Below, in pieces: positions 1 to 64,000 of a DNA stretch of 64,000 bases (position 1 is the stretch's first letter; the number at the start of each line of letters is the position of its first letter). The notes below the pieces were generated by a model. The model worked only from the letters and a program-made list of their open reading frames with translations, was not told where the DNA came from and made no database searches. A program made the translations under genes and the position numbers. The DNA lies in the NCBI GenBank assembly GCA_964291625.2, contig OZ220089.1:1376001-1440000 (forward strand), read 5' to 3'. The DNA comes from Candidatus Latescibacterota bacterium. GTDB lineage: Bacteria; Latescibacterota; UBA2968; UBA8231.

Positions 1-8
1 CAGACGAA

Positions 9-186
9 CATCCGGCCTGGCCGCTCCGAGAGCCGCCGTGCCTCCAGGGGCATCCGGTCAGCCGCCCGGCCCGGCGATCCACCGAGCCGGGGACCGTGCG
101 CTTGTTCGGGTTCGCGCATCCGGCCTGGGTGCCGCGGGCGCCACGGTGCCTCCAGGAACATCCGGCTAGCCCCGGCCGGCGATCCG
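9..186. repeat. Degenerate direct repeat, two copies with a 108-bp period
   Basis: CATCCGGCCTGG at 9 and 117; GTGCCTCCAGG at 38 and 146; CATCCGG at 51 and 159; CCGGCGATCC follows both. The second copy overlaps the 3' end of the DHDPS-family gene. Confidence 0.7.
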
Positions 187-1107
187 CCGGAAGATGGCGA
201 AGTCGTGGGCCTCGATGTGGGCCATGACCCGCTCCATGAGCCAGTCGGGCAGGGCCGAGCCGCCGCGGCGGCTGTAGGCGCTACGGAAGATGCCGGCGCG
301 CACGAAGAGGGTCTTGTGCAGCCACAGGGGGGAGGCGGCGCCGACGATGAGAGTCCGCAGCACCGGGGCCACGATGCCGTGGTAGGCCTGCCGGCCGGCC
401 TCGGGATCGCCGCCGGCGTAGTGGTCGCAGACGGTGCGGAAGGAGTCGATCAGGGCCGGGTGGGGCATGCTGCCCACGGAGCCGCGGTCCAGCTCCTCCG
501 GAAGCCAGTTGCCGTTGCCGCCGCCGAGGACGGTGAGCTCCCGGGGGCCGCCGCCCAGGAGGCCGCGCTCCCGCAGCCCGTCGACGACGGCGCCGATCTT
601 GTCCGGGGCCCCCTGCGATTCCAGCTTGAGGCAGGTGACGCGGGGGGCCTCGTCCACGGCCTTGAGCAGCACCTCGGCCGGGGCGTTGCCGCCGGCGTCC
701 TGCACCATCAGCGGCAGCCCCACCTGCTCGGACAGGTCGCGGAACAGCCGCACCAACTCGTCGCCGCCGTGGCGGTCCGGATTGACCATGGCGAGGTCGA
801 CGCCGCAGTCGCGGGCGATCGCCGTGTGCTCCAGGGTGCCCGGGCGGCTGGCGTGGGCGGTGGCGGCGATCACCGGCACGCGGCCGTCGACGTGGCGCGC
901 CGCCAGGCTCCACACGCGCGTCTTCTCCGAGTCGGTGAGGACGGCGCTCTCGCTGCCCATGCCGAAGGCCACCGCCTGCGACCCGGCCTCGACGCAGAAG
1001 TCGAGCTGGCGCCGCATGGCGTCCTCGTCGATGACCCCCTCGTCGTCGAAGGGCATGGCCAGGACGGGCACGGCGCCCTCGATCCGGGGTCCTGTACTGT
1101 CGCTCAA
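166..1107 (-). CDS. Dihydrodipicolinate synthase-family lyase (L-2-keto-3-deoxyarabonate dehydratase-like)
   Basis: GAVPVLAMPFDDEGVID, FGMGSE, PLMVQD and Schiff-base KLE motifs. TTG start at 1107 chosen because AAGGAA precedes it; the longer ORF overlaps the divergent gene. Confidence 0.85.
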   Translation of the reverse strand: MSDSTGPRIEGAVPVLAMPFDDEGVIDEDAMRRQLDFCVEAGSQAVAFGMGSESAVLTDSEKTRVWSLAARHVDGRVPVIAATAHASRPGTLEHTAIARDCGVDLAMVNPDRHGGDELVRLFRDLSEQVGLPLMVQDAGGNAPAEVLLKAVDEAPRVTCLKLESQGAPDKIGAVVDGLRERGLLGGGPRELTVLGGGNGNWLPEELDRGSVGSMPHPALIDSFRTVCDHYAGGDPEAGRQAYHGIVAPVLRTLIVGAASPLWLHKTLFVRAGIFRSAYSRRGGSALPDWLMERVMAHIEAHDFAIFRRIAGRG

Positions 1108-1207
1108 GGGGACGTTCCTTTCTCTGTCTGGGGCGCGTGGCCCATGCGATGCAACTTGCGTTAATTGACCCGCCGGGGCAACCAACCCCATCCACCGGAG
1201 AAAAGCC

Positions 1208-2377
1208 ATGTCATCGACCGCCGACGCCGTCGTCATCGGGGGCGGCATCCTCGGCGTCAGCACCGCCCACTTCCTCGCCCGGTTGGGTTTCGGGTCGGTG
1301 GTGCTGCTGGAGAAACGCACCCTCGCGGCGGTGAGCACGGGCCACTCGGCCGCGGCGATCCGCACCTTCTACTCCAATCCCCTGACCATCCGCCTCGCCA
1401 TCCGATCGGCGGGGATGTTCGCCGGAGCGCAGGAGACCTTCGGCGGCTCCTGCGGCTTCCGGCAGAGCGGCTATCTCACCCTGCTCGACGAGGACAGCCT
1501 TGACCAGGGGCGGCAGGTGGCCGACATGGAGCGGCACCAGGGCGTGCCCGTGGAGGAGCTTTCCCCCGAGGCGCTGCGGGAGCGCTTCCCCGTGGTCGAC
1601 CTGGAGCGGGTGGGGGCCGGCATCTTCGAGCCGCGGTCCGGGTACGCCGACCCCCTGGCCACCACCCGGCTGCTGGCCTCGGCGGCCGAGCCGCTGGGGC
1701 TGACGGTGCGCGAGGGCGTGGGCGCCACCGGCATCGCCCGGGAGGGGGGCCGCGTGGCCGGCGTGGAGACCGACGCGGGACCGATCTCGACGCCGGTGGT
1801 GGTCAACGCCGCCGGCGGCTGGGGGCGCGTCGTCGCCTCGTGGGTGGGGCTGAACTACTCCTTCCGCTGGAGCCGCGAGTCCGACATCGTCCTGGACGTC
1901 CCCTTCGAGACCGAGGGGTTCCCGTGGCTCTCCGACCCGCGGCTGCGGTTCTACGCGAGGCCGGCGGGGCCCCGGCGGCTGCTGGCCGGCCTCGGCTTCC
2001 CCAAGGAGATCGAGCCCCTCGACATCGAGCGCTACGACCCCGAGATCGACGAGCCCACCCGGCGGCGCATCGAGGACCTCCTCGGCCAGCGCGTCCCCGC
2101 CGCCCGCGAGGGGACCTTCGTGCGCGGCTGGTCCTCCTTCTACACCATCACCGACGACTGGCACCCCCTGATCGGGCCGGAGCCGCAGGTGCCCGGGTAC
2201 TACGCATGCGTCGCCGGCAACGGCCACTGCTTCAAGCTGGGCCCCTCCATCGGCGAGTCCCTGGCGCAGACGATCGCCGGGCACGAGCCCGAGGTCGACC
2301 TCCATCCCCTGCGGCCGAACCGGTTCCACGAGGGCGACTACTTCACCTCGGTCTGGGGCGCCGGCAACCGCGCCTGA
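1208..2377 (+). CDS. FAD-dependent oxidoreductase (DAO / sarcosine oxidase beta-like)
   Basis: VVIGGGILG Rossmann motif, STGHSAA, VVNAAGGW and GNGHCFKLGP. Confidence 0.9.
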   Translation: MSSTADAVVIGGGILGVSTAHFLARLGFGSVVLLEKRTLAAVSTGHSAAAIRTFYSNPLTIRLAIRSAGMFAGAQETFGGSCGFRQSGYLTLLDEDSLDQGRQVADMERHQGVPVEELSPEALRERFPVVDLERVGAGIFEPRSGYADPLATTRLLASAAEPLGLTVREGVGATGIAREGGRVAGVETDAGPISTPVVVNAAGGWGRVVASWVGLNYSFRWSRESDIVLDVPFETEGFPWLSDPRLRFYARPAGPRRLLAGLGFPKEIEPLDIERYDPEIDEPTRRRIEDLLGQRVPAAREGTFVRGWSSFYTITDDWHPLIGPEPQVPGYYACVAGNGHCFKLGPSIGESLAQTIAGHEPEVDLHPLRPNRFHEGDYFTSVWGAGNRA

Positions 2378-2398
2378 CGCGGTACCCGCCACGAGCCC

Positions 2399-4120
2399 GT
2401 GAAGACCGACCCCATCAAGTTCGAGGTCATCCGCAACGCCCTCGGCGAGACCACCGAGGAGATGTCCGCGGCCCTGCGGCGCAGCGCCTACTCGACCAAC
2501 ATCAAGACCCGCTGCGACTTCTCCTGCGCCGTCTTCGACCGCGACGCCAACGTCCTGGCCCAGGCCTTCGCCCAGGCCAACCACCTCGGGTCGATGGTGC
2601 GCCTCGTCCCCCTCGCCCTTGAGGAGTACGGCGTCGACAACCTCGCCCCGGGCGACGCCATCGTGATGAACGACCCGTACCGGGGCGGCGTCCACCTCAA
2701 CGACATCTTCCTCATCGCCCCCTTCTACTACGACGACGAGCTGTGCGGCTTCGTCGCCAACCTCGCCCACCACGTCGACGTGGGAGGCGGGGCCCCGGCC
2801 AGCGTCGGCGCCTTCCAGGAGGTCTACCAGGAGGGGGTCATCATCCCGCCCGTGAAGCTGGTGACGGGAGGCGAGATGAACCCCGACGTCTTCCGGCTGA
2901 TCCTCGGGCAGATCCGCTCCAAGCGCGAGACGGCCGGCGACTTCCGGGCCCAGGTGGCGGCCAACAACACCGGCATCCGGCGGCTCACCGCCCTCTACCG
3001 GCGCCACGGCCGGGGGACGGTGGAGGAGTACGCGGAACGGCTCATCGACTACGCCGACCGGCTGACGCGCGACGAGATCTCCCGCCTGCCGCGGGGGGAG
3101 TTCGCCGCCGAGGGCGTGATCGACAACGACGGCTTCACCGACCGGCCGGTGCGCCTGGCGGCGAAGGTCGTCATCGACGACGAGGGGATCCTCTTCGACT
3201 TCAGCGGTTGCGCCGAGCAGCGCCCGGCGCCGGTGAACTCCACCCTCTCCATGACCTACGCGGTGGCCGCCTACGTCCTGCGCTGCGCCATCGGCGCCGA
3301 CGTGCCCCTCAACGCCGGCTTCTACCGCTCGGTGCGCCTCGTGGCGCCCGAGGGCACGGTGGTCAACTGCCGGCCGCCGGCGCCGGTGGTCGGCGGCTGG
3401 GAGACCCACATGCGCCTCGTGGAGGTGACCTTCCGGGCCCTCTCGCAGGCCCTGCCCGAGCGCATGCCGGCCGGCACCAAGGGCATGATCTGCCACTCCG
3501 GCTTCGGCGGCGTCGACCCGGCCACGGGCGAGTACTTCTGCTTCCTCGAGACCCTCGGCGGCGGCTACGGCGGCCGCTGCCGCAGCGACGGGCCCGACGC
3601 GGTGCAGGCCCACGGCCAGAACACGGAGAACGCCCCCGTGGAGGAGACGGAGCTGAACTACCCGGTGCGCATCGAGCGCTACGAGCTGGTGGAGGACTCC
3701 GAGGGCCCGGGCCGCCACCGCGGCGGCCTCGGCATGCGCCGCGACTACCGGTTCCCCTCCGGCGAGGCGACCTTCACGATCCTGGCCGACCGCGACCGCT
3801 GGGGCCCCCACGGCCTCTTCGGCGGACAGGAGGGCCGCAAGGCCAGCTACGCGGTGGAGCGGGACGGCGAGACCACGCCTCTCGGCTCCAAGGTGACCGT
3901 CACCCTGGGGCCCGGCGACGTCCTCAGCTACCGCACCTGCGGCGGCGGCGGCTACGGCCCCCCGCAGGAGCGCGACCCGGAGCGGGTCCTGAAGGATGTG
4001 CGCGACGGCAAGGTCGATCCCGCCCGGGCCCGCGAGATCTACCGCGTCGCCGTCGACACCGACGCCTGGAAGGTCGACGAGGAGGAGACCCGGCGGCTGA
4101 GGGACCAGGGGCCGGCGTGA
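2399..4120 (+). CDS. hyuB: Hydantoinase B / 5-oxoprolinase subunit
   Basis: RSAYSTNIK, NDPYRGGVHLND, HHVDVGG and TCGGGGYG motifs. Confidence 0.92.
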   Translation: MKTDPIKFEVIRNALGETTEEMSAALRRSAYSTNIKTRCDFSCAVFDRDANVLAQAFAQANHLGSMVRLVPLALEEYGVDNLAPGDAIVMNDPYRGGVHLNDIFLIAPFYYDDELCGFVANLAHHVDVGGGAPASVGAFQEVYQEGVIIPPVKLVTGGEMNPDVFRLILGQIRSKRETAGDFRAQVAANNTGIRRLTALYRRHGRGTVEEYAERLIDYADRLTRDEISRLPRGEFAAEGVIDNDGFTDRPVRLAAKVVIDDEGILFDFSGCAEQRPAPVNSTLSMTYAVAAYVLRCAIGADVPLNAGFYRSVRLVAPEGTVVNCRPPAPVVGGWETHMRLVEVTFRALSQALPERMPAGTKGMICHSGFGGVDPATGEYFCFLETLGGGYGGRCRSDGPDAVQAHGQNTENAPVEETELNYPVRIERYELVEDSEGPGRHRGGLGMRRDYRFPSGEATFTILADRDRWGPHGLFGGQEGRKASYAVERDGETTPLGSKVTVTLGPGDVLSYRTCGGGGYGPPQERDPERVLKDVRDGKVDPARAREIYRVAVDTDAWKVDEEETRRLRDQGPA

Positions 4121-6225
4121 GCATGGCGGCGCCCCCGGCCGCGGGCTTCCGCCTCGGCGTCGACATCGGCGGCACCTTCACCGACGCCACCCTCGTGGAC
4201 GAGGCCAGCGGCCGGGTCCACATCTGCAAGCTCTCCTCCACCCCCGCCGACCCCTCCGAGGGCTTCCTGCGCATCACCTCCCGCATCCTCGACCAGGCGG
4301 GGGTCCCGCCGGAGGAGGTGAGCTACGTCGTCCACGGGACCACGGTGGCCACCAACTCGATCATCGAGGGCCGCCTGGCGCCCACGGGGTTCGTCACCAC
4401 CGAGGGCTTCCGCGACCTGCTGGAGATCCAGCGCCAGATCCGCGCCTCCCTCTACGACGTCCACTTCGAGAAGCCGCCGCCCCTGGTGCCCCGCCATCGC
4501 TGCTTCGGCGTGCCCGAGCGCCTCGACGCGGCCGGCGAGGTGGTCCGCCCCCTCGACGAGGCCGCCCTCCGCCAGACGGCGGCGCGGCTCCGGGACGAGG
4601 GTGTGGAGTCGATCGCCGTCTGCTTCCTCCACTCCTACGTCAACCCCGCCCACGAGCGCCGCGCCGGCGAGATCCTGCGGGAGCGGTTCGGCGCCGAGGC
4701 CGTCTCCCTCTCCTGCGAGGTGGCCCCCGACTTCCGCGAGTACTTCCGGGCCAGCACCACGGTGATCAACGCCGGCATCCGCCCCGCCGTGGCCCGCTAC
4801 CTGGAGCGCATCGAGACGCGCCTGCGGGAGGCCGGGCTGCAGGCCCCCCTGCTGCTGATGCAGAGCAGCGGCGGCGTCTACTCCTTCCGAGCGGCGGCGG
4901 AGAAACCGGTCTTCATGGTCGAGTCCGGACCGGCCGCCGGGGTGATCGCCGCCGGGGCCCTCGGGGAGCGGCTGGGGCGGCGGGACCTGATCTCCTTCGA
5001 CATGGGAGGCACCACCGCCAAGGCGGGCCTCGTCCAGGACGGCGCCCCCGGCATCACCAAGGAGTACGAGGTCGGCTCGGCGGCGGTCTCCAGCGAGCAC
5101 GGCGCCAAGGGCGGGGGCTACCCGATCCGCAGCTCCGTCATCGACCTCGTGGAGATCGGCGCCGGCGGCGGCTCCATCGCCTGGATCGACCGCGGCGGCG
5201 CCCTGCGGGTCGGGCCGAGGAGCGCCGGGGCCGACCCGGGGCCGGCCTGCTACGGCGCCGGCGGCCGGGAGCCGACGATCACCGACGCCAACCTGGTCCT
5301 CGGCCGACTCGACCCCGGCTACTTCCTGGGCGGCGAGATCGGCCTCGACGTGGAGGCGGCGGAGCGGTCCGTCCGCGAGCGCTGCGCCGAACCCCTGGGC
5401 CTGGAGACGGTGGAGGCCGCCCGCGGCATCGTGGAGATTGCCAACGCGGCCATGGCCGGCGCCCTGCGCCGCATCTCCATCCAGCGGGGGTACGATCCCC
5501 GGGAGTTCACCCTCGTCGCCTTCGGAGGCGCCGGGCCCGTGCACGGCAACCGCCTGGCCCGGGAGCTGGAGATCCCCGAGCTGCTGGTGCCGCCGAGCCC
5601 GGGGACGTTCTCGGCCATGGGCCTGCTGGCCACCGACCTGCGCCACGACTTCAACGCCACCCACCTGGAGCCCCTGGGGGCGGCCGGGGCCGGGAGCCTG
5701 GCGGCGGCCCTGGAGGCCCTGGAGAGACAGGGGCGCCAAGCCCTGGCCGCCGACGGCGTCGACCCGGCGCGCATGCGGTTCGTCCGCCAGCTCGACCTGC
5801 GCTACGTGGGGCAGAGCTACGAGTTGGCGGTGGAGGTCGACGACGCCGGCTTCCCCCCGGAGGAGGTGGGCCGCCTCGCCGGCCGCTTCCACGAGGAGCA
5901 CGAGCGCGCCTACGGCTTCAAGGCGCCGGGGGAGCCGGTGGAGGTCGTCACCATCCGCCTGTCGGCGGTGGGCGGGATCTCCCGGCCGGAGCTGCGCCGG
6001 CTGGAGGCGGACGCCGGCGCCGGCCCGGCGGGGTCGCGGCCGGTATACTTCGAGGAGGCAGGGGGGTTCGTGGCCTGCCCGGTGTACGAGCGCTCCGGGC
6101 TCGGCGCCAGCGCCCGCATCGGAGGGCCCGCCGTCGTGCAGGAGCTCGACTCGACGACCTTGCTGCACCCCGGGTACCGCGCCGACGTGGACGACTTCGG
6201 AAACCTGCTGATCCGCCCAGAGTAG
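4117..6225 (+). CDS. hyuA: Hydantoinase A / 5-oxoprolinase subunit
   Basis: GVDIGGTFTD, HGTTVATN, ESGPAAG, DMGGTT and GAGGGSIA motifs. The start is GTG 4117 (overlapping the hyuB stop) or ATG 4123; the N-terminal extension in the ORF track is a shadow. Confidence 0.92.
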   Translation: MSMAAPPAAGFRLGVDIGGTFTDATLVDEASGRVHICKLSSTPADPSEGFLRITSRILDQAGVPPEEVSYVVHGTTVATNSIIEGRLAPTGFVTTEGFRDLLEIQRQIRASLYDVHFEKPPPLVPRHRCFGVPERLDAAGEVVRPLDEAALRQTAARLRDEGVESIAVCFLHSYVNPAHERRAGEILRERFGAEAVSLSCEVAPDFREYFRASTTVINAGIRPAVARYLERIETRLREAGLQAPLLLMQSSGGVYSFRAAAEKPVFMVESGPAAGVIAAGALGERLGRRDLISFDMGGTTAKAGLVQDGAPGITKEYEVGSAAVSSEHGAKGGGYPIRSSVIDLVEIGAGGGSIAWIDRGGALRVGPRSAGADPGPACYGAGGREPTITDANLVLGRLDPGYFLGGEIGLDVEAAERSVRERCAEPLGLETVEAARGIVEIANAAMAGALRRISIQRGYDPREFTLVAFGGAGPVHGNRLARELEIPELLVPPSPGTFSAMGLLATDLRHDFNATHLEPLGAAGAGSLAAALEALERQGRQALAADGVDPARMRFVRQLDLRYVGQSYELAVEVDDAGFPPEEVGRLAGRFHEEHERAYGFKAPGEPVEVVTIRLSAVGGISRPELRRLEADAGAGPAGSRPVYFEEAGGFVACPVYERSGLGASARIGGPAVVQELDSTTLLHPGYRADVDDFGNLLIRPE

Positions 6226-6366
6226 GACTAGTGCTCCGTTGAGGATGCAGACTGAATCCTTTAATCGTGGTCCATGGGACATATGGCGATCTTGAGGGAG
6301 AGAGCCTGCCGTACGAGGGGGACCGCTGCCCCGTTGGAACCTACCTTTTGGAAGGGGAGTCCCAAT

Positions 6367-7965
6367 ATGCTTCGTCTTGTCGCCGTTCTCTTTCTTGGCT
6401 CAGTTGCCGCGGCTGATGACGCTAGTCCGATTACACATGAGCGACCGCTGTCAATCGGTGAGCATTCTGCTGTTTGGGTAGACTCCTCAGTCTACGAAGC
6501 TCGGGTGACTACTCGAATAACCTTGCTGTTTGATGGTGACCTTCGTCTCAGGGTGTTCTCGTGGAGGCCTCCTGATCCAATCTCTATCGAGCCCTCGGAG
6601 ATCCGGTTTGAGGATCTGGTCGAGGGGGACACGTTGAGTTTTGCCTTCATCACTCGTCTGGAGGAGAGGGGTCTTTGGGCATTTCGTGCAAATTGGTACT
6701 TCCAGCCCGCTCCTTGGGTGAATGTTGACGAGGAAGGGGAACTACCCCTTTTGACACAGAGCAGCTATCAGTTCTATGTAGGCACGAGGAATGGGGCAGT
6801 TGCGGCCGGGTTCTACGGATGGGCGTTGGACCTTCCTCCCGATCCTCCTCCGCCATCCGATCCTCCAGGCCCCTTGAAGGAGGAGTATCGAGACAAGCCT
6901 CCCTGCTACATTGGGATTGAGTTGGACGTTGGCGAGGAGTGCACCGGAACTGATTGGCTGATCAGAAACGCCTATACAGAGCATCCTGAACATGGTCCCA
7001 CTCTATTGGTGTGTGTCTACCGAGGAGAGACCAATCTTGGTCCGTGTGGCGTGATCTTGGGGAGCGAGTTGCCGAGGGACTCGGTGACGTTACGTCACGC
7101 TCTTAGAATCTCTCGGGAAGGCAAGGTGTGGACGTTGGTTGAGATCGTTGACCCTAATTGGGTTCTGCGAGAGGATGAGCTGCAAACCCGGTCGATTCCC
7201 ACGACCCTGAAGAAGGTCGGCGGCGATGCCCAGCAAGGTCCGAGCGGGAAGCTCCTGGCCGAGCCCCTCGTGGTCTCGGTGAAGGACCAGAACAGGCAGC
7301 CCTTGCCCGGCGTCGTGGTCACCTTCGCCGTTGCCGGCGAGGGCGGGACCCTGTCGGCCGTGAGCGACACGACCGACGCCGAGGGCCTGGCAGTGACCGC
7401 CCTGACCCTGGGCGAGGAACTCGGAACCTATACCGTCGTCGCCACGGTGGCAGATCTCGAGCCGGTGACTTTCACCATCACGGCCAAGGCCAGCCCAGAC
7501 TTCGACGGCGACGGCGAGGTCGGGTTTGAGGACTTCTTCCTCTTCGCCGGGTCCTTCGGCGGCAGCGATCCCCGGTTCGATCTGGATGCCAGCGGCGTGG
7601 TGGACCTCGCCGACTTCTTCCTCTTCGCCGAGAGCTTCGGCCAGCCACAGCGGGCCAAGCTGGTGGCCTTGGCCCGGGAGCGGCTCGGCCTGCCGCAGCT
7701 GCAGCAGAGCGCGCCCAACCCCTTCAACAGCGGCACCGTCATCTCCTGGTTCCAGCTGCTGCCGGGGTCAGCGCGCCTGGAGGTGTTCGCGCTGACGGGC
7801 CAGCGGATGGCGGTGCTGCACGAGGGCCCGAAGGAGGCAGGGTTGCACCGCCTGCGCTGGGACGGGAGGGATGAGCGTGGCCGCTCCCTGGCCAGCGGGG
7901 TCTACGTCTACCGGCTGGTGACGAGGGACGCCGTCCAGACGCGCAAGCTCACCCTGCTGCGGTAA
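6367..7965 (+). CDS. Secreted protein: unique N-terminus, Big-1-like Ig domain, dockerin/EF-hand-like pair, FlgD/T9SS-like C-terminal domain
   Basis: Signal peptide MLRLVAVLFLGSVAAA after a GAAGGGGAG RBS; GGDAQQG...PLVVSVKDQ Ig domain; DFDGDGEVGFEDFFLFA; PNPFN...WDGRDERGRSLASGVYVYRL...KLTLLR. Confidence 0.8.
   Translation: MLRLVAVLFLGSVAAADDASPITHERPLSIGEHSAVWVDSSVYEARVTTRITLLFDGDLRLRVFSWRPPDPISIEPSEIRFEDLVEGDTLSFAFITRLEERGLWAFRANWYFQPAPWVNVDEEGELPLLTQSSYQFYVGTRNGAVAAGFYGWALDLPPDPPPPSDPPGPLKEEYRDKPPCYIGIELDVGEECTGTDWLIRNAYTEHPEHGPTLLVCVYRGETNLGPCGVILGSELPRDSVTLRHALRISREGKVWTLVEIVDPNWVLREDELQTRSIPTTLKKVGGDAQQGPSGKLLAEPLVVSVKDQNRQPLPGVVVTFAVAGEGGTLSAVSDTTDAEGLAVTALTLGEELGTYTVVATVADLEPVTFTITAKASPDFDGDGEVGFEDFFLFAGSFGGSDPRFDLDASGVVDLADFFLFAESFGQPQRAKLVALARERLGLPQLQQSAPNPFNSGTVISWFQLLPGSARLEVFALTGQRMAVLHEGPKEAGLHRLRWDGRDERGRSLASGVYVYRLVTRDAVQTRKLTLLR
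7490..7965 (+). repeat. C-terminal module shared with about 9213-9697 (dockerin-like + CTD)
   Basis: Long near-identical nucleotide blocks between the 3' ends of two adjacent genes, e.g. GGATGAGCGTGGCCGCTCCCTGGCCAGCGG and CAGACGCGCAAGCTCACCCTGCTGCG. Confidence 0.9.
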
Positions 7966-8041
7966 GGGCCCCCGATGGAGAAGCCCACAACACCCGGCCC
8001 GGACGGCCGGTCCTGCGAGACCTGCTACTAGTGACATATCC

Positions 8042-9697
8042 ATGAGAGCTCTGATGATCCTGCTGGGGGCTTGGCCGAGTCTGGCCCTGTCGACTCCCCC
8101 TTCTTTGATTGCCAAATACGGATGGGTCACGCCCAAAGCGACCTTCGAGGGCCGACTCCTGAGGGTCCTGAACGACGGAATCGTCGTGACCGTTCAGGAT
8201 GCCTGGAGCTTCGGAGAGCCCTCTGCCGATCGAAGGATCCTGAGGTATTGGGATCTTGAGTTCGGCATGACGGACACACTCGATCTGCTTCCTCTCATAC
8301 AAGGCCAGTACTCGCGTCTTGCCATGTCACCAGACGGGGAGCTCCTGGCCGTGATGTTTGACGACTCCGTCAACGTGTCGATCCTCCGTCTTGACACGGG
8401 AGAGGTCGTATCGTCCTTCCTGGATGACCAAGCCAAGCCCGATCGACAGCGGCACATGGAATTCTCTGATGGCGGTCGCATGCTTGCCCTGAACAACAAG
8501 ACCCGAGGTGTCAATTACTGGCGTGTTTCCGATGGGGCACTCGCAGAAGTCCGGCACAACACCTCCATCTCCAGCTCGGTGGCCGTGTCTCCTGATTGGC
8601 GAACATTTTCCTACACAAACGGAGTGCAGATCTTCCTGGTTGACAGGAAGGATAGCCTTTGGACCGTGAAGCTACATACGGACACGCGGAGGGATTTTAC
8701 CCGACGATTCGCTGGCGGCCACGAACTTGACGTCGGAAGAATCAACTACTTCCCTGACGGTCTGTTACTTGCTGGATCTCAGCAAGACTTCGCTGATTAT
8801 ACTTGGGTGTGGGACCTCGTGCCCTTTCCACCCATCACTCTCACGTCTGCGGAGGCTGTCGTCACGGACTCCCTCGGGAATCCTGTGGAAGGGTTGAGTA
8901 TCCGTCTTACCCATGAACTTCGTGAAATCTACGACGGCGCCATGACAGACAACTTCTTCTTTCATGCCGTTACGGATGAGAACGGCCGTGTTCCCCTGAT
9001 TGTCCCTATCGACAGCTCCTATGACGTTGAGACCTTCTACCGGTGGGAGGATTCGGGAATAGACTGGACCTCGCTTGGATCTCATCTCTACACCACCAGA
9101 TGGCGGGGAATCCCCCTGAAACGTGACACCCCATTCACCTTGAACCTGTCTCTTGTTGGAGGGCTCTATGGTCGAAGGCCGTGGGAGATCACCTACACGG
9201 CCACCGCTGAGGCGACGCCCGACTTCAACGGCGACGGTGTGACGGATCTCTCCGACTTCTTCCTCTTCGCCGAGGCCTTCGGGGGCACCGATCCCCGCTT
9301 CGATCTGAACGGCGACGGCTCGGTGGACCTCGCTGACTTCCTCCTCTTCGCCGAGAGCTTCGGCCAGCCGCAGCAGGCCAAGCTGGTGGCCCTGGCCCGG
9401 GAGCGGCTCGGCCTGCCCGACGGCCCGCAGCTGCAGCAGAACGCGCCCAACCCCTTCAACAGTGGAACGATCATCTCCTGGTTCCAGCTGCAGCCGGGGT
9501 CAGCGCGCCTGGAGGTCTTCGCGCTGACGGGCCAGCGGATGGCGGTGCTGCACGAGGGCCGGAAGGAGGCGGGGTCGCACCGCCTGCGCTGGGACGGCCG
9601 GGATGAGCGTGGCCGCTCCCTGGCCAGCGGAGTCTACGTCTACCGGCTGGTGACGAGGGAAGGCGTACAGACGCGCAAGCTCACCCTGCTGCGATGA
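8042..9697 (+). CDS. Secreted protein: WD40/beta-propeller-like N-terminus, dockerin-like pair, FlgD/T9SS-like C-terminal domain
   Basis: Signal peptide; LAMSPDGELLA, MEFSDGGRMLA and VAVSPDWRT repeats; DFNGDGVTDLSDFFLFA; PNPFN...KLTLLR. Confidence 0.8.
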   Translation: MRALMILLGAWPSLALSTPPSLIAKYGWVTPKATFEGRLLRVLNDGIVVTVQDAWSFGEPSADRRILRYWDLEFGMTDTLDLLPLIQGQYSRLAMSPDGELLAVMFDDSVNVSILRLDTGEVVSSFLDDQAKPDRQRHMEFSDGGRMLALNNKTRGVNYWRVSDGALAEVRHNTSISSSVAVSPDWRTFSYTNGVQIFLVDRKDSLWTVKLHTDTRRDFTRRFAGGHELDVGRINYFPDGLLLAGSQQDFADYTWVWDLVPFPPITLTSAEAVVTDSLGNPVEGLSIRLTHELREIYDGAMTDNFFFHAVTDENGRVPLIVPIDSSYDVETFYRWEDSGIDWTSLGSHLYTTRWRGIPLKRDTPFTLNLSLVGGLYGRRPWEITYTATAEATPDFNGDGVTDLSDFFLFAEAFGGTDPRFDLNGDGSVDLADFLLFAESFGQPQQAKLVALARERLGLPDGPQLQQNAPNPFNSGTIISWFQLQPGSARLEVFALTGQRMAVLHEGRKEAGSHRLRWDGRDERGRSLASGVYVYRLVTREGVQTRKLTLLR

Positions 9698-9766
9698 GCC
9701 GATGCCTGGCTGGTGAAGGTCAGAAACTCAATGCCCACTCTTCACGCTAGAACCAGAGGACCAGCG

Positions 9767-11086
9767 ATGGGTCGCCTGCTGCCGCCGCTACTGGGCGCCG
9801 GGTGCCTCCTCTCAGGCTGCCAGAGCGAGGACCGGATCGTCGTTCAGCTCACTGTCGATCCCATCGAGGATCAGATCCTGGACACCGGGGACGAGGTGCA
9901 GCTGACGGTGAGCCTCAGCGGAGGGCCGGGAGACCACTTCCTGCATGCCTACTCCAGCGACACCACGGTGGTCGCGGTATCCGTGAGCGAAGGCGTTCTC
10001 ACTCTCACCGGGGTCGAGACGGGGACCGCCACCGTCACCGTTTCCGTCTCCGCCCCCACCGGGAGGCGGCTGCACGCGGCGGTCTTCCGGGTCACCGTCG
10101 ATTCTGAACTCCAGAGGGCCGCCCGCGAGCGCGAGGTCCTGGCCGCTTTCCATCACGCCACCGGCGGCCCCGACTGGAAGGAGGCCGCGAACTGGTTGAC
10201 CGACGACCTGGAGAGCTGGCACGGAGTCACCGTCGCAGACGGACGGGTCAAGTCCCTCATTCTCGAAGAGAACAATCTGAAGGGTGCTGTTGGCGAGGCC
10301 CTCGGGATCCTCGGCCGCCTCGATCAGCTGGAGGCAGCCCTGTTCGCTTCCAACGGACTCAGCGGAGAGATACCGGACACCCTGGCCGGCCTGCAGTCGT
10401 TGCGGTTCCTGGATCTCCGCGACAACGACCTGAGAGGCCCGATCCCGGAGGCCCTCGGCCGCCTGGACAGCCTGCAGGGGCTGAACCTCCCGGGCAACGA
10501 CCTGAACGGACCCATCCCCGGAGCCCTCGGCCGCCTCTCCGACCTCGCCCACCTGAGCCTGGCCGACAACGATCTGAGCGGACCCATCCCCGCGGCCCTG
10601 GGGGACTTGTCCAGCCTCACCTTCCTTCGGCTGGACGGCAACGACCTCACGGGCCCCATCCCCGAGGCCCTGGGCGGCCTGTCCCGCCTCGGGCACCTGG
10701 GCCTGGCGAAGAACGATCTGAGCGGGCCCATTCCGGAGGCCCTGGCCCGCCTGTCCAACCTCAGCGGCCTCTTCCTCCAGGACAACGATCTCAGCGGCGA
10801 GATTCCCGAGGCCCTGGGCCGCCTCTCCAACCTCGTCTTCCTCAACCTGTCCCACTGCGATCTCTCGGGAGGGGTCCCCGACACCCTGGGCACCCTCTCC
10901 CGGCTGTGGACCCTCGATCTCTCCGTCAACCCGCAACTGACCGGCCCTCTTGCCCCGAGCCTTACGGAGCTGTCGGATCTCAAGTACATCGACTTCCGCG
11001 GCACCGGGCTCTGCTCGCCGGCAGACGCCGCCTTCCAGGAGTGGCTCGAAGGCGTTCCCCAAGCCCATGGCCAGGTCTGCGAATGA
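9767..11086 (+). CDS. Leucine-rich-repeat lipoprotein (plant-type 24-aa LRRs) with an Ig-like domain
   Basis: Lipobox LLSGC; repeated LxxLxLxxNxLSGPIPEALG units; NWLTDDLESWHGVT cap. ATG 9767 preferred over 9713/9731. Confidence 0.88.
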   Translation: MGRLLPPLLGAGCLLSGCQSEDRIVVQLTVDPIEDQILDTGDEVQLTVSLSGGPGDHFLHAYSSDTTVVAVSVSEGVLTLTGVETGTATVTVSVSAPTGRRLHAAVFRVTVDSELQRAAREREVLAAFHHATGGPDWKEAANWLTDDLESWHGVTVADGRVKSLILEENNLKGAVGEALGILGRLDQLEAALFASNGLSGEIPDTLAGLQSLRFLDLRDNDLRGPIPEALGRLDSLQGLNLPGNDLNGPIPGALGRLSDLAHLSLADNDLSGPIPAALGDLSSLTFLRLDGNDLTGPIPEALGGLSRLGHLGLAKNDLSGPIPEALARLSNLSGLFLQDNDLSGEIPEALGRLSNLVFLNLSHCDLSGGVPDTLGTLSRLWTLDLSVNPQLTGPLAPSLTELSDLKYIDFRGTGLCSPADAAFQEWLEGVPQAHGQVCE

Positions 11087-12495
11087 TGCGATCCGACCGC
11101 CCCAACATCCTCTTCGTCATGTCCGACGACCACGCCTCCCACGCCATGAGTTGCTACGGGAGCCGCATCAACCGCACGCCCAACCTCGACCGCATCGCCG
11201 ACGAGGGCATGCGCTTCGACAACTGCTTCTGCACCAACGGCATCTGCACACCCAGCCGGGCCGCCATCCTCACCGGCACCTACAACCACGTCAACGGCGT
11301 CACCACCCTGTCGACGCACATGGACAACCGCCTGACCACCTACCCGAAGCTGCTGCGGGAGGCCGGCTACCAGACGGCGATCTTCGGCAAGTGGCACCTC
11401 GGGCAGGGGCCGGCCCACGAGCCGGCGGGGTTCGACGACTGGTGCGTGCTGCCGGGGCAGGGCCTCTACCACAGCCCGGTGATGATCGATCCGGGGGGAA
11501 AGCGCGTGCACGTGGGCTACGTGACCGACGTGATCACCGACATGTCCCTGCGGTGGCTGCGGAACCGTGACCGCTCGCGGCCCTTCGCCCTCATGGTGCA
11601 CCACAAGGCGCCCCACCGCGAGTGGGAGCCGGACGCCACCCACGCGCAGATGTACGAGGACGAGGAGATCCCCGAGCCCGAGACCTTCGACGACGACTAC
11701 CGGAACCGCTCGGCCGCGGCGGCGGCGGCGCGCATGCGCATGGAGGACCTGCAGTGGAAGGACCTGAAGGCCGACGTCCCCTCCGGCCTGTCGCCGGCCG
11801 AGGAGAGGAGCTGGCGCTACCAGCGCTACATCAAGGACTACCTGCGGGTGGTGGCCGCCGTCGACGACAACGTGGGCCGCCTCCTCGACTACCTCGACCG
11901 GGAGGGGCTGGCCGAGGACACCCTCGTCATCTACACCTCCGACCAGGGCTTCTTCCTCGGCGACCACGGCTGGTTCGACAAGCGCTTCATGTACGAGGAG
12001 TCCCTGCGCATGCCCTTCGTGGCCCGCCTGCCCCGGGAGGTGAAGGCGGGCACCACCTGCGACGAGTTCGTCCTCAACGTCGACTTCGCCCCCCTCTTCC
12101 TCGACCTGGCGGGGGTGGCGATCCCCGACGAGTTCCAGGGCCGCTCCTTCCGGCCGCTGCTGCACGGCGAGACGCCCCCCGACTGGCAGCGGTCGATGTA
12201 CTACCGCTACTGGATGCACGGCGACGGCAACCACAACGTCTACGCCCACTACGGCGTGCGCACCCACCGCCACAAGCTGATCCACTTCTACAACGACGGC
12301 TGCGGCCAGCCGGGCAGCGGCGACGAGCGCCACCCGCCGGAGTGGGAACTCTTCGACCTGCAGGCCGACCGCAACGAGCTGCGCAGCCTCTACCACGACG
12401 AGTCCCAGGCCGCCGTGCGGCGGGAGCTGACGGCGGAGCTGCACCGGCTTCAGGAGGCGGTGGGGGATGAGCGGTATGCGCTCGACGACGGATAG
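11083..12495 (+). CDS. Sulfatase (formylglycine-dependent, N-acetylglucosamine-6-sulfatase-like)
   Basis: RPNILFVMSDDH, CTPSRA (CxPxR), GKWHLG, YTSDQG and DKRFMYEES motifs; ATGA overlap with the LRR gene. Confidence 0.93.
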   Translation: MMRSDRPNILFVMSDDHASHAMSCYGSRINRTPNLDRIADEGMRFDNCFCTNGICTPSRAAILTGTYNHVNGVTTLSTHMDNRLTTYPKLLREAGYQTAIFGKWHLGQGPAHEPAGFDDWCVLPGQGLYHSPVMIDPGGKRVHVGYVTDVITDMSLRWLRNRDRSRPFALMVHHKAPHREWEPDATHAQMYEDEEIPEPETFDDDYRNRSAAAAAARMRMEDLQWKDLKADVPSGLSPAEERSWRYQRYIKDYLRVVAAVDDNVGRLLDYLDREGLAEDTLVIYTSDQGFFLGDHGWFDKRFMYEESLRMPFVARLPREVKAGTTCDEFVLNVDFAPLFLDLAGVAIPDEFQGRSFRPLLHGETPPDWQRSMYYRYWMHGDGNHNVYAHYGVRTHRHKLIHFYNDGCGQPGSGDERHPPEWELFDLQADRNELRSLYHDESQAAVRRELTAELHRLQEAVGDERYALDDG

Positions 12496-12504
12496 CCGCG
12501 GGGG

Positions 12505-14625
12505 CTACCCGAGGCGGACGGCGCGCAGCTTGTTGTTCCAGTGGTCGCAGATGAGCAGCAGGTCGTCCCGGTAGAGGCGCAGCCCGCAGGGGTGGTTGAG
12601 CCGGGCCCGGGTCGCAGGTCCCCCGTCGCCGACATCACCCCCGTCTCCGCAGCCGGCCAGGGTGCGCAGGACCCCGTCGGGGCCGGCGACGCGCACCCGG
12701 AAGTTCTCCGTATCCGAGACGTAGAGCGTGCCCCCGTCGGGGCTGACCTCCAGGCCCCGGGGGCGGCCGAGGCGGGCCTCGCGCGCGGGTGTCCCGTCGG
12801 CGGAGAAGCCCCCGGTGCCGCAACCGAGGACGGTCTCGATCCGGCCCGAGGCGGCGTCGACGCGGCGCACGACGCAGGCGGCGCTGTCCACGAAGAACAG
12901 GTTCCCGGCGCCGTCGAAGCGCAGGGACTCGGGCCGCCCGATGCGGGCCTGACGGGCCGGGCCGCCGTCCCCGGTGCAGCCGTCGAGACCGTTGCCGGCA
13001 ACGGTGGTGATGATCCCGGTCTCGGCGTCGACCCTGCGGATCCGGTGGGCCCCGGCGTCGGCGATCCAGATGTCGCCCCGGGGGCCGTGCTCGACGGCGG
13101 CGGGCGAGATCAGGCAGGCATTGATCGACGGCCCGCCGTCTCCGAGGTCCCAGGGAGAGCCGGTCCCGGCGAGGTTGTGGATCACGCCGTCGCCGTCGAC
13201 GCGGCGCACGTGGCTGTGGCGGGTGTCGGCGATGAGCACGTCGCCGCCGGGGCCGACCGAGACGTCGGCGGGGTTGCCGAGGAAGGCCTCGGTCGCGGGC
13301 CCTCCGTCTCCCCCGTAGGCGCGCGCGCCCTCGCCGGCGACGGTGCGGATGACGCCGGTGCCGGCGTCGATGGCGCGCACCCGCTGGTTCCACGTGTCGG
13401 CCACGTAGATGTCGCCGTTGCCGGCCACGGAGAGGCCGCAGGGCCCCCGCAGGAAGGCCGCCGCGGCGGGGCCGCCATCGTGGATCGAGGTGCCCCCGAG
13501 AGCCGTGGTGACGATGCCGGTGCGGCCGTCGCACCGCCGCAGGCGGCCCGAGGAGTCCCCCCAGAACACGGTGCCGTCGGGGTCGGCCCACAGGCCGGCC
13601 TCCACGGAGTTGATGCGGCTCTCGGGCCCCGGCAGCCTCTCCTCGCCCCAGCCCGGCCGGCCGTTGCCGGCCACGGTGGAGACGCGGCCCGTCCCCGCAT
13701 CGACCCGCCGCACCCGGAAGCCGTACTTCTCGCCCACGTACATGTTGTCATGGACGTCGAAGAACAGGGCGTCCGGCATCAGCACGGCCGCGTCGGGGCC
13801 GAGCTCGCCGTCACCGCTGGAGGCCCGCAGGCCGTTGCCGAGAACGGTGCTGACGAGACCCGTGGTCATGTCGATCCTGCGGATGCGGTCGTTCGAGTTG
13901 TCGCAGACGTACAGGTCGCCCTTCGAGTCGAAGGCGAGATGCTCCGGATGGTGGAAGCCGGCCTGCTCCTTGGGGCCGCCGTCCCCGGAGTAGCCCCCGA
14001 GGCTGAGCCACGGCCCCGAGAAGGGGCGGCTGGAACCGAGCTCGAGGCCGTGATGCCGGGCCTCGAGGCCGGCGAAGTGGTCGATGACGCCGGTGCGGGC
14101 ATCGATGCGGCGGACCACGTTCGACCACTCGCAGGAGAGGTAGACGTTGCCGTCGTCGTCGACGGCGATGCCGGAGTCGTTGTCGATCTCGCACTCCAGG
14201 GCCGGGCCGCCGTTGCCGCCCCAGCCGACGCGGCCGGAGCCGGCGACGCGGGTGATGATCCCGGTGTCGATGTCGATGCGGCGTACGGCGCGGTTGCCCA
14301 GGTCGGTCAGGTAGAGATGGCCGTGCCGGTCGCGGGTCAGGTCGTGGGGATCGTGGAAGCGGGCCCCGGCCACCGGGCCGCCGTCGCCCCGGCCCCCGGG
14401 GACGCCGTCGCCGCCGAAGAGGTGCAGCACGCCCTCGGTGTCGATGCGCCAGATGCGGTGTCCCCACATGTCCAGCACGATGAGGTCGCCGGCGGCGGTG
14501 CGCACCACCCCCTGGGGCGTACCGGCGGGCGCGTCGCGGGCGGGCACGCCGTCGAGGTAGCCGACACCGGCGACGGTGGTGATGTGGCCGGGCGACAGCC
14601 CGGCGAGCTGTCGGGACAGGCTCAT
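12505..14625 (-). CDS. NHL-repeat (teneurin/SMP-30-like beta-propeller) protein
   Basis: About 11 repeats of ITTVAGxG...GDGGPA...PxxLxxDxxGxLYxxDxxNxRVRRID. ATG start at 14625; no obvious signal peptide. Confidence 0.88.
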   Translation of the reverse strand: MSLSRQLAGLSPGHITTVAGVGYLDGVPARDAPAGTPQGVVRTAAGDLIVLDMWGHRIWRIDTEGVLHLFGGDGVPGGRGDGGPVAGARFHDPHDLTRDRHGHLYLTDLGNRAVRRIDIDTGIITRVAGSGRVGWGGNGGPALECEIDNDSGIAVDDDGNVYLSCEWSNVVRRIDARTGVIDHFAGLEARHHGLELGSSRPFSGPWLSLGGYSGDGGPKEQAGFHHPEHLAFDSKGDLYVCDNSNDRIRRIDMTTGLVSTVLGNGLRASSGDGELGPDAAVLMPDALFFDVHDNMYVGEKYGFRVRRVDAGTGRVSTVAGNGRPGWGEERLPGPESRINSVEAGLWADPDGTVFWGDSSGRLRRCDGRTGIVTTALGGTSIHDGGPAAAAFLRGPCGLSVAGNGDIYVADTWNQRVRAIDAGTGVIRTVAGEGARAYGGDGGPATEAFLGNPADVSVGPGGDVLIADTRHSHVRRVDGDGVIHNLAGTGSPWDLGDGGPSINACLISPAAVEHGPRGDIWIADAGAHRIRRVDAETGIITTVAGNGLDGCTGDGGPARQARIGRPESLRFDGAGNLFFVDSAACVVRRVDAASGRIETVLGCGTGGFSADGTPAREARLGRPRGLEVSPDGGTLYVSDTENFRVRVAGPDGVLRTLAGCGDGGDVGDGGPATRARLNHPCGLRLYRDDLLLICDHWNNKLRAVRLG

Positions 14626-14861
14626 GGACGGCGCCGGACGGGTGGAGGGCGGGACGGCATGGCAGCCTGGCGAAAGCTCACGCGGTCGCCGGCCGCCGGC
14701 AAGCCGCGCCGCCGAAGACGCAGATCGCGGCGCGGCGGACTCCGGACCGACTGGCGCGCCGGCCGACCCCGTCCCACTTTCGGGCGCGGGCGGCACCCGG
14801 CCCCGGGCGATGCGGACGGCCTCGGCCGCCCCTCCCGGAACAGCCTCCAGGAGACCCGACC

Positions 14862-16205
14862 ATGGCCCGTGCTGCTCTCCCCCTCAGCTGCTCACTCCTG
14901 CTGGCCTTGCCGGCCGCGGCGGACATGACGATTCCCGGAAACACACCCAGCCCCGAGGCGGTGCGCGAGGTCGCCGAGGGCCGGCGCGCGACGGCCAACG
15001 CCGCCTGGTGGGGGTTCGACGCCAAGGACGCCACCGAGGCGCTGCAGGCCGCGATCGACTCCGGCGCCCGGCGGGTGGTCGTGCCGAAGATGGGCTCCGA
15101 CTGGATCGTCGGGCCGATCCGGCTTGCGGGGCACCAGGAGCTGTTCCTGGAGCGCGGGGTCGTGGTCACCGCCCGGCGGGGGGCGTTCCGCGGCAAGAGC
15201 GACTGCCTCTTGCTGGCCAGCGGCGTCGATGACGTGACGGTCCGCGGGTACGGCGCCACGATCCGCATGCACAAGCAGGACTACATGGACTACACGAAGC
15301 GCGAGGTCTACCCCAAGGCCGAGTGGCGCATGACCCTGTCCCTGCGCGGGGTCCACAAGGCCGTCATCGAGGGGCTGACCATCCGGGACAGCGGCGGCGA
15401 CGGGATCTACGTCAGCGGCGGCGAAGGCCGCGAATACAGCCGCGACATCACCATCCGCGACGTCGTCTGCGACAACCACTACCGGCAGGGGATCAGCGTC
15501 ATCAGCGTCGTCGGCCTCACCGTGGAGGACAGTGAATTCTCCAACACCTGGGGCACGCCGCCGTCGGCGGGCGTCGACATCGAGCCCAACGGGCCCGACG
15601 AGAAGGCGCAGGAGATCGTCTTCCGCAACTGCCTCTTCCGGGACAACTACGGCGCCGGCATCCAGGTCTACCTGCGCTTCAACGGGCCCGACGCCGACGA
15701 CGTGTCGATCCTCTTCGACCGCTGCCGGGTCACGAGCCGCATGGGCTCCGGCCTGGTCTTCGGCGCCCTGAAGGCGGCGGGCCCCGAGGGGCTGATCGAG
15801 TTCCGCGACTGCGTCGTCGAGGACGTGGCCGGCGTCGGCGCCCTGGTCTACGACAAGCATCCCGAGCGCGCCCGGGTGCGCTTCACCCGCACCCGCTGGA
15901 TCGACGTGGGCACGGGGCTGGGCAACGCCTTCGCCCGCGTCGACAGCGTCGACACACAGGCGCCGCTGCTGATCTACAACAAGCGGCCCGAGGCGATCAC
16001 GCCGGTCCACGGCGGCATCGACTTCGTCGACTGCGAGATCGTCGACGGCCGCGACCGGCCCTTCCTGTCGGCGCTCCAGAAGGAGCCGGCCGAGGGGCTC
16101 TTCGACGTGACCGGCTCGATCCGGGTGCGCAACCCCCACGGCGCCCGCATGGACCTGCAGGACGCGCGGAGCGGGGTGAGCGTGCAGGCCGTGCCTGCAG
16201 AGTAG
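14862..16205 (+). CDS. Secreted right-handed parallel beta-helix (pectin-lyase-like) protein
   Basis: Signal peptide; DATEALQAAIDSG, DSGGDGIY, NHYRQGISVIS and GVDIEPN motifs; AGGAG RBS. Confidence 0.8.
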   Translation: MARAALPLSCSLLLALPAAADMTIPGNTPSPEAVREVAEGRRATANAAWWGFDAKDATEALQAAIDSGARRVVVPKMGSDWIVGPIRLAGHQELFLERGVVVTARRGAFRGKSDCLLLASGVDDVTVRGYGATIRMHKQDYMDYTKREVYPKAEWRMTLSLRGVHKAVIEGLTIRDSGGDGIYVSGGEGREYSRDITIRDVVCDNHYRQGISVISVVGLTVEDSEFSNTWGTPPSAGVDIEPNGPDEKAQEIVFRNCLFRDNYGAGIQVYLRFNGPDADDVSILFDRCRVTSRMGSGLVFGALKAAGPEGLIEFRDCVVEDVAGVGALVYDKHPERARVRFTRTRWIDVGTGLGNAFARVDSVDTQAPLLIYNKRPEAITPVHGGIDFVDCEIVDGRDRPFLSALQKEPAEGLFDVTGSIRVRNPHGARMDLQDARSGVSVQAVPAE

Positions 16206-16224
16206 GGGCGGTCGAGGCAAGAGC

Positions 16225-18456
16225 ATGAACTCCCGCGCCCTCGGGGTTCTCCTCGCCGCCCTGGTCTGCGGTTCGATCCTCCGCCTGAACGGCATCGACT
16301 GGGGCACGGATCCGGAGACCGGCCGGTTCCACGCGTTCCATCCGGATGAGAGCACGATAGTCCGCAACAGCCGCTGGGTCGGCACCGACCTGCGGCAGGT
16401 TCAGATGCCGTACGGGTTCTTCCCCGCCTACCTGCTGTGGGGGGTCTCCAGCCTGGCCGGCGTCTCCCTCTCACCGGAGAGCAACAGCGGACTTCGGGAC
16501 GCCCACATCCTGGCCCGGTCGATCACGGCGGCGATGTCGATCGCCAGCATCGCGATCGTCTTCCTGATCGCCCGCACGCTCGGGGGAGGACTGACAGCCG
16601 CCCTCTCCGCGGTGCTGCTGGCCTTCTGCTTCGGGCACATCCAGCAGGCGCACTACTACACGGTCGATCCGCTGCTGACGGCGATCATGGTGGCGTGCCT
16701 GTACCTGATCCAGCGCATGCCGCAAGCCGGCGCAGGGACGTACGCGGCGTGCGGCGCCCTCGTGGGGACAGCCGTCGGCACCCGCCTGGTCGGCGTGCTC
16801 CTGGTGGTTCCCTTCGTCGTTCAGCACCTTCCCGCCGACTGGTACCGGAGCCCCGTCCGCGTCCTTCCCGCCCTGCTGTCGGTTCGCACCGGCCTCTTCT
16901 TCGCCACCCTCCTCGCCGCCGCCGTCGCCTGCGAGCCCTTTTGCGTTCTGGAACCCGAGCGGTTCTTCGGCGAGAGCGAACTGCTGACCTGGAGGAAGAG
17001 CCTGCAGGTCTCCCATGGAGAGGTGGTCTTCCCATGGTCGTTGTACGACATGGGCACGACGCCATTCCTGTTCCACCTCACCGATCTGCTCCCCTACTCG
17101 CTCGGCCTGCCGCTATTCGCCGCCTCGGTCGCCGGATGTCTTCTGGCCGTGATCCTTCGGAACCGGGCGGCCCTGGTGCTGCTCTCCTGGATCGCCGTCT
17201 ACTTCGTCGCGGTGGGAGGACACCACCTGAAGCCGGTCCGATACGTCCTGCCGCTGCTGCCCCCTCTTGTCGTCCTGGCGGCCTGGGCCTGCACCCTCTG
17301 TCTGCGGCGGGCAGGGTTCCGTCCCCTCGCCTTCGGTCTGCCAGCCATCGTGATATCGGCTGCGATGGTCATCGGGCTCACCACCTGGAACATCTACGAC
17401 AGGACCGACGCGCGAATCGAGGCGGCGAGGTGGATCGAGGCCCACGTCCCGGGCGGAGAGAGTGTGCTGACCGAGGTTGGCGGCTTCCCCACCGACTGGA
17501 TGGTCTCGCCGCCGCGCAGCAAGCGGCCTGTCAGGGCCGCCTATTTCATTCGTACCCAGGACTGCGACACCCAGCTCGGCCAGATCCAGTACGTCAGGAG
17601 ACAGTTCGAGGACATCGGCTGGATCGCTCTCGTCGAGGAGAACCGGGAGCGCCAGTTCCTCGCCGCGGCCGGAAGCTATCCAGTGGGATACGGCCTGTAC
17701 GCCCGCATCAGATCGGGGGAGCTCGGATTCTCCCCTGTCTCCCATTTCCGGATACAACCCGGGATCGGTCCGGTTCAACTCCCCCGGCGGTACGACGAAC
17801 CGACCATGACGGCCTTCGATCATCCGACGGTGACGATCTATCGGCGCCACGACCAAGCAGCGGTCGAGGCGGCCCTGGCCGGATGGGAAGAACGCCAGAG
17901 CAGCGGCGACGAACGCCTGCTCGTCGAGGGGGCGGAGGCCCTTCGGGCCGGGCGCACGGAGGAGGCAAGGGCCCGCTTGGACGCCTTCACCCGGCGCCAT
18001 CCCGGCATTCTGGTGGGGCAGTTCCTGCTCGCGGAGGCACACGGACGCGTCCCCTCCCTGAGAGGGGTGCCGGAGCCCCTCTGCACAGAAACGGCACTCA
18101 ATCGGCTGCTGGCTTGGGGAATGCCGGAACTGGCATTGAAAACGGCGGAGTTGTTCATCGGGCACGTCGCCTCCAGATGGCGAACGGCCCCCGTGGTCAG
18201 CCTGCATTTCTCGGCAGGACTGCTCGCCAAGAGCCTCAAGGAGCCGGCCCGAGCGGCGGATCACTTCGAGAAGGCCTTTGCCCTGAATCGCCGCCACTGG
18301 CAGTCGCGACTGGAGTTCGCCCGCCTCTGCGTCGAGTTGGGCCGCCGGGTCGCCGCGGAAGCTGCCTATGAGGAGGTTCTTCGGCTGAACCCCGGCAACG
18401 CCGCAGCCATCCAAGGGCTCAAGCAGTTACGGACGGCGGGAGGGGAAGCGCCTTGA
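16225..18456 (+). CDS. GT-C (ArnT/PMT, GT39-like) membrane glycosyltransferase with C-terminal TPRs
   Basis: FHPDE motif after TM1, QQAHYYTVD, RYVLPLLP, multiple TM segments and TPR-like helices (AYEEVLRLNPGNAAA). Confidence 0.78.
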   Translation: MNSRALGVLLAALVCGSILRLNGIDWGTDPETGRFHAFHPDESTIVRNSRWVGTDLRQVQMPYGFFPAYLLWGVSSLAGVSLSPESNSGLRDAHILARSITAAMSIASIAIVFLIARTLGGGLTAALSAVLLAFCFGHIQQAHYYTVDPLLTAIMVACLYLIQRMPQAGAGTYAACGALVGTAVGTRLVGVLLVVPFVVQHLPADWYRSPVRVLPALLSVRTGLFFATLLAAAVACEPFCVLEPERFFGESELLTWRKSLQVSHGEVVFPWSLYDMGTTPFLFHLTDLLPYSLGLPLFAASVAGCLLAVILRNRAALVLLSWIAVYFVAVGGHHLKPVRYVLPLLPPLVVLAAWACTLCLRRAGFRPLAFGLPAIVISAAMVIGLTTWNIYDRTDARIEAARWIEAHVPGGESVLTEVGGFPTDWMVSPPRSKRPVRAAYFIRTQDCDTQLGQIQYVRRQFEDIGWIALVEENRERQFLAAAGSYPVGYGLYARIRSGELGFSPVSHFRIQPGIGPVQLPRRYDEPTMTAFDHPTVTIYRRHDQAAVEAALAGWEERQSSGDERLLVEGAEALRAGRTEEARARLDAFTRRHPGILVGQFLLAEAHGRVPSLRGVPEPLCTETALNRLLAWGMPELALKTAELFIGHVASRWRTAPVVSLHFSAGLLAKSLKEPARAADHFEKAFALNRRHWQSRLEFARLCVELGRRVAAEAAYEEVLRLNPGNAAAIQGLKQLRTAGGEAP

Positions 18457-18493
18457 GGATGGACGGCCTCGATACGCTCGAAGCACGTCCGGC

Positions 18494-20299
18494 CTACCGC
18501 ACCAGGGCCAGGGACCTCGCCAGGCGACGGCCGCCGACCTCGGCCACGAGGTAGTAGGCGCCGCTGGCGAGGGGCCGGCCCGCGTCATCCGAAGCGTCCC
18601 ACTCGAAGATGAGCGCCCCGGGACCGAGCCACGCGCCTTCGGCCAGGCTCCGCACCCTCTGCCCGATCTGGTTGTAGACGCGCAGCGACACGGGAGCGGA
18701 CTCCTCCACGGTGAGGGCGATCCGGGTGGTGGCGTTGAAGGGGTTCGGATAGACGGCGAGGCGGGTGTGGGGTGCTCCCCCGACCATCGCGACTCCCGTC
18801 GTCGGACCGCCGGAGCTGACCAGGGCGCTCGGTCCGCTCTCGCTGGAGTTGCCGCCGACGGCCTGCACGAAGTAGTGGGACGGCTCCGGCCCCTCGGGGC
18901 GGTCCACGAGCGCGGTCTCCCCGGTGACGGCCAGCAGGTTGCGCGCGTCGAGGGCCGCCGCGCCAGGGTCGGGGCTCGTGGGCGACCGGACGCGGTAGAC
19001 CGCGTAGCGGCGCGCCCCCTCCACGGGATGCCAGGACAGCTCCACCACCCCTTCCTCGAGCGAGGTCAGGTCCAGTCCGCCGGGAGCGGCGGGAGGCTCC
19101 GACGCCTTCCAGGCCATCGGCGGTGTGAGGGCGGGATGCCGGAAGAGATCCGTCTTCAACACCTCGGCAAATCCCTGGGAGGCATGGTGCGTGAGGTTCC
19201 GGGCCCGGAAGAACACGCTCCCCAGGATCTCCGGGAGGTCGCGGCTGAACCGGACCTGGGCGGGAATCTCCTCCGGCGCGAAGAGCGTCCCCGAATTGGT
19301 CTCGCTGGCCGCCCGGTAGAGGGCGTGGCCCGTGTAGAGGTGCCGGCCGCGGACCTGCTCCGCCCACCAGGAGGCCAGGCTCTCGTAGTCCTGGGGGCCG
19401 CCGAAGGGCCAGTAGAGCTGCGGCACGAGGTAGTCCACGCTCCCCGCCGCGAGCCAGGCCGTGGGGTCCGCGAAGATGACGTCGTGCGCGTCCAGGCCGT
19501 GGATGCCCTCGGGCACGCCGTTCTTCCAGATGCCGAAGGGGCTGACGCCGAACTTCAGGGCCGGCCTGAACGCGCGAAGGCTGTCGGCCACCTGGGCGAT
19601 GAAGAGGTTGACGTTGTCGCGGCGCCACTCGGGGAGGCTGGTGAAGCCCCGGCTCTCCTCCGCGAAGGTGGCCGCGTCCTCGGTGCTGATGTGGTTCGGA
19701 GGATAGGGGTAGAAGTAGTCGTCGAAGTGGACGCCGTCGATGTCGTAGCGGCGGGCCACGTCCATGACGACGCGGGTGACGTGGTCCCGCACGGCGGCCC
19801 GGCCCGGGTCCAGCACGCGCAGATCGCCGAACTCCAGGACCCACTCCGGACGGGTCCGCGTCACGTGGGCCGCCGACGCCTCGTACGCGGTGCTCGCCTG
19901 GGCCCGGTAGGGATTGAACCACGCGTGGAGCTCCATGCCCCGCCGATGGGCTTCCCCCACGGCGAAGGCCAGCGGGTCGTACCACGGATCGGGCGCGGCC
20001 CCCTGCCGCCCCGTGAGCCAGTAGGACCACGGCTCCAGCGGCGAGTCGTACATGGCGTCGCAGGCCGAGCGGACCTGGAGGAAGACGGCGTTGATGCCGG
20101 CGTCCCCGAGGCGGTCGAGCATCAGGCGCAGCTCGGCCTGCTGCTCGGCGGGCGCCGCCGCCCTGGGCCAGTCCAGGTTGAAGACGGTGGAGATCCACGC
20201 CCCCCGGAACTCGTGCTTCGGCGGCTGCGCGGCCTGGGCCCACGCCCCGGCGGCGGTGAGGGCCGAGCAGAGGGTGAGGAGCAGCGGCAGGCGGATCAT
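18494..20299 (-). CDS. GHL10 (DUF187/YngK-like) glycoside hydrolase with FN3-like and FlgD/T9SS-like C-terminal domains
   Basis: EFRGAWISTVFNLDWP, ELHAWFNPYR, DGVHFDDYFYPY, GVSPFGIW, PQLYW and YPNPFN...LASGAY. ATG 20299 overlaps the upstream stop. Confidence 0.88.
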   Translation of the reverse strand: MIRLPLLLTLCSALTAAGAWAQAAQPPKHEFRGAWISTVFNLDWPRAAAPAEQQAELRLMLDRLGDAGINAVFLQVRSACDAMYDSPLEPWSYWLTGRQGAAPDPWYDPLAFAVGEAHRRGMELHAWFNPYRAQASTAYEASAAHVTRTRPEWVLEFGDLRVLDPGRAAVRDHVTRVVMDVARRYDIDGVHFDDYFYPYPPNHISTEDAATFAEESRGFTSLPEWRRDNVNLFIAQVADSLRAFRPALKFGVSPFGIWKNGVPEGIHGLDAHDVIFADPTAWLAAGSVDYLVPQLYWPFGGPQDYESLASWWAEQVRGRHLYTGHALYRAASETNSGTLFAPEEIPAQVRFSRDLPEILGSVFFRARNLTHHASQGFAEVLKTDLFRHPALTPPMAWKASEPPAAPGGLDLTSLEEGVVELSWHPVEGARRYAVYRVRSPTSPDPGAAALDARNLLAVTGETALVDRPEGPEPSHYFVQAVGGNSSESGPSALVSSGGPTTGVAMVGGAPHTRLAVYPNPFNATTRIALTVEESAPVSLRVYNQIGQRVRSLAEGAWLGPGALIFEWDASDDAGRPLASGAYYLVAEVGGRRLARSLALVR

Positions 20300-22143
20300 G
20301 CCGCCGACCCCGCCTTCAGCGGCTCGAGGGCGGCCCCGTACGAGGGCGTCCGGGCGAAGCGTCGCAGGCCGGCGCGCAGCAGGGTCCCCGCCGCCGGCGC
20401 CAGCTCCACCGCGAAGTGGCGGCCCCCGACCTGCAGGCTCTCCCCGCCGGCCTCCACCTGGGTGAACTCGTGCTCGCCGAAGGCGCCGGCCTGGACCAGC
20501 ACCCGGCGCCGCTCCCGCCCGGTGTTCACCAGCCGCAGGTCCACCGAATCGGCGGAGAGTCCCTCGACAAGGCAGGCCACATCGGGCGGCAGGCCCGGCC
20601 GGCGGCGGTCCAGGTCGAAGTGGCGCACCGTGGCGCGCAGGAGGCCGCCGTTGTAGACGGTCTGGGGCGCCCCCGTGGTCACCTGGGTCAGCCCCTTGGT
20701 GACCACCGGGTTCGGCGGCCACGTGCTCTCCCGCAGGAGGGTCTCGGGGTCTCGCTCCTCGGCGCGGATCCGCTCGAAGTGGCTCTCGCACCAAGCCAGC
20801 TCGGCGCCCAGGATCGCCTCGGGCCAGTCGGGGTTGCGGCCGTCGTAGTACTGGAACCGGGCGTATTCGGCCTGCTGGCTGCGGCGGTCGGGGAGGCTCT
20901 CGACGCGGTTCCAGTCGGCGCCGGGGTCGCCCTCGCGCAGGCGCTCGATCAGGCCGCGGTCGGCGGTGCTCATGGAGGCGTGATAGAGGTGGGCGAACTC
21001 CAGCAGCCGCGGCGGCGCCCACTCGGTCCAGCCCTCGGGCCCCATGCGCTTCGGGAACTCCAGCCGGCCCTCGGCGGTGGTGCGGGCCCTCTCGAGCAGC
21101 GCCAGCAGGGGCCTGCGCAGCAACTCCAGATAGCCGCTGTCCCCGGAGAGCAGCAGGGCGCACTCGGCGGCCACGGTGGGGCCTCCGAAGTTGATGTCCC
21201 CCGCCCACCGGCTCGTCCAGCCGTAGAGTCCGCCCCACCACTGGCCACGGCGCTGCTCCCCGACGCGCCCCGTGGGCCCGACGTTGTCGGGCAGCAGGCC
21301 GCCGTTGGTGTCGATGCGCTCGATCCAGGCCTGGACATAGTCGAGGACCCAGCGGCGGTAGCGGTCGTCCCCGGTGAACAGGAAGGCGTGGGTCACGAGG
21401 CCGGCGGCGGTCAGGTTGGTGGGCACGTCGCCGCCGAGGACGACACGGTCGAAGAGGTCGAGGATGCGGCGGCGGCGCTGCGGATCGTCGGGCCAGTCCT
21501 CCTCCAGGTCCCGCACGAAGGGGTGGAGGGAGGCGCGCAGGGCGGCGCTGGCCGGATCGCTGCGGTAGCGGGAGGTGAGGTGGGCCCGGGCGAGATCGAC
21601 GCGGTCCCGGGCGCTCGTCAGGGGGCCGGCGCTCGACGGGAAGGGCGAGCGGAAGACGCGGTGTCCGGCGTCGTAGTTGGCCTCGCCGATCATGAGGTCG
21701 GCGAAGCGGGCGGCCCTGTCGCGGAAGGCGGCCGAGTCCGGCTCGGAGAGGGCCAGCTCGTAGAGGGACTGGTTGCCCTCCCCCTGGTGGAACCACTCGA
21801 AGGGGACGGCGAGGTTGTAGTACTCGTCCGTGAGCTGGGCGACGTACCTCGGGTGATCGCAGCCGGGGCCGGCGTCGTCGAAGAGGCGGGTGGTGGCCTC
21901 CCACTCGCGGCGGGCGATGCGGCGCAGGTCGTCGTCCCCGCCGAGGGCGTAGAGGGCGCCGCGGCCGGCGCGGGCCTCGTACCCGTCGTCCACGTCGTCG
22001 ACGAAGGTGGCGGTGCCGTCGGGAAGGCTGTAGCGGGCCGAGGCCTGCCGGGCGGCCTCGGACATGGTGGCCAGGAGCCGGCGCTGCAGCCGCGCCCAGG
22101 CCGGGGGCGCGCACGGCCGGGCCGCTTGTACGGTGGGAATCAA
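20296..22143 (-). CDS. Conserved hypothetical protein, 615 aa (possible alpha/alpha-toroid carbohydrate-active enzyme)
   Basis: Long ORF with typical codon usage and TTG start after a GGAG RBS; aromatic-rich motifs EWFHQGEG, PDNVGPTG, WWGGLYGW and QAGAFGEHEF. Confidence 0.7.
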   Translation of the reverse strand: MIPTVQAARPCAPPAWARLQRRLLATMSEAARQASARYSLPDGTATFVDDVDDGYEARAGRGALYALGGDDDLRRIARREWEATTRLFDDAGPGCDHPRYVAQLTDEYYNLAVPFEWFHQGEGNQSLYELALSEPDSAAFRDRAARFADLMIGEANYDAGHRVFRSPFPSSAGPLTSARDRVDLARAHLTSRYRSDPASAALRASLHPFVRDLEEDWPDDPQRRRRILDLFDRVVLGGDVPTNLTAAGLVTHAFLFTGDDRYRRWVLDYVQAWIERIDTNGGLLPDNVGPTGRVGEQRRGQWWGGLYGWTSRWAGDINFGGPTVAAECALLLSGDSGYLELLRRPLLALLERARTTAEGRLEFPKRMGPEGWTEWAPPRLLEFAHLYHASMSTADRGLIERLREGDPGADWNRVESLPDRRSQQAEYARFQYYDGRNPDWPEAILGAELAWCESHFERIRAEERDPETLLRESTWPPNPVVTKGLTQVTTGAPQTVYNGGLLRATVRHFDLDRRRPGLPPDVACLVEGLSADSVDLRLVNTGRERRRVLVQAGAFGEHEFTQVEAGGESLQVGGRHFAVELAPAAGTLLRAGLRRFARTPSYGAALEPLKAGSAA

Positions 22144-22221
22144 GGGGTTCTGCTCCTTTGACGGATCAGGGCGGGACCGCTAATTCTACGTCCACCCCGC
22201 CACCGGAGAGGATCCCCGCAA

Positions 22222-23364
22222 ATGAAATACGACCTGCTCATCGAGAACGGCACCCTCGTCGACCCCGCTCAGGGGATCCACGACCGCCGCGACGTGGCCT
22301 TCGCCAATGGCGCCGTGGCCGAGGTGGGGGCGGACCTGCCCGCCGGCGAGGCCCGGGCGGTGATCGACGCCGGGGGCCGCTACGTGACCCCGGGGTGGAT
22401 CGACGTGCACGTCCACGTCTTCCCCGACGTCACCCACTACGGCATCGAGCCGGACCCCACCTGCCTGGCCCGGGGCGCCACCACCGTGGTCGACGCCGGC
22501 TCGGCCGGGGCCGACATCTTCCCCGGCTTCCGCAAGTTCGTCATCGAGGCGGCCCGGACCCGCATCCTGGCGGAGCTGAACATCTCCTCCCAGGGCATGA
22601 TCACCTCGAAGGTGGGCGAGCTGTCCCTGCTGGACCTGGCCGACGTCGAGGCCTGCCGCCGCATGATCGAGGCCAACCGCGACCTGCTCATCGGCGTCAA
22701 GGCGCGGCTCACGAGGAACACCATCGTCGGCGAGGAGGCCGGCCTGGAGCCCCTGCACCGGGCCCGGGAGGCGGCCGACGCCGTGGGCCTGCCGATCATG
22801 ATCCACCCCCAGGCCGCCTGGTGCGAGACCCTCGACGACATCCTGGCGGTGATGAAGAAGGACGACATCCTCACCCACTGCTTCCACAACTCCACCTGCG
22901 GCATCCTCGACGACGGCGGCCGCGTGCGCCCCGCGGTGCGCGAAGCGATCGAGCGCGGCGTCCTCCTCGACGTGGGCCACGGCGCCGGCTCGTTCTCCTG
23001 GCCGGTGGTGGAGGCGGCCCTGGAGCAGGGCGTGCTGCCCCACACGATCTCCTCCGACCTGCACGTCTACAACCTCCACGGGCCCGTGTACGACCTGGCC
23101 AACGTGATGACCAAGTTCCTGCACCTGGGCCTGCCCCTCGACGACGTCATCGCCATGGTGACCAGCGTGCCGGCGGCGTCGGTGCTGCGGCGCAACGATC
23201 TCGGCACCCTGGCCCCCGGAGCCGTGGGCGACGCCGTGGTCGCCGAGATGCAGGAGGGGAGCTTCCAGCTGGAGGACGCCCGCGGCGTGGCGCGCACGGG
23301 CGCGCGCAACCTCGAGCCGGTGGCGGTGGTGAAGGACGGGCGCGTCTACCGGCAGCGGGGGTGA
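22222..23364 (+). CDS. Amidohydrolase/deacetylase-family metallohydrolase (dihydroorotase-like)
   Basis: PGWIDVHVH, TTVVDAGS, GVKAR, THCF, DVGHG and ISSDLH motifs. Confidence 0.9.
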   Translation: MKYDLLIENGTLVDPAQGIHDRRDVAFANGAVAEVGADLPAGEARAVIDAGGRYVTPGWIDVHVHVFPDVTHYGIEPDPTCLARGATTVVDAGSAGADIFPGFRKFVIEAARTRILAELNISSQGMITSKVGELSLLDLADVEACRRMIEANRDLLIGVKARLTRNTIVGEEAGLEPLHRAREAADAVGLPIMIHPQAAWCETLDDILAVMKKDDILTHCFHNSTCGILDDGGRVRPAVREAIERGVLLDVGHGAGSFSWPVVEAALEQGVLPHTISSDLHVYNLHGPVYDLANVMTKFLHLGLPLDDVIAMVTSVPAASVLRRNDLGTLAPGAVGDAVVAEMQEGSFQLEDARGVARTGARNLEPVAVVKDGRVYRQRG

Positions 23365-23383
23365 CTCCCCCGGGGGCCGGCCC

Positions 23384-26052
<2,669 letters not shown>

Positions 26053-26053
<1 letters not shown>

Positions 26054-27438
26054 TGATGGAAACCCCCGGCCCGGAGGTGGACCCGAACGGGCCCCTGCCG
26101 CTGGATCACCCCTTCGTGGAAGCCGTGAGCCGCCTCGCCCTCGCAGGCGTCGCGGAGATGTTGACAGCGGACCCAGGCCTCGCCGACGCGGACCTGCACG
26201 GTAGGGCGTGGATCGGCGGCCCGAGACGGACCGCGGCCGGGTGGGAGCGGGCCCCGGACCAGACGAGCCGCGCCGTGCACCTGGCCGCCTACGGCCACGC
26301 CGGCCTGTTGCGGCTGCTCATCGCACACGGCGCCGATGTCGACGCCCTGGGGTACGAGGGCAACCACGGCTGGGCGCCGCCCCTGGTGCTGGCCTGCTGG
26401 GAGGGCACGGCCGAGACGGTGCGCCTGCTGCTGGAGGCGGGAGCGGACCCGAACCTCCCGTCCCGTCCGGGGGGCTCGGCCCTGCACGCGGCGATCAACC
26501 ACTACGACGCCGAGAAGATCGAGCTGCTCCTGCGGCACGGGGCCCGGCACGACCTCTACTCGGCGGCGGCGGTGGGCGACCTGGAGGAGGTCGAGAGGCA
26601 GCTGGCCGCCGGCGACGGGCTCCTCGACCGCCGCGACGACCTGCGGGGCCGGACCCCGCTGGAGTGGGCCGTCTTCAACCGCCGGGAGAGGGTCGCCGAG
26701 CACCTCCTCGAAGCGGGAGCCGAGGCGAGCCCCCAGGTCTTCGTCGGCCTGGGGAAGCTCGACGAGGTGCGGCAACTCGCCCAAGCCGACCCCGGGTTCG
26801 TCAACCGGCCCCTGGACCCGGAGCGGGAACCGCCCCTGATGCACGCCCTCCGCCGCCGCGACCTGGAGATGGTGAAACTGCTCCTGGGCCTCGGGGCCGA
26901 TCCAGACTCCGGCGGCTGGGAGCCCGGCGCCGACGCCGAGTCCCAAGGCCGGGACGGGATCCCCCTGACCTTCTGGCGCGGGCAGTCGCCCCTGGCCCGG
27001 GCGGGGGACCCCGCCTTCGCCGAGATCCTGATCGACGCCGGCGCCGACGTGAACGGGGAGTTCATCCCCGGCCGCTCGCTCCTCTTCCACTACCTGCGGC
27101 ACGGACGGCTCGACGTGGCCCGGCTCCTACTGCGCCGCGGGGCCGACCCCGACCGCCTCGGCAGGAGCCGCGGCGGCACCACGACCCTGCAGTCCCTCGT
27201 CGCCCCCGACGGCGTCGAGGCGCGGGAGCTCGCCCGCAGAGGGGAGCACATCCCGGCCATGGAGCTGCTCCTCGACCACGGCGCCGGCGTCAACACCCTG
27301 TCGGCGGAGGGCCTGACCGCCCTCGACTACGCCCTGGAGACGGACTCCGGCCCGGTGGCGGACTTCCTGCGGCAGCGGGGCGGACGACGCGCCAGGGACC
27401 TCGACACGCAAAAAGGGGAACCATGGACAACAAGCTGA
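26053..27438 (+). CDS. Ankyrin-repeat protein (ANK1)
   Basis: Repeated TPLxxA...LLxxGADPN units; TGATG overlap with the aceE stop. Confidence 0.88.
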
Positions 27439-28569
27439 CCCGCGCCTTCGAGAGCCGGGAGGGCCGCAAGCTCACGGACCGGGAGCTGCAGTTCCTGCAC
27501 GCCGCAGGCCACGGCGGGGACGGGCGAGGCCGGGGCGCAACCTGCGATGTCGGCCGAATGCGCGCACTGCTGGGCGAACAGCCGTCCCTGCTCGACGCCA
27601 TCGGACCGGTCGCCCTCAACTGGGCCGTCCGCTGCGACAGCTACGACGCGGTCCGACTCCTCCTCGATGGCGGGGTCCGGGAGCTGTACGACAGTCACAC
27701 CGAGAGGCCGCGAGAGGAGCAGCACGAGCCGATCACCCACGCCTTCTACGTGGGCATGGGAGAGAACGCGGAGCTGGACGCGGAGCAGGTGACGCGGGCC
27801 GGGCGGTTCCGGACCCTGCGGACCCTGTTCGACGCGGGCATCGCCGACGCCTCGGTCATCTCCACCTCCCACGTCGGGTGGCCCGGCAACACCTCCCTGC
27901 TCTACTGGGCGGTCTACCCGGCGGCTGGAGTTCTCGGAGTTCGCCCTCGAGTACGGCGCCGATCCCGAGGCGCCGATCTCCGGGAACGGGGAGCGCGGCA
28001 CGACGGTGCTGCAGCACGCGGTGGCGCCGCCCTTCGACGGGGCCAGCGCGCCATGGGACAGCCTCGAGAGATGGAAGCGAGGGATGCGGTACGCCGAGTT
28101 CCTGCTCTCCCATGGCGCCTTCTACGACATCTACTCGGCCTGCGGTCGCGACGATCTCGAACGCGTCCGCACCCTGGCCGCCGGCGACCCCGGCGCGGTC
28201 ACACGCCCGGGAGAGGCCGACATGACTCCCCTGCACTGGGCGGCACGGGCCGACGCCGGCCGGTGCACGCAGTGGCTGCTGGCCCGGGGCGCGGATGTGA
28301 ACGCCGAGACGGTCTCGCGCCGCACGGCGCTGCACCTGGTGGCGGAGTGGGGGCTCACCGAGATGATCTGGCTGCTGGCGGGTCACGGGGCCGATCTGAA
28401 TTCGCAGGACACCAAAGGCCGGACGCCCCTGCACCGGGCCGCCTATCTGGGCCAGGTCGAGGCGGCGGAGGCCCTCATCGTGCTCGGCGCCGACACCCGT
28501 CTGGAGACGCGCACGGGCAAGACGGCCCTCCAGTCGGCGCGTTTCGACTGCAAGTTCCTGAAGGACTGA
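27423..28569 (+). pseudogene. Ankyrin-repeat protein (ANK2) with a +1 frameshift near 27917-27921
   Basis: The frame from ATG 27423 matches paralog 28574-29692 up to SLLYWAVY. Homology then continues in the +1 frame (RLEFSEFALEYGADP...ARFDCKFLKD). One extra C in TACCCGG explains the shift. Confidence 0.8.
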
Positions 28570-28573
28570 GAGA

Positions 28574-29692
28574 GTGGCTACGGACGACTCCTACCTGCTT
28601 GCCAAGATGGAGGGCGCCTTCCAGCTGCGCGAAGGCCGCGGCATGACCGACCGCGAGCGGCAGTTCGCCATCGCCTCCGCCCATGACGCCGCCGACGAGT
28701 GCCACGCCACCTGCGACGTTGACCGGATGAGGTCCCTCCTCCGGGAGCAGCCGTCGCTCCTCGACACGGTCGGCTCCCTCGCCCTGTCGATGGCCGCCAC
28801 CTATCACGGCACCCACGACGCCGTCGTCTTCCTCCTCGAGCGCGGCGTGCGCACCCTCTACGACTGCGAGACCGGGCTGGCCGGCAAGGGAAATCACGAG
28901 GCGGTCTCGGGGGCCTTCTACTGCGGGAACTTCCAGACCCTGCGGACCCTCTTCGAGGCGGGCGTCACCGACGCCTCCTTCGCCAACATGCCGTGGGTCT
29001 CCTGGCCCCACAAGACGACCCTGCTCCGCATGTCGATCTACCGGCCCCTGGAGTACGCGCGCTTCGCCCTCGAGCACGGGGTCGACCCCGACGAGGAGCT
29101 CCCCTTCAACGAGGAGAGCGGCCGCACGGCCCTGCAGAACGCGGTGGCCCCTCCCATGGGCGGGGGGTGCCTGCCCTGGCACAACCCGGAGCGCTGGGCC
29201 CAGGGGATGAGGTTCGCGGAGTTCCTGCTCTCGGAGGGGGCGTACTACGACATCTTCTCCGCCTGCGGCCGCGGCGACCTCGACCGGCTGCGGACCCTGG
29301 CCGCCGAGGACCCGGCGCTGATCGAAACCCGGGGCGCCGCCGACCTGACCCCCCTGCACTGGGCGGTGCGCGGCAAGTCCCCCGAATGCTCGAGGTGGCT
29401 GCTGGACCACGGCGCCGACGTGAACGCCGAGTCGCTCACCGGCCGCCCGGCCCTGCACATCGCCGCCGAGTGGGGACTCGACGACATGGTCTGGCTCCTC
29501 GCCGGGTACGGCGCCGATCTGGATCCGCAGGACAGGAAGGGGCGGACGCCCCTCCATCGCGCCACCTACCTCGGCGAGGTCGAGGCGGCGGAGGCGCTCA
29601 TCGTGCTGGGAGCCGACACGCGGCTCCGGACCCGCGGCGGCAAGACGGCGATCGAGCTGGCGCGGCTCGGCTGCAAGTACTTGAAGCCGTAG
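28574..29692 (+). CDS. Ankyrin-repeat protein (ANK3)
   Basis: TPLHWAV, PALHIAA and TPLHRAT repeats; paralog of ANK2. Confidence 0.88.
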   Translation: MATDDSYLLAKMEGAFQLREGRGMTDRERQFAIASAHDAADECHATCDVDRMRSLLREQPSLLDTVGSLALSMAATYHGTHDAVVFLLERGVRTLYDCETGLAGKGNHEAVSGAFYCGNFQTLRTLFEAGVTDASFANMPWVSWPHKTTLLRMSIYRPLEYARFALEHGVDPDEELPFNEESGRTALQNAVAPPMGGGCLPWHNPERWAQGMRFAEFLLSEGAYYDIFSACGRGDLDRLRTLAAEDPALIETRGAADLTPLHWAVRGKSPECSRWLLDHGADVNAESLTGRPALHIAAEWGLDDMVWLLAGYGADLDPQDRKGRTPLHRATYLGEVEAAEALIVLGADTRLRTRGGKTAIELARLGCKYLKP

Positions 29693-29709
29693 CCGTAACC
29701 GGCCATCGC

Positions 29710-29738
29710 TTGACCGATCTGAAGCGGGTGTCTACGCT
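29710..29738 (+). promoter_or_regulatory. Sigma70-type promoter TTGACC-17bp-TACGCT
   Basis: -35 at 29710-29715 and -10 at 29733-29738, with an ATG 6 nt downstream (leaderless geometry). The same -10 hexamer occurs in the dinJ promoter. Confidence 0.6.
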
Positions 29739-29744
29739 GAATTC

Positions 29745-29789
29745 ATGGCGACATTGGACCGGATCACCATCGAGTCCGACACCTCGTGA
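29745..29789 (+). pseudogene. 14-aa stub resembling the N-terminus of a DUF433 antitoxin
   Basis: Translates as MATLDRITIESDTS*. LDRITI resembles the usual DUF433 start (..RITxDP..GKPxIRG), and the rest is missing. Confidence 0.4.
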
Positions 29790-29857
29790 TATGCGGGATA
29801 CATTGATTTTGTGAATCCGAAGTTCATGACAACCCGTTCACCATGAAGGGAAACGCG

Positions 29858-30889
29858 ATGCGACTCAACCTCAAAGCAGCGCCGGCCCTTGCCGTTCTGG
29901 CATTGGTCATGTTGGCGAGCGGGGCTGCCAGGGCCCAGACGACCGCCGACCAGGTCGTGGACAATGAAACCCTCAAGGCCTTTGTCGAAGGGGCGAAGGC
30001 GGAAATCGAGGCGATCACGGACGTAAACGAAGGAGCGAAGCTCAGGGACAGGCTGAGGACGGAGGGCCCCTGGAAGTCCGGATCGATGTTCCTCATCATC
30101 TTCCTCAAGAGCGGGGAACCGTTCATCCACGGGAACGACCGCGAGGCGGAGAGCAAGAATCTGATCGGCGTCGAGGACGACAACGGACTCAAGGTCGTCG
30201 AGGAACTCCTCGCGGCCGCTGCCGGAGGCGGCGGTTTCGTCGAATACCACGACGGGGAGGCGAAGACGGCATACGCGGTGGAATACACCTCCGGGATCAC
30301 CGGAAGACAGTTCGTGCTGGTCGGCGGCTACTCGCAGGACGTCTCCCATGTCGCAATCCAGACCGCAGATCTGCCGAAGCCCGCCGTCACCGCATCGCAG
30401 GTCGTGGACCGCGAGACACTCATCACCTTCGTCGAGGAAGCGGCCAAGGTGTACGCCGAAGCCGTCCAGTCCGAAGGCTACAGCGCCCTCACCGGGATCA
30501 GAAACGCCTTCCGGGTGGAAGGAGGGGACTGGAAGTCAGGCTCCATTTATCTGTGGGTCGTCAGTGGCTCGGGCATCATCCTGTTTCACGCAACCGAGCC
30601 GTTCCGCGAAGGCAAGGAAACAGACCTGACGAGGACGGATATCAACGGAGTGCGGTTCGCCGAGGAGCTGATCGAAGGTGCGCGGCGCGAGGGTCGGAGG
30701 TTCCTGCAGTACTACTACGACGACCCCACCATCGAGGGAGACGAGGACACCGGTTCGCCGAAGCTCGGTTACGCGGTGGGCTTCTCGGTGGCCAACTCGG
30801 ACCAGAAGGCCGTCATCGGCTCCGGCATCTATCTGGCAGGACAGACGAATGTCGCGCCCATGTCGTGGGGTAGCTTGAAAGGGCACTAG
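29858..30889 (+). CDS. Secreted tandem Cache-domain-like protein with a C-terminal SWGxLK motif
   Basis: Signal peptide ending ARA-Q; two repeats (WKSGSMFL..HG..DDNG / WKSGSIYL..HA..DING) of single-Cache type; ends TNVAPMSWGSLKGH. Start is 29843 or 29858. Confidence 0.72.
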   Translation: MRLNLKAAPALAVLALVMLASGAARAQTTADQVVDNETLKAFVEGAKAEIEAITDVNEGAKLRDRLRTEGPWKSGSMFLIIFLKSGEPFIHGNDREAESKNLIGVEDDNGLKVVEELLAAAAGGGGFVEYHDGEAKTAYAVEYTSGITGRQFVLVGGYSQDVSHVAIQTADLPKPAVTASQVVDRETLITFVEEAAKVYAEAVQSEGYSALTGIRNAFRVEGGDWKSGSIYLWVVSGSGIILFHATEPFREGKETDLTRTDINGVRFAEELIEGARREGRRFLQYYYDDPTIEGDEDTGSPKLGYAVGFSVANSDQKAVIGSGIYLAGQTNVAPMSWGSLKGH

Positions 30890-30916
30890 ACAACGCGAGA
30901 GGGGATCAGCATCGCC

Positions 30917-31984
30917 ATGGACCGCAGAGAGACCGCCGCCTTCTGGAGACAGGCCTGGATGTCGGAGCACGAACGCCCGCTGACACCGGCCGAGGAGGAG
31001 TTCGTGGACGCCGCCGTTCGCCACACCTCCGACCGCTGGAGCGGCGAGTGCGACGTGGAGCGCATGGCGGCCCTCGTGGAGCGCCATCCCTCGCTGCTGG
31101 AGACGATCGGACCCGCGGTGCTCAACATCGCCGCCTTCCGCCGCGGCTGCGCGCCGGCCCTGGAGTTCCTCCTCGACCGGGGGCTGGTGTTCTCGGTGAA
31201 GGAGTCCGAGTACGGCATCGTCCACGAGGCCGCCTGGGCGGTCTCCACCGACAACCTGCGCATCCTTCTCGAGCGCGGCATGGCCGACCCGAAGAGCACC
31301 TCGAACCCGCACACCGGCTGGCCCGACAACGTCTCCCTCCTCTACTGGCCGGCGGCCCTCCACAACGTGGGCGGACGGGACGGCGAGCCCCTCACCCGGC
31401 TGCTGCTGGAGCACGGCGCCGACCCCGAGGTGAGGTTCAAGGGCAACGGCGAGCGCGGATGCACGGCCCTGCAGGAAGCCTGCGTCTACGGCCGGAGCAA
31501 CCGCGACGGAATCGCCCAGGCCCTGATCGAACACGGCGCCCACTACGACGCCTTCTCCGCCAGCGCCCGGGACGACCTTGACCGCCTGCGCGAGTGCGCA
31601 CGGGAAGAGCCTGACGTGGCGCAATCCCTTGGAGAGGCGGAGATGACCCCCCTCCACTGGGCCGCACGCGCCGGGGCCTTGCGCTGCGGCAAGTGGCTTC
31701 TGAACCACGGCGCGGATGTCGACGCTCAGACCGTCTCCGGGCGGACCCCCCTGCACATGGCCGGCGGCGCCCGGATGCTGTGGCTGCTGGCCGGGAAGGG
31801 CGCGGACCTGAACGCCCAGGACCGGAAGGGCCGCACGCCGTTGCACCAGGCGATGTACGGGGGAGACCTCGAGAAGGCGGAGGTGCTGATCGTGCTCGGC
31901 GCCGATGTGCGCGTCCCCAACCGCCGGGGGAAGACGCCGCTGGAGGTGGCGCGGAAGGACTGCCTGTTCTTCAAGCGAGGGTAA
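30917..31984 (+). CDS. Ankyrin-repeat protein A1 (ANK4)
   Basis: TPLHWAA, TPLHMA and TPLHQA repeats; near-identical paralog at 41415-42503. Confidence 0.9.
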   Translation: MDRRETAAFWRQAWMSEHERPLTPAEEEFVDAAVRHTSDRWSGECDVERMAALVERHPSLLETIGPAVLNIAAFRRGCAPALEFLLDRGLVFSVKESEYGIVHEAAWAVSTDNLRILLERGMADPKSTSNPHTGWPDNVSLLYWPAALHNVGGRDGEPLTRLLLEHGADPEVRFKGNGERGCTALQEACVYGRSNRDGIAQALIEHGAHYDAFSASARDDLDRLRECAREEPDVAQSLGEAEMTPLHWAARAGALRCGKWLLNHGADVDAQTVSGRTPLHMAGGARMLWLLAGKGADLNAQDRKGRTPLHQAMYGGDLEKAEVLIVLGADVRVPNRRGKTPLEVARKDCLFFKRG

Positions 31985-31994
31985 GGGAATCGCG

Positions 31995-33275
31995 ATGTTC
32001 TTCACTTTGGAAGACCCCAACGCCAGGATCAAGGGTTCACGGGATCCCCTTGGCATGCAGCCCATCTGGACAGCATTCGGACGGCACGTCGTCACGAATC
32101 TCACAACCCAGACAAACTCCACACGCGGCTTTACGATCCTGCTTCTGGGACGCTACCTCGCCGAGCGAGCGATCGAGGACGGCCGGATCGGTCGCGAACT
32201 GGCGCTTGATGCCTTCCTGCGCTTCGAGCAGATCGGGGCGTACGTGCGTTACATAGCACACGACGCGGCAGGAGACATCCGCGGCATCGACCGAGTACGA
32301 TCCAGGCTTGACGAGCACCGCGGATTGGTCCCGATTCGAGCGGACTCCGATGGATTCATTCTCGGCGATCAGCGAGTCAACGGACTGTGGGGGTTATTCT
32401 CGGTTTCGGCCCGGGTGTCTCGCCTCATCCCGGATGGCCCCATCGGATTGACACCCGAGGCGACAGCCTTCATCGAACGCGCATATCTGCCGATCTTGGA
32501 GCCCACCATGGAGCGACTGCTGCGGCTTGTCGCGCGGGATGGGCGGCTCGATACCCGTAAGCCCGATGCGATCTTCTCGGCCCTGAGCGAGGTGTTGTCG
32601 GAGTCGTTCACGGTAGAAGAGCAACACTTCTACGGTGAGCATCTTCGCGACGGCCTCCACGTCAAGGGAGCGGAATCCGGCCGCCAGCGGACCTTCCGGG
32701 AGTTGCTCGTCCAGCACACCGAACTAACCCCGCCGACCGACCGCAGCGAAATCGTGCAATTGCAGGGAGCCGCTCGCTCGGTGGATGACGACCTCGCAAG
32801 TCGCCTTGATCAGATTGCCCGGATCGAAGCCGTGCTCGCCCCTGCCATGTCACTCTTCGACTTCATGCTTACATGCCACCACCGACAACTAAGCGACATG
32901 GCGGAAGAGCTCAGAGATCGTTGGGGGGATGCGGTCCCGTTCATCGACGTGGAGAAGAATCAAGACTTGCTCGCCGGCGTCGGCTTGGTTTGGTCCGAGG
33001 CAGTTCTCGGATGCTTCGAACGCTGCCTGCGGGGGCTTTCCGCCGGAGACTACTTGGAAGTCTTGGGGGCGTTGCTCGAGTGGCACAAGAGCATCATGGA
33101 CAGCAGGGGCGGCGCATCATGGGTGCAGATCAGGGAGGACGGGTCGCTGGACGTGAGATACCGAGGAGCGGACGAGAGATTGCCGTCCAGGGATGAACTG
33201 CCTCAATTGTGGCGGAACGGATACTTCATCGATTCCCTGAAGGACATCACCCGGCAACTTGGCAACGCGGCATGA
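31995..33275 (+). CDS. Hypothetical protein, DUF6361-like; first gene of a candidate defence operon
   Basis: N-terminal GSRDPLG...NLTTQTNSTRGF resembles the D[E/P]LG...TxxTRxRYF signature of proteins found beside PLD-helicase pairs; AT-richer codon usage than its neighbours. Confidence 0.6.
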   Translation: MFFTLEDPNARIKGSRDPLGMQPIWTAFGRHVVTNLTTQTNSTRGFTILLLGRYLAERAIEDGRIGRELALDAFLRFEQIGAYVRYIAHDAAGDIRGIDRVRSRLDEHRGLVPIRADSDGFILGDQRVNGLWGLFSVSARVSRLIPDGPIGLTPEATAFIERAYLPILEPTMERLLRLVARDGRLDTRKPDAIFSALSEVLSESFTVEEQHFYGEHLRDGLHVKGAESGRQRTFRELLVQHTELTPPTDRSEIVQLQGAARSVDDDLASRLDQIARIEAVLAPAMSLFDFMLTCHHRQLSDMAEELRDRWGDAVPFIDVEKNQDLLAGVGLVWSEAVLGCFERCLRGLSAGDYLEVLGALLEWHKSIMDSRGGASWVQIREDGSLDVRYRGADERLPSRDELPQLWRNGYFIDSLKDITRQLGNAA

Positions 33276-35317
33276 CCACCTCAGCACGGTTTCCGAGAGC
33301 AGTGCTCTCCGGTCGGCTTGCCGAGGCGCTACAGGGCCGACGGGTGCGCAGCGCCGTTTTCACCACGTTCAACTTCGATCCCGGATTTTTCGAGTTGCAG
33401 GTGCTGCCATTCCTCTTCTCCCAGAGCTTCAGCCAAGTGGACAAGGTGCGGTTGCTTCAGCTTGAGGATGCTCTGCGCGGTGTTGACCACCTGGCGGTCT
33501 ATTACGATCGCGGCGCTCTCTCCCAAGACGCGGAGCCGGCCCGGCTCGACTACCGGCGTATCGATGTCCGCCAAAGGACCGGTGTCTTTCACCCCAAGCT
33601 CGCCTTCGTGCTGGTAGATGAGCCCGAGGACAACCCGAGCGAGACCTCTCAGTCACTGGTGGTGGCCTGCCTCTCAGCGAACCTGAGCCGCGCTGGGTGG
33701 TGGGAAAACCTCGAGTGCGCCCACATCGTGGAAGTCCAGGATCAGGATCGTGCACCCGAGCGGGTTCCGTACCGGCGGGACCTCCTCGCCATTCTGCGTC
33801 GCATCCGTGCCTGTGCAGTAGATGATGATCACCAAGCCCTCGATGCGGTGCATGCCTTCCTCCGCGAACGTGTCTCTTCCGAGCGATACGTAAATGCGAG
33901 CGCAGGAGGACGCTGGCACACACGCCTCTTCGGCGGCGAAGGCAGGTCCGACCTCGCCAACTGGCTGCAAGAGCGCGGTCTCGGTCGCGACGACTGGAAT
34001 CTGGAGGTAATCTCTCCCTACTTCGATGCTCGCGGGGCTGCTCCGCTCAAGCGATTGACGGAGGCACTCAAGGTGCGGGAGACGCGCGTCCATCTGCCGC
34101 GCGATGCGGACGGCTCGCCGCTGGTGACAGTAGACGCATACAGTGCCACGGCCGCCCTCGATGGCGTGCGATGGGCGGAACTGCCAGAGGAGATGACGCG
34201 CCGCTCCGGCAGGGGGTCCGGGGAGCGCCTCACCCCCCGCCGGGTGCACGCGAAAGTGTACCGGCTCTGGCGCGGAGGTGGCGGTGACGTCGTGCTCGTG
34301 GGTTCAGTCAACTGCACGAGTCCGGCGCACAGCCGAGGAGGGGCGGGCAACCTCGAGGCGGCATTCCTGGTCGACATCTCGGACCATCAGGTTCCCAAGC
34401 GCTGGTGGCTTCGGCCCCTCGAGTACGACGCCGAGTGCTTCCCCGAGACCCCGCCGGAAGAAGGCGATGGCCTTGACCAGCCACCGTTCGGCGTCTCCAT
34501 CCGTTACCATTGGGGCGAGCGCGCCCTTGCGGTGCGCGTCGAGAGAGACATAGCGCTGCCGATCGAGGTGATGGATATCTCGGGCCGGCCGCTGTTCACC
34601 ATCCAACACGGAGATGTAGAGCGATGGTTTCTCTGCGATGGAAACGCGGCAACCGCGGTAAGCAAGAGCCTCAAATCGAGCAGCTTCGTGCAAGTGCGTC
34701 ACGGTAACGCTCATTGGCGCGTGCTGGTGCGTGAGGAAGGCATGGCGCACCGCCCTTCCATTCTGAGCGAGCTGAGCCCCGAGGAGATCCTGGAGTACTG
34801 GTCCTTGCTCTCGGCCGAGGAGCGTGCTGCCTTTATCGAGCGTCATGCTGCATTCGACCAGGAGATTGAAGGGATCCCCGCTACCCAAAGGGAATCGCTC
34901 GGGACCGGCGACACCTTGTTCGATCGTTACGCGGGGGTGTACCACGCCTTCGGCTGCCTGCGTCGGACTGTCGAGAAGGCCCTTGAGGACGGCCACCTCG
35001 AGGTGGTGGAAATGAGGTTGCTGGGCGCGAAGTATGACTCTCTGCCCGAGTTGCTCCGGAAGACACTAGAACGCAAGGATGGCGATCCGGTGCTCCGGTA
35101 CGTCACCTTCCTCACCGCAAAGCAGCTTCGGCGCTCCCTCGACAAGCGTCACCGGCAATTCCTTCGCGACCGCAAACTGCTCGTGCGAGAACTCGACAGG
35201 CTGATTGCAGCCGGAGTCAACCGGCGGGACGAGCTGTTTACCCACGACGAGGACCAGACACGAGCCTTCCTCGAATGGTTCGAGCCCGTCTTTCTCAAGG
35301 ACCTGGGACGTCTCTGA
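33272..35317 (+). CDS. Phospholipase D-superfamily nuclease with two HxK motifs
   Basis: FTTFNFD, GVFHPKL...SANLS, ISPYFD and VHAKVY...GSVNCT...NLEA; ATGA overlap with the previous gene. Confidence 0.85.
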   Translation: MTTSARFPRAVLSGRLAEALQGRRVRSAVFTTFNFDPGFFELQVLPFLFSQSFSQVDKVRLLQLEDALRGVDHLAVYYDRGALSQDAEPARLDYRRIDVRQRTGVFHPKLAFVLVDEPEDNPSETSQSLVVACLSANLSRAGWWENLECAHIVEVQDQDRAPERVPYRRDLLAILRRIRACAVDDDHQALDAVHAFLRERVSSERYVNASAGGRWHTRLFGGEGRSDLANWLQERGLGRDDWNLEVISPYFDARGAAPLKRLTEALKVRETRVHLPRDADGSPLVTVDAYSATAALDGVRWAELPEEMTRRSGRGSGERLTPRRVHAKVYRLWRGGGGDVVLVGSVNCTSPAHSRGGAGNLEAAFLVDISDHQVPKRWWLRPLEYDAECFPETPPEEGDGLDQPPFGVSIRYHWGERALAVRVERDIALPIEVMDISGRPLFTIQHGDVERWFLCDGNAATAVSKSLKSSSFVQVRHGNAHWRVLVREEGMAHRPSILSELSPEEILEYWSLLSAEERAAFIERHAAFDQEIEGIPATQRESLGTGDTLFDRYAGVYHAFGCLRRTVEKALEDGHLEVVEMRLLGAKYDSLPELLRKTLERKDGDPVLRYVTFLTAKQLRRSLDKRHRQFLRDRKLLVRELDRLIAAGVNRRDELFTHDEDQTRAFLEWFEPVFLKDLGRL

Positions 35318-38300
35318 TGCGCCCGATCACCCCCAAGTTCCTCGACAAACTGATTGACTTCGCACCATCCGGCGAGGATCGCGACAAGGCCTTCGGCTCC
35401 CAGCAACGCGAAGGAACGGTGGCGGCATTCAACATGCTGGCACAGAACGGTTGCGCGTATCTGGCTGACGAGGTGGGCATGGGCAAGACATACGTCGCCC
35501 TCGGGGTGATGAGCCTCCTGCGTTACTTCGATCCCCATGCACGCATTGTCGTGATCGCGCCAAGAGAGAACATCCAGCGCAAATGGGTGAAGGAGCTACA
35601 CAATTTCGTGGGCCGGAACTGGCGCGTCGTCGGCAACCGAGTGAGATCGCTTCAGGGCAGACCGGTGTGGGAGCCCGTGGTCTGCAACTCGCTCGTCGAG
35701 TTTGCCCGCGAAGCACTGGTCAACCAGGACCGGGATTTCTTCCTGCGCATGACGAGTTTCAGCATCAGGCTGGCGGATTCCGAAGACCGGAGCAAGACCC
35801 GCGACGCCTTGCTCCAGAGCGTCCCCTGGCTCAAACGCCGTGACGTGCCGAATTACAGTCCCGAGGAATTTCGTGACGCCTTCGCCCTTGCCCTGAACCG
35901 CGCGGTGCCGGAGGCCGACTTGGTCATTCTCGACGAAGCCCACAACCTGAAGCATGGGTTCGGCGCCGAGGGCAGCACACGGAACAGGGTCATGGGACTC
36001 GCCTTCGGCCACCCGGAGGGGGAGTCCCTTGGACGACCGTGGTACGTCAAGAGAGCCAAGCGGGTGCTGCTACTCTCGGCCACACCCTTTGAGGACGACT
36101 ACGCCGCCATCCAGCGCCAGCTCGAGGTCTTCGGCTTCGGTAACGCGAAACTCAGAGGGGCAAGTGGTGAAGCCGACGCCAAGGTGACAGACCTCGCCGA
36201 CCCCGATGTCGCGGAGGATCAGAAGCGCCGGATCGCCCAACGCCTTCTCATTCGCCGTGTCTCGGGCCTCAAGATCGCGGGCAGGCTGCATACGAAGAAC
36301 ATGTACCGGCGCGAGTGGCGACGGGGCGGGCTCGAACACCACGACGAGCCAATTGAGATCGATGATCCGAAGCAGCGCCTGATCGTGGCCCTGATGCAGA
36401 AGAAGGTGGCCGAGGTCTTGCAGACTGAGCGGTTCAACAACCATTTCCAGATCGGTATGCTGTCCTCGTTCGAGAGCTTCCTGCAATCTGTGGAGACCGC
36501 GCGCCGTCGGCGGCGGGAGGAGGAGCCAGCCTTCGATGGCGAAGAGCAGCGGCGCGGCTTGAGCGACAGGGAACGCGACGGCATCGACACCGAGGCAATC
36601 GCCGAGGTCGTGCGCTCCTATCGGGAGTCCTTTGAAAGCACCCTGCCTCATCCGAAACTCGATGTGACTGCCAAGGCTCTGTCCAGTGCGTTCGAGACCG
36701 GAGAGAAGACACTCGTATTCGTGCGTCGAGTGGCAACCGTAGAGGAGTTGGCGGCCAAGCTGGACGAGAGATTCGATCGCTGGATCCAGGCACGGATGGA
36801 GGGGCATCTCCCGGAGCTTCACGATGAGATCGGTGAGTTGTTCAATCGCTACGCGAAGGAACGGCTAAGCCGGCCCGACGAAGTCGAAGCCACCGAGGAC
36901 GACGCCGATCTCTCAAGCGAAACAGAGCGCATGGACCGCAGGGACGACCTCGAGGAAGACGACGAGGGAGGGGCGGAGAGCTTCTTCGCCTGGTTCTTCC
37001 GCGGAGACGGTCCGTCCGGCGTGCTCTCTGGGGCCGCGTTTCAGAAGAACCGCCTGTCATCAACCAGTTCCGCGTACGCCACCTTGTTCGAGGACGACTA
37101 CGTGGCAAGCCTCCTCGGGGTCGAAGGAGGTGAGGTGCTCAACTCCCTCGCCCGGGTGACGGGCGAATCTCTGGAGCGTTGCGAAGGACGGTTGCGGACT
37201 CTCGCATTCGGAGTCTTCCACGGACGCAGCCGGCAGCGCGAGGGCTATCCGCGGCTGTACGTGTTCGAGGGTTACCAAGCAGCTGGCCTCGCGCTTCTTC
37301 GGCAGTGTGACGGGAAGATCGCCAAGCAAGCCGGGGTGATGTTGGAAGAGCGGTTCCCGGATTTCCGTCCCACTTCCCTCGAGCCGCCCCCCGGGTTTCC
37401 CGGACCTGGTGTAGGGCTCGGCATCACTACCGTTTTCACCGAACTCCGCAAACGCCCTGCGCTACGGAAGCATCTCTGGCCGGAAGAACACCCCGACGTC
37501 CGCAGAGACCAGAGCAAGTTCCGGACCAAGTTTCGCGACCAAGAGCAGCGCCGCGAGCTCCTGAGCGGCATGAGCCGCCTCGGTGCCCCCTATGTCGATC
37601 TCTATCTGCTGGCGATTCGGCGCATCGGCTCGTTCGCCCTCGGCCAGCGCCGGGAAGCCGAGTCCGCCACTGAACTGGCTTTGGATTTCGTCAACCTCCT
37701 CGATCGCCAGGAGGGTGAACCGGGATTCCACGCCTTCCACGAGCTCTCGCAGGCCGCGGAAGCCTTTGACCAAATCTTGTCCGTCAATTTCCCCGCAGTG
37801 CCGACTTGCCCCCTGCCGGATCTCCGCCGGCTCTACGGCCTCACCCTGCAGAAGCAGGTGCCGGTGGGTCGGATGTCGGGAGGTGTCAATCAGCGCCTAG
37901 TGCGGCAGTTCCGCATGCCCGGCTTCCCCTTGCTGCTGGTTACCACCGACGTGCTGCAGGAAGGCGAGGACCTCCACACCTTCTGCCGGCGGATCGTCCA
38001 CTACGGAATCGCCTGGACACCATCGGCGATGGAGCAGCGCACGGGCCGGGTGGACCGCATCGGGGGTCTGGTGCAGCGCCGCCTCGACGGTTCCCCCGTG
38101 CCTGCTGCGGCCGACGACTTCATCCAGGTCTACTATCCGCACTTGCGCGACACGGTTGAACTCTTGCAGGTGCGCCGCGTGCTCCGCCGCCTCAACAGGT
38201 TCCTGCGCCTGATCCACCGCGGCGACACTGCGGCGGGGGCGGACGGACATGCCATCGACGCGGCCCGTGCACTGCTCGAAGAGGTCGAAGACACGCCGCC

Positions 38301-38850
38301 GATCAAGGGAGAGCTCCAGTCCGCGTTCCCGATTGAGGCCGGTTGGCTCGATGGCGATCTGGGCGCCGACGATGTCACCGTGCCCGACTGGGAGAGCCAG
38401 TACTCTCATCTCGAAACACTCTGGCTAGGGCTTTGCGAGCATCACCGGATCGCCAATCCGACATCCGTCTTCAAGCACCTGCGCCGTGGAGAGTTCCCGG
38501 CTGCCCAAGGCCGGATGCAGCCCTTCACCTTCGGTCTGCGCTCCCAAGTAGCGGGGGACGAGATCCTGATCGAGTGTCAGAGCACGATCGGGTTTGTCGA
38601 CCTGCAGGAAGACGACGTCGTCAATGCACTGATGGACGCCCTCGATGGCACCAGTGGGGTGAAGCTCTGCGTCGATCCGCGCGTCGGCAAGCATCAGGAC
38701 CAGATATACGTCCGGCGTGAGCTGCTGTTCCACCCTGAAGCCACCCGCCTCACGGATGTTCTCGCCATGTTCGAGAACACTCTTCCCCCCGCAGTCCACC
38801 TGCGCGCCTTCCTAGAAGGCACCGGCCTGCTCGGCACGAGCGTTGACTGA
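35317..38850 (+). CDS. SF2 (SNF2/RapA-like) helicase with a C-terminal chaperone-like domain
   Basis: LADEVGMGKT (I), DEAHN (II), LSATP (III), LVFVRRV (IV), TDVLQEGEDLH (V) and EQRTGRVDR (VI); TGATG overlap. Confidence 0.9.
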   Translation: MRPITPKFLDKLIDFAPSGEDRDKAFGSQQREGTVAAFNMLAQNGCAYLADEVGMGKTYVALGVMSLLRYFDPHARIVVIAPRENIQRKWVKELHNFVGRNWRVVGNRVRSLQGRPVWEPVVCNSLVEFAREALVNQDRDFFLRMTSFSIRLADSEDRSKTRDALLQSVPWLKRRDVPNYSPEEFRDAFALALNRAVPEADLVILDEAHNLKHGFGAEGSTRNRVMGLAFGHPEGESLGRPWYVKRAKRVLLLSATPFEDDYAAIQRQLEVFGFGNAKLRGASGEADAKVTDLADPDVAEDQKRRIAQRLLIRRVSGLKIAGRLHTKNMYRREWRRGGLEHHDEPIEIDDPKQRLIVALMQKKVAEVLQTERFNNHFQIGMLSSFESFLQSVETARRRRREEEPAFDGEEQRRGLSDRERDGIDTEAIAEVVRSYRESFESTLPHPKLDVTAKALSSAFETGEKTLVFVRRVATVEELAAKLDERFDRWIQARMEGHLPELHDEIGELFNRYAKERLSRPDEVEATEDDADLSSETERMDRRDDLEEDDEGGAESFFAWFFRGDGPSGVLSGAAFQKNRLSSTSSAYATLFEDDYVASLLGVEGGEVLNSLARVTGESLERCEGRLRTLAFGVFHGRSRQREGYPRLYVFEGYQAAGLALLRQCDGKIAKQAGVMLEERFPDFRPTSLEPPPGFPGPGVGLGITTVFTELRKRPALRKHLWPEEHPDVRRDQSKFRTKFRDQEQRRELLSGMSRLGAPYVDLYLLAIRRIGSFALGQRREAESATELALDFVNLLDRQEGEPGFHAFHELSQAAEAFDQILSVNFPAVPTCPLPDLRRLYGLTLQKQVPVGRMSGGVNQRLVRQFRMPGFPLLLVTTDVLQEGEDLHTFCRRIVHYGIAWTPSAMEQRTGRVDRIGGLVQRRLDGSPVPAAADDFIQVYYPHLRDTVELLQVRRVLRRLNRFLRLIHRGDTAAGADGHAIDAARALLEEVEDTPPIKGELQSAFPIEAGWLDGDLGADDVTVPDWESQYSHLETLWLGLCEHHRIANPTSVFKHLRRGEFPAAQGRMQPFTFGLRSQVAGDEILIECQSTIGFVDLQEDDVVNALMDALDGTSGVKLCVDPRVGKHQDQIYVRRELLFHPEATRLTDVLAMFENTLPPAVHLRAFLEGTGLLGTSVD

Positions 38851-39245
38851 TGGAAGGTCTGCTTCACGGGATTGACGAGCTGATCAAAGAGGAGCGTCTT
38901 CCCTGGACCCGCATCGGCAACCAGGTACGGATCTCGCGCTCGCGAACCGGGCGCTCGCAGGTCGTACGGGTCGCTCGGCGGAGTGACCGCTACGTATTCT
39001 CTTCAGTCATCGCCCGCGTAGCCGCGCTGAATGAAGACCGAAGGGCGCTCGCCTTCCGGCTCTGGCGGCGAAATGCCCTGAAGGCAGTGGTAATGTTCAC
39101 CATTGATCGCCGGGACCGGGTGATCGGTCTGATCGATCAGCCAATCGAGAGCGTGAACCCCAAGGAGATCAAGTTCTACCTCGAGACGCTGGCTCATGAG
39201 TGCGACCGGCTGGAGTACATACTGACCGGAGCGGACATGCGGTGA
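38850..39245 (+). CDS. YbjN / type III secretion chaperone-like small protein
   Basis: 131 aa with a beta-rich start, helix LAFRLWRRN, strands VMFTID/VIGLID and terminal helix LAHECDRLEYILTGAD; TGATG overlap with the helicase. Confidence 0.62.
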   Translation: MEGLLHGIDELIKEERLPWTRIGNQVRISRSRTGRSQVVRVARRSDRYVFSSVIARVAALNEDRRALAFRLWRRNALKAVVMFTIDRRDRVIGLIDQPIESVNPKEIKFYLETLAHECDRLEYILTGADMR

Positions 39246-41395
39246 CGCGCACCGAAACCACTCGTGGCGCGACGCGAAGTCTCGACGCCGGAAACCCACC
39301 CCTTCACGACCCACACCTCCAGGCCGCCCTCGAAGCCGTCCAGGCCGGCGACCCCGAGGCCCTCCGCCCCCTGCTGGAGACCCACCCCTCCATCGTAAAC
39401 ACTCCCCTGCCGCACGACGGCCGCACCCGGCGACCCATGCCGACGCTGCTGCACCGGGCCATCCTCGCCTGGATCGAAGGGGAGCCGCAGGTGCCCCAGC
39501 TGCTGATCGATCACGGCGCCGACGTGAACAGCACGTCGGGCGGGACCCTGGCGCCGCTGGAGATGGCGGCGGCGTCCCTGCACCCGGGGATCGCCGAGCT
39601 GCTGATCGCCAACGGCGCCGACGTGGAGCTGCACGTCGAGCTGCCGCCGGTGGAGGTGGCCGTCCGCTACCAGAGGAGGCAGATCTTCAAGTTCCTGATC
39701 GCGGCGGGCGCGCGGTACGACATCTCCCATACCCTGCGCCTGGGCATGATGGCGGAGACCCGGGCCCTGCTCGCGGCCGATCCGTCTCTGGCCAACATCG
39801 AGACCGACCACGGGCTGCCGCTGAACCTGGCCGTGGGCCGACCCGGCATCTTCAAGCTGCTGCTGCGCCACGGGGCGGACATCCACGCCGAGGACTCCCT
39901 CGGCCTGACGCCGTTGAAGGCGGCGCGAACCCCGGACAGCGGCAAGGAGGTGCGGGCCCTGCTGGAGATGGGCGTCGAGGACGACATCTACGGCGCCATC
40001 TCGGCCGGCGACGAGGACCGGGTCGAGGCGATCCTGAAGGCCGACCCGGCACAGGCCCACCCGGTGGGCTGCTGGCCGCAACGGGGGCCGGTCCCGCCCG
40101 TCATCTGGGCGGTCTGGTCGGGGTCGACGCGCATCCTCGAGCTGATCCTGGAGCAGGACGTGGCCCTCGACATCCGGCCGAACCCGCTCAGCACCGCCAT
40201 CGGCTACGACTACGACGAGATGGTGCGCATGCTGCTGGACAAGGGGGCCTCGCCCGAGTGCGCGGACCCCTCCGACTGGCCGGGGGCCTCCAGGCTGCGG
40301 CCGTACCGTTTCGTCTTTCCGGCGGATCCTCCCCGGCCCCACGTGCCCCTATACACGGCCCTGCGCGGGGGAACCATCGCCGCCGTGGAAATGCTGCTCG
40401 ACGCCGGGGCGGACCCGAACTGCACCCTGACGGACTGGGCCGGCCTTCAGTGGCCGGCGCTGGCGGGCAATCTGCGGCAGGTGAAGCTCCTGCTCGACCG
40501 GGGCGGCGATCCGTCCAGCCCCTGCGCCGAGAGCGCCCTCCGTTGGGCCGTGCAGCTGTGCCGGCGGCCGATGATCGAGCTGCTCGTCACCCGCGGCGTC
40601 GACATCGACACGGTAGACGCGGACGGCCGGGGTCTGCTGGACATGGTGGGCAAGTCCGACTGGAGGCCGCGCCGCCCGGAGCGGGTCCTGACGACCGCCT
40701 TGCTGGAGGAGCTGATGGGGCTCTTCCACGGGTCCCGGCAGGAGGCGCGACTCCTGCGTCTGCGCGGCGACATCATGGACGCGGTCATCGAGGGCCGGAC
40801 CGGCGACCTGCGCGCCGTGCAGGCGGAGGCGCCCGAGCTCCTGGAGCGGGAGCTGGTGCGGGACGAGCTGTTCCACTGGGCCGCCAGCCGGGGTCACGGC
40901 CACGTGGTCGATCTGCTGGCGGAGCTGGGCGCGCCCATGACGATCAGCGTCGCCGCGGCCCTCGGGCGGGCGGAGCTGGTCGACTCCATGTTGGCGGCGG
41001 ACCCGTCCCTGGTGGAGGGAGACCTGACGCCCGAGGAGATCGACTGGAACAAGCACCTGCCCTGGCCCCAGCACCCGCCCCTCGTCGTCGCCGCCATGAA
41101 CGACCGCACAGAGGTGGCGGCGCTGCTGCTGGACCGCGGCGCCCAGATCGACCGCCAGGTCGGCTGGTACCAGACCACGGCCCTCCACCACGCCGTGAGC
41201 AGCGAGTCCACCAAGACCGTCAAGCTCCTGCTGGACCGGGGCGCCGACGTCAGCATCCGCAGCCGGAACCACCACCTGCCGACGGCCCTGGTGAAGAACT
41301 GGCCGCCCACGGTTTCGCGCCGCGAGATCCGCGACCTGCTCGTCGCCCACGGGGCCAACCCCGAGGAACAGCTCCCTCACAGCGCAGGTGAATGA
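39242..41395 (+). CDS. Large ankyrin-repeat protein B1 (ANK5)
   Basis: Many ankyrin units; near-identical paralog at 44291-46387. Start uncertain (GTG 39242 overlaps the previous stop). Confidence 0.88.
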   Translation: MTRTETTRGATRSLDAGNPPLHDPHLQAALEAVQAGDPEALRPLLETHPSIVNTPLPHDGRTRRPMPTLLHRAILAWIEGEPQVPQLLIDHGADVNSTSGGTLAPLEMAAASLHPGIAELLIANGADVELHVELPPVEVAVRYQRRQIFKFLIAAGARYDISHTLRLGMMAETRALLAADPSLANIETDHGLPLNLAVGRPGIFKLLLRHGADIHAEDSLGLTPLKAARTPDSGKEVRALLEMGVEDDIYGAISAGDEDRVEAILKADPAQAHPVGCWPQRGPVPPVIWAVWSGSTRILELILEQDVALDIRPNPLSTAIGYDYDEMVRMLLDKGASPECADPSDWPGASRLRPYRFVFPADPPRPHVPLYTALRGGTIAAVEMLLDAGADPNCTLTDWAGLQWPALAGNLRQVKLLLDRGGDPSSPCAESALRWAVQLCRRPMIELLVTRGVDIDTVDADGRGLLDMVGKSDWRPRRPERVLTTALLEELMGLFHGSRQEARLLRLRGDIMDAVIEGRTGDLRAVQAEAPELLERELVRDELFHWAASRGHGHVVDLLAELGAPMTISVAAALGRAELVDSMLAADPSLVEGDLTPEEIDWNKHLPWPQHPPLVVAAMNDRTEVAALLLDRGAQIDRQVGWYQTTALHHAVSSESTKTVKLLLDRGADVSIRSRNHHLPTALVKNWPPTVSRREIRDLLVAHGANPEEQLPHSAGE

Positions 41396-41414
41396 CACCC
41401 AGGGAGAGGATCGC

Positions 41415-42503
41415 ATGGATCGCAGGGAGACCGCCGCCTTCTGGAGACAGGCCTGGATGTCGGAACACGAACGCCCGCTGACGCCGGCTGAGGAGGAGTT
41501 CGTGGACGCATCCGTTCGCCTCACCTCCGACCGCTGGAGCGGCGAGTGCGACGTGGAGCGCATGACGGCCCTCGTCGAGCGCCTTCCCTCGCTGCTCGAG
41601 ACGATCGGACCCGCGGTGCTCAACATCGCCGCGTACCGGGGCGGCTGCGCCCCGGCCCTGGAGCTCCTGCTCGACCGGGGGCTGGTGTTCTCGGTGGCCG
41701 AGCACCGCGCGAAAGGCGGCAAGGCGTCCGAGTACGACATCGTCCACGAGGCCGCCTGGGCGGTCTCCACCGACAACTTGCGCATCCTCCTCGAGCGCGG
41801 CATGGCCGACCCCAGGAGCACCTCGAACCCGCACACCGGCTGGCCCGACAACGTCTCCCTCCTCTACTGGGCGGCCGTCCAGGGGGGAGACGATGGGGAC
41901 GGCGAGGCCCTCACCCGACTGCTGCTGGAGCACGGCGCCGACCCCGAGGTCAAGTTCAAGGGCAACGGCGAGCGCGGGTGCACCGCCCTGCAGGAGGCCT
42001 GCGTCCACGGACTGGGCAGCCGCGACGGGATCGTCCAGGCCCTGATCGACCACGGCGCCCACTACGACGCCTTCTCCGCCAGCGCCCGGGACGACCTCGA
42101 CCGCCTGCGCCAGTGCGCGCGGGAAGAGCCCGAAGTGGCGCGCTCCCTGGGAGAGGCGGAGATGACCCCCCTCCACTGGGCATCCCGCGCCGGCGCGCTG
42201 CGCTGCGCCAGGTGGCTGCTGAACCACGGAGCGGATGTGGACGCTCAGACCGCGGCGGGGCGGACCCCCCTGCACATGGCCGACGGCCCCGAGATGCTGT
42301 GGCTGCTGGCCGGGAAGGTCGCGAACCTGAACCCCCAGGACCGCAAGGGCCGCACGCCGCTGCACCAGGCGATGTATGGGGGTGACCTTGAGAAGGCGGA
42401 GATCCTGATCGTGCTCGGCGCCGACGTGCGCATCCCCAACCGGCAGGGGAAGACACCGCTGGAGGTGGCGCGCAAGGAGTGCCTGTTCTTCAAGCGGGGG
42501 TGA
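41415..42503 (+). CDS. Ankyrin-repeat protein A2 (ANK6)
   Basis: Same MDRRETAAFWRQAWMSEHER start and CLFFKRG end as A1; GGAGAGG RBS. Confidence 0.9.
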   Translation: MDRRETAAFWRQAWMSEHERPLTPAEEEFVDASVRLTSDRWSGECDVERMTALVERLPSLLETIGPAVLNIAAYRGGCAPALELLLDRGLVFSVAEHRAKGGKASEYDIVHEAAWAVSTDNLRILLERGMADPRSTSNPHTGWPDNVSLLYWAAVQGGDDGDGEALTRLLLEHGADPEVKFKGNGERGCTALQEACVHGLGSRDGIVQALIDHGAHYDAFSASARDDLDRLRQCAREEPEVARSLGEAEMTPLHWASRAGALRCARWLLNHGADVDAQTAAGRTPLHMADGPEMLWLLAGKVANLNPQDRKGRTPLHQAMYGGDLEKAEILIVLGADVRIPNRQGKTPLEVARKECLFFKRG

Positions 42504-42525
42504 CCCGCGGCGTCCATCAGTTCTC

Positions 42526-44262
42526 GTGGACTACAAGGAAACCTTGACCAGACCTGCACTTGTCGCAGCTGTCTTTCTGGCTCTCCACGTACTTCCCCTC
42601 CTCTGGAGGCCCAACCCTCTGTGGGGCGCGGATCTCCTCTTCTACCATGCCCCATTGTACCGGGGCATCTTCATTCTGCTCGCTGTCCTGCTGTTCATCC
42701 CCGCCATCCGGAGCCGAGTCCAGGGTATTGCTCGAACCCTTCCGCTCTCCCCCTGGGAGTCGGGACGTAGTGCCTGGCTCATCAAGGCCCTGGTCCTGCT
42801 CATCGCGCTCGCCGTCTTCGTCGCCCTGCGTTCGGCCTGCCATCTTCTGGGCGATGGTTACCTCCTTCTGCGGGACTTGGACGCAGGCATCCTGCAGCCC
42901 ACCCACCGAGCGCCATTTACCTTCGTCCTTGTTCGCTTCCTGCACAGCACCGGGGGCCCACTCTGGGAGACTGCTGAGAACACCTACCGAACTTACAGCT
43001 ACGTCTCCGGCGCCATCTACGTTCTGATCGCCTTCCCCGTTGCCGGTACCCTCGGCAAGACCCCTCTGAAGAAGTCCATCGTCCTGGCCTTCCTGTTGAC
43101 CGGCGGGTTCCTGCAACTCTTCTCCGGCTATGTGGAGAACTACGCCCTCTACATGCCGGGCATCCTCCTCTACCTTCTTCTGGGCATGCGAGTCCTCGAG
43201 AACCGCATGTCCATCTACGTTCCCGCGCTCTTGCTGAGCTTGCTTGTCAACCTTCATCTCGCTCTTGCCCTCTTTAGCCCGTCCCTGCTCATGCTCGTCT
43301 ATCGCAACTACTGCAACAAGCGGGGTCTCGGTCCACGCTGGAGAAACTGGCTCTCTACTGCGACGGCAGTATGTGTGGTCCCGCTGGGGGCGGCACTCTT
43401 TCTCTGGCTCTCCGGCGTTGAGTTCCTGGCCTACTTGGGACGCGCTGGTGACAGCCATCTCCTGCCCGTTCTTGCACAACCTGACTTTCGCGATCCTTAC
43501 CGCCTCTTCTCCCTGTCTCACCTCCTCGACTTTCTCAACCTGCAACTACTAGCCGCCCCTGCCGCGTGCATGGCCCTCTTCCTGCTCGGCAAGAGATCCT
43601 TCGGCCATCACCCCTTCCTTCTCTCCGCCGCGGCTTTCCCCCTGCTCTTCACCTTTCTCGCCAACCCCGAAATTGGTGCCTTCCGAGACTGGGACATTCT
43701 CGCCCTCCCGGCCCTGCCGCTCACGCTCTGGGCAGCCTCCGCGCTCCTTTCACGAATGCGTGATCCGAACAGCGCTTTCCAGGCGGCCTTCCTCATCTGC
43801 GGTGCTGCCGCCCTGCACAGTCTCATGTGGATCGGTCTGAATGCCAGTCCCACGGCCGCCGAGACCCGATACGCCCACCTCATGGACAGACTCACTGGCC
43901 ATGCGGCCTCCTATGGATGGGAAACGCTGGGAAGCTACTACCACCTGCAGGACAACCCAGGATCCGCCCTCAACGCCTACCAGCGCGCCCTCGACGCCAA
44001 CCCGGACAACCCTCGGCACTGGTTGGCTGTCGGATACAGCCGTTACATCATGGGGCAGTACGAAGAGTCAATTCGGTTCTTCCGGAGAGCCGTGGAGATC
44101 AACCCCAACCTACCAAAGGCCCACCTCAATTTGGGCATGGCCTATCGGGCGCTGAAGCGCATGGAAGAAGCCAGATCAAGCCTTGCAAGAGTCCTGGAGC
44201 TCGATCCCGACAATCCTCAGGCAGAAAGGATCCGACGATTCCTCGCGAAGCACAGGAAATAG
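42526..44262 (+). CDS. Polytopic membrane protein (GT-C-like) with C-terminal TPRs
   Basis: Many hydrophobic segments; LLGDG, GYVENYA and RDWDI motifs; three TPRs (AVEINPNLPKAHLNLG); AT-richer than the flanking genes. Confidence 0.75.
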   Translation: MDYKETLTRPALVAAVFLALHVLPLLWRPNPLWGADLLFYHAPLYRGIFILLAVLLFIPAIRSRVQGIARTLPLSPWESGRSAWLIKALVLLIALAVFVALRSACHLLGDGYLLLRDLDAGILQPTHRAPFTFVLVRFLHSTGGPLWETAENTYRTYSYVSGAIYVLIAFPVAGTLGKTPLKKSIVLAFLLTGGFLQLFSGYVENYALYMPGILLYLLLGMRVLENRMSIYVPALLLSLLVNLHLALALFSPSLLMLVYRNYCNKRGLGPRWRNWLSTATAVCVVPLGAALFLWLSGVEFLAYLGRAGDSHLLPVLAQPDFRDPYRLFSLSHLLDFLNLQLLAAPAACMALFLLGKRSFGHHPFLLSAAAFPLLFTFLANPEIGAFRDWDILALPALPLTLWAASALLSRMRDPNSAFQAAFLICGAAALHSLMWIGLNASPTAAETRYAHLMDRLTGHAASYGWETLGSYYHLQDNPGSALNAYQRALDANPDNPRHWLAVGYSRYIMGQYEESIRFFRRAVEINPNLPKAHLNLGMAYRALKRMEEARSSLARVLELDPDNPQAERIRRFLAKHRK

Positions 44263-44290
44263 TGTGCCCAGAGGGACTTGGGATTCCCCA

Positions 44291-46387
44291 ATGAACCCCC
44301 CACCCCTCCAGTCCGCCCTCGAAGCCGTCGAAGCCGGCGATCCCGAGGCCCTCCGCCCCCTGCTGGAGGCCGACCCCTCCCTCGTGAACACCCCTCTTCA
44401 GCACGACGGCCGCACCCGGAGACCCCTGCCGACGCTGCTGCACCGGGCCGCCCTCGGCTGGCGCGAAGCCGAGCTGCGGGTGGCGCAGCTGCTGATCGAT
44501 CACGGCGCCGACGTGAACAGCACGGAGGGCGGGTCCCTGGCGCCGCTGGAGATGGCCGCCTGGTCGCGGCATCCGGGAATGGCGGAGCTTCTGATCGCCA
44601 ACGGCGCCGACGTGGAACTGCACGTCGAGGTGCCGCCGGTGGAGGTGGCCGTCCTCTACCAGAGGAGGGAGATCTTCAAGCTCCTCATCGCGGCGGGCGC
44701 CAGGTACGACATCTCCCACACCCTGCGCCTGGGCATGATGGCGGAGACGCGGGCCCTGCTCGCGGCCGACCCGGCCATCGCCAACATCGAGACCGACCAC
44801 GGGCTGCCGCTGAACCTGGCCGTGGGCCGACCCGGCATCTTCAAGCTGCTGCTGCGGCACGGGGCGGACATCCACGCCGAGGACTCCCTCGGCCTGACGC
44901 CGTTGAAGGCGGCGCGGACCCCGAAGAGCGACAAGGAGGTCCAGGCCCTGCTGGAGATGGGGGTCGAGGACGACATCTACGGGGCCCTGGCGGCCGGCGA
45001 AGAGGCCCGGGTCGAGGCGATCCTGAAGGCCGACCCGTCGCAGGCGCGGCCGGTGGGCTGCTGGCCGCGACGGGGGCCGATCCCGCCCGTGATCTGGGCG
45101 GTCTGGTCCGGCTCGACGCGCATCCTGGAGTTGATCCTGGAGCAGGACGTGCCTCTCGACATCCGGCCGAACCCGCTCAACACGGCGATCTCCTACGGAT
45201 ACGACGAGATGGCGCGCATGCTGCTGGAAGAGGGGGCCTCGCCCGAGTGCGCGGACCCCTCCGACTGGCCGGGGGCCTCCACCTACCCGGCGGACCCCCC
45301 TCTCGGCCTGGTGCCGGCGCCGCCCCGGCCCCACGTGCCGCTCTACAAGGCCCTGCGCGGGGGCACCATCGCCGCCGTGGAGATGCTCCTGGAGGGCGGC
45401 GCGGACCCGAACTGCACCCTTACCAACTGGTCCGGCCTTCAGTGGCCGGCGCGAGCCGGCAATCTGCAGCGGGTGAAGCTCCTGCTCGACCGGGGCGGCG
45501 ATCCGTCGAGCCCCTGCGCCGAGAGTGCCCTTCGCCTGGCGGTGCAGCTGTGCCGGCGGCCGATGATCGAGCTGCTCGTCACCCACGGCGTCGACATCGA
45601 CACGATCGACGCGGACGGCCGGGGCCTGCCCGACATGGTGGGCAAGTCCGACGGGCGACCGCGCCGCCCGGAGCGTGTCCTGAGGACCGCCTTGCTGGAG
45701 GAGCTGATGGGCCTCGTCCACGGGTCCGGGCGGGAGGCCCGTCTCCTGCGGTTGCGGGGCGACCTGGTGGACGCGGTCATCGAGGGCCGGACCGGCGACC
45801 TGCGCGCCGTGCAGGCCGAGGCGCCCGAGTTGTTCGAGCGGGAGCTGGTCCGCGACGAGCTGTTTCACTGGGCCGCCAGCCGGGGTCACGGCCACGTGGT
45901 CGACCTGCTGGTGGAGCTGGGCGCGCCCATGACGATCAGCGTCGCCGCGGCCCTCGGGCGGGTGGAGCTGGTCGACTCCACGTTGAAGGCGGACCCGTCC
46001 CTGGTGGAGGGGCGGCTGACGCCCGGGGAGACCGACTGGAACAAGCACCTGCCCTGGCACCAGCACTCGCCCCTCATCGTCGCCGCCATGAACGACCGCG
46101 CGGAGGTGGCGGCGCTGCTGCTGCACCGCGGCGCCGGGATCGACCGCCAGGTCGGCTGGTACCAGAACACGGCCCTGCACCACGCCGTGGACAGCGAGTC
46201 CACCCAGACCGTCAGGCTCTTGCTGGAAAAGGGCGCGGACGTCAATATCCGCAGCCGCGATCACCACCTGCCCACGGCCCTGGTCAAGAACTGGCCGCCC
46301 TCCGTCTCGCGCCGCGAGATCAGCGACCTGCTCGTCGCCCACGGGGCCAACCCCCAGGAACTACCCACCCACGGAGCAAGTGAATGA
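44291..46387 (+). CDS. Large ankyrin-repeat protein B2 (ANK7)
   Basis: Paralog of B1 along its whole length; ATG at 44291. Confidence 0.9.
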   Translation: MNPPPLQSALEAVEAGDPEALRPLLEADPSLVNTPLQHDGRTRRPLPTLLHRAALGWREAELRVAQLLIDHGADVNSTEGGSLAPLEMAAWSRHPGMAELLIANGADVELHVEVPPVEVAVLYQRREIFKLLIAAGARYDISHTLRLGMMAETRALLAADPAIANIETDHGLPLNLAVGRPGIFKLLLRHGADIHAEDSLGLTPLKAARTPKSDKEVQALLEMGVEDDIYGALAAGEEARVEAILKADPSQARPVGCWPRRGPIPPVIWAVWSGSTRILELILEQDVPLDIRPNPLNTAISYGYDEMARMLLEEGASPECADPSDWPGASTYPADPPLGLVPAPPRPHVPLYKALRGGTIAAVEMLLEGGADPNCTLTNWSGLQWPARAGNLQRVKLLLDRGGDPSSPCAESALRLAVQLCRRPMIELLVTHGVDIDTIDADGRGLPDMVGKSDGRPRRPERVLRTALLEELMGLVHGSGREARLLRLRGDLVDAVIEGRTGDLRAVQAEAPELFERELVRDELFHWAASRGHGHVVDLLVELGAPMTISVAAALGRVELVDSTLKADPSLVEGRLTPGETDWNKHLPWHQHSPLIVAAMNDRAEVAALLLHRGAGIDRQVGWYQNTALHHAVDSESTQTVRLLLEKGADVNIRSRDHHLPTALVKNWPPSVSRREISDLLVAHGANPQELPTHGASE

Positions 46388-48351
46388 CACGCAAGATCTA
46401 CGCTTTCGGCATGGACGGCTTCATCGTCCCCATGATGAAGCGCTTCGCCGCCGAGGGGGCCGTGCCCCACTTCGAGCGCATGCTGCGGGAGGGGGCGGTC
46501 AACCAGACCCTGCCCTCCTTCCCGGTGTGGACCCCCACTAACTGGGCGACCCTGTCCACCGGCGCCCACACCGGCACCCACGGGGTGACCCGCTGGCGCG
46601 TGGAGGTCGAGCCGGGGCGGCGCATCGACAGCTTCGACGGGCGGGCCAACAACGCCGAGCGCATCTGGAACGCCCTCGAACGGGCCGGGATGACGAGCGT
46701 GGCCGTCCACTACCCGGGGGCCCATCCCTCCGGCGTGGAGAAGGGCTTCGTGGTCGACGGCTTCGGCCACCCCAGCCACCGGCGCACCGACTTCGAGGTG
46801 GCTACGTGCCAGGCCTACACGACCGAGGCGGAGCTGGCCGCCGAGATCGAGATGGACCACGACGGCACGGCCGTGCGCGCGGCCCAGAGCGGGGTCGAGC
46901 CGATCCCGCCCCTGAAGCCGGCGCAAGGGTGGAGCAACCTGCCCGACAGCCACGCGCCGCCCCTGGAGAGCCGCATCGAGGTGGAGGCCCGCCTCGGCGG
47001 CGACGTGACCGCCTTCGAGCTGCTGGCCGTGGACGGCGGCGGACGCGGGTACGACCGGGTGCTCGTCTGCCGGGGTCGGGACGGCGGCCGCCGCGTCGCG
47101 CAGGCGCGGGTCGGCGAGTGGAGCGAGTGGGCGCTGGAGGAGTTCGCCATCGACGGCGGCCGGCAGCGGGCCTCGGTCCGCTTCAAGCTGATGGAGCTGG
47201 CCCCGGACGGCAGCCGGCTCAAGCTCTACCGCACCCAGGCGACCTTCGCCGACGGCTTCACCGTGCCCGACGACCTGGCCGGGGAGCTGATCGAGCGCTT
47301 CGGCCCCTACCAGGAGCACGCCTCCATGCTGCCCTACACGGCGGGCATGGCCGACTTCGACACGGCCCTGGAGGAGTGCGAGTACCAGGGCCTGTGGTTC
47401 GCCGAGGTCGCCCGCTACATGCTGCGCGAGCGGGGCTGCTCCTTCTTCATCTGCCACTGGCACCTCTACGACTACCTCAACCACATCCACCTCGGCGACG
47501 TCGACCCCGTCTGCCCCGGGTACGACGCGGACAAGGCGGACGAGTACCTCGACTGTTTCCGGCGCGCCTACCAGGTGGGCGACCGCATCCTCGGCCGCCT
47601 CTGGGAGGATGCCGACGACCGGACCTTCGTGGGCGTCCTCTCCGACCACGGCTGCTCCCCCGACGTGCGCGTGGCCAACATCCGCCAGTTCCTCCACGAG
47701 CGCGGCTTCCTGGCCCTCGCGGGCGGCCAGGAGAACCTGGTGCGCGACCAGGTCCGCGAGGAGGACATCGACTGGGAGCGCACCCGGGCCTACCTGAAGG
47801 ACGACAAGGGCTTCGACATCTTCATCAACGCCGAGCCCGGGCCCGAGTTCGACCGCATCGAGGCGGAGCTGCTGCTGGCCCTGCGCACCTGGGTCGACGA
47901 GGAGGTGGGGCGCAACCCCGTGGCCATCGCACTGCCCCGGCGCGACGCCTGGATCCTCGGCCAGTGGGGGGACCAGTGCGGCGACGTGGTCTTCGCCTGG
48001 GACCACGGCTACGTGAGCGGTTACTACGGCCAGTGGCGGGGCATCGCCGGCGACGCCAGCGTCGGTGCGCCCAACGTGTACGGCGCCCACCACGGCGGCT
48101 TCCTGCCGACCCAGAGCCGGGACTCCTCCAGCTTCGGCTCGTGGCTGCTGGCGGGACCCGGCGTCAAGGCGGGCTACGAGCGCCCGGCGGAGAAGCTCGG
48201 CTACATCCACGCCGCCGACGTGGTCCCCACCTTCTGCCACCTGCTGGGTGCCGAGGCCCCGCGCCAGTCCCAGGGCACGGTGGCGCGGGACCTGCTTCAG
48301 GGGTTCGAGATGGAGCGGGAGCGGGAGTCCCGCGGGCCTGGCGAGCCTTGA
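46384..48351 (+). CDS. Alkaline phosphatase-superfamily protein (type I phosphodiesterase / nucleotide pyrophosphatase-like)
   Basis: FGMDG, PVWTPTNWATLSTGA..HG, SDHG, GAHHG and DVVPT motifs; ATGA overlap with B2. Confidence 0.85.
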   Translation: MTRKIYAFGMDGFIVPMMKRFAAEGAVPHFERMLREGAVNQTLPSFPVWTPTNWATLSTGAHTGTHGVTRWRVEVEPGRRIDSFDGRANNAERIWNALERAGMTSVAVHYPGAHPSGVEKGFVVDGFGHPSHRRTDFEVATCQAYTTEAELAAEIEMDHDGTAVRAAQSGVEPIPPLKPAQGWSNLPDSHAPPLESRIEVEARLGGDVTAFELLAVDGGGRGYDRVLVCRGRDGGRRVAQARVGEWSEWALEEFAIDGGRQRASVRFKLMELAPDGSRLKLYRTQATFADGFTVPDDLAGELIERFGPYQEHASMLPYTAGMADFDTALEECEYQGLWFAEVARYMLRERGCSFFICHWHLYDYLNHIHLGDVDPVCPGYDADKADEYLDCFRRAYQVGDRILGRLWEDADDRTFVGVLSDHGCSPDVRVANIRQFLHERGFLALAGGQENLVRDQVREEDIDWERTRAYLKDDKGFDIFINAEPGPEFDRIEAELLLALRTWVDEEVGRNPVAIALPRRDAWILGQWGDQCGDVVFAWDHGYVSGYYGQWRGIAGDASVGAPNVYGAHHGGFLPTQSRDSSSFGSWLLAGPGVKAGYERPAEKLGYIHAADVVPTFCHLLGAEAPRQSQGTVARDLLQGFEMERERESRGPGEP

Positions 48352-48394
48352 ATCCCGCAGCCCCCAAGCTGAACCCTACTATGCGGCGGGACCC

Positions 48395-48443
48395 TTGACA
48401 TGACTTCACCGCACGGTTACGCTGTAGCTACAGCAAAGCTACA
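48395..48443 (+). promoter_or_regulatory. dinJ promoter and palindromic operator
   Basis: TTGACA 48395-48400, 17-bp spacer, TACGCT 48418-48423; perfect palindrome GCTGTAGCTACAGC 48421-48434 and inverted repeat TGTAGCT-N7-AGCTACA 48423-48443. Confidence 0.8.
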
Positions 48444-48461
48444 AGAGGAGGCGAGTGCGGG

Positions 48462-48719
48462 ATGAGCACCGATACCGTTGTGAGGGCCCGGATCGACAGC
48501 GACACCAAGGCCCGCGCCACCGAAGCGCTGCAAGACATGGGCCTGTCGGTGTCCGACGCGATCCGCATGCTGCTGCTGCGCGTGGCGGAGGAGAAGCGGC
48601 TGCCCTTTGCCGTCCAGGTTCCCAACGCGACGACTGTCAAGGCCATGAAGGAGTTGCAGGAGGGCAGGGGGCAGCGATTCGACACTGCCGAGGAGTTGTT
48701 CCGAGACCTCGACATATGA
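48462..48719 (+). CDS. dinJ: RelB/DinJ-family antitoxin
   Basis: VRARID..K..A...L..MGLSVSDAIRMLL..VA.EKRLPF..PNATT..AM.E...F...EELFRDL; GAGGAGG RBS. Confidence 0.9.
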   Translation: MSTDTVVRARIDSDTKARATEALQDMGLSVSDAIRMLLLRVAEEKRLPFAVQVPNATTVKAMKELQEGRGQRFDTAEELFRDLDI

Positions 48720-49242
48720 GGCCGGTGAGTAGACTGAGTGCCTGGAACGAACTGAGGCGGAAGCTAAAGCCACAGCAACTCCTTGCACTTGCAGAAAGCA
48801 GATCCGGATGGACTCCTTGAATTGCACCTAAATCCATGTGACCCATCACACGTTGCACTCCGTCTGTTCGGATACACTCGTCCCGTCTCTTCTATTCGAT
48901 CGCGCAGATCTCGCAATCCTTGTTCGACTCCTCGTTGAAGAGTTGGGGTCCCATGCAGGACCGGGACGTTCCTGATCTACTGCGTCGGCTGGCGGACGAT
49001 GTTGAGCGCCAGCAGTCTCCGTAGTCACGCTGTTCCCCTTCTTCGAATAGAGGGGATGGTGGTAGGGGCGGATAGCCCCTGCCACCTGAGCTGGGATTCC
49101 TAATGCACGAGGTAATACTGCATTTCGCTGGAGTCTGCGCAGAATGGGCTTTCAGGATCCCATGGCTGACAGGCATCCAGGCTGCCTCACCGGTCATAGG
49201 TATCGTGGTCGGCTGCGTCCTCTCCATAGTTGCGTTCCTGCA

Positions 49243-50661
49243 GGTCAAGTCCCGTTTCTAGTTGAAATGCACAGGTCCGGGTGAGTGTCAGCCCGCCTTC
49301 GCGAGCTGCTTGATGCCGAGTTCCGTCTGCAGAGCATGACGGAGGGTCGGCAGGTGGCGGTATCCGTTGATGCGGCGCAGGCGAGGCTCGATGTCGAGCA
49401 GGCCTGCGGCGACCCAGCGGTGTCGCTGGACGGAGTTGGTCCAGCGGCGCACGTTGCGCGTCAGCTGCCCCAGGAGGCTGTTGACGTTCTCGATGGGGTT
49501 GGTGGTGCGCAGGGACTTCAGCATCGGCATGAGACCAAGCCGGTGCAGCGTGAGCGTCTCCTCAAAGCCCTCCTCGAGGCTGGTCAGCGCCGACTGGTTC
49601 ATCAACTTCAGCCCGGGCTTGAGCGCCTCCAGGGCGGACTTGGCTTCTTCGTAGGTCGGCTTGGCGTAGGCCGCCTCCATCTTCCGACGGATACGCGCTT
49701 GCTCGCTCCTCGCCAGATACGACTGCACGTTCTGGCGCTTGTGATACTGGCAGCGCTGCACGCAGGCCTGGCCGGCCAGCACCGTGGTCACCGCCTTGTG
49801 GAGCCCCTTGCCGCCATCGAGCACGACCAGCAGGCCCGCCTGGTACTGCAACCCGCGATCGACCAAGTCCGTCAGGAAGCGTCGGCACACCCGCTCGTTC
49901 TCGGTGGCCGCCTGCACGAAGCCCAAAGGCACCTTCTGGCCGTCCAGGGTGATGCCGAGGGCGATGAGGATCTCCTCGTCGGCAAACGCCTTGCCGTCGA
50001 GGAAGAGCGCCACCAGGTCGTAGCCGTCCAGAGAGCGCTCCTGAAACTCGGCCAGCTTCCGCGCGGTGCCCTTCACGTAGCGCCGAGAGACCGACGAGCG
50101 GGACATGCCGAAGGCTTCCGGCACGGCCTCGGCGCAGGCCTCGTAGTTGCGGGTGGCAATGCCCTTCATCATGCGCAGCAGCAGCCCCTCGTCCAGCTGC
50201 CGAGGCGTCTGCAACGCCTGGTAGGCCTGCAGGGCCACCTCGGTGTCGGCCTCCACGTTGCGCACCCGGGGCACCGGCACCGGCAGCTTCTGGTCAGCCA
50301 GGTAGACCGAGCCTCGCTGGGAGCCCCAGCGCCGCAGCGGCTGACCCTCGGCGTTGCGCTGATACCGGGGCCCGGCCAGCGCCGCCACTTCCAGCTGCAG
50401 TTCCTCCATGACGGCCCTCAGTCCCAACGGGATCAGCAGTTGGATGGCCTCGATCCGGGCGTCCAACCCTTCGGTCAACGCCTCAGCGGCGGGGTTCGCG
50501 TTCCCCACTTCGATGCGCCCTTTGACGCGGCCTTTCCGGCCGGATAGCTTGCCCACGGCAGGCTCCTTTCTGTTGCCGGTGCGTGATACCCCCCCAGGGC
50601 ATCTTCGCACCAACGAAACGGTGGGAGCCTGTGCTATTTCAACTAAGATCGGGACATCCCC
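49243..50661 (-). mobile_element. IS256-family insertion sequence, 1419 bp
   Basis: Imperfect terminal inverted repeats GGTCAAGTCCCGTTTCTAGTTGAAATGCACAGG (49243-49275) and the reverse complement of 50628-50661; 8-bp target duplication TTCCTGCA at 49235-49242 and 50662-50669. Confidence 0.93.
49288..50556 (-). CDS. IS256-family DDE transposase
   Basis: LFLDG, VLDGGKGL, QRCQYHK (C-x2-H) and TTNPIEN motifs; GTG start at 50556 after AAAGGAG. Confidence 0.92.
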   Translation of the reverse strand: MGKLSGRKGRVKGRIEVGNANPAAEALTEGLDARIEAIQLLIPLGLRAVMEELQLEVAALAGPRYQRNAEGQPLRRWGSQRGSVYLADQKLPVPVPRVRNVEADTEVALQAYQALQTPRQLDEGLLLRMMKGIATRNYEACAEAVPEAFGMSRSSVSRRYVKGTARKLAEFQERSLDGYDLVALFLDGKAFADEEILIALGITLDGQKVPLGFVQAATENERVCRRFLTDLVDRGLQYQAGLLVVLDGGKGLHKAVTTVLAGQACVQRCQYHKRQNVQSYLARSEQARIRRKMEAAYAKPTYEEAKSALEALKPGLKLMNQSALTSLEEGFEETLTLHRLGLMPMLKSLRTTNPIENVNSLLGQLTRNVRRWTNSVQRHRWVAAGLLDIEPRLRRINGYRHLPTLRHALQTELGIKQLAKAG

Positions 50662-51200
50662 TTCCTGCAATACAGGGTAGCCAAGGAGTTGAAGAATGTC
50701 CGATTGCGGTCCGATCGGCCTATTGTAAATGCTTACTGGGAAAGACACACAACTGGGTTGACGTTTGTGATAGAGAACGTCGGTAATCATCCCGCAAAGA
50801 GTGTACAGGTCGATTTCATAATCGCAGGCGGGGAGCGACTTGAGAACTCGGAATTGAGACGTAAACTGGCTGTGCTACCTGAGTCGTTGGAATATGGATA
50901 CACAGGATGTATCCCTCCCGGAAAGAGGCGGGCGTTTCCCTTTGCCTCTGAGATAGCGATACGTGATGCCATGACTCGCATGTATACTCCAGTGGAGGAA
51001 CGTCCGGTCCGAGGTGAATTCCCGGCAAGGGTTAGGCCGATATTTGTCAAAGTGGAGTACTTCGACGAATCCGGACAGAGATATACGCCTTACGATGGAG
51101 ACGAAGCCGATTCTCTGAATGTCCTGACAGGTGAGGGGATTTTCACCTCGGTCAGATGACGGGGGCGGTCATCGCGGTTGCCAAGACAAGTGTATTGTCC

Positions 51201-51473
51201 ATGCTGACTCCTATCCGCTCCTCGCAGTTCAAGCGCGATGTGCGACGGGCCGAGCGTCGAGGCAAGGACCTGACGAAACTTCGCTCATTTCTGGCGTCCC
51301 TGATCCACCAGGAGGCGTTGTCCGCGCGCTATCGCGACCATCCGCTACGGGGGATCTGGAGAGGTTACCGTGAGTCGCATTTCGAAGCGGACTGGCTCTT
51401 GATCTACCGCGTCCAGGGGGACGAGTTGCACTTGATCCGCACCGGGACGCACTCGGATCTCTTCAAAGAGTAG
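51201..51473 (+). CDS. yafQ: YafQ-family mRNA interferase toxin
   Basis: QFKRD, YRDHPLRG.W.GYRESH..DWLLIY and RTGTHSDLF motifs. Confidence 0.9.
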   Translation: MLTPIRSSQFKRDVRRAERRGKDLTKLRSFLASLIHQEALSARYRDHPLRGIWRGYRESHFEADWLLIYRVQGDELHLIRTGTHSDLFKE

Positions 51474-51504
51474 CCCCGCGGCTCGGGTCTCTCTCTGACT
51501 TGAA

Positions 51505-53247
51505 TCACCCCTCCTCGTAGACCGCCTCGCCGCGGTGCAGCCGCTGGGCGATCTGCAGCGTCTGGAGCAGCTCGCGCTGGGTCGGCACCTTGGCCGCCAG
51601 GTAGCGGGCGGCGGCCACCATCAGCACCCGCTGCTCATCGGCGTCGGTCCGCTCGCCGTGCTGGCGGATGGCGGCCTCGAGCATCTGGAAGCTGTGGAAC
51701 TCGGCGTCCTCCCTCACCAGGGACTCGGTGAGCGCCCGGAACAGGGGTCCCGCTTCGCCCCCTGACACCAGGTAGCCGGAGACGAGCCGCCCGGCTTCGT
51801 CGACCTGCTGCTGCTGGTTGAGCAGCTGCAGGTACTCCTCCATCGCCTCGTCGGGGTCCGCCGCGGCCGCTCCCTGGTTGGGCAGGCGGGCGGGCGGGAC
51901 GTTGAGGAAGCGGTCGAGGTAGACGCGCATCGCCCCGTGGTAGACGCCGCGCAGCATCTCCGGCGACTCCGCCCTCTTCAGCATCTGGTGCAGGGCGTTG
52001 GCGTACGAGAAGGTGTGGAGCACGGCGATCCAGTCGGAGAACTCGTTGTTCACGTGGAACCGGACGATGCGCAGGGCCGCGGCCATCGTCACCGCCTCCG
52101 CCAGTTGCACGGGGCGCGCGCCCTCCTTCAAGGCCTCGTTCAATCCCTCCACGATCGCGTGGGGATCGTCCTGCAACAGGGCGTCGGTGAACTCGCCACT
52201 GCCCTTCCACTCCCTCCCCCGGCCTTCCTCCAGCAGTCGATCCAGCGAATCGAAGGTCTCGCTCAGCAGGGTCACGAGGTCGACGGGAGAGCGCCAGCTG
52301 TTCTGCTCCTCGCTGCGCTGGGCGGCGCTCAGCTGGCGGATGAGCGAGGGCAGGACGTCGGCGGCGTGCTCCCAGCCGATGCGGTCGAGCAACTCGAAGG
52401 CCTTGTTGACGAAGTCGATGACGTGGCCGCCTTCGAGGTAGAAGTGGTCGGTCGCCGCCGCCACCATCATCTCCACCAGGTCGGCCGGGCTCGAAGGACC
52501 CTCGATGGCGGCCAGCAGGGTGCGCTCGGCCCCGTCGCCGTTGCGGACCTCGACCAGGTACCGGAACCACCGCCGGAGCGCGGCGTGGGGGATCTCCCTG
52601 CTCTCGAGGGGCCGCAGCGGCACCCGCGGCGGCTGGCCGCTGGTGTCCGACGCCACGTGCAGGATCCCCTGGTACAACGGGGCGATGCGCTCGTCGCCGT
52701 CGAGGTGGTCGCTGACGTTGGCCATGGCCGAGAGGATCGTCATGCCGTTGGACCACCCGGAGCGCCGCCGGCGCGCCCCGTAGAGGCTGCTGGCCCGCAC
52801 CACGTCGTCCGGGTCCGCCCCGGCGCGCAGGAGGGAGACCACGGCCTTGGCCATCACCAGCCGGATGTTCTGGTCCATGCCTTCCTCCAGCCGGCCCAGG
52901 CCGCGCTCGACCGGGTCGCGGGGGGGCGCGGAGACGTCGATGTACACGCGTCCGTCCCTCACCTCCACCGGGTAGACGGTCGCGTCGTCGGCGAAGAGGT
53001 CGAAGGTGCAGCCGCTCTTCAGGTCGAAGCGGGCGTGATGCCAGTGGCAGGTCAGGATGCCGTCCTCCACGGTCCCGCGGTGCAGCGGAAACCCCATGTG
53101 CGGACAGCGGTTGTCCACGGCGTGGAGGTTGCCCTCCGAGTAGAACACGACGATCGGTACGGGTCCGCCCGAGACCAGGGCCCTCCCCTTGTTCCTGATC
53201 TCGTCCAGGGTCCCCGCGTCCAACAGTCTCTCCGCTGATCTGTCCAT
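51505..53247 (-). CDS. Rieske [2Fe-2S]-domain protein with a large helical His-containing C-terminal region
   Basis: NRCPHMGFPL...TCHWHHARFD Rieske motif; ATG 53247 after GGAGAG. Confidence 0.85.
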   Translation of the reverse strand: MDRSAERLLDAGTLDEIRNKGRALVSGGPVPIVVFYSEGNLHAVDNRCPHMGFPLHRGTVEDGILTCHWHHARFDLKSGCTFDLFADDATVYPVEVRDGRVYIDVSAPPRDPVERGLGRLEEGMDQNIRLVMAKAVVSLLRAGADPDDVVRASSLYGARRRRSGWSNGMTILSAMANVSDHLDGDERIAPLYQGILHVASDTSGQPPRVPLRPLESREIPHAALRRWFRYLVEVRNGDGAERTLLAAIEGPSSPADLVEMMVAAATDHFYLEGGHVIDFVNKAFELLDRIGWEHAADVLPSLIRQLSAAQRSEEQNSWRSPVDLVTLLSETFDSLDRLLEEGRGREWKGSGEFTDALLQDDPHAIVEGLNEALKEGARPVQLAEAVTMAAALRIVRFHVNNEFSDWIAVLHTFSYANALHQMLKRAESPEMLRGVYHGAMRVYLDRFLNVPPARLPNQGAAAADPDEAMEEYLQLLNQQQQVDEAGRLVSGYLVSGGEAGPLFRALTESLVREDAEFHSFQMLEAAIRQHGERTDADEQRVLMVAAARYLAAKVPTQRELLQTLQIAQRLHRGEAVYEEG

Positions 53248-53291
53248 GACTCTCTCCCTTCGGATGGCGGCTCCCCGTGAGCCGTGGACCG

Positions 53292-53322
53292 AATCTGCAA
53301 CTTCAAGTATACTTGAAGTCAA
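53292..53322 (-). promoter_or_regulatory. SoxR box within a MerR-type 19-bp-spacer promoter
   Basis: Perfect palindrome ACTTCAAGTATACTTGAAGT 53300-53319. On the minus strand TTGACT (53322-53317), 19 bp, CAGATT (53297-53292) points at the Rieske gene. Confidence 0.88.
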
Positions 53323-53333
53323 GGAGAAACTTC

Positions 53334-53804
53334 ATGGCCCACCTTGCGGAGTCCCTGACCATCGGTGAGGTAGCGGCCCGAAGCGGGGTCGCCACCTCCG
53401 CCCTGCGCTTCTACGAGGAGGAAGGACTGATCTCCTCGGAGCGGACCGGCGGCAACCAGCGCCGCTATCCGCGGGCGGTGCTGCGGCGGGTCGCCGTCAT
53501 CCGGGCCGCCCAGAGGATCGGCGTGTCCCTCCGGGAGATCCGCACGGCCCTGGACGGGCTTCCCAGCGGGCGCACCCCCAACAAGGCGGAGTGGGCGAAG
53601 CTGTCCCGGGGCTGGAGGGATCAGCTCGAGGAGCGGATCGAGACGCTGGAGAGGTTGAAGGAGAGCCTCACCGGGTGCATCGGCTGCGGCTGCCTGTCCC
53701 TGCGGTCGTGCAAGCTCTTCAACCGGGAGGACGAGATTGCCTCCCGCGTCGACGGCAGCCTGCTGATGGGGAAGCCCGCGCCGAGACGCCCGTCCTCCGG
53801 GTGA
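53334..53804 (+). CDS. soxR: Redox-sensitive transcriptional activator SoxR
   Basis: LTIGEVAARSGVATSALRFYE..GLI.S.R..GNQRRY and the CIGCGCLSLRSC [2Fe-2S] motif; AAGGAG RBS. Confidence 0.95.
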   Translation: MAHLAESLTIGEVAARSGVATSALRFYEEEGLISSERTGGNQRRYPRAVLRRVAVIRAAQRIGVSLREIRTALDGLPSGRTPNKAEWAKLSRGWRDQLEERIETLERLKESLTGCIGCGCLSLRSCKLFNREDEIASRVDGSLLMGKPAPRRPSSG

Positions 53805-53889
53805 CGGCGCCGGGGAGCACCGACCGAACTCGGCTCGATCGAGGCACGCGCGTCGTTTGTGTGTCCTGTGCGACCGACAAGCCGGACCG

Positions 53890-55824
53890 TTACAGGTTCT
53901 GCAGCCCCCACTCCCAGGCCAGGATGACGATCTTCGGGCTCCACTCGCCGATGATGAGTCCCAGGAACAGCGGCTTAAGCGTGTTGTAGAGCCGCGGTCC
54001 CCCCAAGCGCAGGACGGCGGTCTTGATCGCCCAGGCGATGAGGATGCTGAGGAACATCTTGTAAGTCGCCAGGCTCACTGGAAAGCCGATCGGGTGGAAG
54101 GGCCACCACACGAAGCGCTGCCGGGCGAACATCAGCAGCCCCATCACCAGCGCCCCGATGCCGGTGTGGCCCCAATAACCCCAGTTCGTCTCGGTGCTCG
54201 TCTGCAGCCGGGCGGCCGCGTCCTGCCACTGGTAGTACCCCTGCTCCTTCAGCGTGTGGGTGATGTTCAGGCCGCCGTGCTCGTAGGCCGTGCCCAGGAA
54301 GACGGCCATGCCGCCGCAGATCGACACCGCGATGGCGATCAGCATGCTGGCCAGGAGCATCCGGCGGTGCCGGCGGATGGTCTCCTCCACCACCTTGAGG
54401 CTCTGCGCCGCGCAGGCCATCACCAGGATGATCATGTCCGCCGCCCAGGCATAGGTGAACCCGAGGGCGACGATCCCCGTCGGTCCCAGGGCGCGGGTCC
54501 CGAGACCGCCGACGATGGCGTCGGAGGCGATGATGGGACAGGCGAACCAGGGGATCCCCCCTTCGCAGACGACGCGGGTGATCCCCAGGTAGAGGAGGAA
54601 GGCCAGCCCCAGGTAGAGGGGCGCGATCCAGGCCGGGAGCCCGAGGAGCCAGAGCCAGAAGCAGATGAACGAGAAGCTGCCGGCGAAGAGGAGGACGGCG
54701 GTGCGGTAGGACATGATCTCGTCCCCTTCGCTGGCGTCCACCTCCGACGACAGACCCAGGGCGCGGCGCCCGACGGCCACGATGTGCCTCCGCCCGTTCC
54801 ACAGGCCGACGACCACCAGGGCGATGAAGGCGCCCAACCCCTCGAAGGAGAAGGTCGTGGGCGAGCGCGTCCACGGACTCATGAGCGGGTCCGTGTCGCC
54901 GCCCCCCGTCAGCGTCGAGACGATCTGGTAGGCCATGTAGACGAAGTAGTAGAAGCAGATCCCCAGGGTCACGTCGCGGCGGATGAAGTAGGCGAACCCG
55001 AGCATCATGAAGCTGATGCCCATGCGCACCTGCGCGACGTCGCGGAAGAGGTAGACGTACTGCCCGCCCACGTGGATCGGGTCCAGGGGGTAGTAGCGGC
55101 TCAGACCGTTGTTGACGCCGATGATGAAGGGCAGGAGGAAACCGAGCCAGAAGATCCAGTTGCGGAACAGGGGCTTGACCAGACCGGGGCGCGCGCCTTC
55201 GCCGGCGTCGTCCTGGATCATGGCGATCGGCAGCTGCATCATCGGGTAGACGAGCCGCTCGTTGTCGATCCACTGCTTGCGCAGGATGACGGCGACCGAG
55301 ACCATGGCGACCCAGAGAGACATCGCCATCGGCCCCCAGCCGATCAACAGCACCGGCAGCCACATCCCCCACGGCACCGTGCCGTCGCCGGACCCTTCGT
55401 AGAAACCGCGGATGTCCTGGAAGTAATGGGAGGGTACCACCCAGCTCGGAATGTAGGGGATCACCGCCTCGGCCCAGGCGTTCTCCGGGGAGATGTAATA
55501 GGCCATGGAGGTGATGTGGGGCAGCAGGTAGTCGGGCAGGCCGTTGGTGGCGACGCCGGAGCCGACGATCCACATCACGTATACCTGGGCCAGCTCGGGC
55601 GGCGTCAGCACCCAGTTGCGGTTGAGGAGTCCCAGCAGGGGGTTCACGACCAGCGCCATCAGGAACAGCATGAGGTTGGCGCCGATGGCGAAGTGCCAGG
55701 TGGAGAAGGCTCCGACGCGCAGGACGTAGGTGGAGTAGTTGAACCCCGCCCCGACGACGATGCACCCGAGGGTGCCGACGATCAGTCCGCGGTAGGTGCA
55801 GCCGAAGACGCGAGGTGTGTCCAT
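53890..55824 (-). CDS. Polytopic membrane protein, DUF6785/DUF6784-like (putative peptide transporter)
   Basis: Many TM segments; RKQWIDNERLVYP, WWPFHPIGF and LRLGG..LY...PLFLGLIIGE motifs. Confidence 0.72.
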   Translation of the reverse strand: MDTPRVFGCTYRGLIVGTLGCIVVGAGFNYSTYVLRVGAFSTWHFAIGANLMLFLMALVVNPLLGLLNRNWVLTPPELAQVYVMWIVGSGVATNGLPDYLLPHITSMAYYISPENAWAEAVIPYIPSWVVPSHYFQDIRGFYEGSGDGTVPWGMWLPVLLIGWGPMAMSLWVAMVSVAVILRKQWIDNERLVYPMMQLPIAMIQDDAGEGARPGLVKPLFRNWIFWLGFLLPFIIGVNNGLSRYYPLDPIHVGGQYVYLFRDVAQVRMGISFMMLGFAYFIRRDVTLGICFYYFVYMAYQIVSTLTGGGDTDPLMSPWTRSPTTFSFEGLGAFIALVVVGLWNGRRHIVAVGRRALGLSSEVDASEGDEIMSYRTAVLLFAGSFSFICFWLWLLGLPAWIAPLYLGLAFLLYLGITRVVCEGGIPWFACPIIASDAIVGGLGTRALGPTGIVALGFTYAWAADMIILVMACAAQSLKVVEETIRRHRRMLLASMLIAIAVSICGGMAVFLGTAYEHGGLNITHTLKEQGYYQWQDAAARLQTSTETNWGYWGHTGIGALVMGLLMFARQRFVWWPFHPIGFPVSLATYKMFLSILIAWAIKTAVLRLGGPRLYNTLKPLFLGLIIGEWSPKIVILAWEWGLQNL

Positions 55825-56023
55825 GCGGGTAGAGGTCGGGTGAGCCGGACGGCAATCGGTCAGGGGCGATTCGACACTATAGCCACCGATAAAGTGCTAT
55901 ACAAGGCGGGGAGCCTCGGCGATTCCCTGGACGCATGGACGCCCCCGTTGGGGCTACACCCTCACCCGGTGCTTGAGCGGACCTGACGTAGTGCCGTGAC
56001 AAGGCGTCATCCCTCAGCACCGT

Positions 56024-56223
56024 GGCTGGAGGGATCAGCTCGAGGAGCGGACCGCGACGCTTGAGAGGCTGAAGGAGAGCCTGACCGGGTGCACGAGTTA
56101 CGGCTGGCTGTCCCTGCGGACGTACAAGCTCTTCAACCGGGGGGACGAGATGGCGTCCCGGATCGACGGCAGCTTGCTGATAGGGAAACCCGCGCCGAGA
56201 CACCCGTCCTCCGGGTGATGGCG
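56024..56223 (+). pseudogene. Decayed duplicate of the soxR 3' end (53610-53809)
   Basis: Ungapped alignment at offset 2414 with about 23 substitutions in 200 bp; no 5' half. Confidence 0.88.
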
Positions 56224-56248
56224 AGGCGAGCTACATGGATCGAATGTC

Positions 56249-56527
56249 TCACAATCTGTATGCGTCATGGGGACCGACAGCGATTGCTTTGCCAACTCCT
56301 TGCCCGAGATCTTGAAAGATGAACCTGTGCTTGTCATCCAGTCTTACGGAATGAAGCGCGGGCTGGTTCCTTCGCTGCCCACCCAGCTTCTCGAGCTTTC
56401 GGCCTGGCGACAGTTCTCCCCTCTCGAATTCATCGAAGAGATCAATCAACTCCTTCTTCACCTTGGGATGTAACCTGCGAGCAGCCTTGCGAAATCTGTT
56501 GGTTGCATGGAAACTACGAATCCGCAT
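56249..56527 (-). CDS. RelE/HigB-like toxin
   Basis: Basic 92-aa protein: TNRFRKAARRL...LEKLGG...HSVRLDDKHRFIF...VGPHD. Confidence 0.7.
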   Translation of the reverse strand: MRIRSFHATNRFRKAARRLHPKVKKELIDLFDEFERGELSPGRKLEKLGGQRRNQPALHSVRLDDKHRFIFQDLGQGVGKAIAVGPHDAYRL

Positions 56528-57011
56528 CAATGTCGTCTCGCAAGAACTTCATGAGACCATCTCCGCCCCTGATCGTTCCGGCAACCTCAGAAGCCTGGCC
56601 GTCATGGATCAGAATGGTCCATCGAGCTTCTTCAAGGATGATCGTGAGTCTTCTGTAGAGATCATCTAACTGATCCAGTTCCCCAATCTGTTCCTTGTAG
56701 CCTTTGTGAACCAAGTCAGACCGTAGATGTCGTAGTTCGGCACGTTGCGCGTCAAAGTACCCCTCGGCCTTCTCCAGAAGAGGAACGGCAGTGTCATCAG
56801 GATCAATCTCGTCATCCTCCGGGTAGTCCTTGGCAAGCTCGGCAAATCGTCTGTGGAACTCCTCGACCAAAGGGGCCAGTCCCTCACGGAGCGCTCTGTA
56901 TCTCTCCAGGTCCACATCGGCCCTCAACGGCTCAGAGAGCCAAACCATCGTGCCAGTGACGTTCCGAATCGTCTCACCGGCTCCTGCTGGCGGCTGGACA
57001 AGTGTGCTCAT
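56514..57011 (-). CDS. Hypothetical acidic helical protein, candidate antitoxin
   Basis: 165 aa, D/E-rich, directly upstream of the RelE-like gene and overlapping it; GGAG RBS. Confidence 0.55.
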   Translation of the reverse strand: MSTLVQPPAGAGETIRNVTGTMVWLSEPLRADVDLERYRALREGLAPLVEEFHRRFAELAKDYPEDDEIDPDDTAVPLLEKAEGYFDAQRAELRHLRSDLVHKGYKEQIGELDQLDDLYRRLTIILEEARWTILIHDGQASEVAGTIRGGDGLMKFLRDDIDADS

Positions 57012-57161
57012 GCCTGTTCTCCGCGGTTTCTACCCTGGTTCTTCTCAGCCTTCTTTCGCTTGCTTCTCACGTCGTTCCACCAGGATGGTGAAGGAATGTA
57101 CAGTATCCGGTGACTCCGATAGAGTCAATCTCTCCTTGGCAGATGTGTGCTGAGCTCGTGA

Positions 57162-59141
57162 TCAGGAGCCCGGCCGGTACTCCATCTCGACCCGGTTCTC
57201 GGGGCCCCTCAGGCCCATGGTGTTGACCGCCCGCGCCCGCAGGCGGTTGCGGCCCGGACGCAGCTCCCACTCGAAGGAGGGCTCGCTCTCCTCCCACTCT
57301 CCCCGGTCGAGGCTGACCTCGAAGCGGTCCAGGTGGGGGATGGGGCCGGAGAGCCTCACCGTCAGGGCCGCGGCCGTCTTCGTGTCCTGCAGGTCGATCC
57401 GCGTCCGGTTCAGGTCCCAGTAGAAGTCCTCCGGCCGGTTCGTCTGCAGCGAGTACTCGGGATACCTCGGGTCGAGGCTGTCCGTCCACCACAGGTGGCC
57501 GTCCCAGTGGTACTGGTCCATCCCCTGCTCCAGTTCCTGCGGCTCGGGGCGGTAGAGGTGGTCGTTGCGCAAGGGCATGCCGAAGCGCTGGTAGAGCTGG
57601 GCGAACATCGTCCGGAGCCGCTCGTCGGGGACGGGCGGCGGCGGCACGAACTCCAGGTCCCCCATGCGGCCGGCGGCGGCGAGGCGGTGCATCTCGAGGG
57701 CGTTGATGGGGACCCCGGACTCCTCGTACTGGAAGGCGACCTCGTGGCCGGGCAGGAGTCCCGGGTCCTGAAGGATCCACTTGCCGTGCTCGTCGGACCA
57801 GATCTCGGCCAGGCAGTGGTGGTCGACGATGAGGGCGCGGGCGTGGTAGCCGAGGGCGGCGGCGCACTGGCTGAAGACGGCGGCGTAGTGGGTGCACATG
57901 CCCAGGGCCAGGTTCTGCGGGGCCAGTTCCAGGATCTCGAGGGCGTCCCACTGGGGGCAGTAGTTGTAGGTGTTGTCGTTCCAGCCCTCCCACTGGCGGC
58001 GGACCCACTGGCGCAGCAGGGCGAACCGCTCCATCTCGGTCTGCCCGGGCGCCACGACTTCCTCCAGGCGGTGCTTCTCGCGCAGGTGACGCATGCGGGG
58101 GTGGTGCGGGTCGGCGTAGTCGAAGGGATAGGAGGAGACGGCCAGGTCGTTCTCCGGCGCCTCGACCACCTCGATCCGCCGGAGGTTGGCGCCGACGGCC
58201 CGTCCCGAGGCCTCGATGGTGACGCTCTTGAGCAGCGGGGTGACGGCGGGATCCCGACTGGAGAGGGTTGCCCGCCACTGCACGAACCGCGCAGCAGGCA
58301 GGGCCTCTCCCGAATCGGCAGCACGCCAGGAGGTCCACCGGTCCGAAGCGTAGAGCGCCGTCGAGCCGGATCTCACCTCGAAGCGGACCGAGGTCCCCGG
58401 CGGCGTTTCCGGAGTGGCCGAGAGGCGCAGGGCCTTCACCTCCATCCCGGGAGCCACGGCAGGCCCGGCGGCCAGGTCCATAACCGGAGATGTGGCCACG
58501 CCCTCCTGCGGATGGCCGCGGACCCTCAGGCGGACGACATACTCCCCGGTGAGGTCGTTGGCCGCCCCGAGCATGTCCCCCTTCCACTCGCCATGGCCCC
58601 CCAGGCGCTTGAAGCTGTTGCGGCCGGGCTCGTCGGCGTCGATGACCAGCGACCCGGCGCCGGAGAAGACCAGCTCGTTGCGGCCCGGGCGCAGATAGTG
58701 GCCGGGGATCGTCTCCCGGTCCCAGCCGCCGGTGAGCATCCTCTCGAGGTCCTGCACGTGGCGGATCTCGCGGCCGTTGACGGTGATCAGCAGGGGCTCC
58801 TCCTCGGTGCCGCCGCCCCCGTGGAACAGGACCTCCGCCGACTCCACCGCCGCCGGCAGGTCGAAGAGCTTCTTCGCCTCCACATCGGGCGTCAGGCTCT
58901 CCCGGATCTTGGAGCTGCGCGCCATGGCGTCGGCGATCAGATAGCTCGGCGCCAGGCAGAGCCCGCCGGCGTCGGCGCAGTAGTCGGTGAAGCGGTCGCG
59001 GGTGCAGCCGGCGAGGGCTTCAGCCTCGAGGGTGGTCTTCCACTCGGTCATGGGAGGCGCGGCGGAGGTGGTGCCGGCGGGCGCCAGCAGCGCCACCAGG
59101 GCGAGGGGGGCGAACCGGGAGGCCAAAGTTGGTCCCTGCAT
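57162..59141 (-). CDS. Secreted transglutaminase-like (Cys-His-Asp) protein
   Basis: Signal peptide; GMCTHYAAVF...HHCLAEIWSDEHGKWILQDP; C-terminal Ig-like segment. Confidence 0.75.
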   Translation of the reverse strand: MQGPTLASRFAPLALVALLAPAGTTSAAPPMTEWKTTLEAEALAGCTRDRFTDYCADAGGLCLAPSYLIADAMARSSKIRESLTPDVEAKKLFDLPAAVESAEVLFHGGGGTEEEPLLITVNGREIRHVQDLERMLTGGWDRETIPGHYLRPGRNELVFSGAGSLVIDADEPGRNSFKRLGGHGEWKGDMLGAANDLTGEYVVRLRVRGHPQEGVATSPVMDLAAGPAVAPGMEVKALRLSATPETPPGTSVRFEVRSGSTALYASDRWTSWRAADSGEALPAARFVQWRATLSSRDPAVTPLLKSVTIEASGRAVGANLRRIEVVEAPENDLAVSSYPFDYADPHHPRMRHLREKHRLEEVVAPGQTEMERFALLRQWVRRQWEGWNDNTYNYCPQWDALEILELAPQNLALGMCTHYAAVFSQCAAALGYHARALIVDHHCLAEIWSDEHGKWILQDPGLLPGHEVAFQYEESGVPINALEMHRLAAAGRMGDLEFVPPPPVPDERLRTMFAQLYQRFGMPLRNDHLYRPEPQELEQGMDQYHWDGHLWWTDSLDPRYPEYSLQTNRPEDFYWDLNRTRIDLQDTKTAAALTVRLSGPIPHLDRFEVSLDRGEWEESEPSFEWELRPGRNRLRARAVNTMGLRGPENRVEMEYRPGS

Positions 59142-59144
59142 CCT

Positions 59145-59735
59145 TCAGTCTCCGTTGCTGCGATAGCTGCGCGACATCTTCCGGGACTCGGGACAGAACA
59201 GCCTCGCCAGGGGATAGAGCACCGCGCCGCCGACGCCGCCCACAACCGACGCGGCCATGAAGAAGTCCCGGTCGTAGCTCAGATCGGCGGCCAGCAGATC
59301 GCGGTCCCCTGCGAGGTACCTCCGCGGCGCAAGGAGCGAGTCGATCGTGTCGAGGCCGCCGAGGGCCCCCTGGAGGGACCACCGCGGCACCTGACCCAGC
59401 CGCTCCGCAAAGGAGGTTCGCGGCCGCAGGTCTCTGTATGTAAAGGGCACGGCGACGGTGGGCTTGTCGGAAACGGAGTCGGGCTCCGTCTTCAACTGCT
59501 TCGAGGACGCGAGGAGATACCGCCCCTTCGGCGCCACGGCGCTCACCGCGACGGGCCTGGTCTCGCTGTCGACGGCGGAGGTGCTGTCGATGTCCCCATC
59601 AGCGGTGAAGATCACCTCGGCCCGGAAACGATCCTCGACGGACTCTCCCCGCGCCGGGTCGTGCAGGACGAGGCGGCTGTGGGAGCAGCCCATGCAGAGC
59701 AGAACCCACATCGACACGAAGACGAGTGACTTCAC
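59145..59735 (-). CDS. Hypothetical lipoprotein/membrane protein
   Basis: Lipobox-like LCMGC and a C-terminal hydrophobic segment; GTGA overlap with the upstream gene. Confidence 0.55.
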   Translation of the reverse strand: MKSLVFVSMWVLLCMGCSHSRLVLHDPARGESVEDRFRAEVIFTADGDIDSTSAVDSETRPVAVSAVAPKGRYLLASSKQLKTEPDSVSDKPTVAVPFTYRDLRPRTSFAERLGQVPRWSLQGALGGLDTIDSLLAPRRYLAGDRDLLAADLSYDRDFFMAASVVGGVGGAVLYPLARLFCPESRKMSRSYRSNGD

Positions 59736-60151
59736 GGCGAGTCCTCCTTCGCGGCTCCATCCGCGAACGACTCCTCACCCCTCTCCTCCTGCTTCCGCCT
59801 CAGCTCCGCGATCTCTTCATCCGTCAGGCTCTCCTCAACCGTCACCTCTGTCCGCTGGATCAGCTCCAGCCTCAGCTCCCGGCGGGTCAGCCACTCCCAC
59901 CGTTCAGCGTTGACCGGGTGAGGATGGGGATGAACGTCGTCGGGCGCGATCTCCTCGGCCACGATGTGGAGATACCCCGGAGTGGCGCCGTCGTGCTTCA
60001 GGCTCGCGTCGGACATGGAGAGCAGGGTGGGTCTGTGGGAGAAGGCCTTGGCCACGTCCCGGCGCCGGGTGATCGAGCTGCCGGACCGCAGGCGCGTGAG
60101 CGCTTGCTGGGAGCCGTGATACCAGGTGCGGCTGAAATCCCGGTCCGGCAT
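59732..60151 (-). CDS. Small hypothetical protein, possibly ADP-ribosyltransferase-like
   Basis: WYHGS...L.RLRSGSSIT....A.AFS...GYLH...EW pattern; TGATG overlap with AAC(3). Confidence 0.55.
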   Translation of the reverse strand: MPDRDFSRTWYHGSQQALTRLRSGSSITRRRDVAKAFSHRPTLLSMSDASLKHDGATPGYLHIVAEEIAPDDVHPHPHPVNAERWEWLTRRELRLELIQRTEVTVEESLTDEEIAELRRKQEERGEESFADGAAKEDSP

Positions 60152-60978
60152 CAGCTCGTCCGGTTCTCTTCCAGCCAGGAGACCGCGAAGTCCACCACGT
60201 CCCGCTGCGGCATCAGCTGGCCGTCGGCGAGACCGACCCGGCCGCGGCGGACCCCATGGCCCGCCTCCGACTGCAGGAAGGCCTCGCCCACGCGGTCGAA
60301 GTCGGAACTGTCGTTCTCGAACTCGGAGAAGGTGACCCATCCCGTGGCGGCCGGCGCCCCGTCCTCGATGATCCGCTTGGTGGCATAGTCGGCCCGGTAC
60401 TCCGCCAGGTGCATGGAGGTGTTGCGCTCATGCCCCACGCCGAGGAGCAGGACGTGGGCGTGCAGATCGTAGAGCCGCCCGAGGGGCGAGTCCTCGCCGA
60501 GGCCGTTGACCAGGCAGTGGTCGGCCGTGATCTCCCGCGCCCGGGGGCCGAGGGCGCAGACCGAGACGTGGGGATGGTCACTGCGGAGGACCCCCCTCTG
60601 CTTGCGGAAGGTCTCGGGGATGACGCCCATGGAGCGGGTCGGCGTGAGGTCCGGGTCGAAGGCCGGCATGCTCTCGCGGATGACCGGCCACCACGACTCG
60701 GGCACGGGAGGGCTCTCCCACCGGCTCGGCTCGGTCAGGTCGCTCGAGTGGGCCGGCATGACCAGGGTCCCGTCCGGGCCCAGGGCCTGCTGAAGGGCGA
60801 GGATGACGGCCACCGGTCCGCCGCAGACCCAGCCCATGGCGCTCAGGGAGGAGTGGACCAGCACCACCATGCCCGGGGTGACGCCGAGGGCGCGGAGATC
60901 GGCCTTCAGGGATGCCACCGTGGCGGGGGTTTCCGTCTGTGAAACGAGCTTCTGCACGGTGAAACAGAACGTATGCAT
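60151..60978 (-). CDS. AAC(3)/YokD-family N-acetyltransferase
   Basis: VLVHSSLSAMGWVCGG, GTLVMP, MGVIPETFR, RSDHP and NTSMHLAE motifs; start may be GTG 60957. Confidence 0.9.
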   Translation of the reverse strand: MHTFCFTVQKLVSQTETPATVASLKADLRALGVTPGMVVLVHSSLSAMGWVCGGPVAVILALQQALGPDGTLVMPAHSSDLTEPSRWESPPVPESWWPVIRESMPAFDPDLTPTRSMGVIPETFRKQRGVLRSDHPHVSVCALGPRAREITADHCLVNGLGEDSPLGRLYDLHAHVLLLGVGHERNTSMHLAEYRADYATKRIIEDGAPAATGWVTFSEFENDSSDFDRVGEAFLQSEAGHGVRRGRVGLADGQLMPQRDVVDFAVSWLEENRTS

Positions 60979-61047
60979 CCGCGATGACCTGAACCACGAG
61001 CCGCCCGGTTGGACTATCCTTCAGTCGATCTCGACACCCCTGCCACC

Positions 61048-61653
61048 ATGACAACTCCGATCCAATCCGGGCGCTGGGTCGTCACCGGCATCGACCTCGC
61101 CGGGTCGCCCGCGAGACCAACCGGCATCTGCATCCTCACCGGGGACCGCGCCCGCACGCAGCTCGCCTTCGACGACGCGGAGATCCTGGACCTCGTCCGC
61201 GCCTCGGGCCCGGATCTCGTGCCGATCGACGCGCCGCTGAGCCTGCCTCCGGGCCGGCGGGAGATCGGCGACCGCAACGGCGAGCACTTCCGGCCGTGCG
61301 ACCGCGAGCTGCAGCGGCGGGGGATCCGCTTCTTCCCGATCACCCTGGGGCCGATGCGCATGCTCACCGAGCGCGGGCTCCGGCTCAAGGCCCGGATCGA
61401 GGCCGAGGGTCTGGTGCCGGTGGAGTGCTACCCCGGCGGGGCCATCGACGTCTGGGGGCTGCCGCGGCAGCAGCACGACCGCGAGGGGCTGCGCAGGGGC
61501 CTGGCCCGGCTGGGAGTGCGGGGGCTGCGGGCCGGCTTGAGCGGACACGAGCTCGACGCCGTGGCCGCGGCCCTGGTTGGACGGGGCTTCTTCAGCGGGG
61601 CCGCGGAGATGATCGGGGGCGAGGACGGCATGCTGCTCCCGCTGGCGGAGTGA
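61048..61653 (+). CDS. DUF429-family (RNase H-fold) protein
   Basis: GIDLAG, IDAPLSLP, R.CDREL, ECYP and HELDA motifs. Confidence 0.8.
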   Translation: MTTPIQSGRWVVTGIDLAGSPARPTGICILTGDRARTQLAFDDAEILDLVRASGPDLVPIDAPLSLPPGRREIGDRNGEHFRPCDRELQRRGIRFFPITLGPMRMLTERGLRLKARIEAEGLVPVECYPGGAIDVWGLPRQQHDREGLRRGLARLGVRGLRAGLSGHELDAVAAALVGRGFFSGAAEMIGGEDGMLLPLAE

Positions 61654-61760
61654 TGGCACGCGTGTAGTTGCCGGACCAGGAGCGTCGGCATACCCTCACG
61701 CGAAGAGGCAGGAAGAGCGCAGGAAATCGTAGAGCAAGGGGCGAGTCCCGAGGGGGATAG

Positions 61761-62609
61761 ATGACCACTCCGATCCAGTCCGGCGAGCCATTCTCGGAGG
61801 AGAAGACGCGGGAGATCGTCGCCGCCTTCCACAGGGACGGTTTCGCACACGTCCCCGGCGTGCTCGAAGAAGGTGAGATGCAGGCGCTGCGGGACAGGAC
61901 GGACGAGTTGCTCGACGATCCCCGGCTCGCGGAAGTGGAGGACCTCGAACTGCACGATCGCCGCTACGTGCAGATGACCCGCGGCGACGACCGGAAGCCC
62001 TTCATCCTGCGGGGCACGATCGCCCTGGACCCGATCTTCCGGGAGATGCTGCCTCGCGAGCCCATCCTGAGCCTGGCGGAGGCGGTGGTCGGACCGAACT
62101 GCCGGTTCTGCGGCCAGAACGTGCTGCGCAACCAGACCGGCGTGGCCATCGAGCGGTGGCACGTGGACGGCTCCGTCCACTTCCCCGTGCCGGAGGGCGT
62201 GCCCCGCCACGACCCGCGGATCCCGCCGCCGGTCCTGTGGATCACGGTGCAGATGGCCCTCACCGACATCGACCGGATCGAGCACGGGCCGACCCAGTAC
62301 GTCCCGGGCAGCCACCTCTCGGGGAAGGACCCCAACGACCCGGAGAATCCCGAGTTCGAGGGGCGCGGTCCGGTCTCCGTGTTCTGCAAGGCGGGGGATA
62401 TCTACCTGCAGGATCCGCAGTGCTGGCACCGCGGGGCCCCGAACACCTCCGGCCGCACCCGCTACCTGATGCAGTCACAGTACGCGGTGGACTGGGCCTA
62501 CCGCCGATTCGGCTGGATGAACGCGGTCCCGGTCCCGGAGGACGAGCGCCCGCCCGCCGGCAGCCGCCTGGACCAGCTGCTCGGCGGCCGGCATTCACCC
62601 CCGGCGTAG
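61761..62609 (+). CDS. Phytanoyl-CoA dioxygenase (PhyH)-family 2OG-Fe(II) oxygenase
   Basis: FHRDGF, WHVD, ALTD...GPT.YVPGSH, AGD and WHRG.PN.S...R motifs. Confidence 0.88.
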   Translation: MTTPIQSGEPFSEEKTREIVAAFHRDGFAHVPGVLEEGEMQALRDRTDELLDDPRLAEVEDLELHDRRYVQMTRGDDRKPFILRGTIALDPIFREMLPREPILSLAEAVVGPNCRFCGQNVLRNQTGVAIERWHVDGSVHFPVPEGVPRHDPRIPPPVLWITVQMALTDIDRIEHGPTQYVPGSHLSGKDPNDPENPEFEGRGPVSVFCKAGDIYLQDPQCWHRGAPNTSGRTRYLMQSQYAVDWAYRRFGWMNAVPVPEDERPPAGSRLDQLLGGRHSPPA

Positions 62610-62700
62610 GACCATCAACCCGCTGCGGGGATTCAGGTGTTGAGAGCGGGACCTCTGCTACACGCCGCCCTGAACTGGTTCTCACTTGACGCCTTTACCC

Positions 62701-64000
62701 CTACTGACCCCGGTGTACTTCACGCAGGTTGTCTCTTGTCCCCGTCTCTCGCTTTGCTGCCCCCGGACGCATCTTGCCAAATGACTCAAGACTGCGTACC
62801 AGCCGCCCTACCTGCTCCGGTATTTCACCTGCACCCATTGCATCGATTATTGCAGTTGGCGTTACCGAAATCCCGTATCGCTCCTGAAGTGTCTGGTTCA
62901 GGTGTCCCAATGCCTCCTTACCTGGAATAAGGGATCGCCTTGTAGCATCATCACTCCACCCTGACTCAAACTCACTGAGCGCCTTCTCGTCAAAGGTTGT
63001 CTCATCTGTCTCGGGTGAGACGCTCTTTGCATACCTCCGGGTGGCAGCCAAGCGTTGGGCAACTACAAACGTGCGTCTGTGCTCCGCAGTTCTATCGAGG
63101 ATTTCCTCGGCGCAAGGAACGAACTCGTGCTTTGTGCCGCCACGCCTGATGCTATCAGCAAGCCTTCTTCTCGCTGCTCGATCGATCGCTGTTGGGCTCA
63201 GAAGTAGGTTCTCAATTTCCTTGCAATCATGGAACCAAACCTCGTCACAGAAGGCCCTGCAACTAGCAACAAGAGCCTCGCACTCCTCTCTTGAACGGTA
63301 GTCCCGATCCAATATCACTGCCGCCGCCACTCTGCCTCCGAGGGTGCTCTCCATCCCTGCCTTCAAACTGCGTACCCTCTCTGGGCTGAACCCTCTGACT
63401 GGCACCACGGAGAAATTGCTTCGATTACTCACTACTGTACATCCGAGCTTCTTGGCGAACTTCGCGATTATCTGGAAATCCTTACCTTCGACAAATACAA
63501 CCCGCCGGGTCTTCGCGATCTCAGTGAGTAAGGGATTCAGATTGGACCCCAGAGAACCGAAGACCTCCGTGAGCGCCGAGGGATGTGAGATTCTCCTTGC
63601 GCTCCGGCGCTTCTTGTTCACCAAGACAATGTCGTCAGGCTCAGCCTCAGAGATCATCTCCGTTGAGTGTGTGGCAATTACTATGTCGGGCCCAAGATTC
63701 CTCAGGATTCCCAGCAACTGCCTTTGCAGATCCGCATGCAGATAGATGTCCGGCTCATCAATGAGAAAGATAGCTTTGTCTTCCGACTGAACTATGTGGG
63801 TCAACATCTGGCACCAAACTTGGAAGCCAAAGCCTGACCAGAACAACTCACGAGGAATCCGGTCCTCTGGACAGAACATTCTCAGAAGCGTCTTCCCGTG
63901 TGTACTATCGAGGATAGGCTTCTCAATCTCCATTCCAGGCCAAGTCTCTCTTAGCATGAGGCTGAATTGCTTAAAAGGAGCAGGATAGTGGTACCAGATG
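62701..64000 (-). CDS. OLD-family ATP-dependent nuclease (ABC ATPase + TOPRIM), 5' end outside the window
   Basis: WSGFG signature, IDEPDIYLH Walker B, IATHS, FVEGKD, DRD and EIENLL motifs. The frame stays open to the window edge; AT-richer DNA. Confidence 0.8.
   Translation of the reverse strand, partial: IWYHYPAPFKQFSLMLRETWPGMEIEKPILDSTHGKTLLRMFCPEDRIPRELFWSGFGFQVWCQMLTHIVQSEDKAIFLIDEPDIYLHADLQRQLLGILRNLGPDIVIATHSTEMISEAEPDDIVLVNKKRRSARRISHPSALTEVFGSLGSNLNPLLTEIAKTRRVVFVEGKDFQIIAKFAKKLGCTVVSNRSNFSVVPVRGFSPERVRSLKAGMESTLGGRVAAAVILDRDYRSREECEALVASCRAFCDEVWFHDCKEIENLLLSPTAIDRAARRRLADSIRRGGTKHEFVPCAEEILDRTAEHRRTFVVAQRLAATRRYAKSVSPETDETTFDEKALSEFESGWSDDATRRSLIPGKEALGHLNQTLQERYGISVTPTAIIDAMGAGEIPEQVGRLVRSLESFGKMRPGAAKRETGTRDNLREVHRGQ

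Follow-up and report, generated by a model that had tools for sequence, protein, structure and literature searches.

A four-component nuclease–helicase operon related to Azaca and PDC-M27, probably a defence system, with a predicted chaperone-fold module

Introduction

Nuclease–helicase defence systems are common and their control is mostly unexplained. The locus described here lies within a stretch of 64,000 nucleotides (the window) and raises two questions: whether its four overlapping genes make up a system of this kind, related to any already described, and what the small fourth gene contributes. An earlier note on this DNA had proposed a four-gene anti-phage module. We have followed this up by profile searches, structure prediction and comparison of homologous loci. 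The features discussed below are as follows.

Gene 1 (g1), 31995–33275, plus strand, 426 aa: distant PDC-M27A-like protein, fold unassigned
Gene 2 (g2), 33272–35317, plus strand, 681 aa: single-chain double-HKD phospholipase-D-family (PLD) nuclease with a conserved C-terminal region
Gene 3 (g3), 35317–38850, plus strand, 1177 aa: helicase with an additional C-terminal domain
g3 residues 1–1021, 35317–38379, plus strand: SF2 (SNF2/DrmD/DpdE-like) helicase core
g3 C-terminal domain, about residues 1022–1177, 38380–38850, plus strand: predicted T3SS-chaperone/YbjN fold, predicted g4 docking site
Gene 4 (g4), 38850–39245, plus strand, 131 aa: small protein of predicted T3SS-chaperone/YbjN fold, putative fourth subunit
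Strain-specific island, 31981–39305, no strand: delimited by blastn against same-genus genomes

The operon and its insertion site

All four open reading frames are present between 31995 and 39245, co-oriented and overlapping, as had been claimed. The g1 ATG lies 11 nt past the stop codon (31982–31984) of the upstream ankyrin gene, the g1/g2 junction is an ATGA overlap, and the g2/g3 and g3/g4 junctions are TGATG overlaps (1 nt in the case of g2/g3). The longest open reading frames would begin instead at 31905, 33209 and 35275 but the overlap starts are likelier, because alignments of homologues begin there.

Scanning of ten neighbouring genes showed genes for ankyrin repeats together with a single sCache and a single TPR gene, and the operon is indeed AT-richer than the ankyrin genes on both sides (63% GC versus 71–72%). 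In 1-kb windows within 32000–38999 the GC fraction is 0.61–0.66, against 0.70–0.75 in typical flanks, whilst the segment 31985–39305 as a whole has a value of 0.629, against about 0.71 for neighbouring host genes. The difference is greater at third codon positions, where GC3 is 0.73–0.78 in g1–g4 and 0.92–0.99 in the ankyrin and PDH E1 genes nearby.

In two genomes of the same genus (G002, contig C124, and G006, contig C5), blastn homology to the window ends at 31980 and restarts at 39306, and the same slot is occupied by other cargo. No tRNA was found at the island and its flanks carry no repeats beyond chance. The PDC-M27A model finds a match in only one of 168 genomes of the phylum (G000), the system is present in 1/400 genomes of one sampled class, and the closest g2 relatives in a 30-row tree are found on a metagenome contig and in the MAG of a gammaproteobacterium. 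Horizontal acquisition, which had been suggested from composition, is thus borne out by the differing composition, the other cargo in G002 and G006 and the 1/168 distribution within the phylum.

The nuclease and the helicase

Both HxK...S[A/V]N motifs previously noticed in g2 are present: H107-x-K109 with S135-A136-N137, and H326-x-K328 with G344-S345-x-N347, each invariant in 14/14 aligned homologues. Among PADLOC models g2 matches ZacB (1.2e-19) and PDC-M27B (4.2e-13), whilst its match to PLDc_2 (0.0031) falls under the Pfam cut-off. Profile–profile alignment by hhalign against two ZacB proteins gives a probability of 94.6% (E 6.8e-8, 349 columns). Judged by sequence, the homology between g2 and ZacB is at the level of the superfamily rather than close membership. 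A C-terminal region of g2 (about residues 400–681) is also conserved, with no function assigned to it.

The g3 core, in which a long insertion separates the two RecA lobes, matches the Pfam families Helicase_C (1.3e-10), ResIII (8.8e-8) and DEAD (9.9e-7), and its best PADLOC match is PDC-M27C (1.7e-76), with ZacC at 5.7e-25. The helicase motifs had been described as intact and this holds for motifs I (G54, G56, K57, T58), II (D206, E207, H209), III (S254, A255, T256) and VI (Q907–R911), all invariant in 14/14 homologues.

No support for gene 1 as a DUF6361 protein

The first gene has no Pfam family. Its best HMM match is PDC-M27A, at 4.1e-20 and confined to the C-terminal half; the same model is matched by 10/10 g1 homologues. 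Strong conservation is seen in an N-terminal motif block that includes G14, S15, D17-P18-L19-G20 and R44-G45-F46-T47. The g1 family comprises 724 clusters, and a search of the ESM Atlas gave a lead of 0.84 from g1 to a DUF6361 cluster and nothing further.

Position in the operon is shared between g1 and ZacA of Azaca, and the earlier note had called g1 DUF6361-like. That description does not stand. Neither ZacA nor PF19888 matches g1 at E<=0.1 or any of ten g1 homologues (Pfam E<=1; PADLOC E<=0.01), PF19888 has no match in the same genome at E<=10 and none in 5/5 other genomes with the system, and hhalign against three genuine DUF6361 proteins returns a probability of 1%. The ZacA model itself performs well on the Azaca loci L106 (1.9e-125) and L107 (1.4e-102), which served as positive controls. 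With every test negative, g1 was rejected as a DUF6361/ZacA protein.

Relationship to known systems

The discovery of Azaca is reportedly due to Millman et al. in 2022, and we know of no role assigned to its third protein. The operon resembles Azaca in gene order (an unknown protein, a PLD nuclease and a large SF2 helicase), in its overlapping genes, in the homology of its PLD domain to ZacB and in the SF2 motifs that g3 shares with ZacC. Azaca (ZacA–ZacB–ZacC) is a validated anti-phage system. In BmAzaca, cutting of phage T4 DNA depends on each of the three proteins, on the PLD site and on the Walker A motif of the helicase (bioRxiv 10.1101/2025.07.10.664194). PADLOC-DB v2 lists PDC-M27 as a 'phage defence candidate' with genes A, B and C; no searchable paper names it in its text. 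PDC-M27 shares the three-gene order and provides the best HMM matches for both g1 and g3. The suggestion that g1–g3 are related to an Azaca-type three-gene system is therefore supported, since the ZacB, ZacC and PDC-M27A/B/C models all match.

The distances involved are considerable. With the ZacB model g2 scores 69 bits, against 462–572 for true Azaca members, and with the ZacC model g3 scores 86 bits over short motif stretches, against 1018–1152 bits at full length for L106 and L107, so that the operon falls 7–13 times below these real Azaca loci. For PDC-M27A/B/C the operon scores 70, 47 and 256 bits, with partial coverage, and the canonical locus 605, 805 and 1287 (5–17 times more). That canonical locus (L101), on Rhodoferax antarcticus plasmid NZ_CP019242.1, has a helicase of 869 aa and yielded neither a g3-type C-terminal domain nor g4 in a search at E<=10 with domains taken at i-Evalue <1; neither was found in the two canonical Azaca loci either. 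Canonical PDC-M27 has three genes and a helicase of about 870–890 aa, whereas g3 has 1177 aa with an extra domain and is followed by a fourth conserved gene. The operon differs from Azaca likewise, in the extra chaperone-fold helicase domain, in the fourth gene and in a g1 that is not DUF6361/ZacA. Taken together, g1–g3 are distant relatives of PDC-M27 and Azaca, and the operon is a new four-part relative of Azaca, forming a separate four-gene sister clade to canonical PDC-M27.

The pairing of a PLD nuclease with a helicase is shared with DISARM, Dpd, BREX and Mokosh, and the g3 SF2 motifs match the DrmD (DISARM), DpdE (Dpd) and BrxHI/HII (BREX) models at 1e-9 to 1e-18. These matches are confined to short helicase-motif stretches, with NCBIfam scores of 74 bits for DpdE (cut-off 500) and 70 bits for DrmD (cut-off 610). 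Nor do the ten neighbours (ankyrin, Cache, TPR) include DrmA/B, dpd, BREX or methyltransferase genes or, as had already been observed, a DUF1998 gene. The relation to DISARM, Dpd and Mokosh raised earlier thus reduces to a generic SF2 resemblance, and membership of DISARM or Dpd was rejected on the low g3 scores and missing partner genes.

A predicted chaperone fold in g4 and in the helicase tail

By sequence, g4 matches no Pfam family at E<=0.1, no PADLOC model and only sub-threshold noise in NCBIfam, and no description of it was found in the literature searched; its placement outside any described system therefore holds. Its predicted structure is more informative. The AF2 model (pLDDT 89.8) has ExsC, YbjN and SpcU as its best Foldseek matches, and in VIA-align the predicted model superimposes best on 8q8o_B (Z 14.7, rmsd 2.3, 122 residues aligned), with 20 chains at Z 9.5–14.7 before a fall to 6.7. 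As a predicted fold, then, the 'YbjN-like' label given to g4 proves apt.

The last ~150 residues of g3 behave in the same way. Their predicted model (pLDDT 82.2) aligns best with 1jyo_A (Z 11.9, rmsd 3.1, 125 residues), and 20 chaperone/YbjN chains lie at Z 8.5–11.9, the next at 7.3. One and the same set of structures, T3SS class I chaperones and YbjN proteins, is matched by g4 and by this domain; Iyer et al. 2022 group these as 'TY-chaperones' and note them in predicted conflict systems (PMC9503650). In both models an alpha-beta-alpha sandwich is predicted, with a five-stranded meander sheet and flanking helices, in the order alpha-beta4-alpha-beta2-alpha seen in those families. The likeness lies in the predicted fold: hhalign between the g3 domain and g4 is not significant (P 0.25) and, unlike T3SS chaperones and YbjN, neither protein has a Pfam or NCBIfam chaperone or YbjN match by sequence. 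The operon also differs from T3SS chaperones in having no secretion-system context and in that one half of the predicted dimer is a helicase domain.

Prediction of a complex between the g3 C-terminal domain and g4 gave a score of 0.77, the best of three controls giving 0.00. That mark was reached by 58/80 solved complexes and 2/110 mismatched pairs, counts that hold only roughly because our own alignments were used. At least 65% of contacts agree between runs, with a partner pLDDT of 82 or more. Contacts of lowest error run from g4 W72, R73 and N75 to g3 K1116–C1118, within a predicted interface that on g3 includes K1116–P1121; W72 and N75 of g4 and C1118 of g3 are invariant. In the predicted dimer the two partners meet at the central helix, like chaperone dimers including the SycN–YscB heterodimer (1xkp). 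As chaperone homodimers and heterodimers have been solved, the score may reflect this resemblance rather than binding by this particular copy. On these models, g4 appears to dock onto the g3 C-terminal domain.

Co-occurrence, fusion and genomic neighbourhood

Searches seeded with g4 recovered all four genes in the same order at 12/17 genome loci, in Pseudomonadota, Acidobacteriota, Planctomycetota and Myxococcota. Searches of metagenomes seeded with g1 gave 80 loci, of which 53 end too early, one leaves no room, two are degraded and 24 are testable, having the whole of g3 and 400 nt or more beyond it; g4 follows g3 in all 24. The 36 four-gene loci collapse to 29 clusters at 95% nucleotide identity from at least four named phyla, and the four-gene order whose conservation had been in question is thus kept in 29 non-redundant loci. 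At E<=1e-3 the g4 family numbers 531 representatives, with identities of 58–91% across 79 clusters. Within the collections searched, g2 is absent from 72,556 plasmids and g4 from IMG/VR.

In four loci (L053, L059, L061 and L074) g3 and g4 form a single uninterrupted frame. Among 149 of the best 150 of the 531 g4 representatives there are five full-length fusions (1310–1446 aa) and eight that are N-truncated. In the g2 tree (30 rows) three fused lineages require three changes, and a single origin is found in 0% of bootstrap trees: fusion of g4 to g3 arose in at least three separate lineages. Decayed copies also occur (L006, L007, L035, L054 and L055).

The expectation of a defence-island setting is only partly realised. 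Some copies adjoin strong defence genes (PglZ 2.4e-225, BrxD 1.7e-201, HmaA 7.6e-238), four flanking ORFs have MkoA-like matches, and only three of the nine largest flanking ORFs match PADLOC at 1e-10. Other copies lie beside housekeeping genes (histidine biosynthesis, an ammonium transporter), transposases and recombinases.

What the operon may do

Our preferred reading, which we consider probable, is that the four genes form a self-contained nuclease–helicase system of four components, which moves horizontally and belongs to the broad Azaca/PDC-M27 class; by analogy, defence against phage or other foreign DNA is its most likely role. Extrapolating from BmAzaca, g1 would assemble into a single complex with g2 (the double-HKD nuclease) and g3 (the SF2 helicase), in which g3, translocating at the expense of ATP, would deliver or license g2 for cleavage of invading DNA. 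The g3 C-terminal domain and g4 would pair via their central helices, giving the helicase tail a chaperone-like module in two parts, one regarded as clade-specific from co-occurrence of the genes, their fusions and the predicted structures. Such a module may grip an extended peptide, binding of which would control nuclease activity. Candidates for this peptide are part of g1 or g2, if the module serves assembly or autoinhibition, and a protein of the phage, if it serves sensing. A bolder version, tentative and on balance unlikely, makes the pair a split peptide clamp that acts as the system's sensor, a captured disordered segment of a phage protein switching on the helicase–PLD nuclease much as a T3SS chaperone holds the unfolded N-terminus of its effector. 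If true, this would be a new mode of infection recognition for a nuclease–helicase immune system and the first assigned role in antiviral immunity for the YbjN/T3SS-chaperone fold.

A different view of g4, also unlikely, is that it is a releasable, antitoxin-like inhibitor masking the helicase tail, whose removal or degradation on infection would free a self-toxic PLD–helicase to act by abortive infection rather than selective restriction. The small size of g4, its place as last gene, translationally coupled to g3, and its tight predicted interface with the g3 domain would all suit an inhibitor, as would the intact g4 retained in decayed L054 and L055, where g2 and g3 are deleted, and the orphan g4 of L005. 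At least three independent covalent fusions to g3, however, ill suit a subunit whose release or degradation is required, and BmAzaca cleaves phage DNA selectively in vitro (bioRxiv 10.1101/2025.07.10.664194).

Still less probable is a role outside immunity, as a machine for DNA repair, recombination or mobile-element maintenance (its own replication, partition or competition between elements). Defence is after all argued by analogy, flanks are heterogeneous, with housekeeping genes, transposases and recombinases, and, by a reference title in PMC9503650, the YbjN-family protein DR1245 partners DdrB, a DNA-repair protein. Against this stand the sporadic, horizontally transferred distribution (1/168 and 1/400 genomes), the self-contained nature of a system with no conserved neighbours and no replication or integration genes conserved alongside, the homology to the Azaca PLD and the PDC-M27 helicase, and the strong defence genes beside several copies.

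That the operon is plain PDC-M27 or Azaca, with g4 an unrelated hitch-hiking ORF or annotation artefact, fits the three-gene PADLOC definitions of both systems and the want of a family match for g4 but is highly improbable, being already contradicted by the presence of g4 in 24/24 testable loci, its 58–91% identity across clusters and confident fold, its fusion to g3 in several lineages, the co-conservation of predicted contacts, and the canonical three-gene systems examined, which have neither g4 nor the matching helicase domain.

Significance

Returning to the four-component reading, the PADLOC models currently reach this widespread clade only weakly and miss its fourth component entirely, two gaps in the catalogues of such systems. 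The YbjN/T3SS-chaperone fold gains a concrete candidate partner outside secretion systems. What sets the clade apart is an additional module with clear limits, made up of the helicase's chaperone-fold domain and the small protein that matches it, and relatives with and without this module offer a natural handle on how nuclease–helicase complexes may be assembled, restrained and triggered.

Organisation and composition of the operon

The operon consists of four co-oriented open reading frames within a window of 68% GC from a 5.9-Mb genome. As the earlier note had described, the frames overlap, through ATGA between genes 1 and 2 and through TGATG at the following two junctions. Gene 1 begins 11 nt past the stop codon of the upstream ankyrin-repeat gene. 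The genes of the region are as follows:

28574-29692, ankyrin-repeat gene
29843-30889, Cache-domain gene
30917-31984, ankyrin-repeat gene
31995-33275, forward strand, gene 1
33272-35317, forward strand, gene 2 (double-HKD PLD protein)
35317-38850, forward strand, gene 3 (SF2 helicase)
38850-39245, forward strand, gene 4 (predicted chaperone-fold protein)
about 39306-41395, ankyrin-repeat gene
41388-42503, ankyrin-repeat gene
42526-44262, TPR gene
44183-46387, ankyrin-repeat gene

The operon is AT-richer than the ankyrin genes on either side, as had been claimed: GC is 0.61-0.66 in 1-kb windows of 32000-38999 against 0.70-0.75 in typical flanks, whilst GC3 is 0.73-0.78 in genes 1-4 against 0.92-0.99 in the adjoining ankyrin and pyruvate dehydrogenase E1 genes. 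The composition of the Cache-domain gene is also atypical (GC 0.62, GC3 0.82); a copy is present in the same-genus genome G002 and the matching region of a second, G006, is without it. No sigma-70-like promoter and no excess of terminator-like sites (three, against a chance expectation of 5.0) were found in 31500-39700. The island has no boundary repeats above chance and no tRNA, and no public RNA runs are listed as holding the operon. Immediately 3' of gene 4 (39200-39330), the two-repeat ankyrin gene reads ACGACC where G002 and the second such unit of the source genome start with ATGAAC; its start may have shifted to an in-frame GTG at 39200, overlapping the end of gene 4, or the gene may be impaired.

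Relationship to Azaca and PDC-M27

Two systems are relevant here: the anti-phage system Azaca (ZacABC) and PDC-M27, one of the phage defence candidates (PDCs) that the accessible text of bioRxiv 10.1101/2024.09.26.614923 presents as unvalidated PADLOC candidates.

Family matches by gene
Gene 1: Pfam, none; PADLOC, PDC-M27A (4.1e-20, C-terminal half only); NCBIfam, none
Gene 2: Pfam, PLDc_2 (sub-threshold); PADLOC, ZacB (1.2e-19) and PDC-M27B (4.2e-13); NCBIfam, none
Gene 3: Pfam, Helicase_C, ResIII, DEAD and SNF2-rel; PADLOC, PDC-M27C (1.7e-76) and ZacC (5.7e-25), with DpdE, DrmD and BrxH weaker; NCBIfam, DpdE and DrmD (scores about one-seventh of cut-offs)
Gene 4: Pfam, none; PADLOC, none; NCBIfam, sub-threshold noise only

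The catalytic motifs of the nuclease and helicase are intact. Both HxK...S-x-N motifs of the PLD protein (H107/K109/S135-N137 and H326/K328/S345/N347) are invariant in an alignment of 14 homologues, confirming that the two reported HxK motifs are real. The helicase had been credited with the full set of motifs I-VI, and this holds for motifs I, II (DExH), III and VI, each invariant across 14 aligned homologues.

Canonical loci provided positive controls. Two gammaproteobacterial Azaca loci, found by Pfam DUF6361 (3/400 scored genomes matched), give ZacA E values of 1.9e-125 and 1.4e-102, ZacB scores of 572 and 462 bits and ZacC scores of 1152 and 1018 bits. A tblastn search of plasmids with gene 1 gave a single match, a mobilizable Rhodoferax antarcticus plasmid whose locus is canonical PDC-M27 (A 605, B 805 and C 1287 bits; helicase of 869 aa); the same search with gene 2 gave no match at 1e-5. 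On the PDC-M27 A, B and C models the operon's proteins reach 70, 47 and 256 bits; for ZacB and ZacC the values are 69 and 86 bits. Thus the operon has the same architecture as Azaca and PDC-M27, and the same PLD ancestry (gene 2 against ZacB by hhalign: 94.6% probability, E 6.8e-8), but scores far below the canonical loci. The suggested kinship of genes 1-3 with Azaca therefore stands for architecture and PLD ancestry, but the operon is a separate clade, distant from both systems.

The proposal that gene 1 is DUF6361-like, the family of ZacA, found no support. Pfam DUF6361 and the ZacA model missed gene 1 and 10/10 of its homologues, PF19888 found nothing in the source genome at E<=10 and nothing in five other system-carrying genomes, and hhalign of the gene 1 profile against three DUF6361 proteins gave a probability of 1%, from shallow alignments of 10 and 3 sequences. 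An ESM Atlas lead to a DUF6361 cluster reached 0.84 only. Any homology between the two would be distant.

Gene 4 is a conserved component

A word-based search with gene 4 recovered proteins of ~131 aa in 79 clusters, at 58-91% identity. Pfam assigns no family to any of them, and where the source gives a name it is 'hypothetical protein'. Exhaustive profile searching of 1.84 billion representatives yielded 531 relatives at E<=1e-3, 386 of them at <=1e-10. Among these is a numerous subgroup of ~124-aa proteins (E 1e-23 to 1e-28; P0280, P0284 and P0286, for example) that may mark a further variant system. Viral contigs gave eight pattern matches to the gene 4 profile, none confirmed. The gene 1 family comprises 724 clusters at E<=1e-3 (8000 candidates scored), with no Pfam domain in the best 120.

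Seeding genome contigs with the gene 4 profile identified 17 loci, 12 of which keep the arrangement from gene 1 to gene 4, the genes overlapping or separated by short gaps. Their hosts are Gammaproteobacteria, Arenicellales, Terriglobia, Bryobacterales, Versatilivorator, Planctomycetota, Phycisphaeraceae and the myxobacterium Paraliomyxa. A decayed copy in a Bryobacterales MAG (L006) is without gene 1 and has its gene 3 split by a ~2.4-kb insertion (4783-7174) that carries a 569-aa frame (5474-7183). At L007 gene 4 and the C-terminus of gene 3 are all that is left, at L009 and L018 gene 4 fragments, and at L005 gene 4 alone. The L005 orphan, in a Paracoccaceae MAG, lies at 9902-10315 (profile positions 18-131), with no gene 1, 2 or 3 within 10 kb on either side.

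Conversely, metagenome contigs were seeded with the gene 1 profile and the best 80 of 175 loci analysed. Gene 4 was present in 24/24 of those with a complete gene 3 and at least 400 nt downstream; among the remainder, 53 contigs end too early and one is without room past gene 3. Counted among the 53 is L098, where gene 1 (2469-3794) is followed by neither gene 2 nor gene 3 in the next 5.7 kb, the sole such exception in these 80 loci. Two deletion remnants (L054 and L055) have large internal losses in genes 2 and 3 with genes 1 and 4 intact. Thirty-six four-gene loci fall into 29 clusters at >=95% nucleotide identity. The four genes form a conserved module, and gene 4 is a genuine and conserved part of it.

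A predicted chaperone fold in gene 4 and in the helicase tail

The earlier note had called gene 4 YbjN-like, and its predicted fold bears this out. The model (pLDDT 89.8) has the order helix, four strands, helix, two strands, helix, with ExsC, YbjN, SpcU, SchA, AmyR and SycH as best Foldseek matches. VIA-align against 48,161 chains placed 8q8o_B at the top (Z 14.7, rmsd 2.3, 122 aligned). Twenty chaperone or YbjN chains lie between Z 9.5 and 14.7, and the next chain reaches 6.7. A sub-threshold NCBIfam match to an excisionase (E 0.0038; 17.6 bits against a cut-off of 28.8) was dismissed as noise, since the predicted fold is plainly something other than a winged helix.

Over its final ~200 residues, gene 3 has a conservation pattern that hinted at the same topology. 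The model of this C-terminal domain (pLDDT 82.2) has the same element order as gene 4 and matches the same 20 structures (Z 8.5-11.9, next chain 7.3), best of all 1jyo_A (Z 11.9, rmsd 3.1, 125 aligned). No significant sequence relation to gene 4 was found by hhalign, either for this domain (P 0.25) or for full-length gene 3 (P 0.08). Computation shows a predicted chaperone fold common to gene 4 and the helicase tail.

Both features distinguish the operon from the canonical loci examined. Profiles of the C-terminal domain and gene 4, searched at E<=10, gave no reported match in the canonical PDC-M27 locus (domains reported at i-Evalue <1) or the two Azaca loci (<0.1), nor is there a co-oriented small gene 3' of the helicase in any of the three. 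In a sampled class with 400 genomes scored, the PDC-M27A model matched only one, the genome at the centre of the sample, so this co-absence rests on one PDC-M27 and two Azaca loci.

Fusion and predicted pairing of gene 4 with the helicase

At some loci the two proteins are fused. A single uninterrupted frame spans genes 3 and 4 in L053, L059, L061 and L074; in L060 and L062, members of the same 95% cluster as L059, gene 4 is joined to the gene 3 C-terminus and a frame break lies further upstream. A survey of 149 of the 150 best-listed gene 4 relatives (of 531) found five full-length helicase-gene 4 fusions (1310-1446 aa, covering the whole gene 3 profile) and eight N-truncated proteins in which the C-terminal part of gene 3 is followed by gene 4. 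On a maximum-likelihood tree of gene 2 (30 rows, excluding the near-duplicates L012, L020, L027, L032, L060, L061 and L062), the three fused lineages require three changes and a single origin appears in no bootstrap tree. This could reflect three gains, or one gain and later losses; under either history the link has been made covalent repeatedly, and fusion is recurrent.

Complex prediction for the C-terminal domain and gene 4 gave a score of 0.77 (runs 0.77, 0.72 and 0.79), against 0.00 for the best of three controls, with at least 65% contact agreement between runs and partner pLDDT of at least 82. The mark of 0.77 is reached by 58/80 solved complexes and 2/110 mismatched pairs, counts that are only rough here because we used our own alignments (14 rows for the domain and 29 for gene 4). 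The lowest-error contacts join W72, R73 and N75 of the gene 4 central helix to gene 3 residues 1116-1121 (KLCVDP); no variation is seen at W72 and N75 across 41 sequences, and in the gene 3 alignment C1118 is also invariant, K1116 almost so. Since solved chaperone homo- and heterodimers exist, SycN-YscB being among the fold matches, the score may reflect likeness to them. The modelling supports binding of gene 4 by the C-terminal domain, as a confidently predicted heterodimer with co-conserved contacts.

Horizontal acquisition and genomic setting

Homology with same-genus genomes ends at 31980, at the end of one ankyrin gene, and resumes at 39306, at the start of the next. At this slot G002, whose flanks are 93% identical, carries 1.74 kb that include a 565-aa frame, and G006 carries ~0.96 kb (51% GC) with a 234-aa frame. 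Gene 4 was not found in 40 relatives, and among 168 genomes of the phylum the PDC-M27A model matches the source genome only. The composition, the other cargo at this slot and the 1/168 distribution establish the horizontal acquisition that the earlier note had proposed. The nearest relatives of gene 2 are on a metagenome contig (74% identity) and in a gammaproteobacterial MAG. Of the words sampled from the operon, 43% occur in a second public sequencing run (X2), labelled as a different organism, and an 88-kb contig encodes proteins 91-93% identical to genes 4 and 1 (P0005 and P0087), so there is a very close copy elsewhere.

The ankyrin genes of 28574-46387 make up an array whose repeating unit is a one-repeat gene, a slot and a two-repeat gene, with variable, lower-GC cargo in the slots: the four-gene island and the TPR gene (GC 0.61) in the source genome, the 565-aa and a TPR-like frame in G002 (L100), and the 234-aa and a 151-aa frame in G006 (L099). 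It resembles a recombination hotspot at which foreign genes are taken up, with paralogous ankyrin genes on either side.

Elsewhere the flanks (24 loci, 145 ORFs) are heterogeneous. They include strong defence genes (PglZ 2.4e-225, BrxD 1.7e-201, HmaA 7.6e-238 and MkoA-like in four ORFs) and also transposases, recombinases, HTH proteins and housekeeping genes. PADLOC matches at 1e-10 were seen in 3/9 of the largest flanking ORFs, a tally made without a background control, so our claim is limited to a mobile cassette and does not extend to 'defence island' enrichment. The operon is a self-contained mobile cassette, sometimes found beside defence genes.

Mechanism and novelty

According to the accessible text of bioRxiv 10.1101/2025.07.10.664194, ZacA, ZacB and ZacC are all required in Azaca, as are both the PLD site and the helicase Walker A motif, and the complex has a preference for modified T4 DNA. 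Here, by analogy, the four proteins may form one complex in which the helicase would drive or license cutting of foreign DNA by the PLD protein. More speculatively, the pair formed by the C-terminal domain and gene 4 might grip an extended peptide, for assembly or autoinhibition, or to sense a phage protein. Other predicted conflict systems have already been noted to include chaperones of the T3SS/YbjN type (Iyer et al. 2022, PMC9503650); none of these chaperones, in the accessible text, is attached to a helicase-nuclease system.

The earlier note did not recognise gene 4 as part of any described system, and we concur: it has no PADLOC or Pfam match, and neither PDC-M27 nor a four-gene Azaca variant is named in any searchable paper, although supplements might list the clade. 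We think it reasonably probable that the operon is a system of the Azaca/PDC-M27 class that has a fourth subunit not recorded before and a helicase domain to match it. That gene 4 is an integral partner of the helicase we regard as the surer part of this reading; a function in defence, suggested by analogy, is the less sure. The Azaca/PDC-M27 class is already known, and what is new here is the fourth subunit together with the helicase domain predicted to match it.
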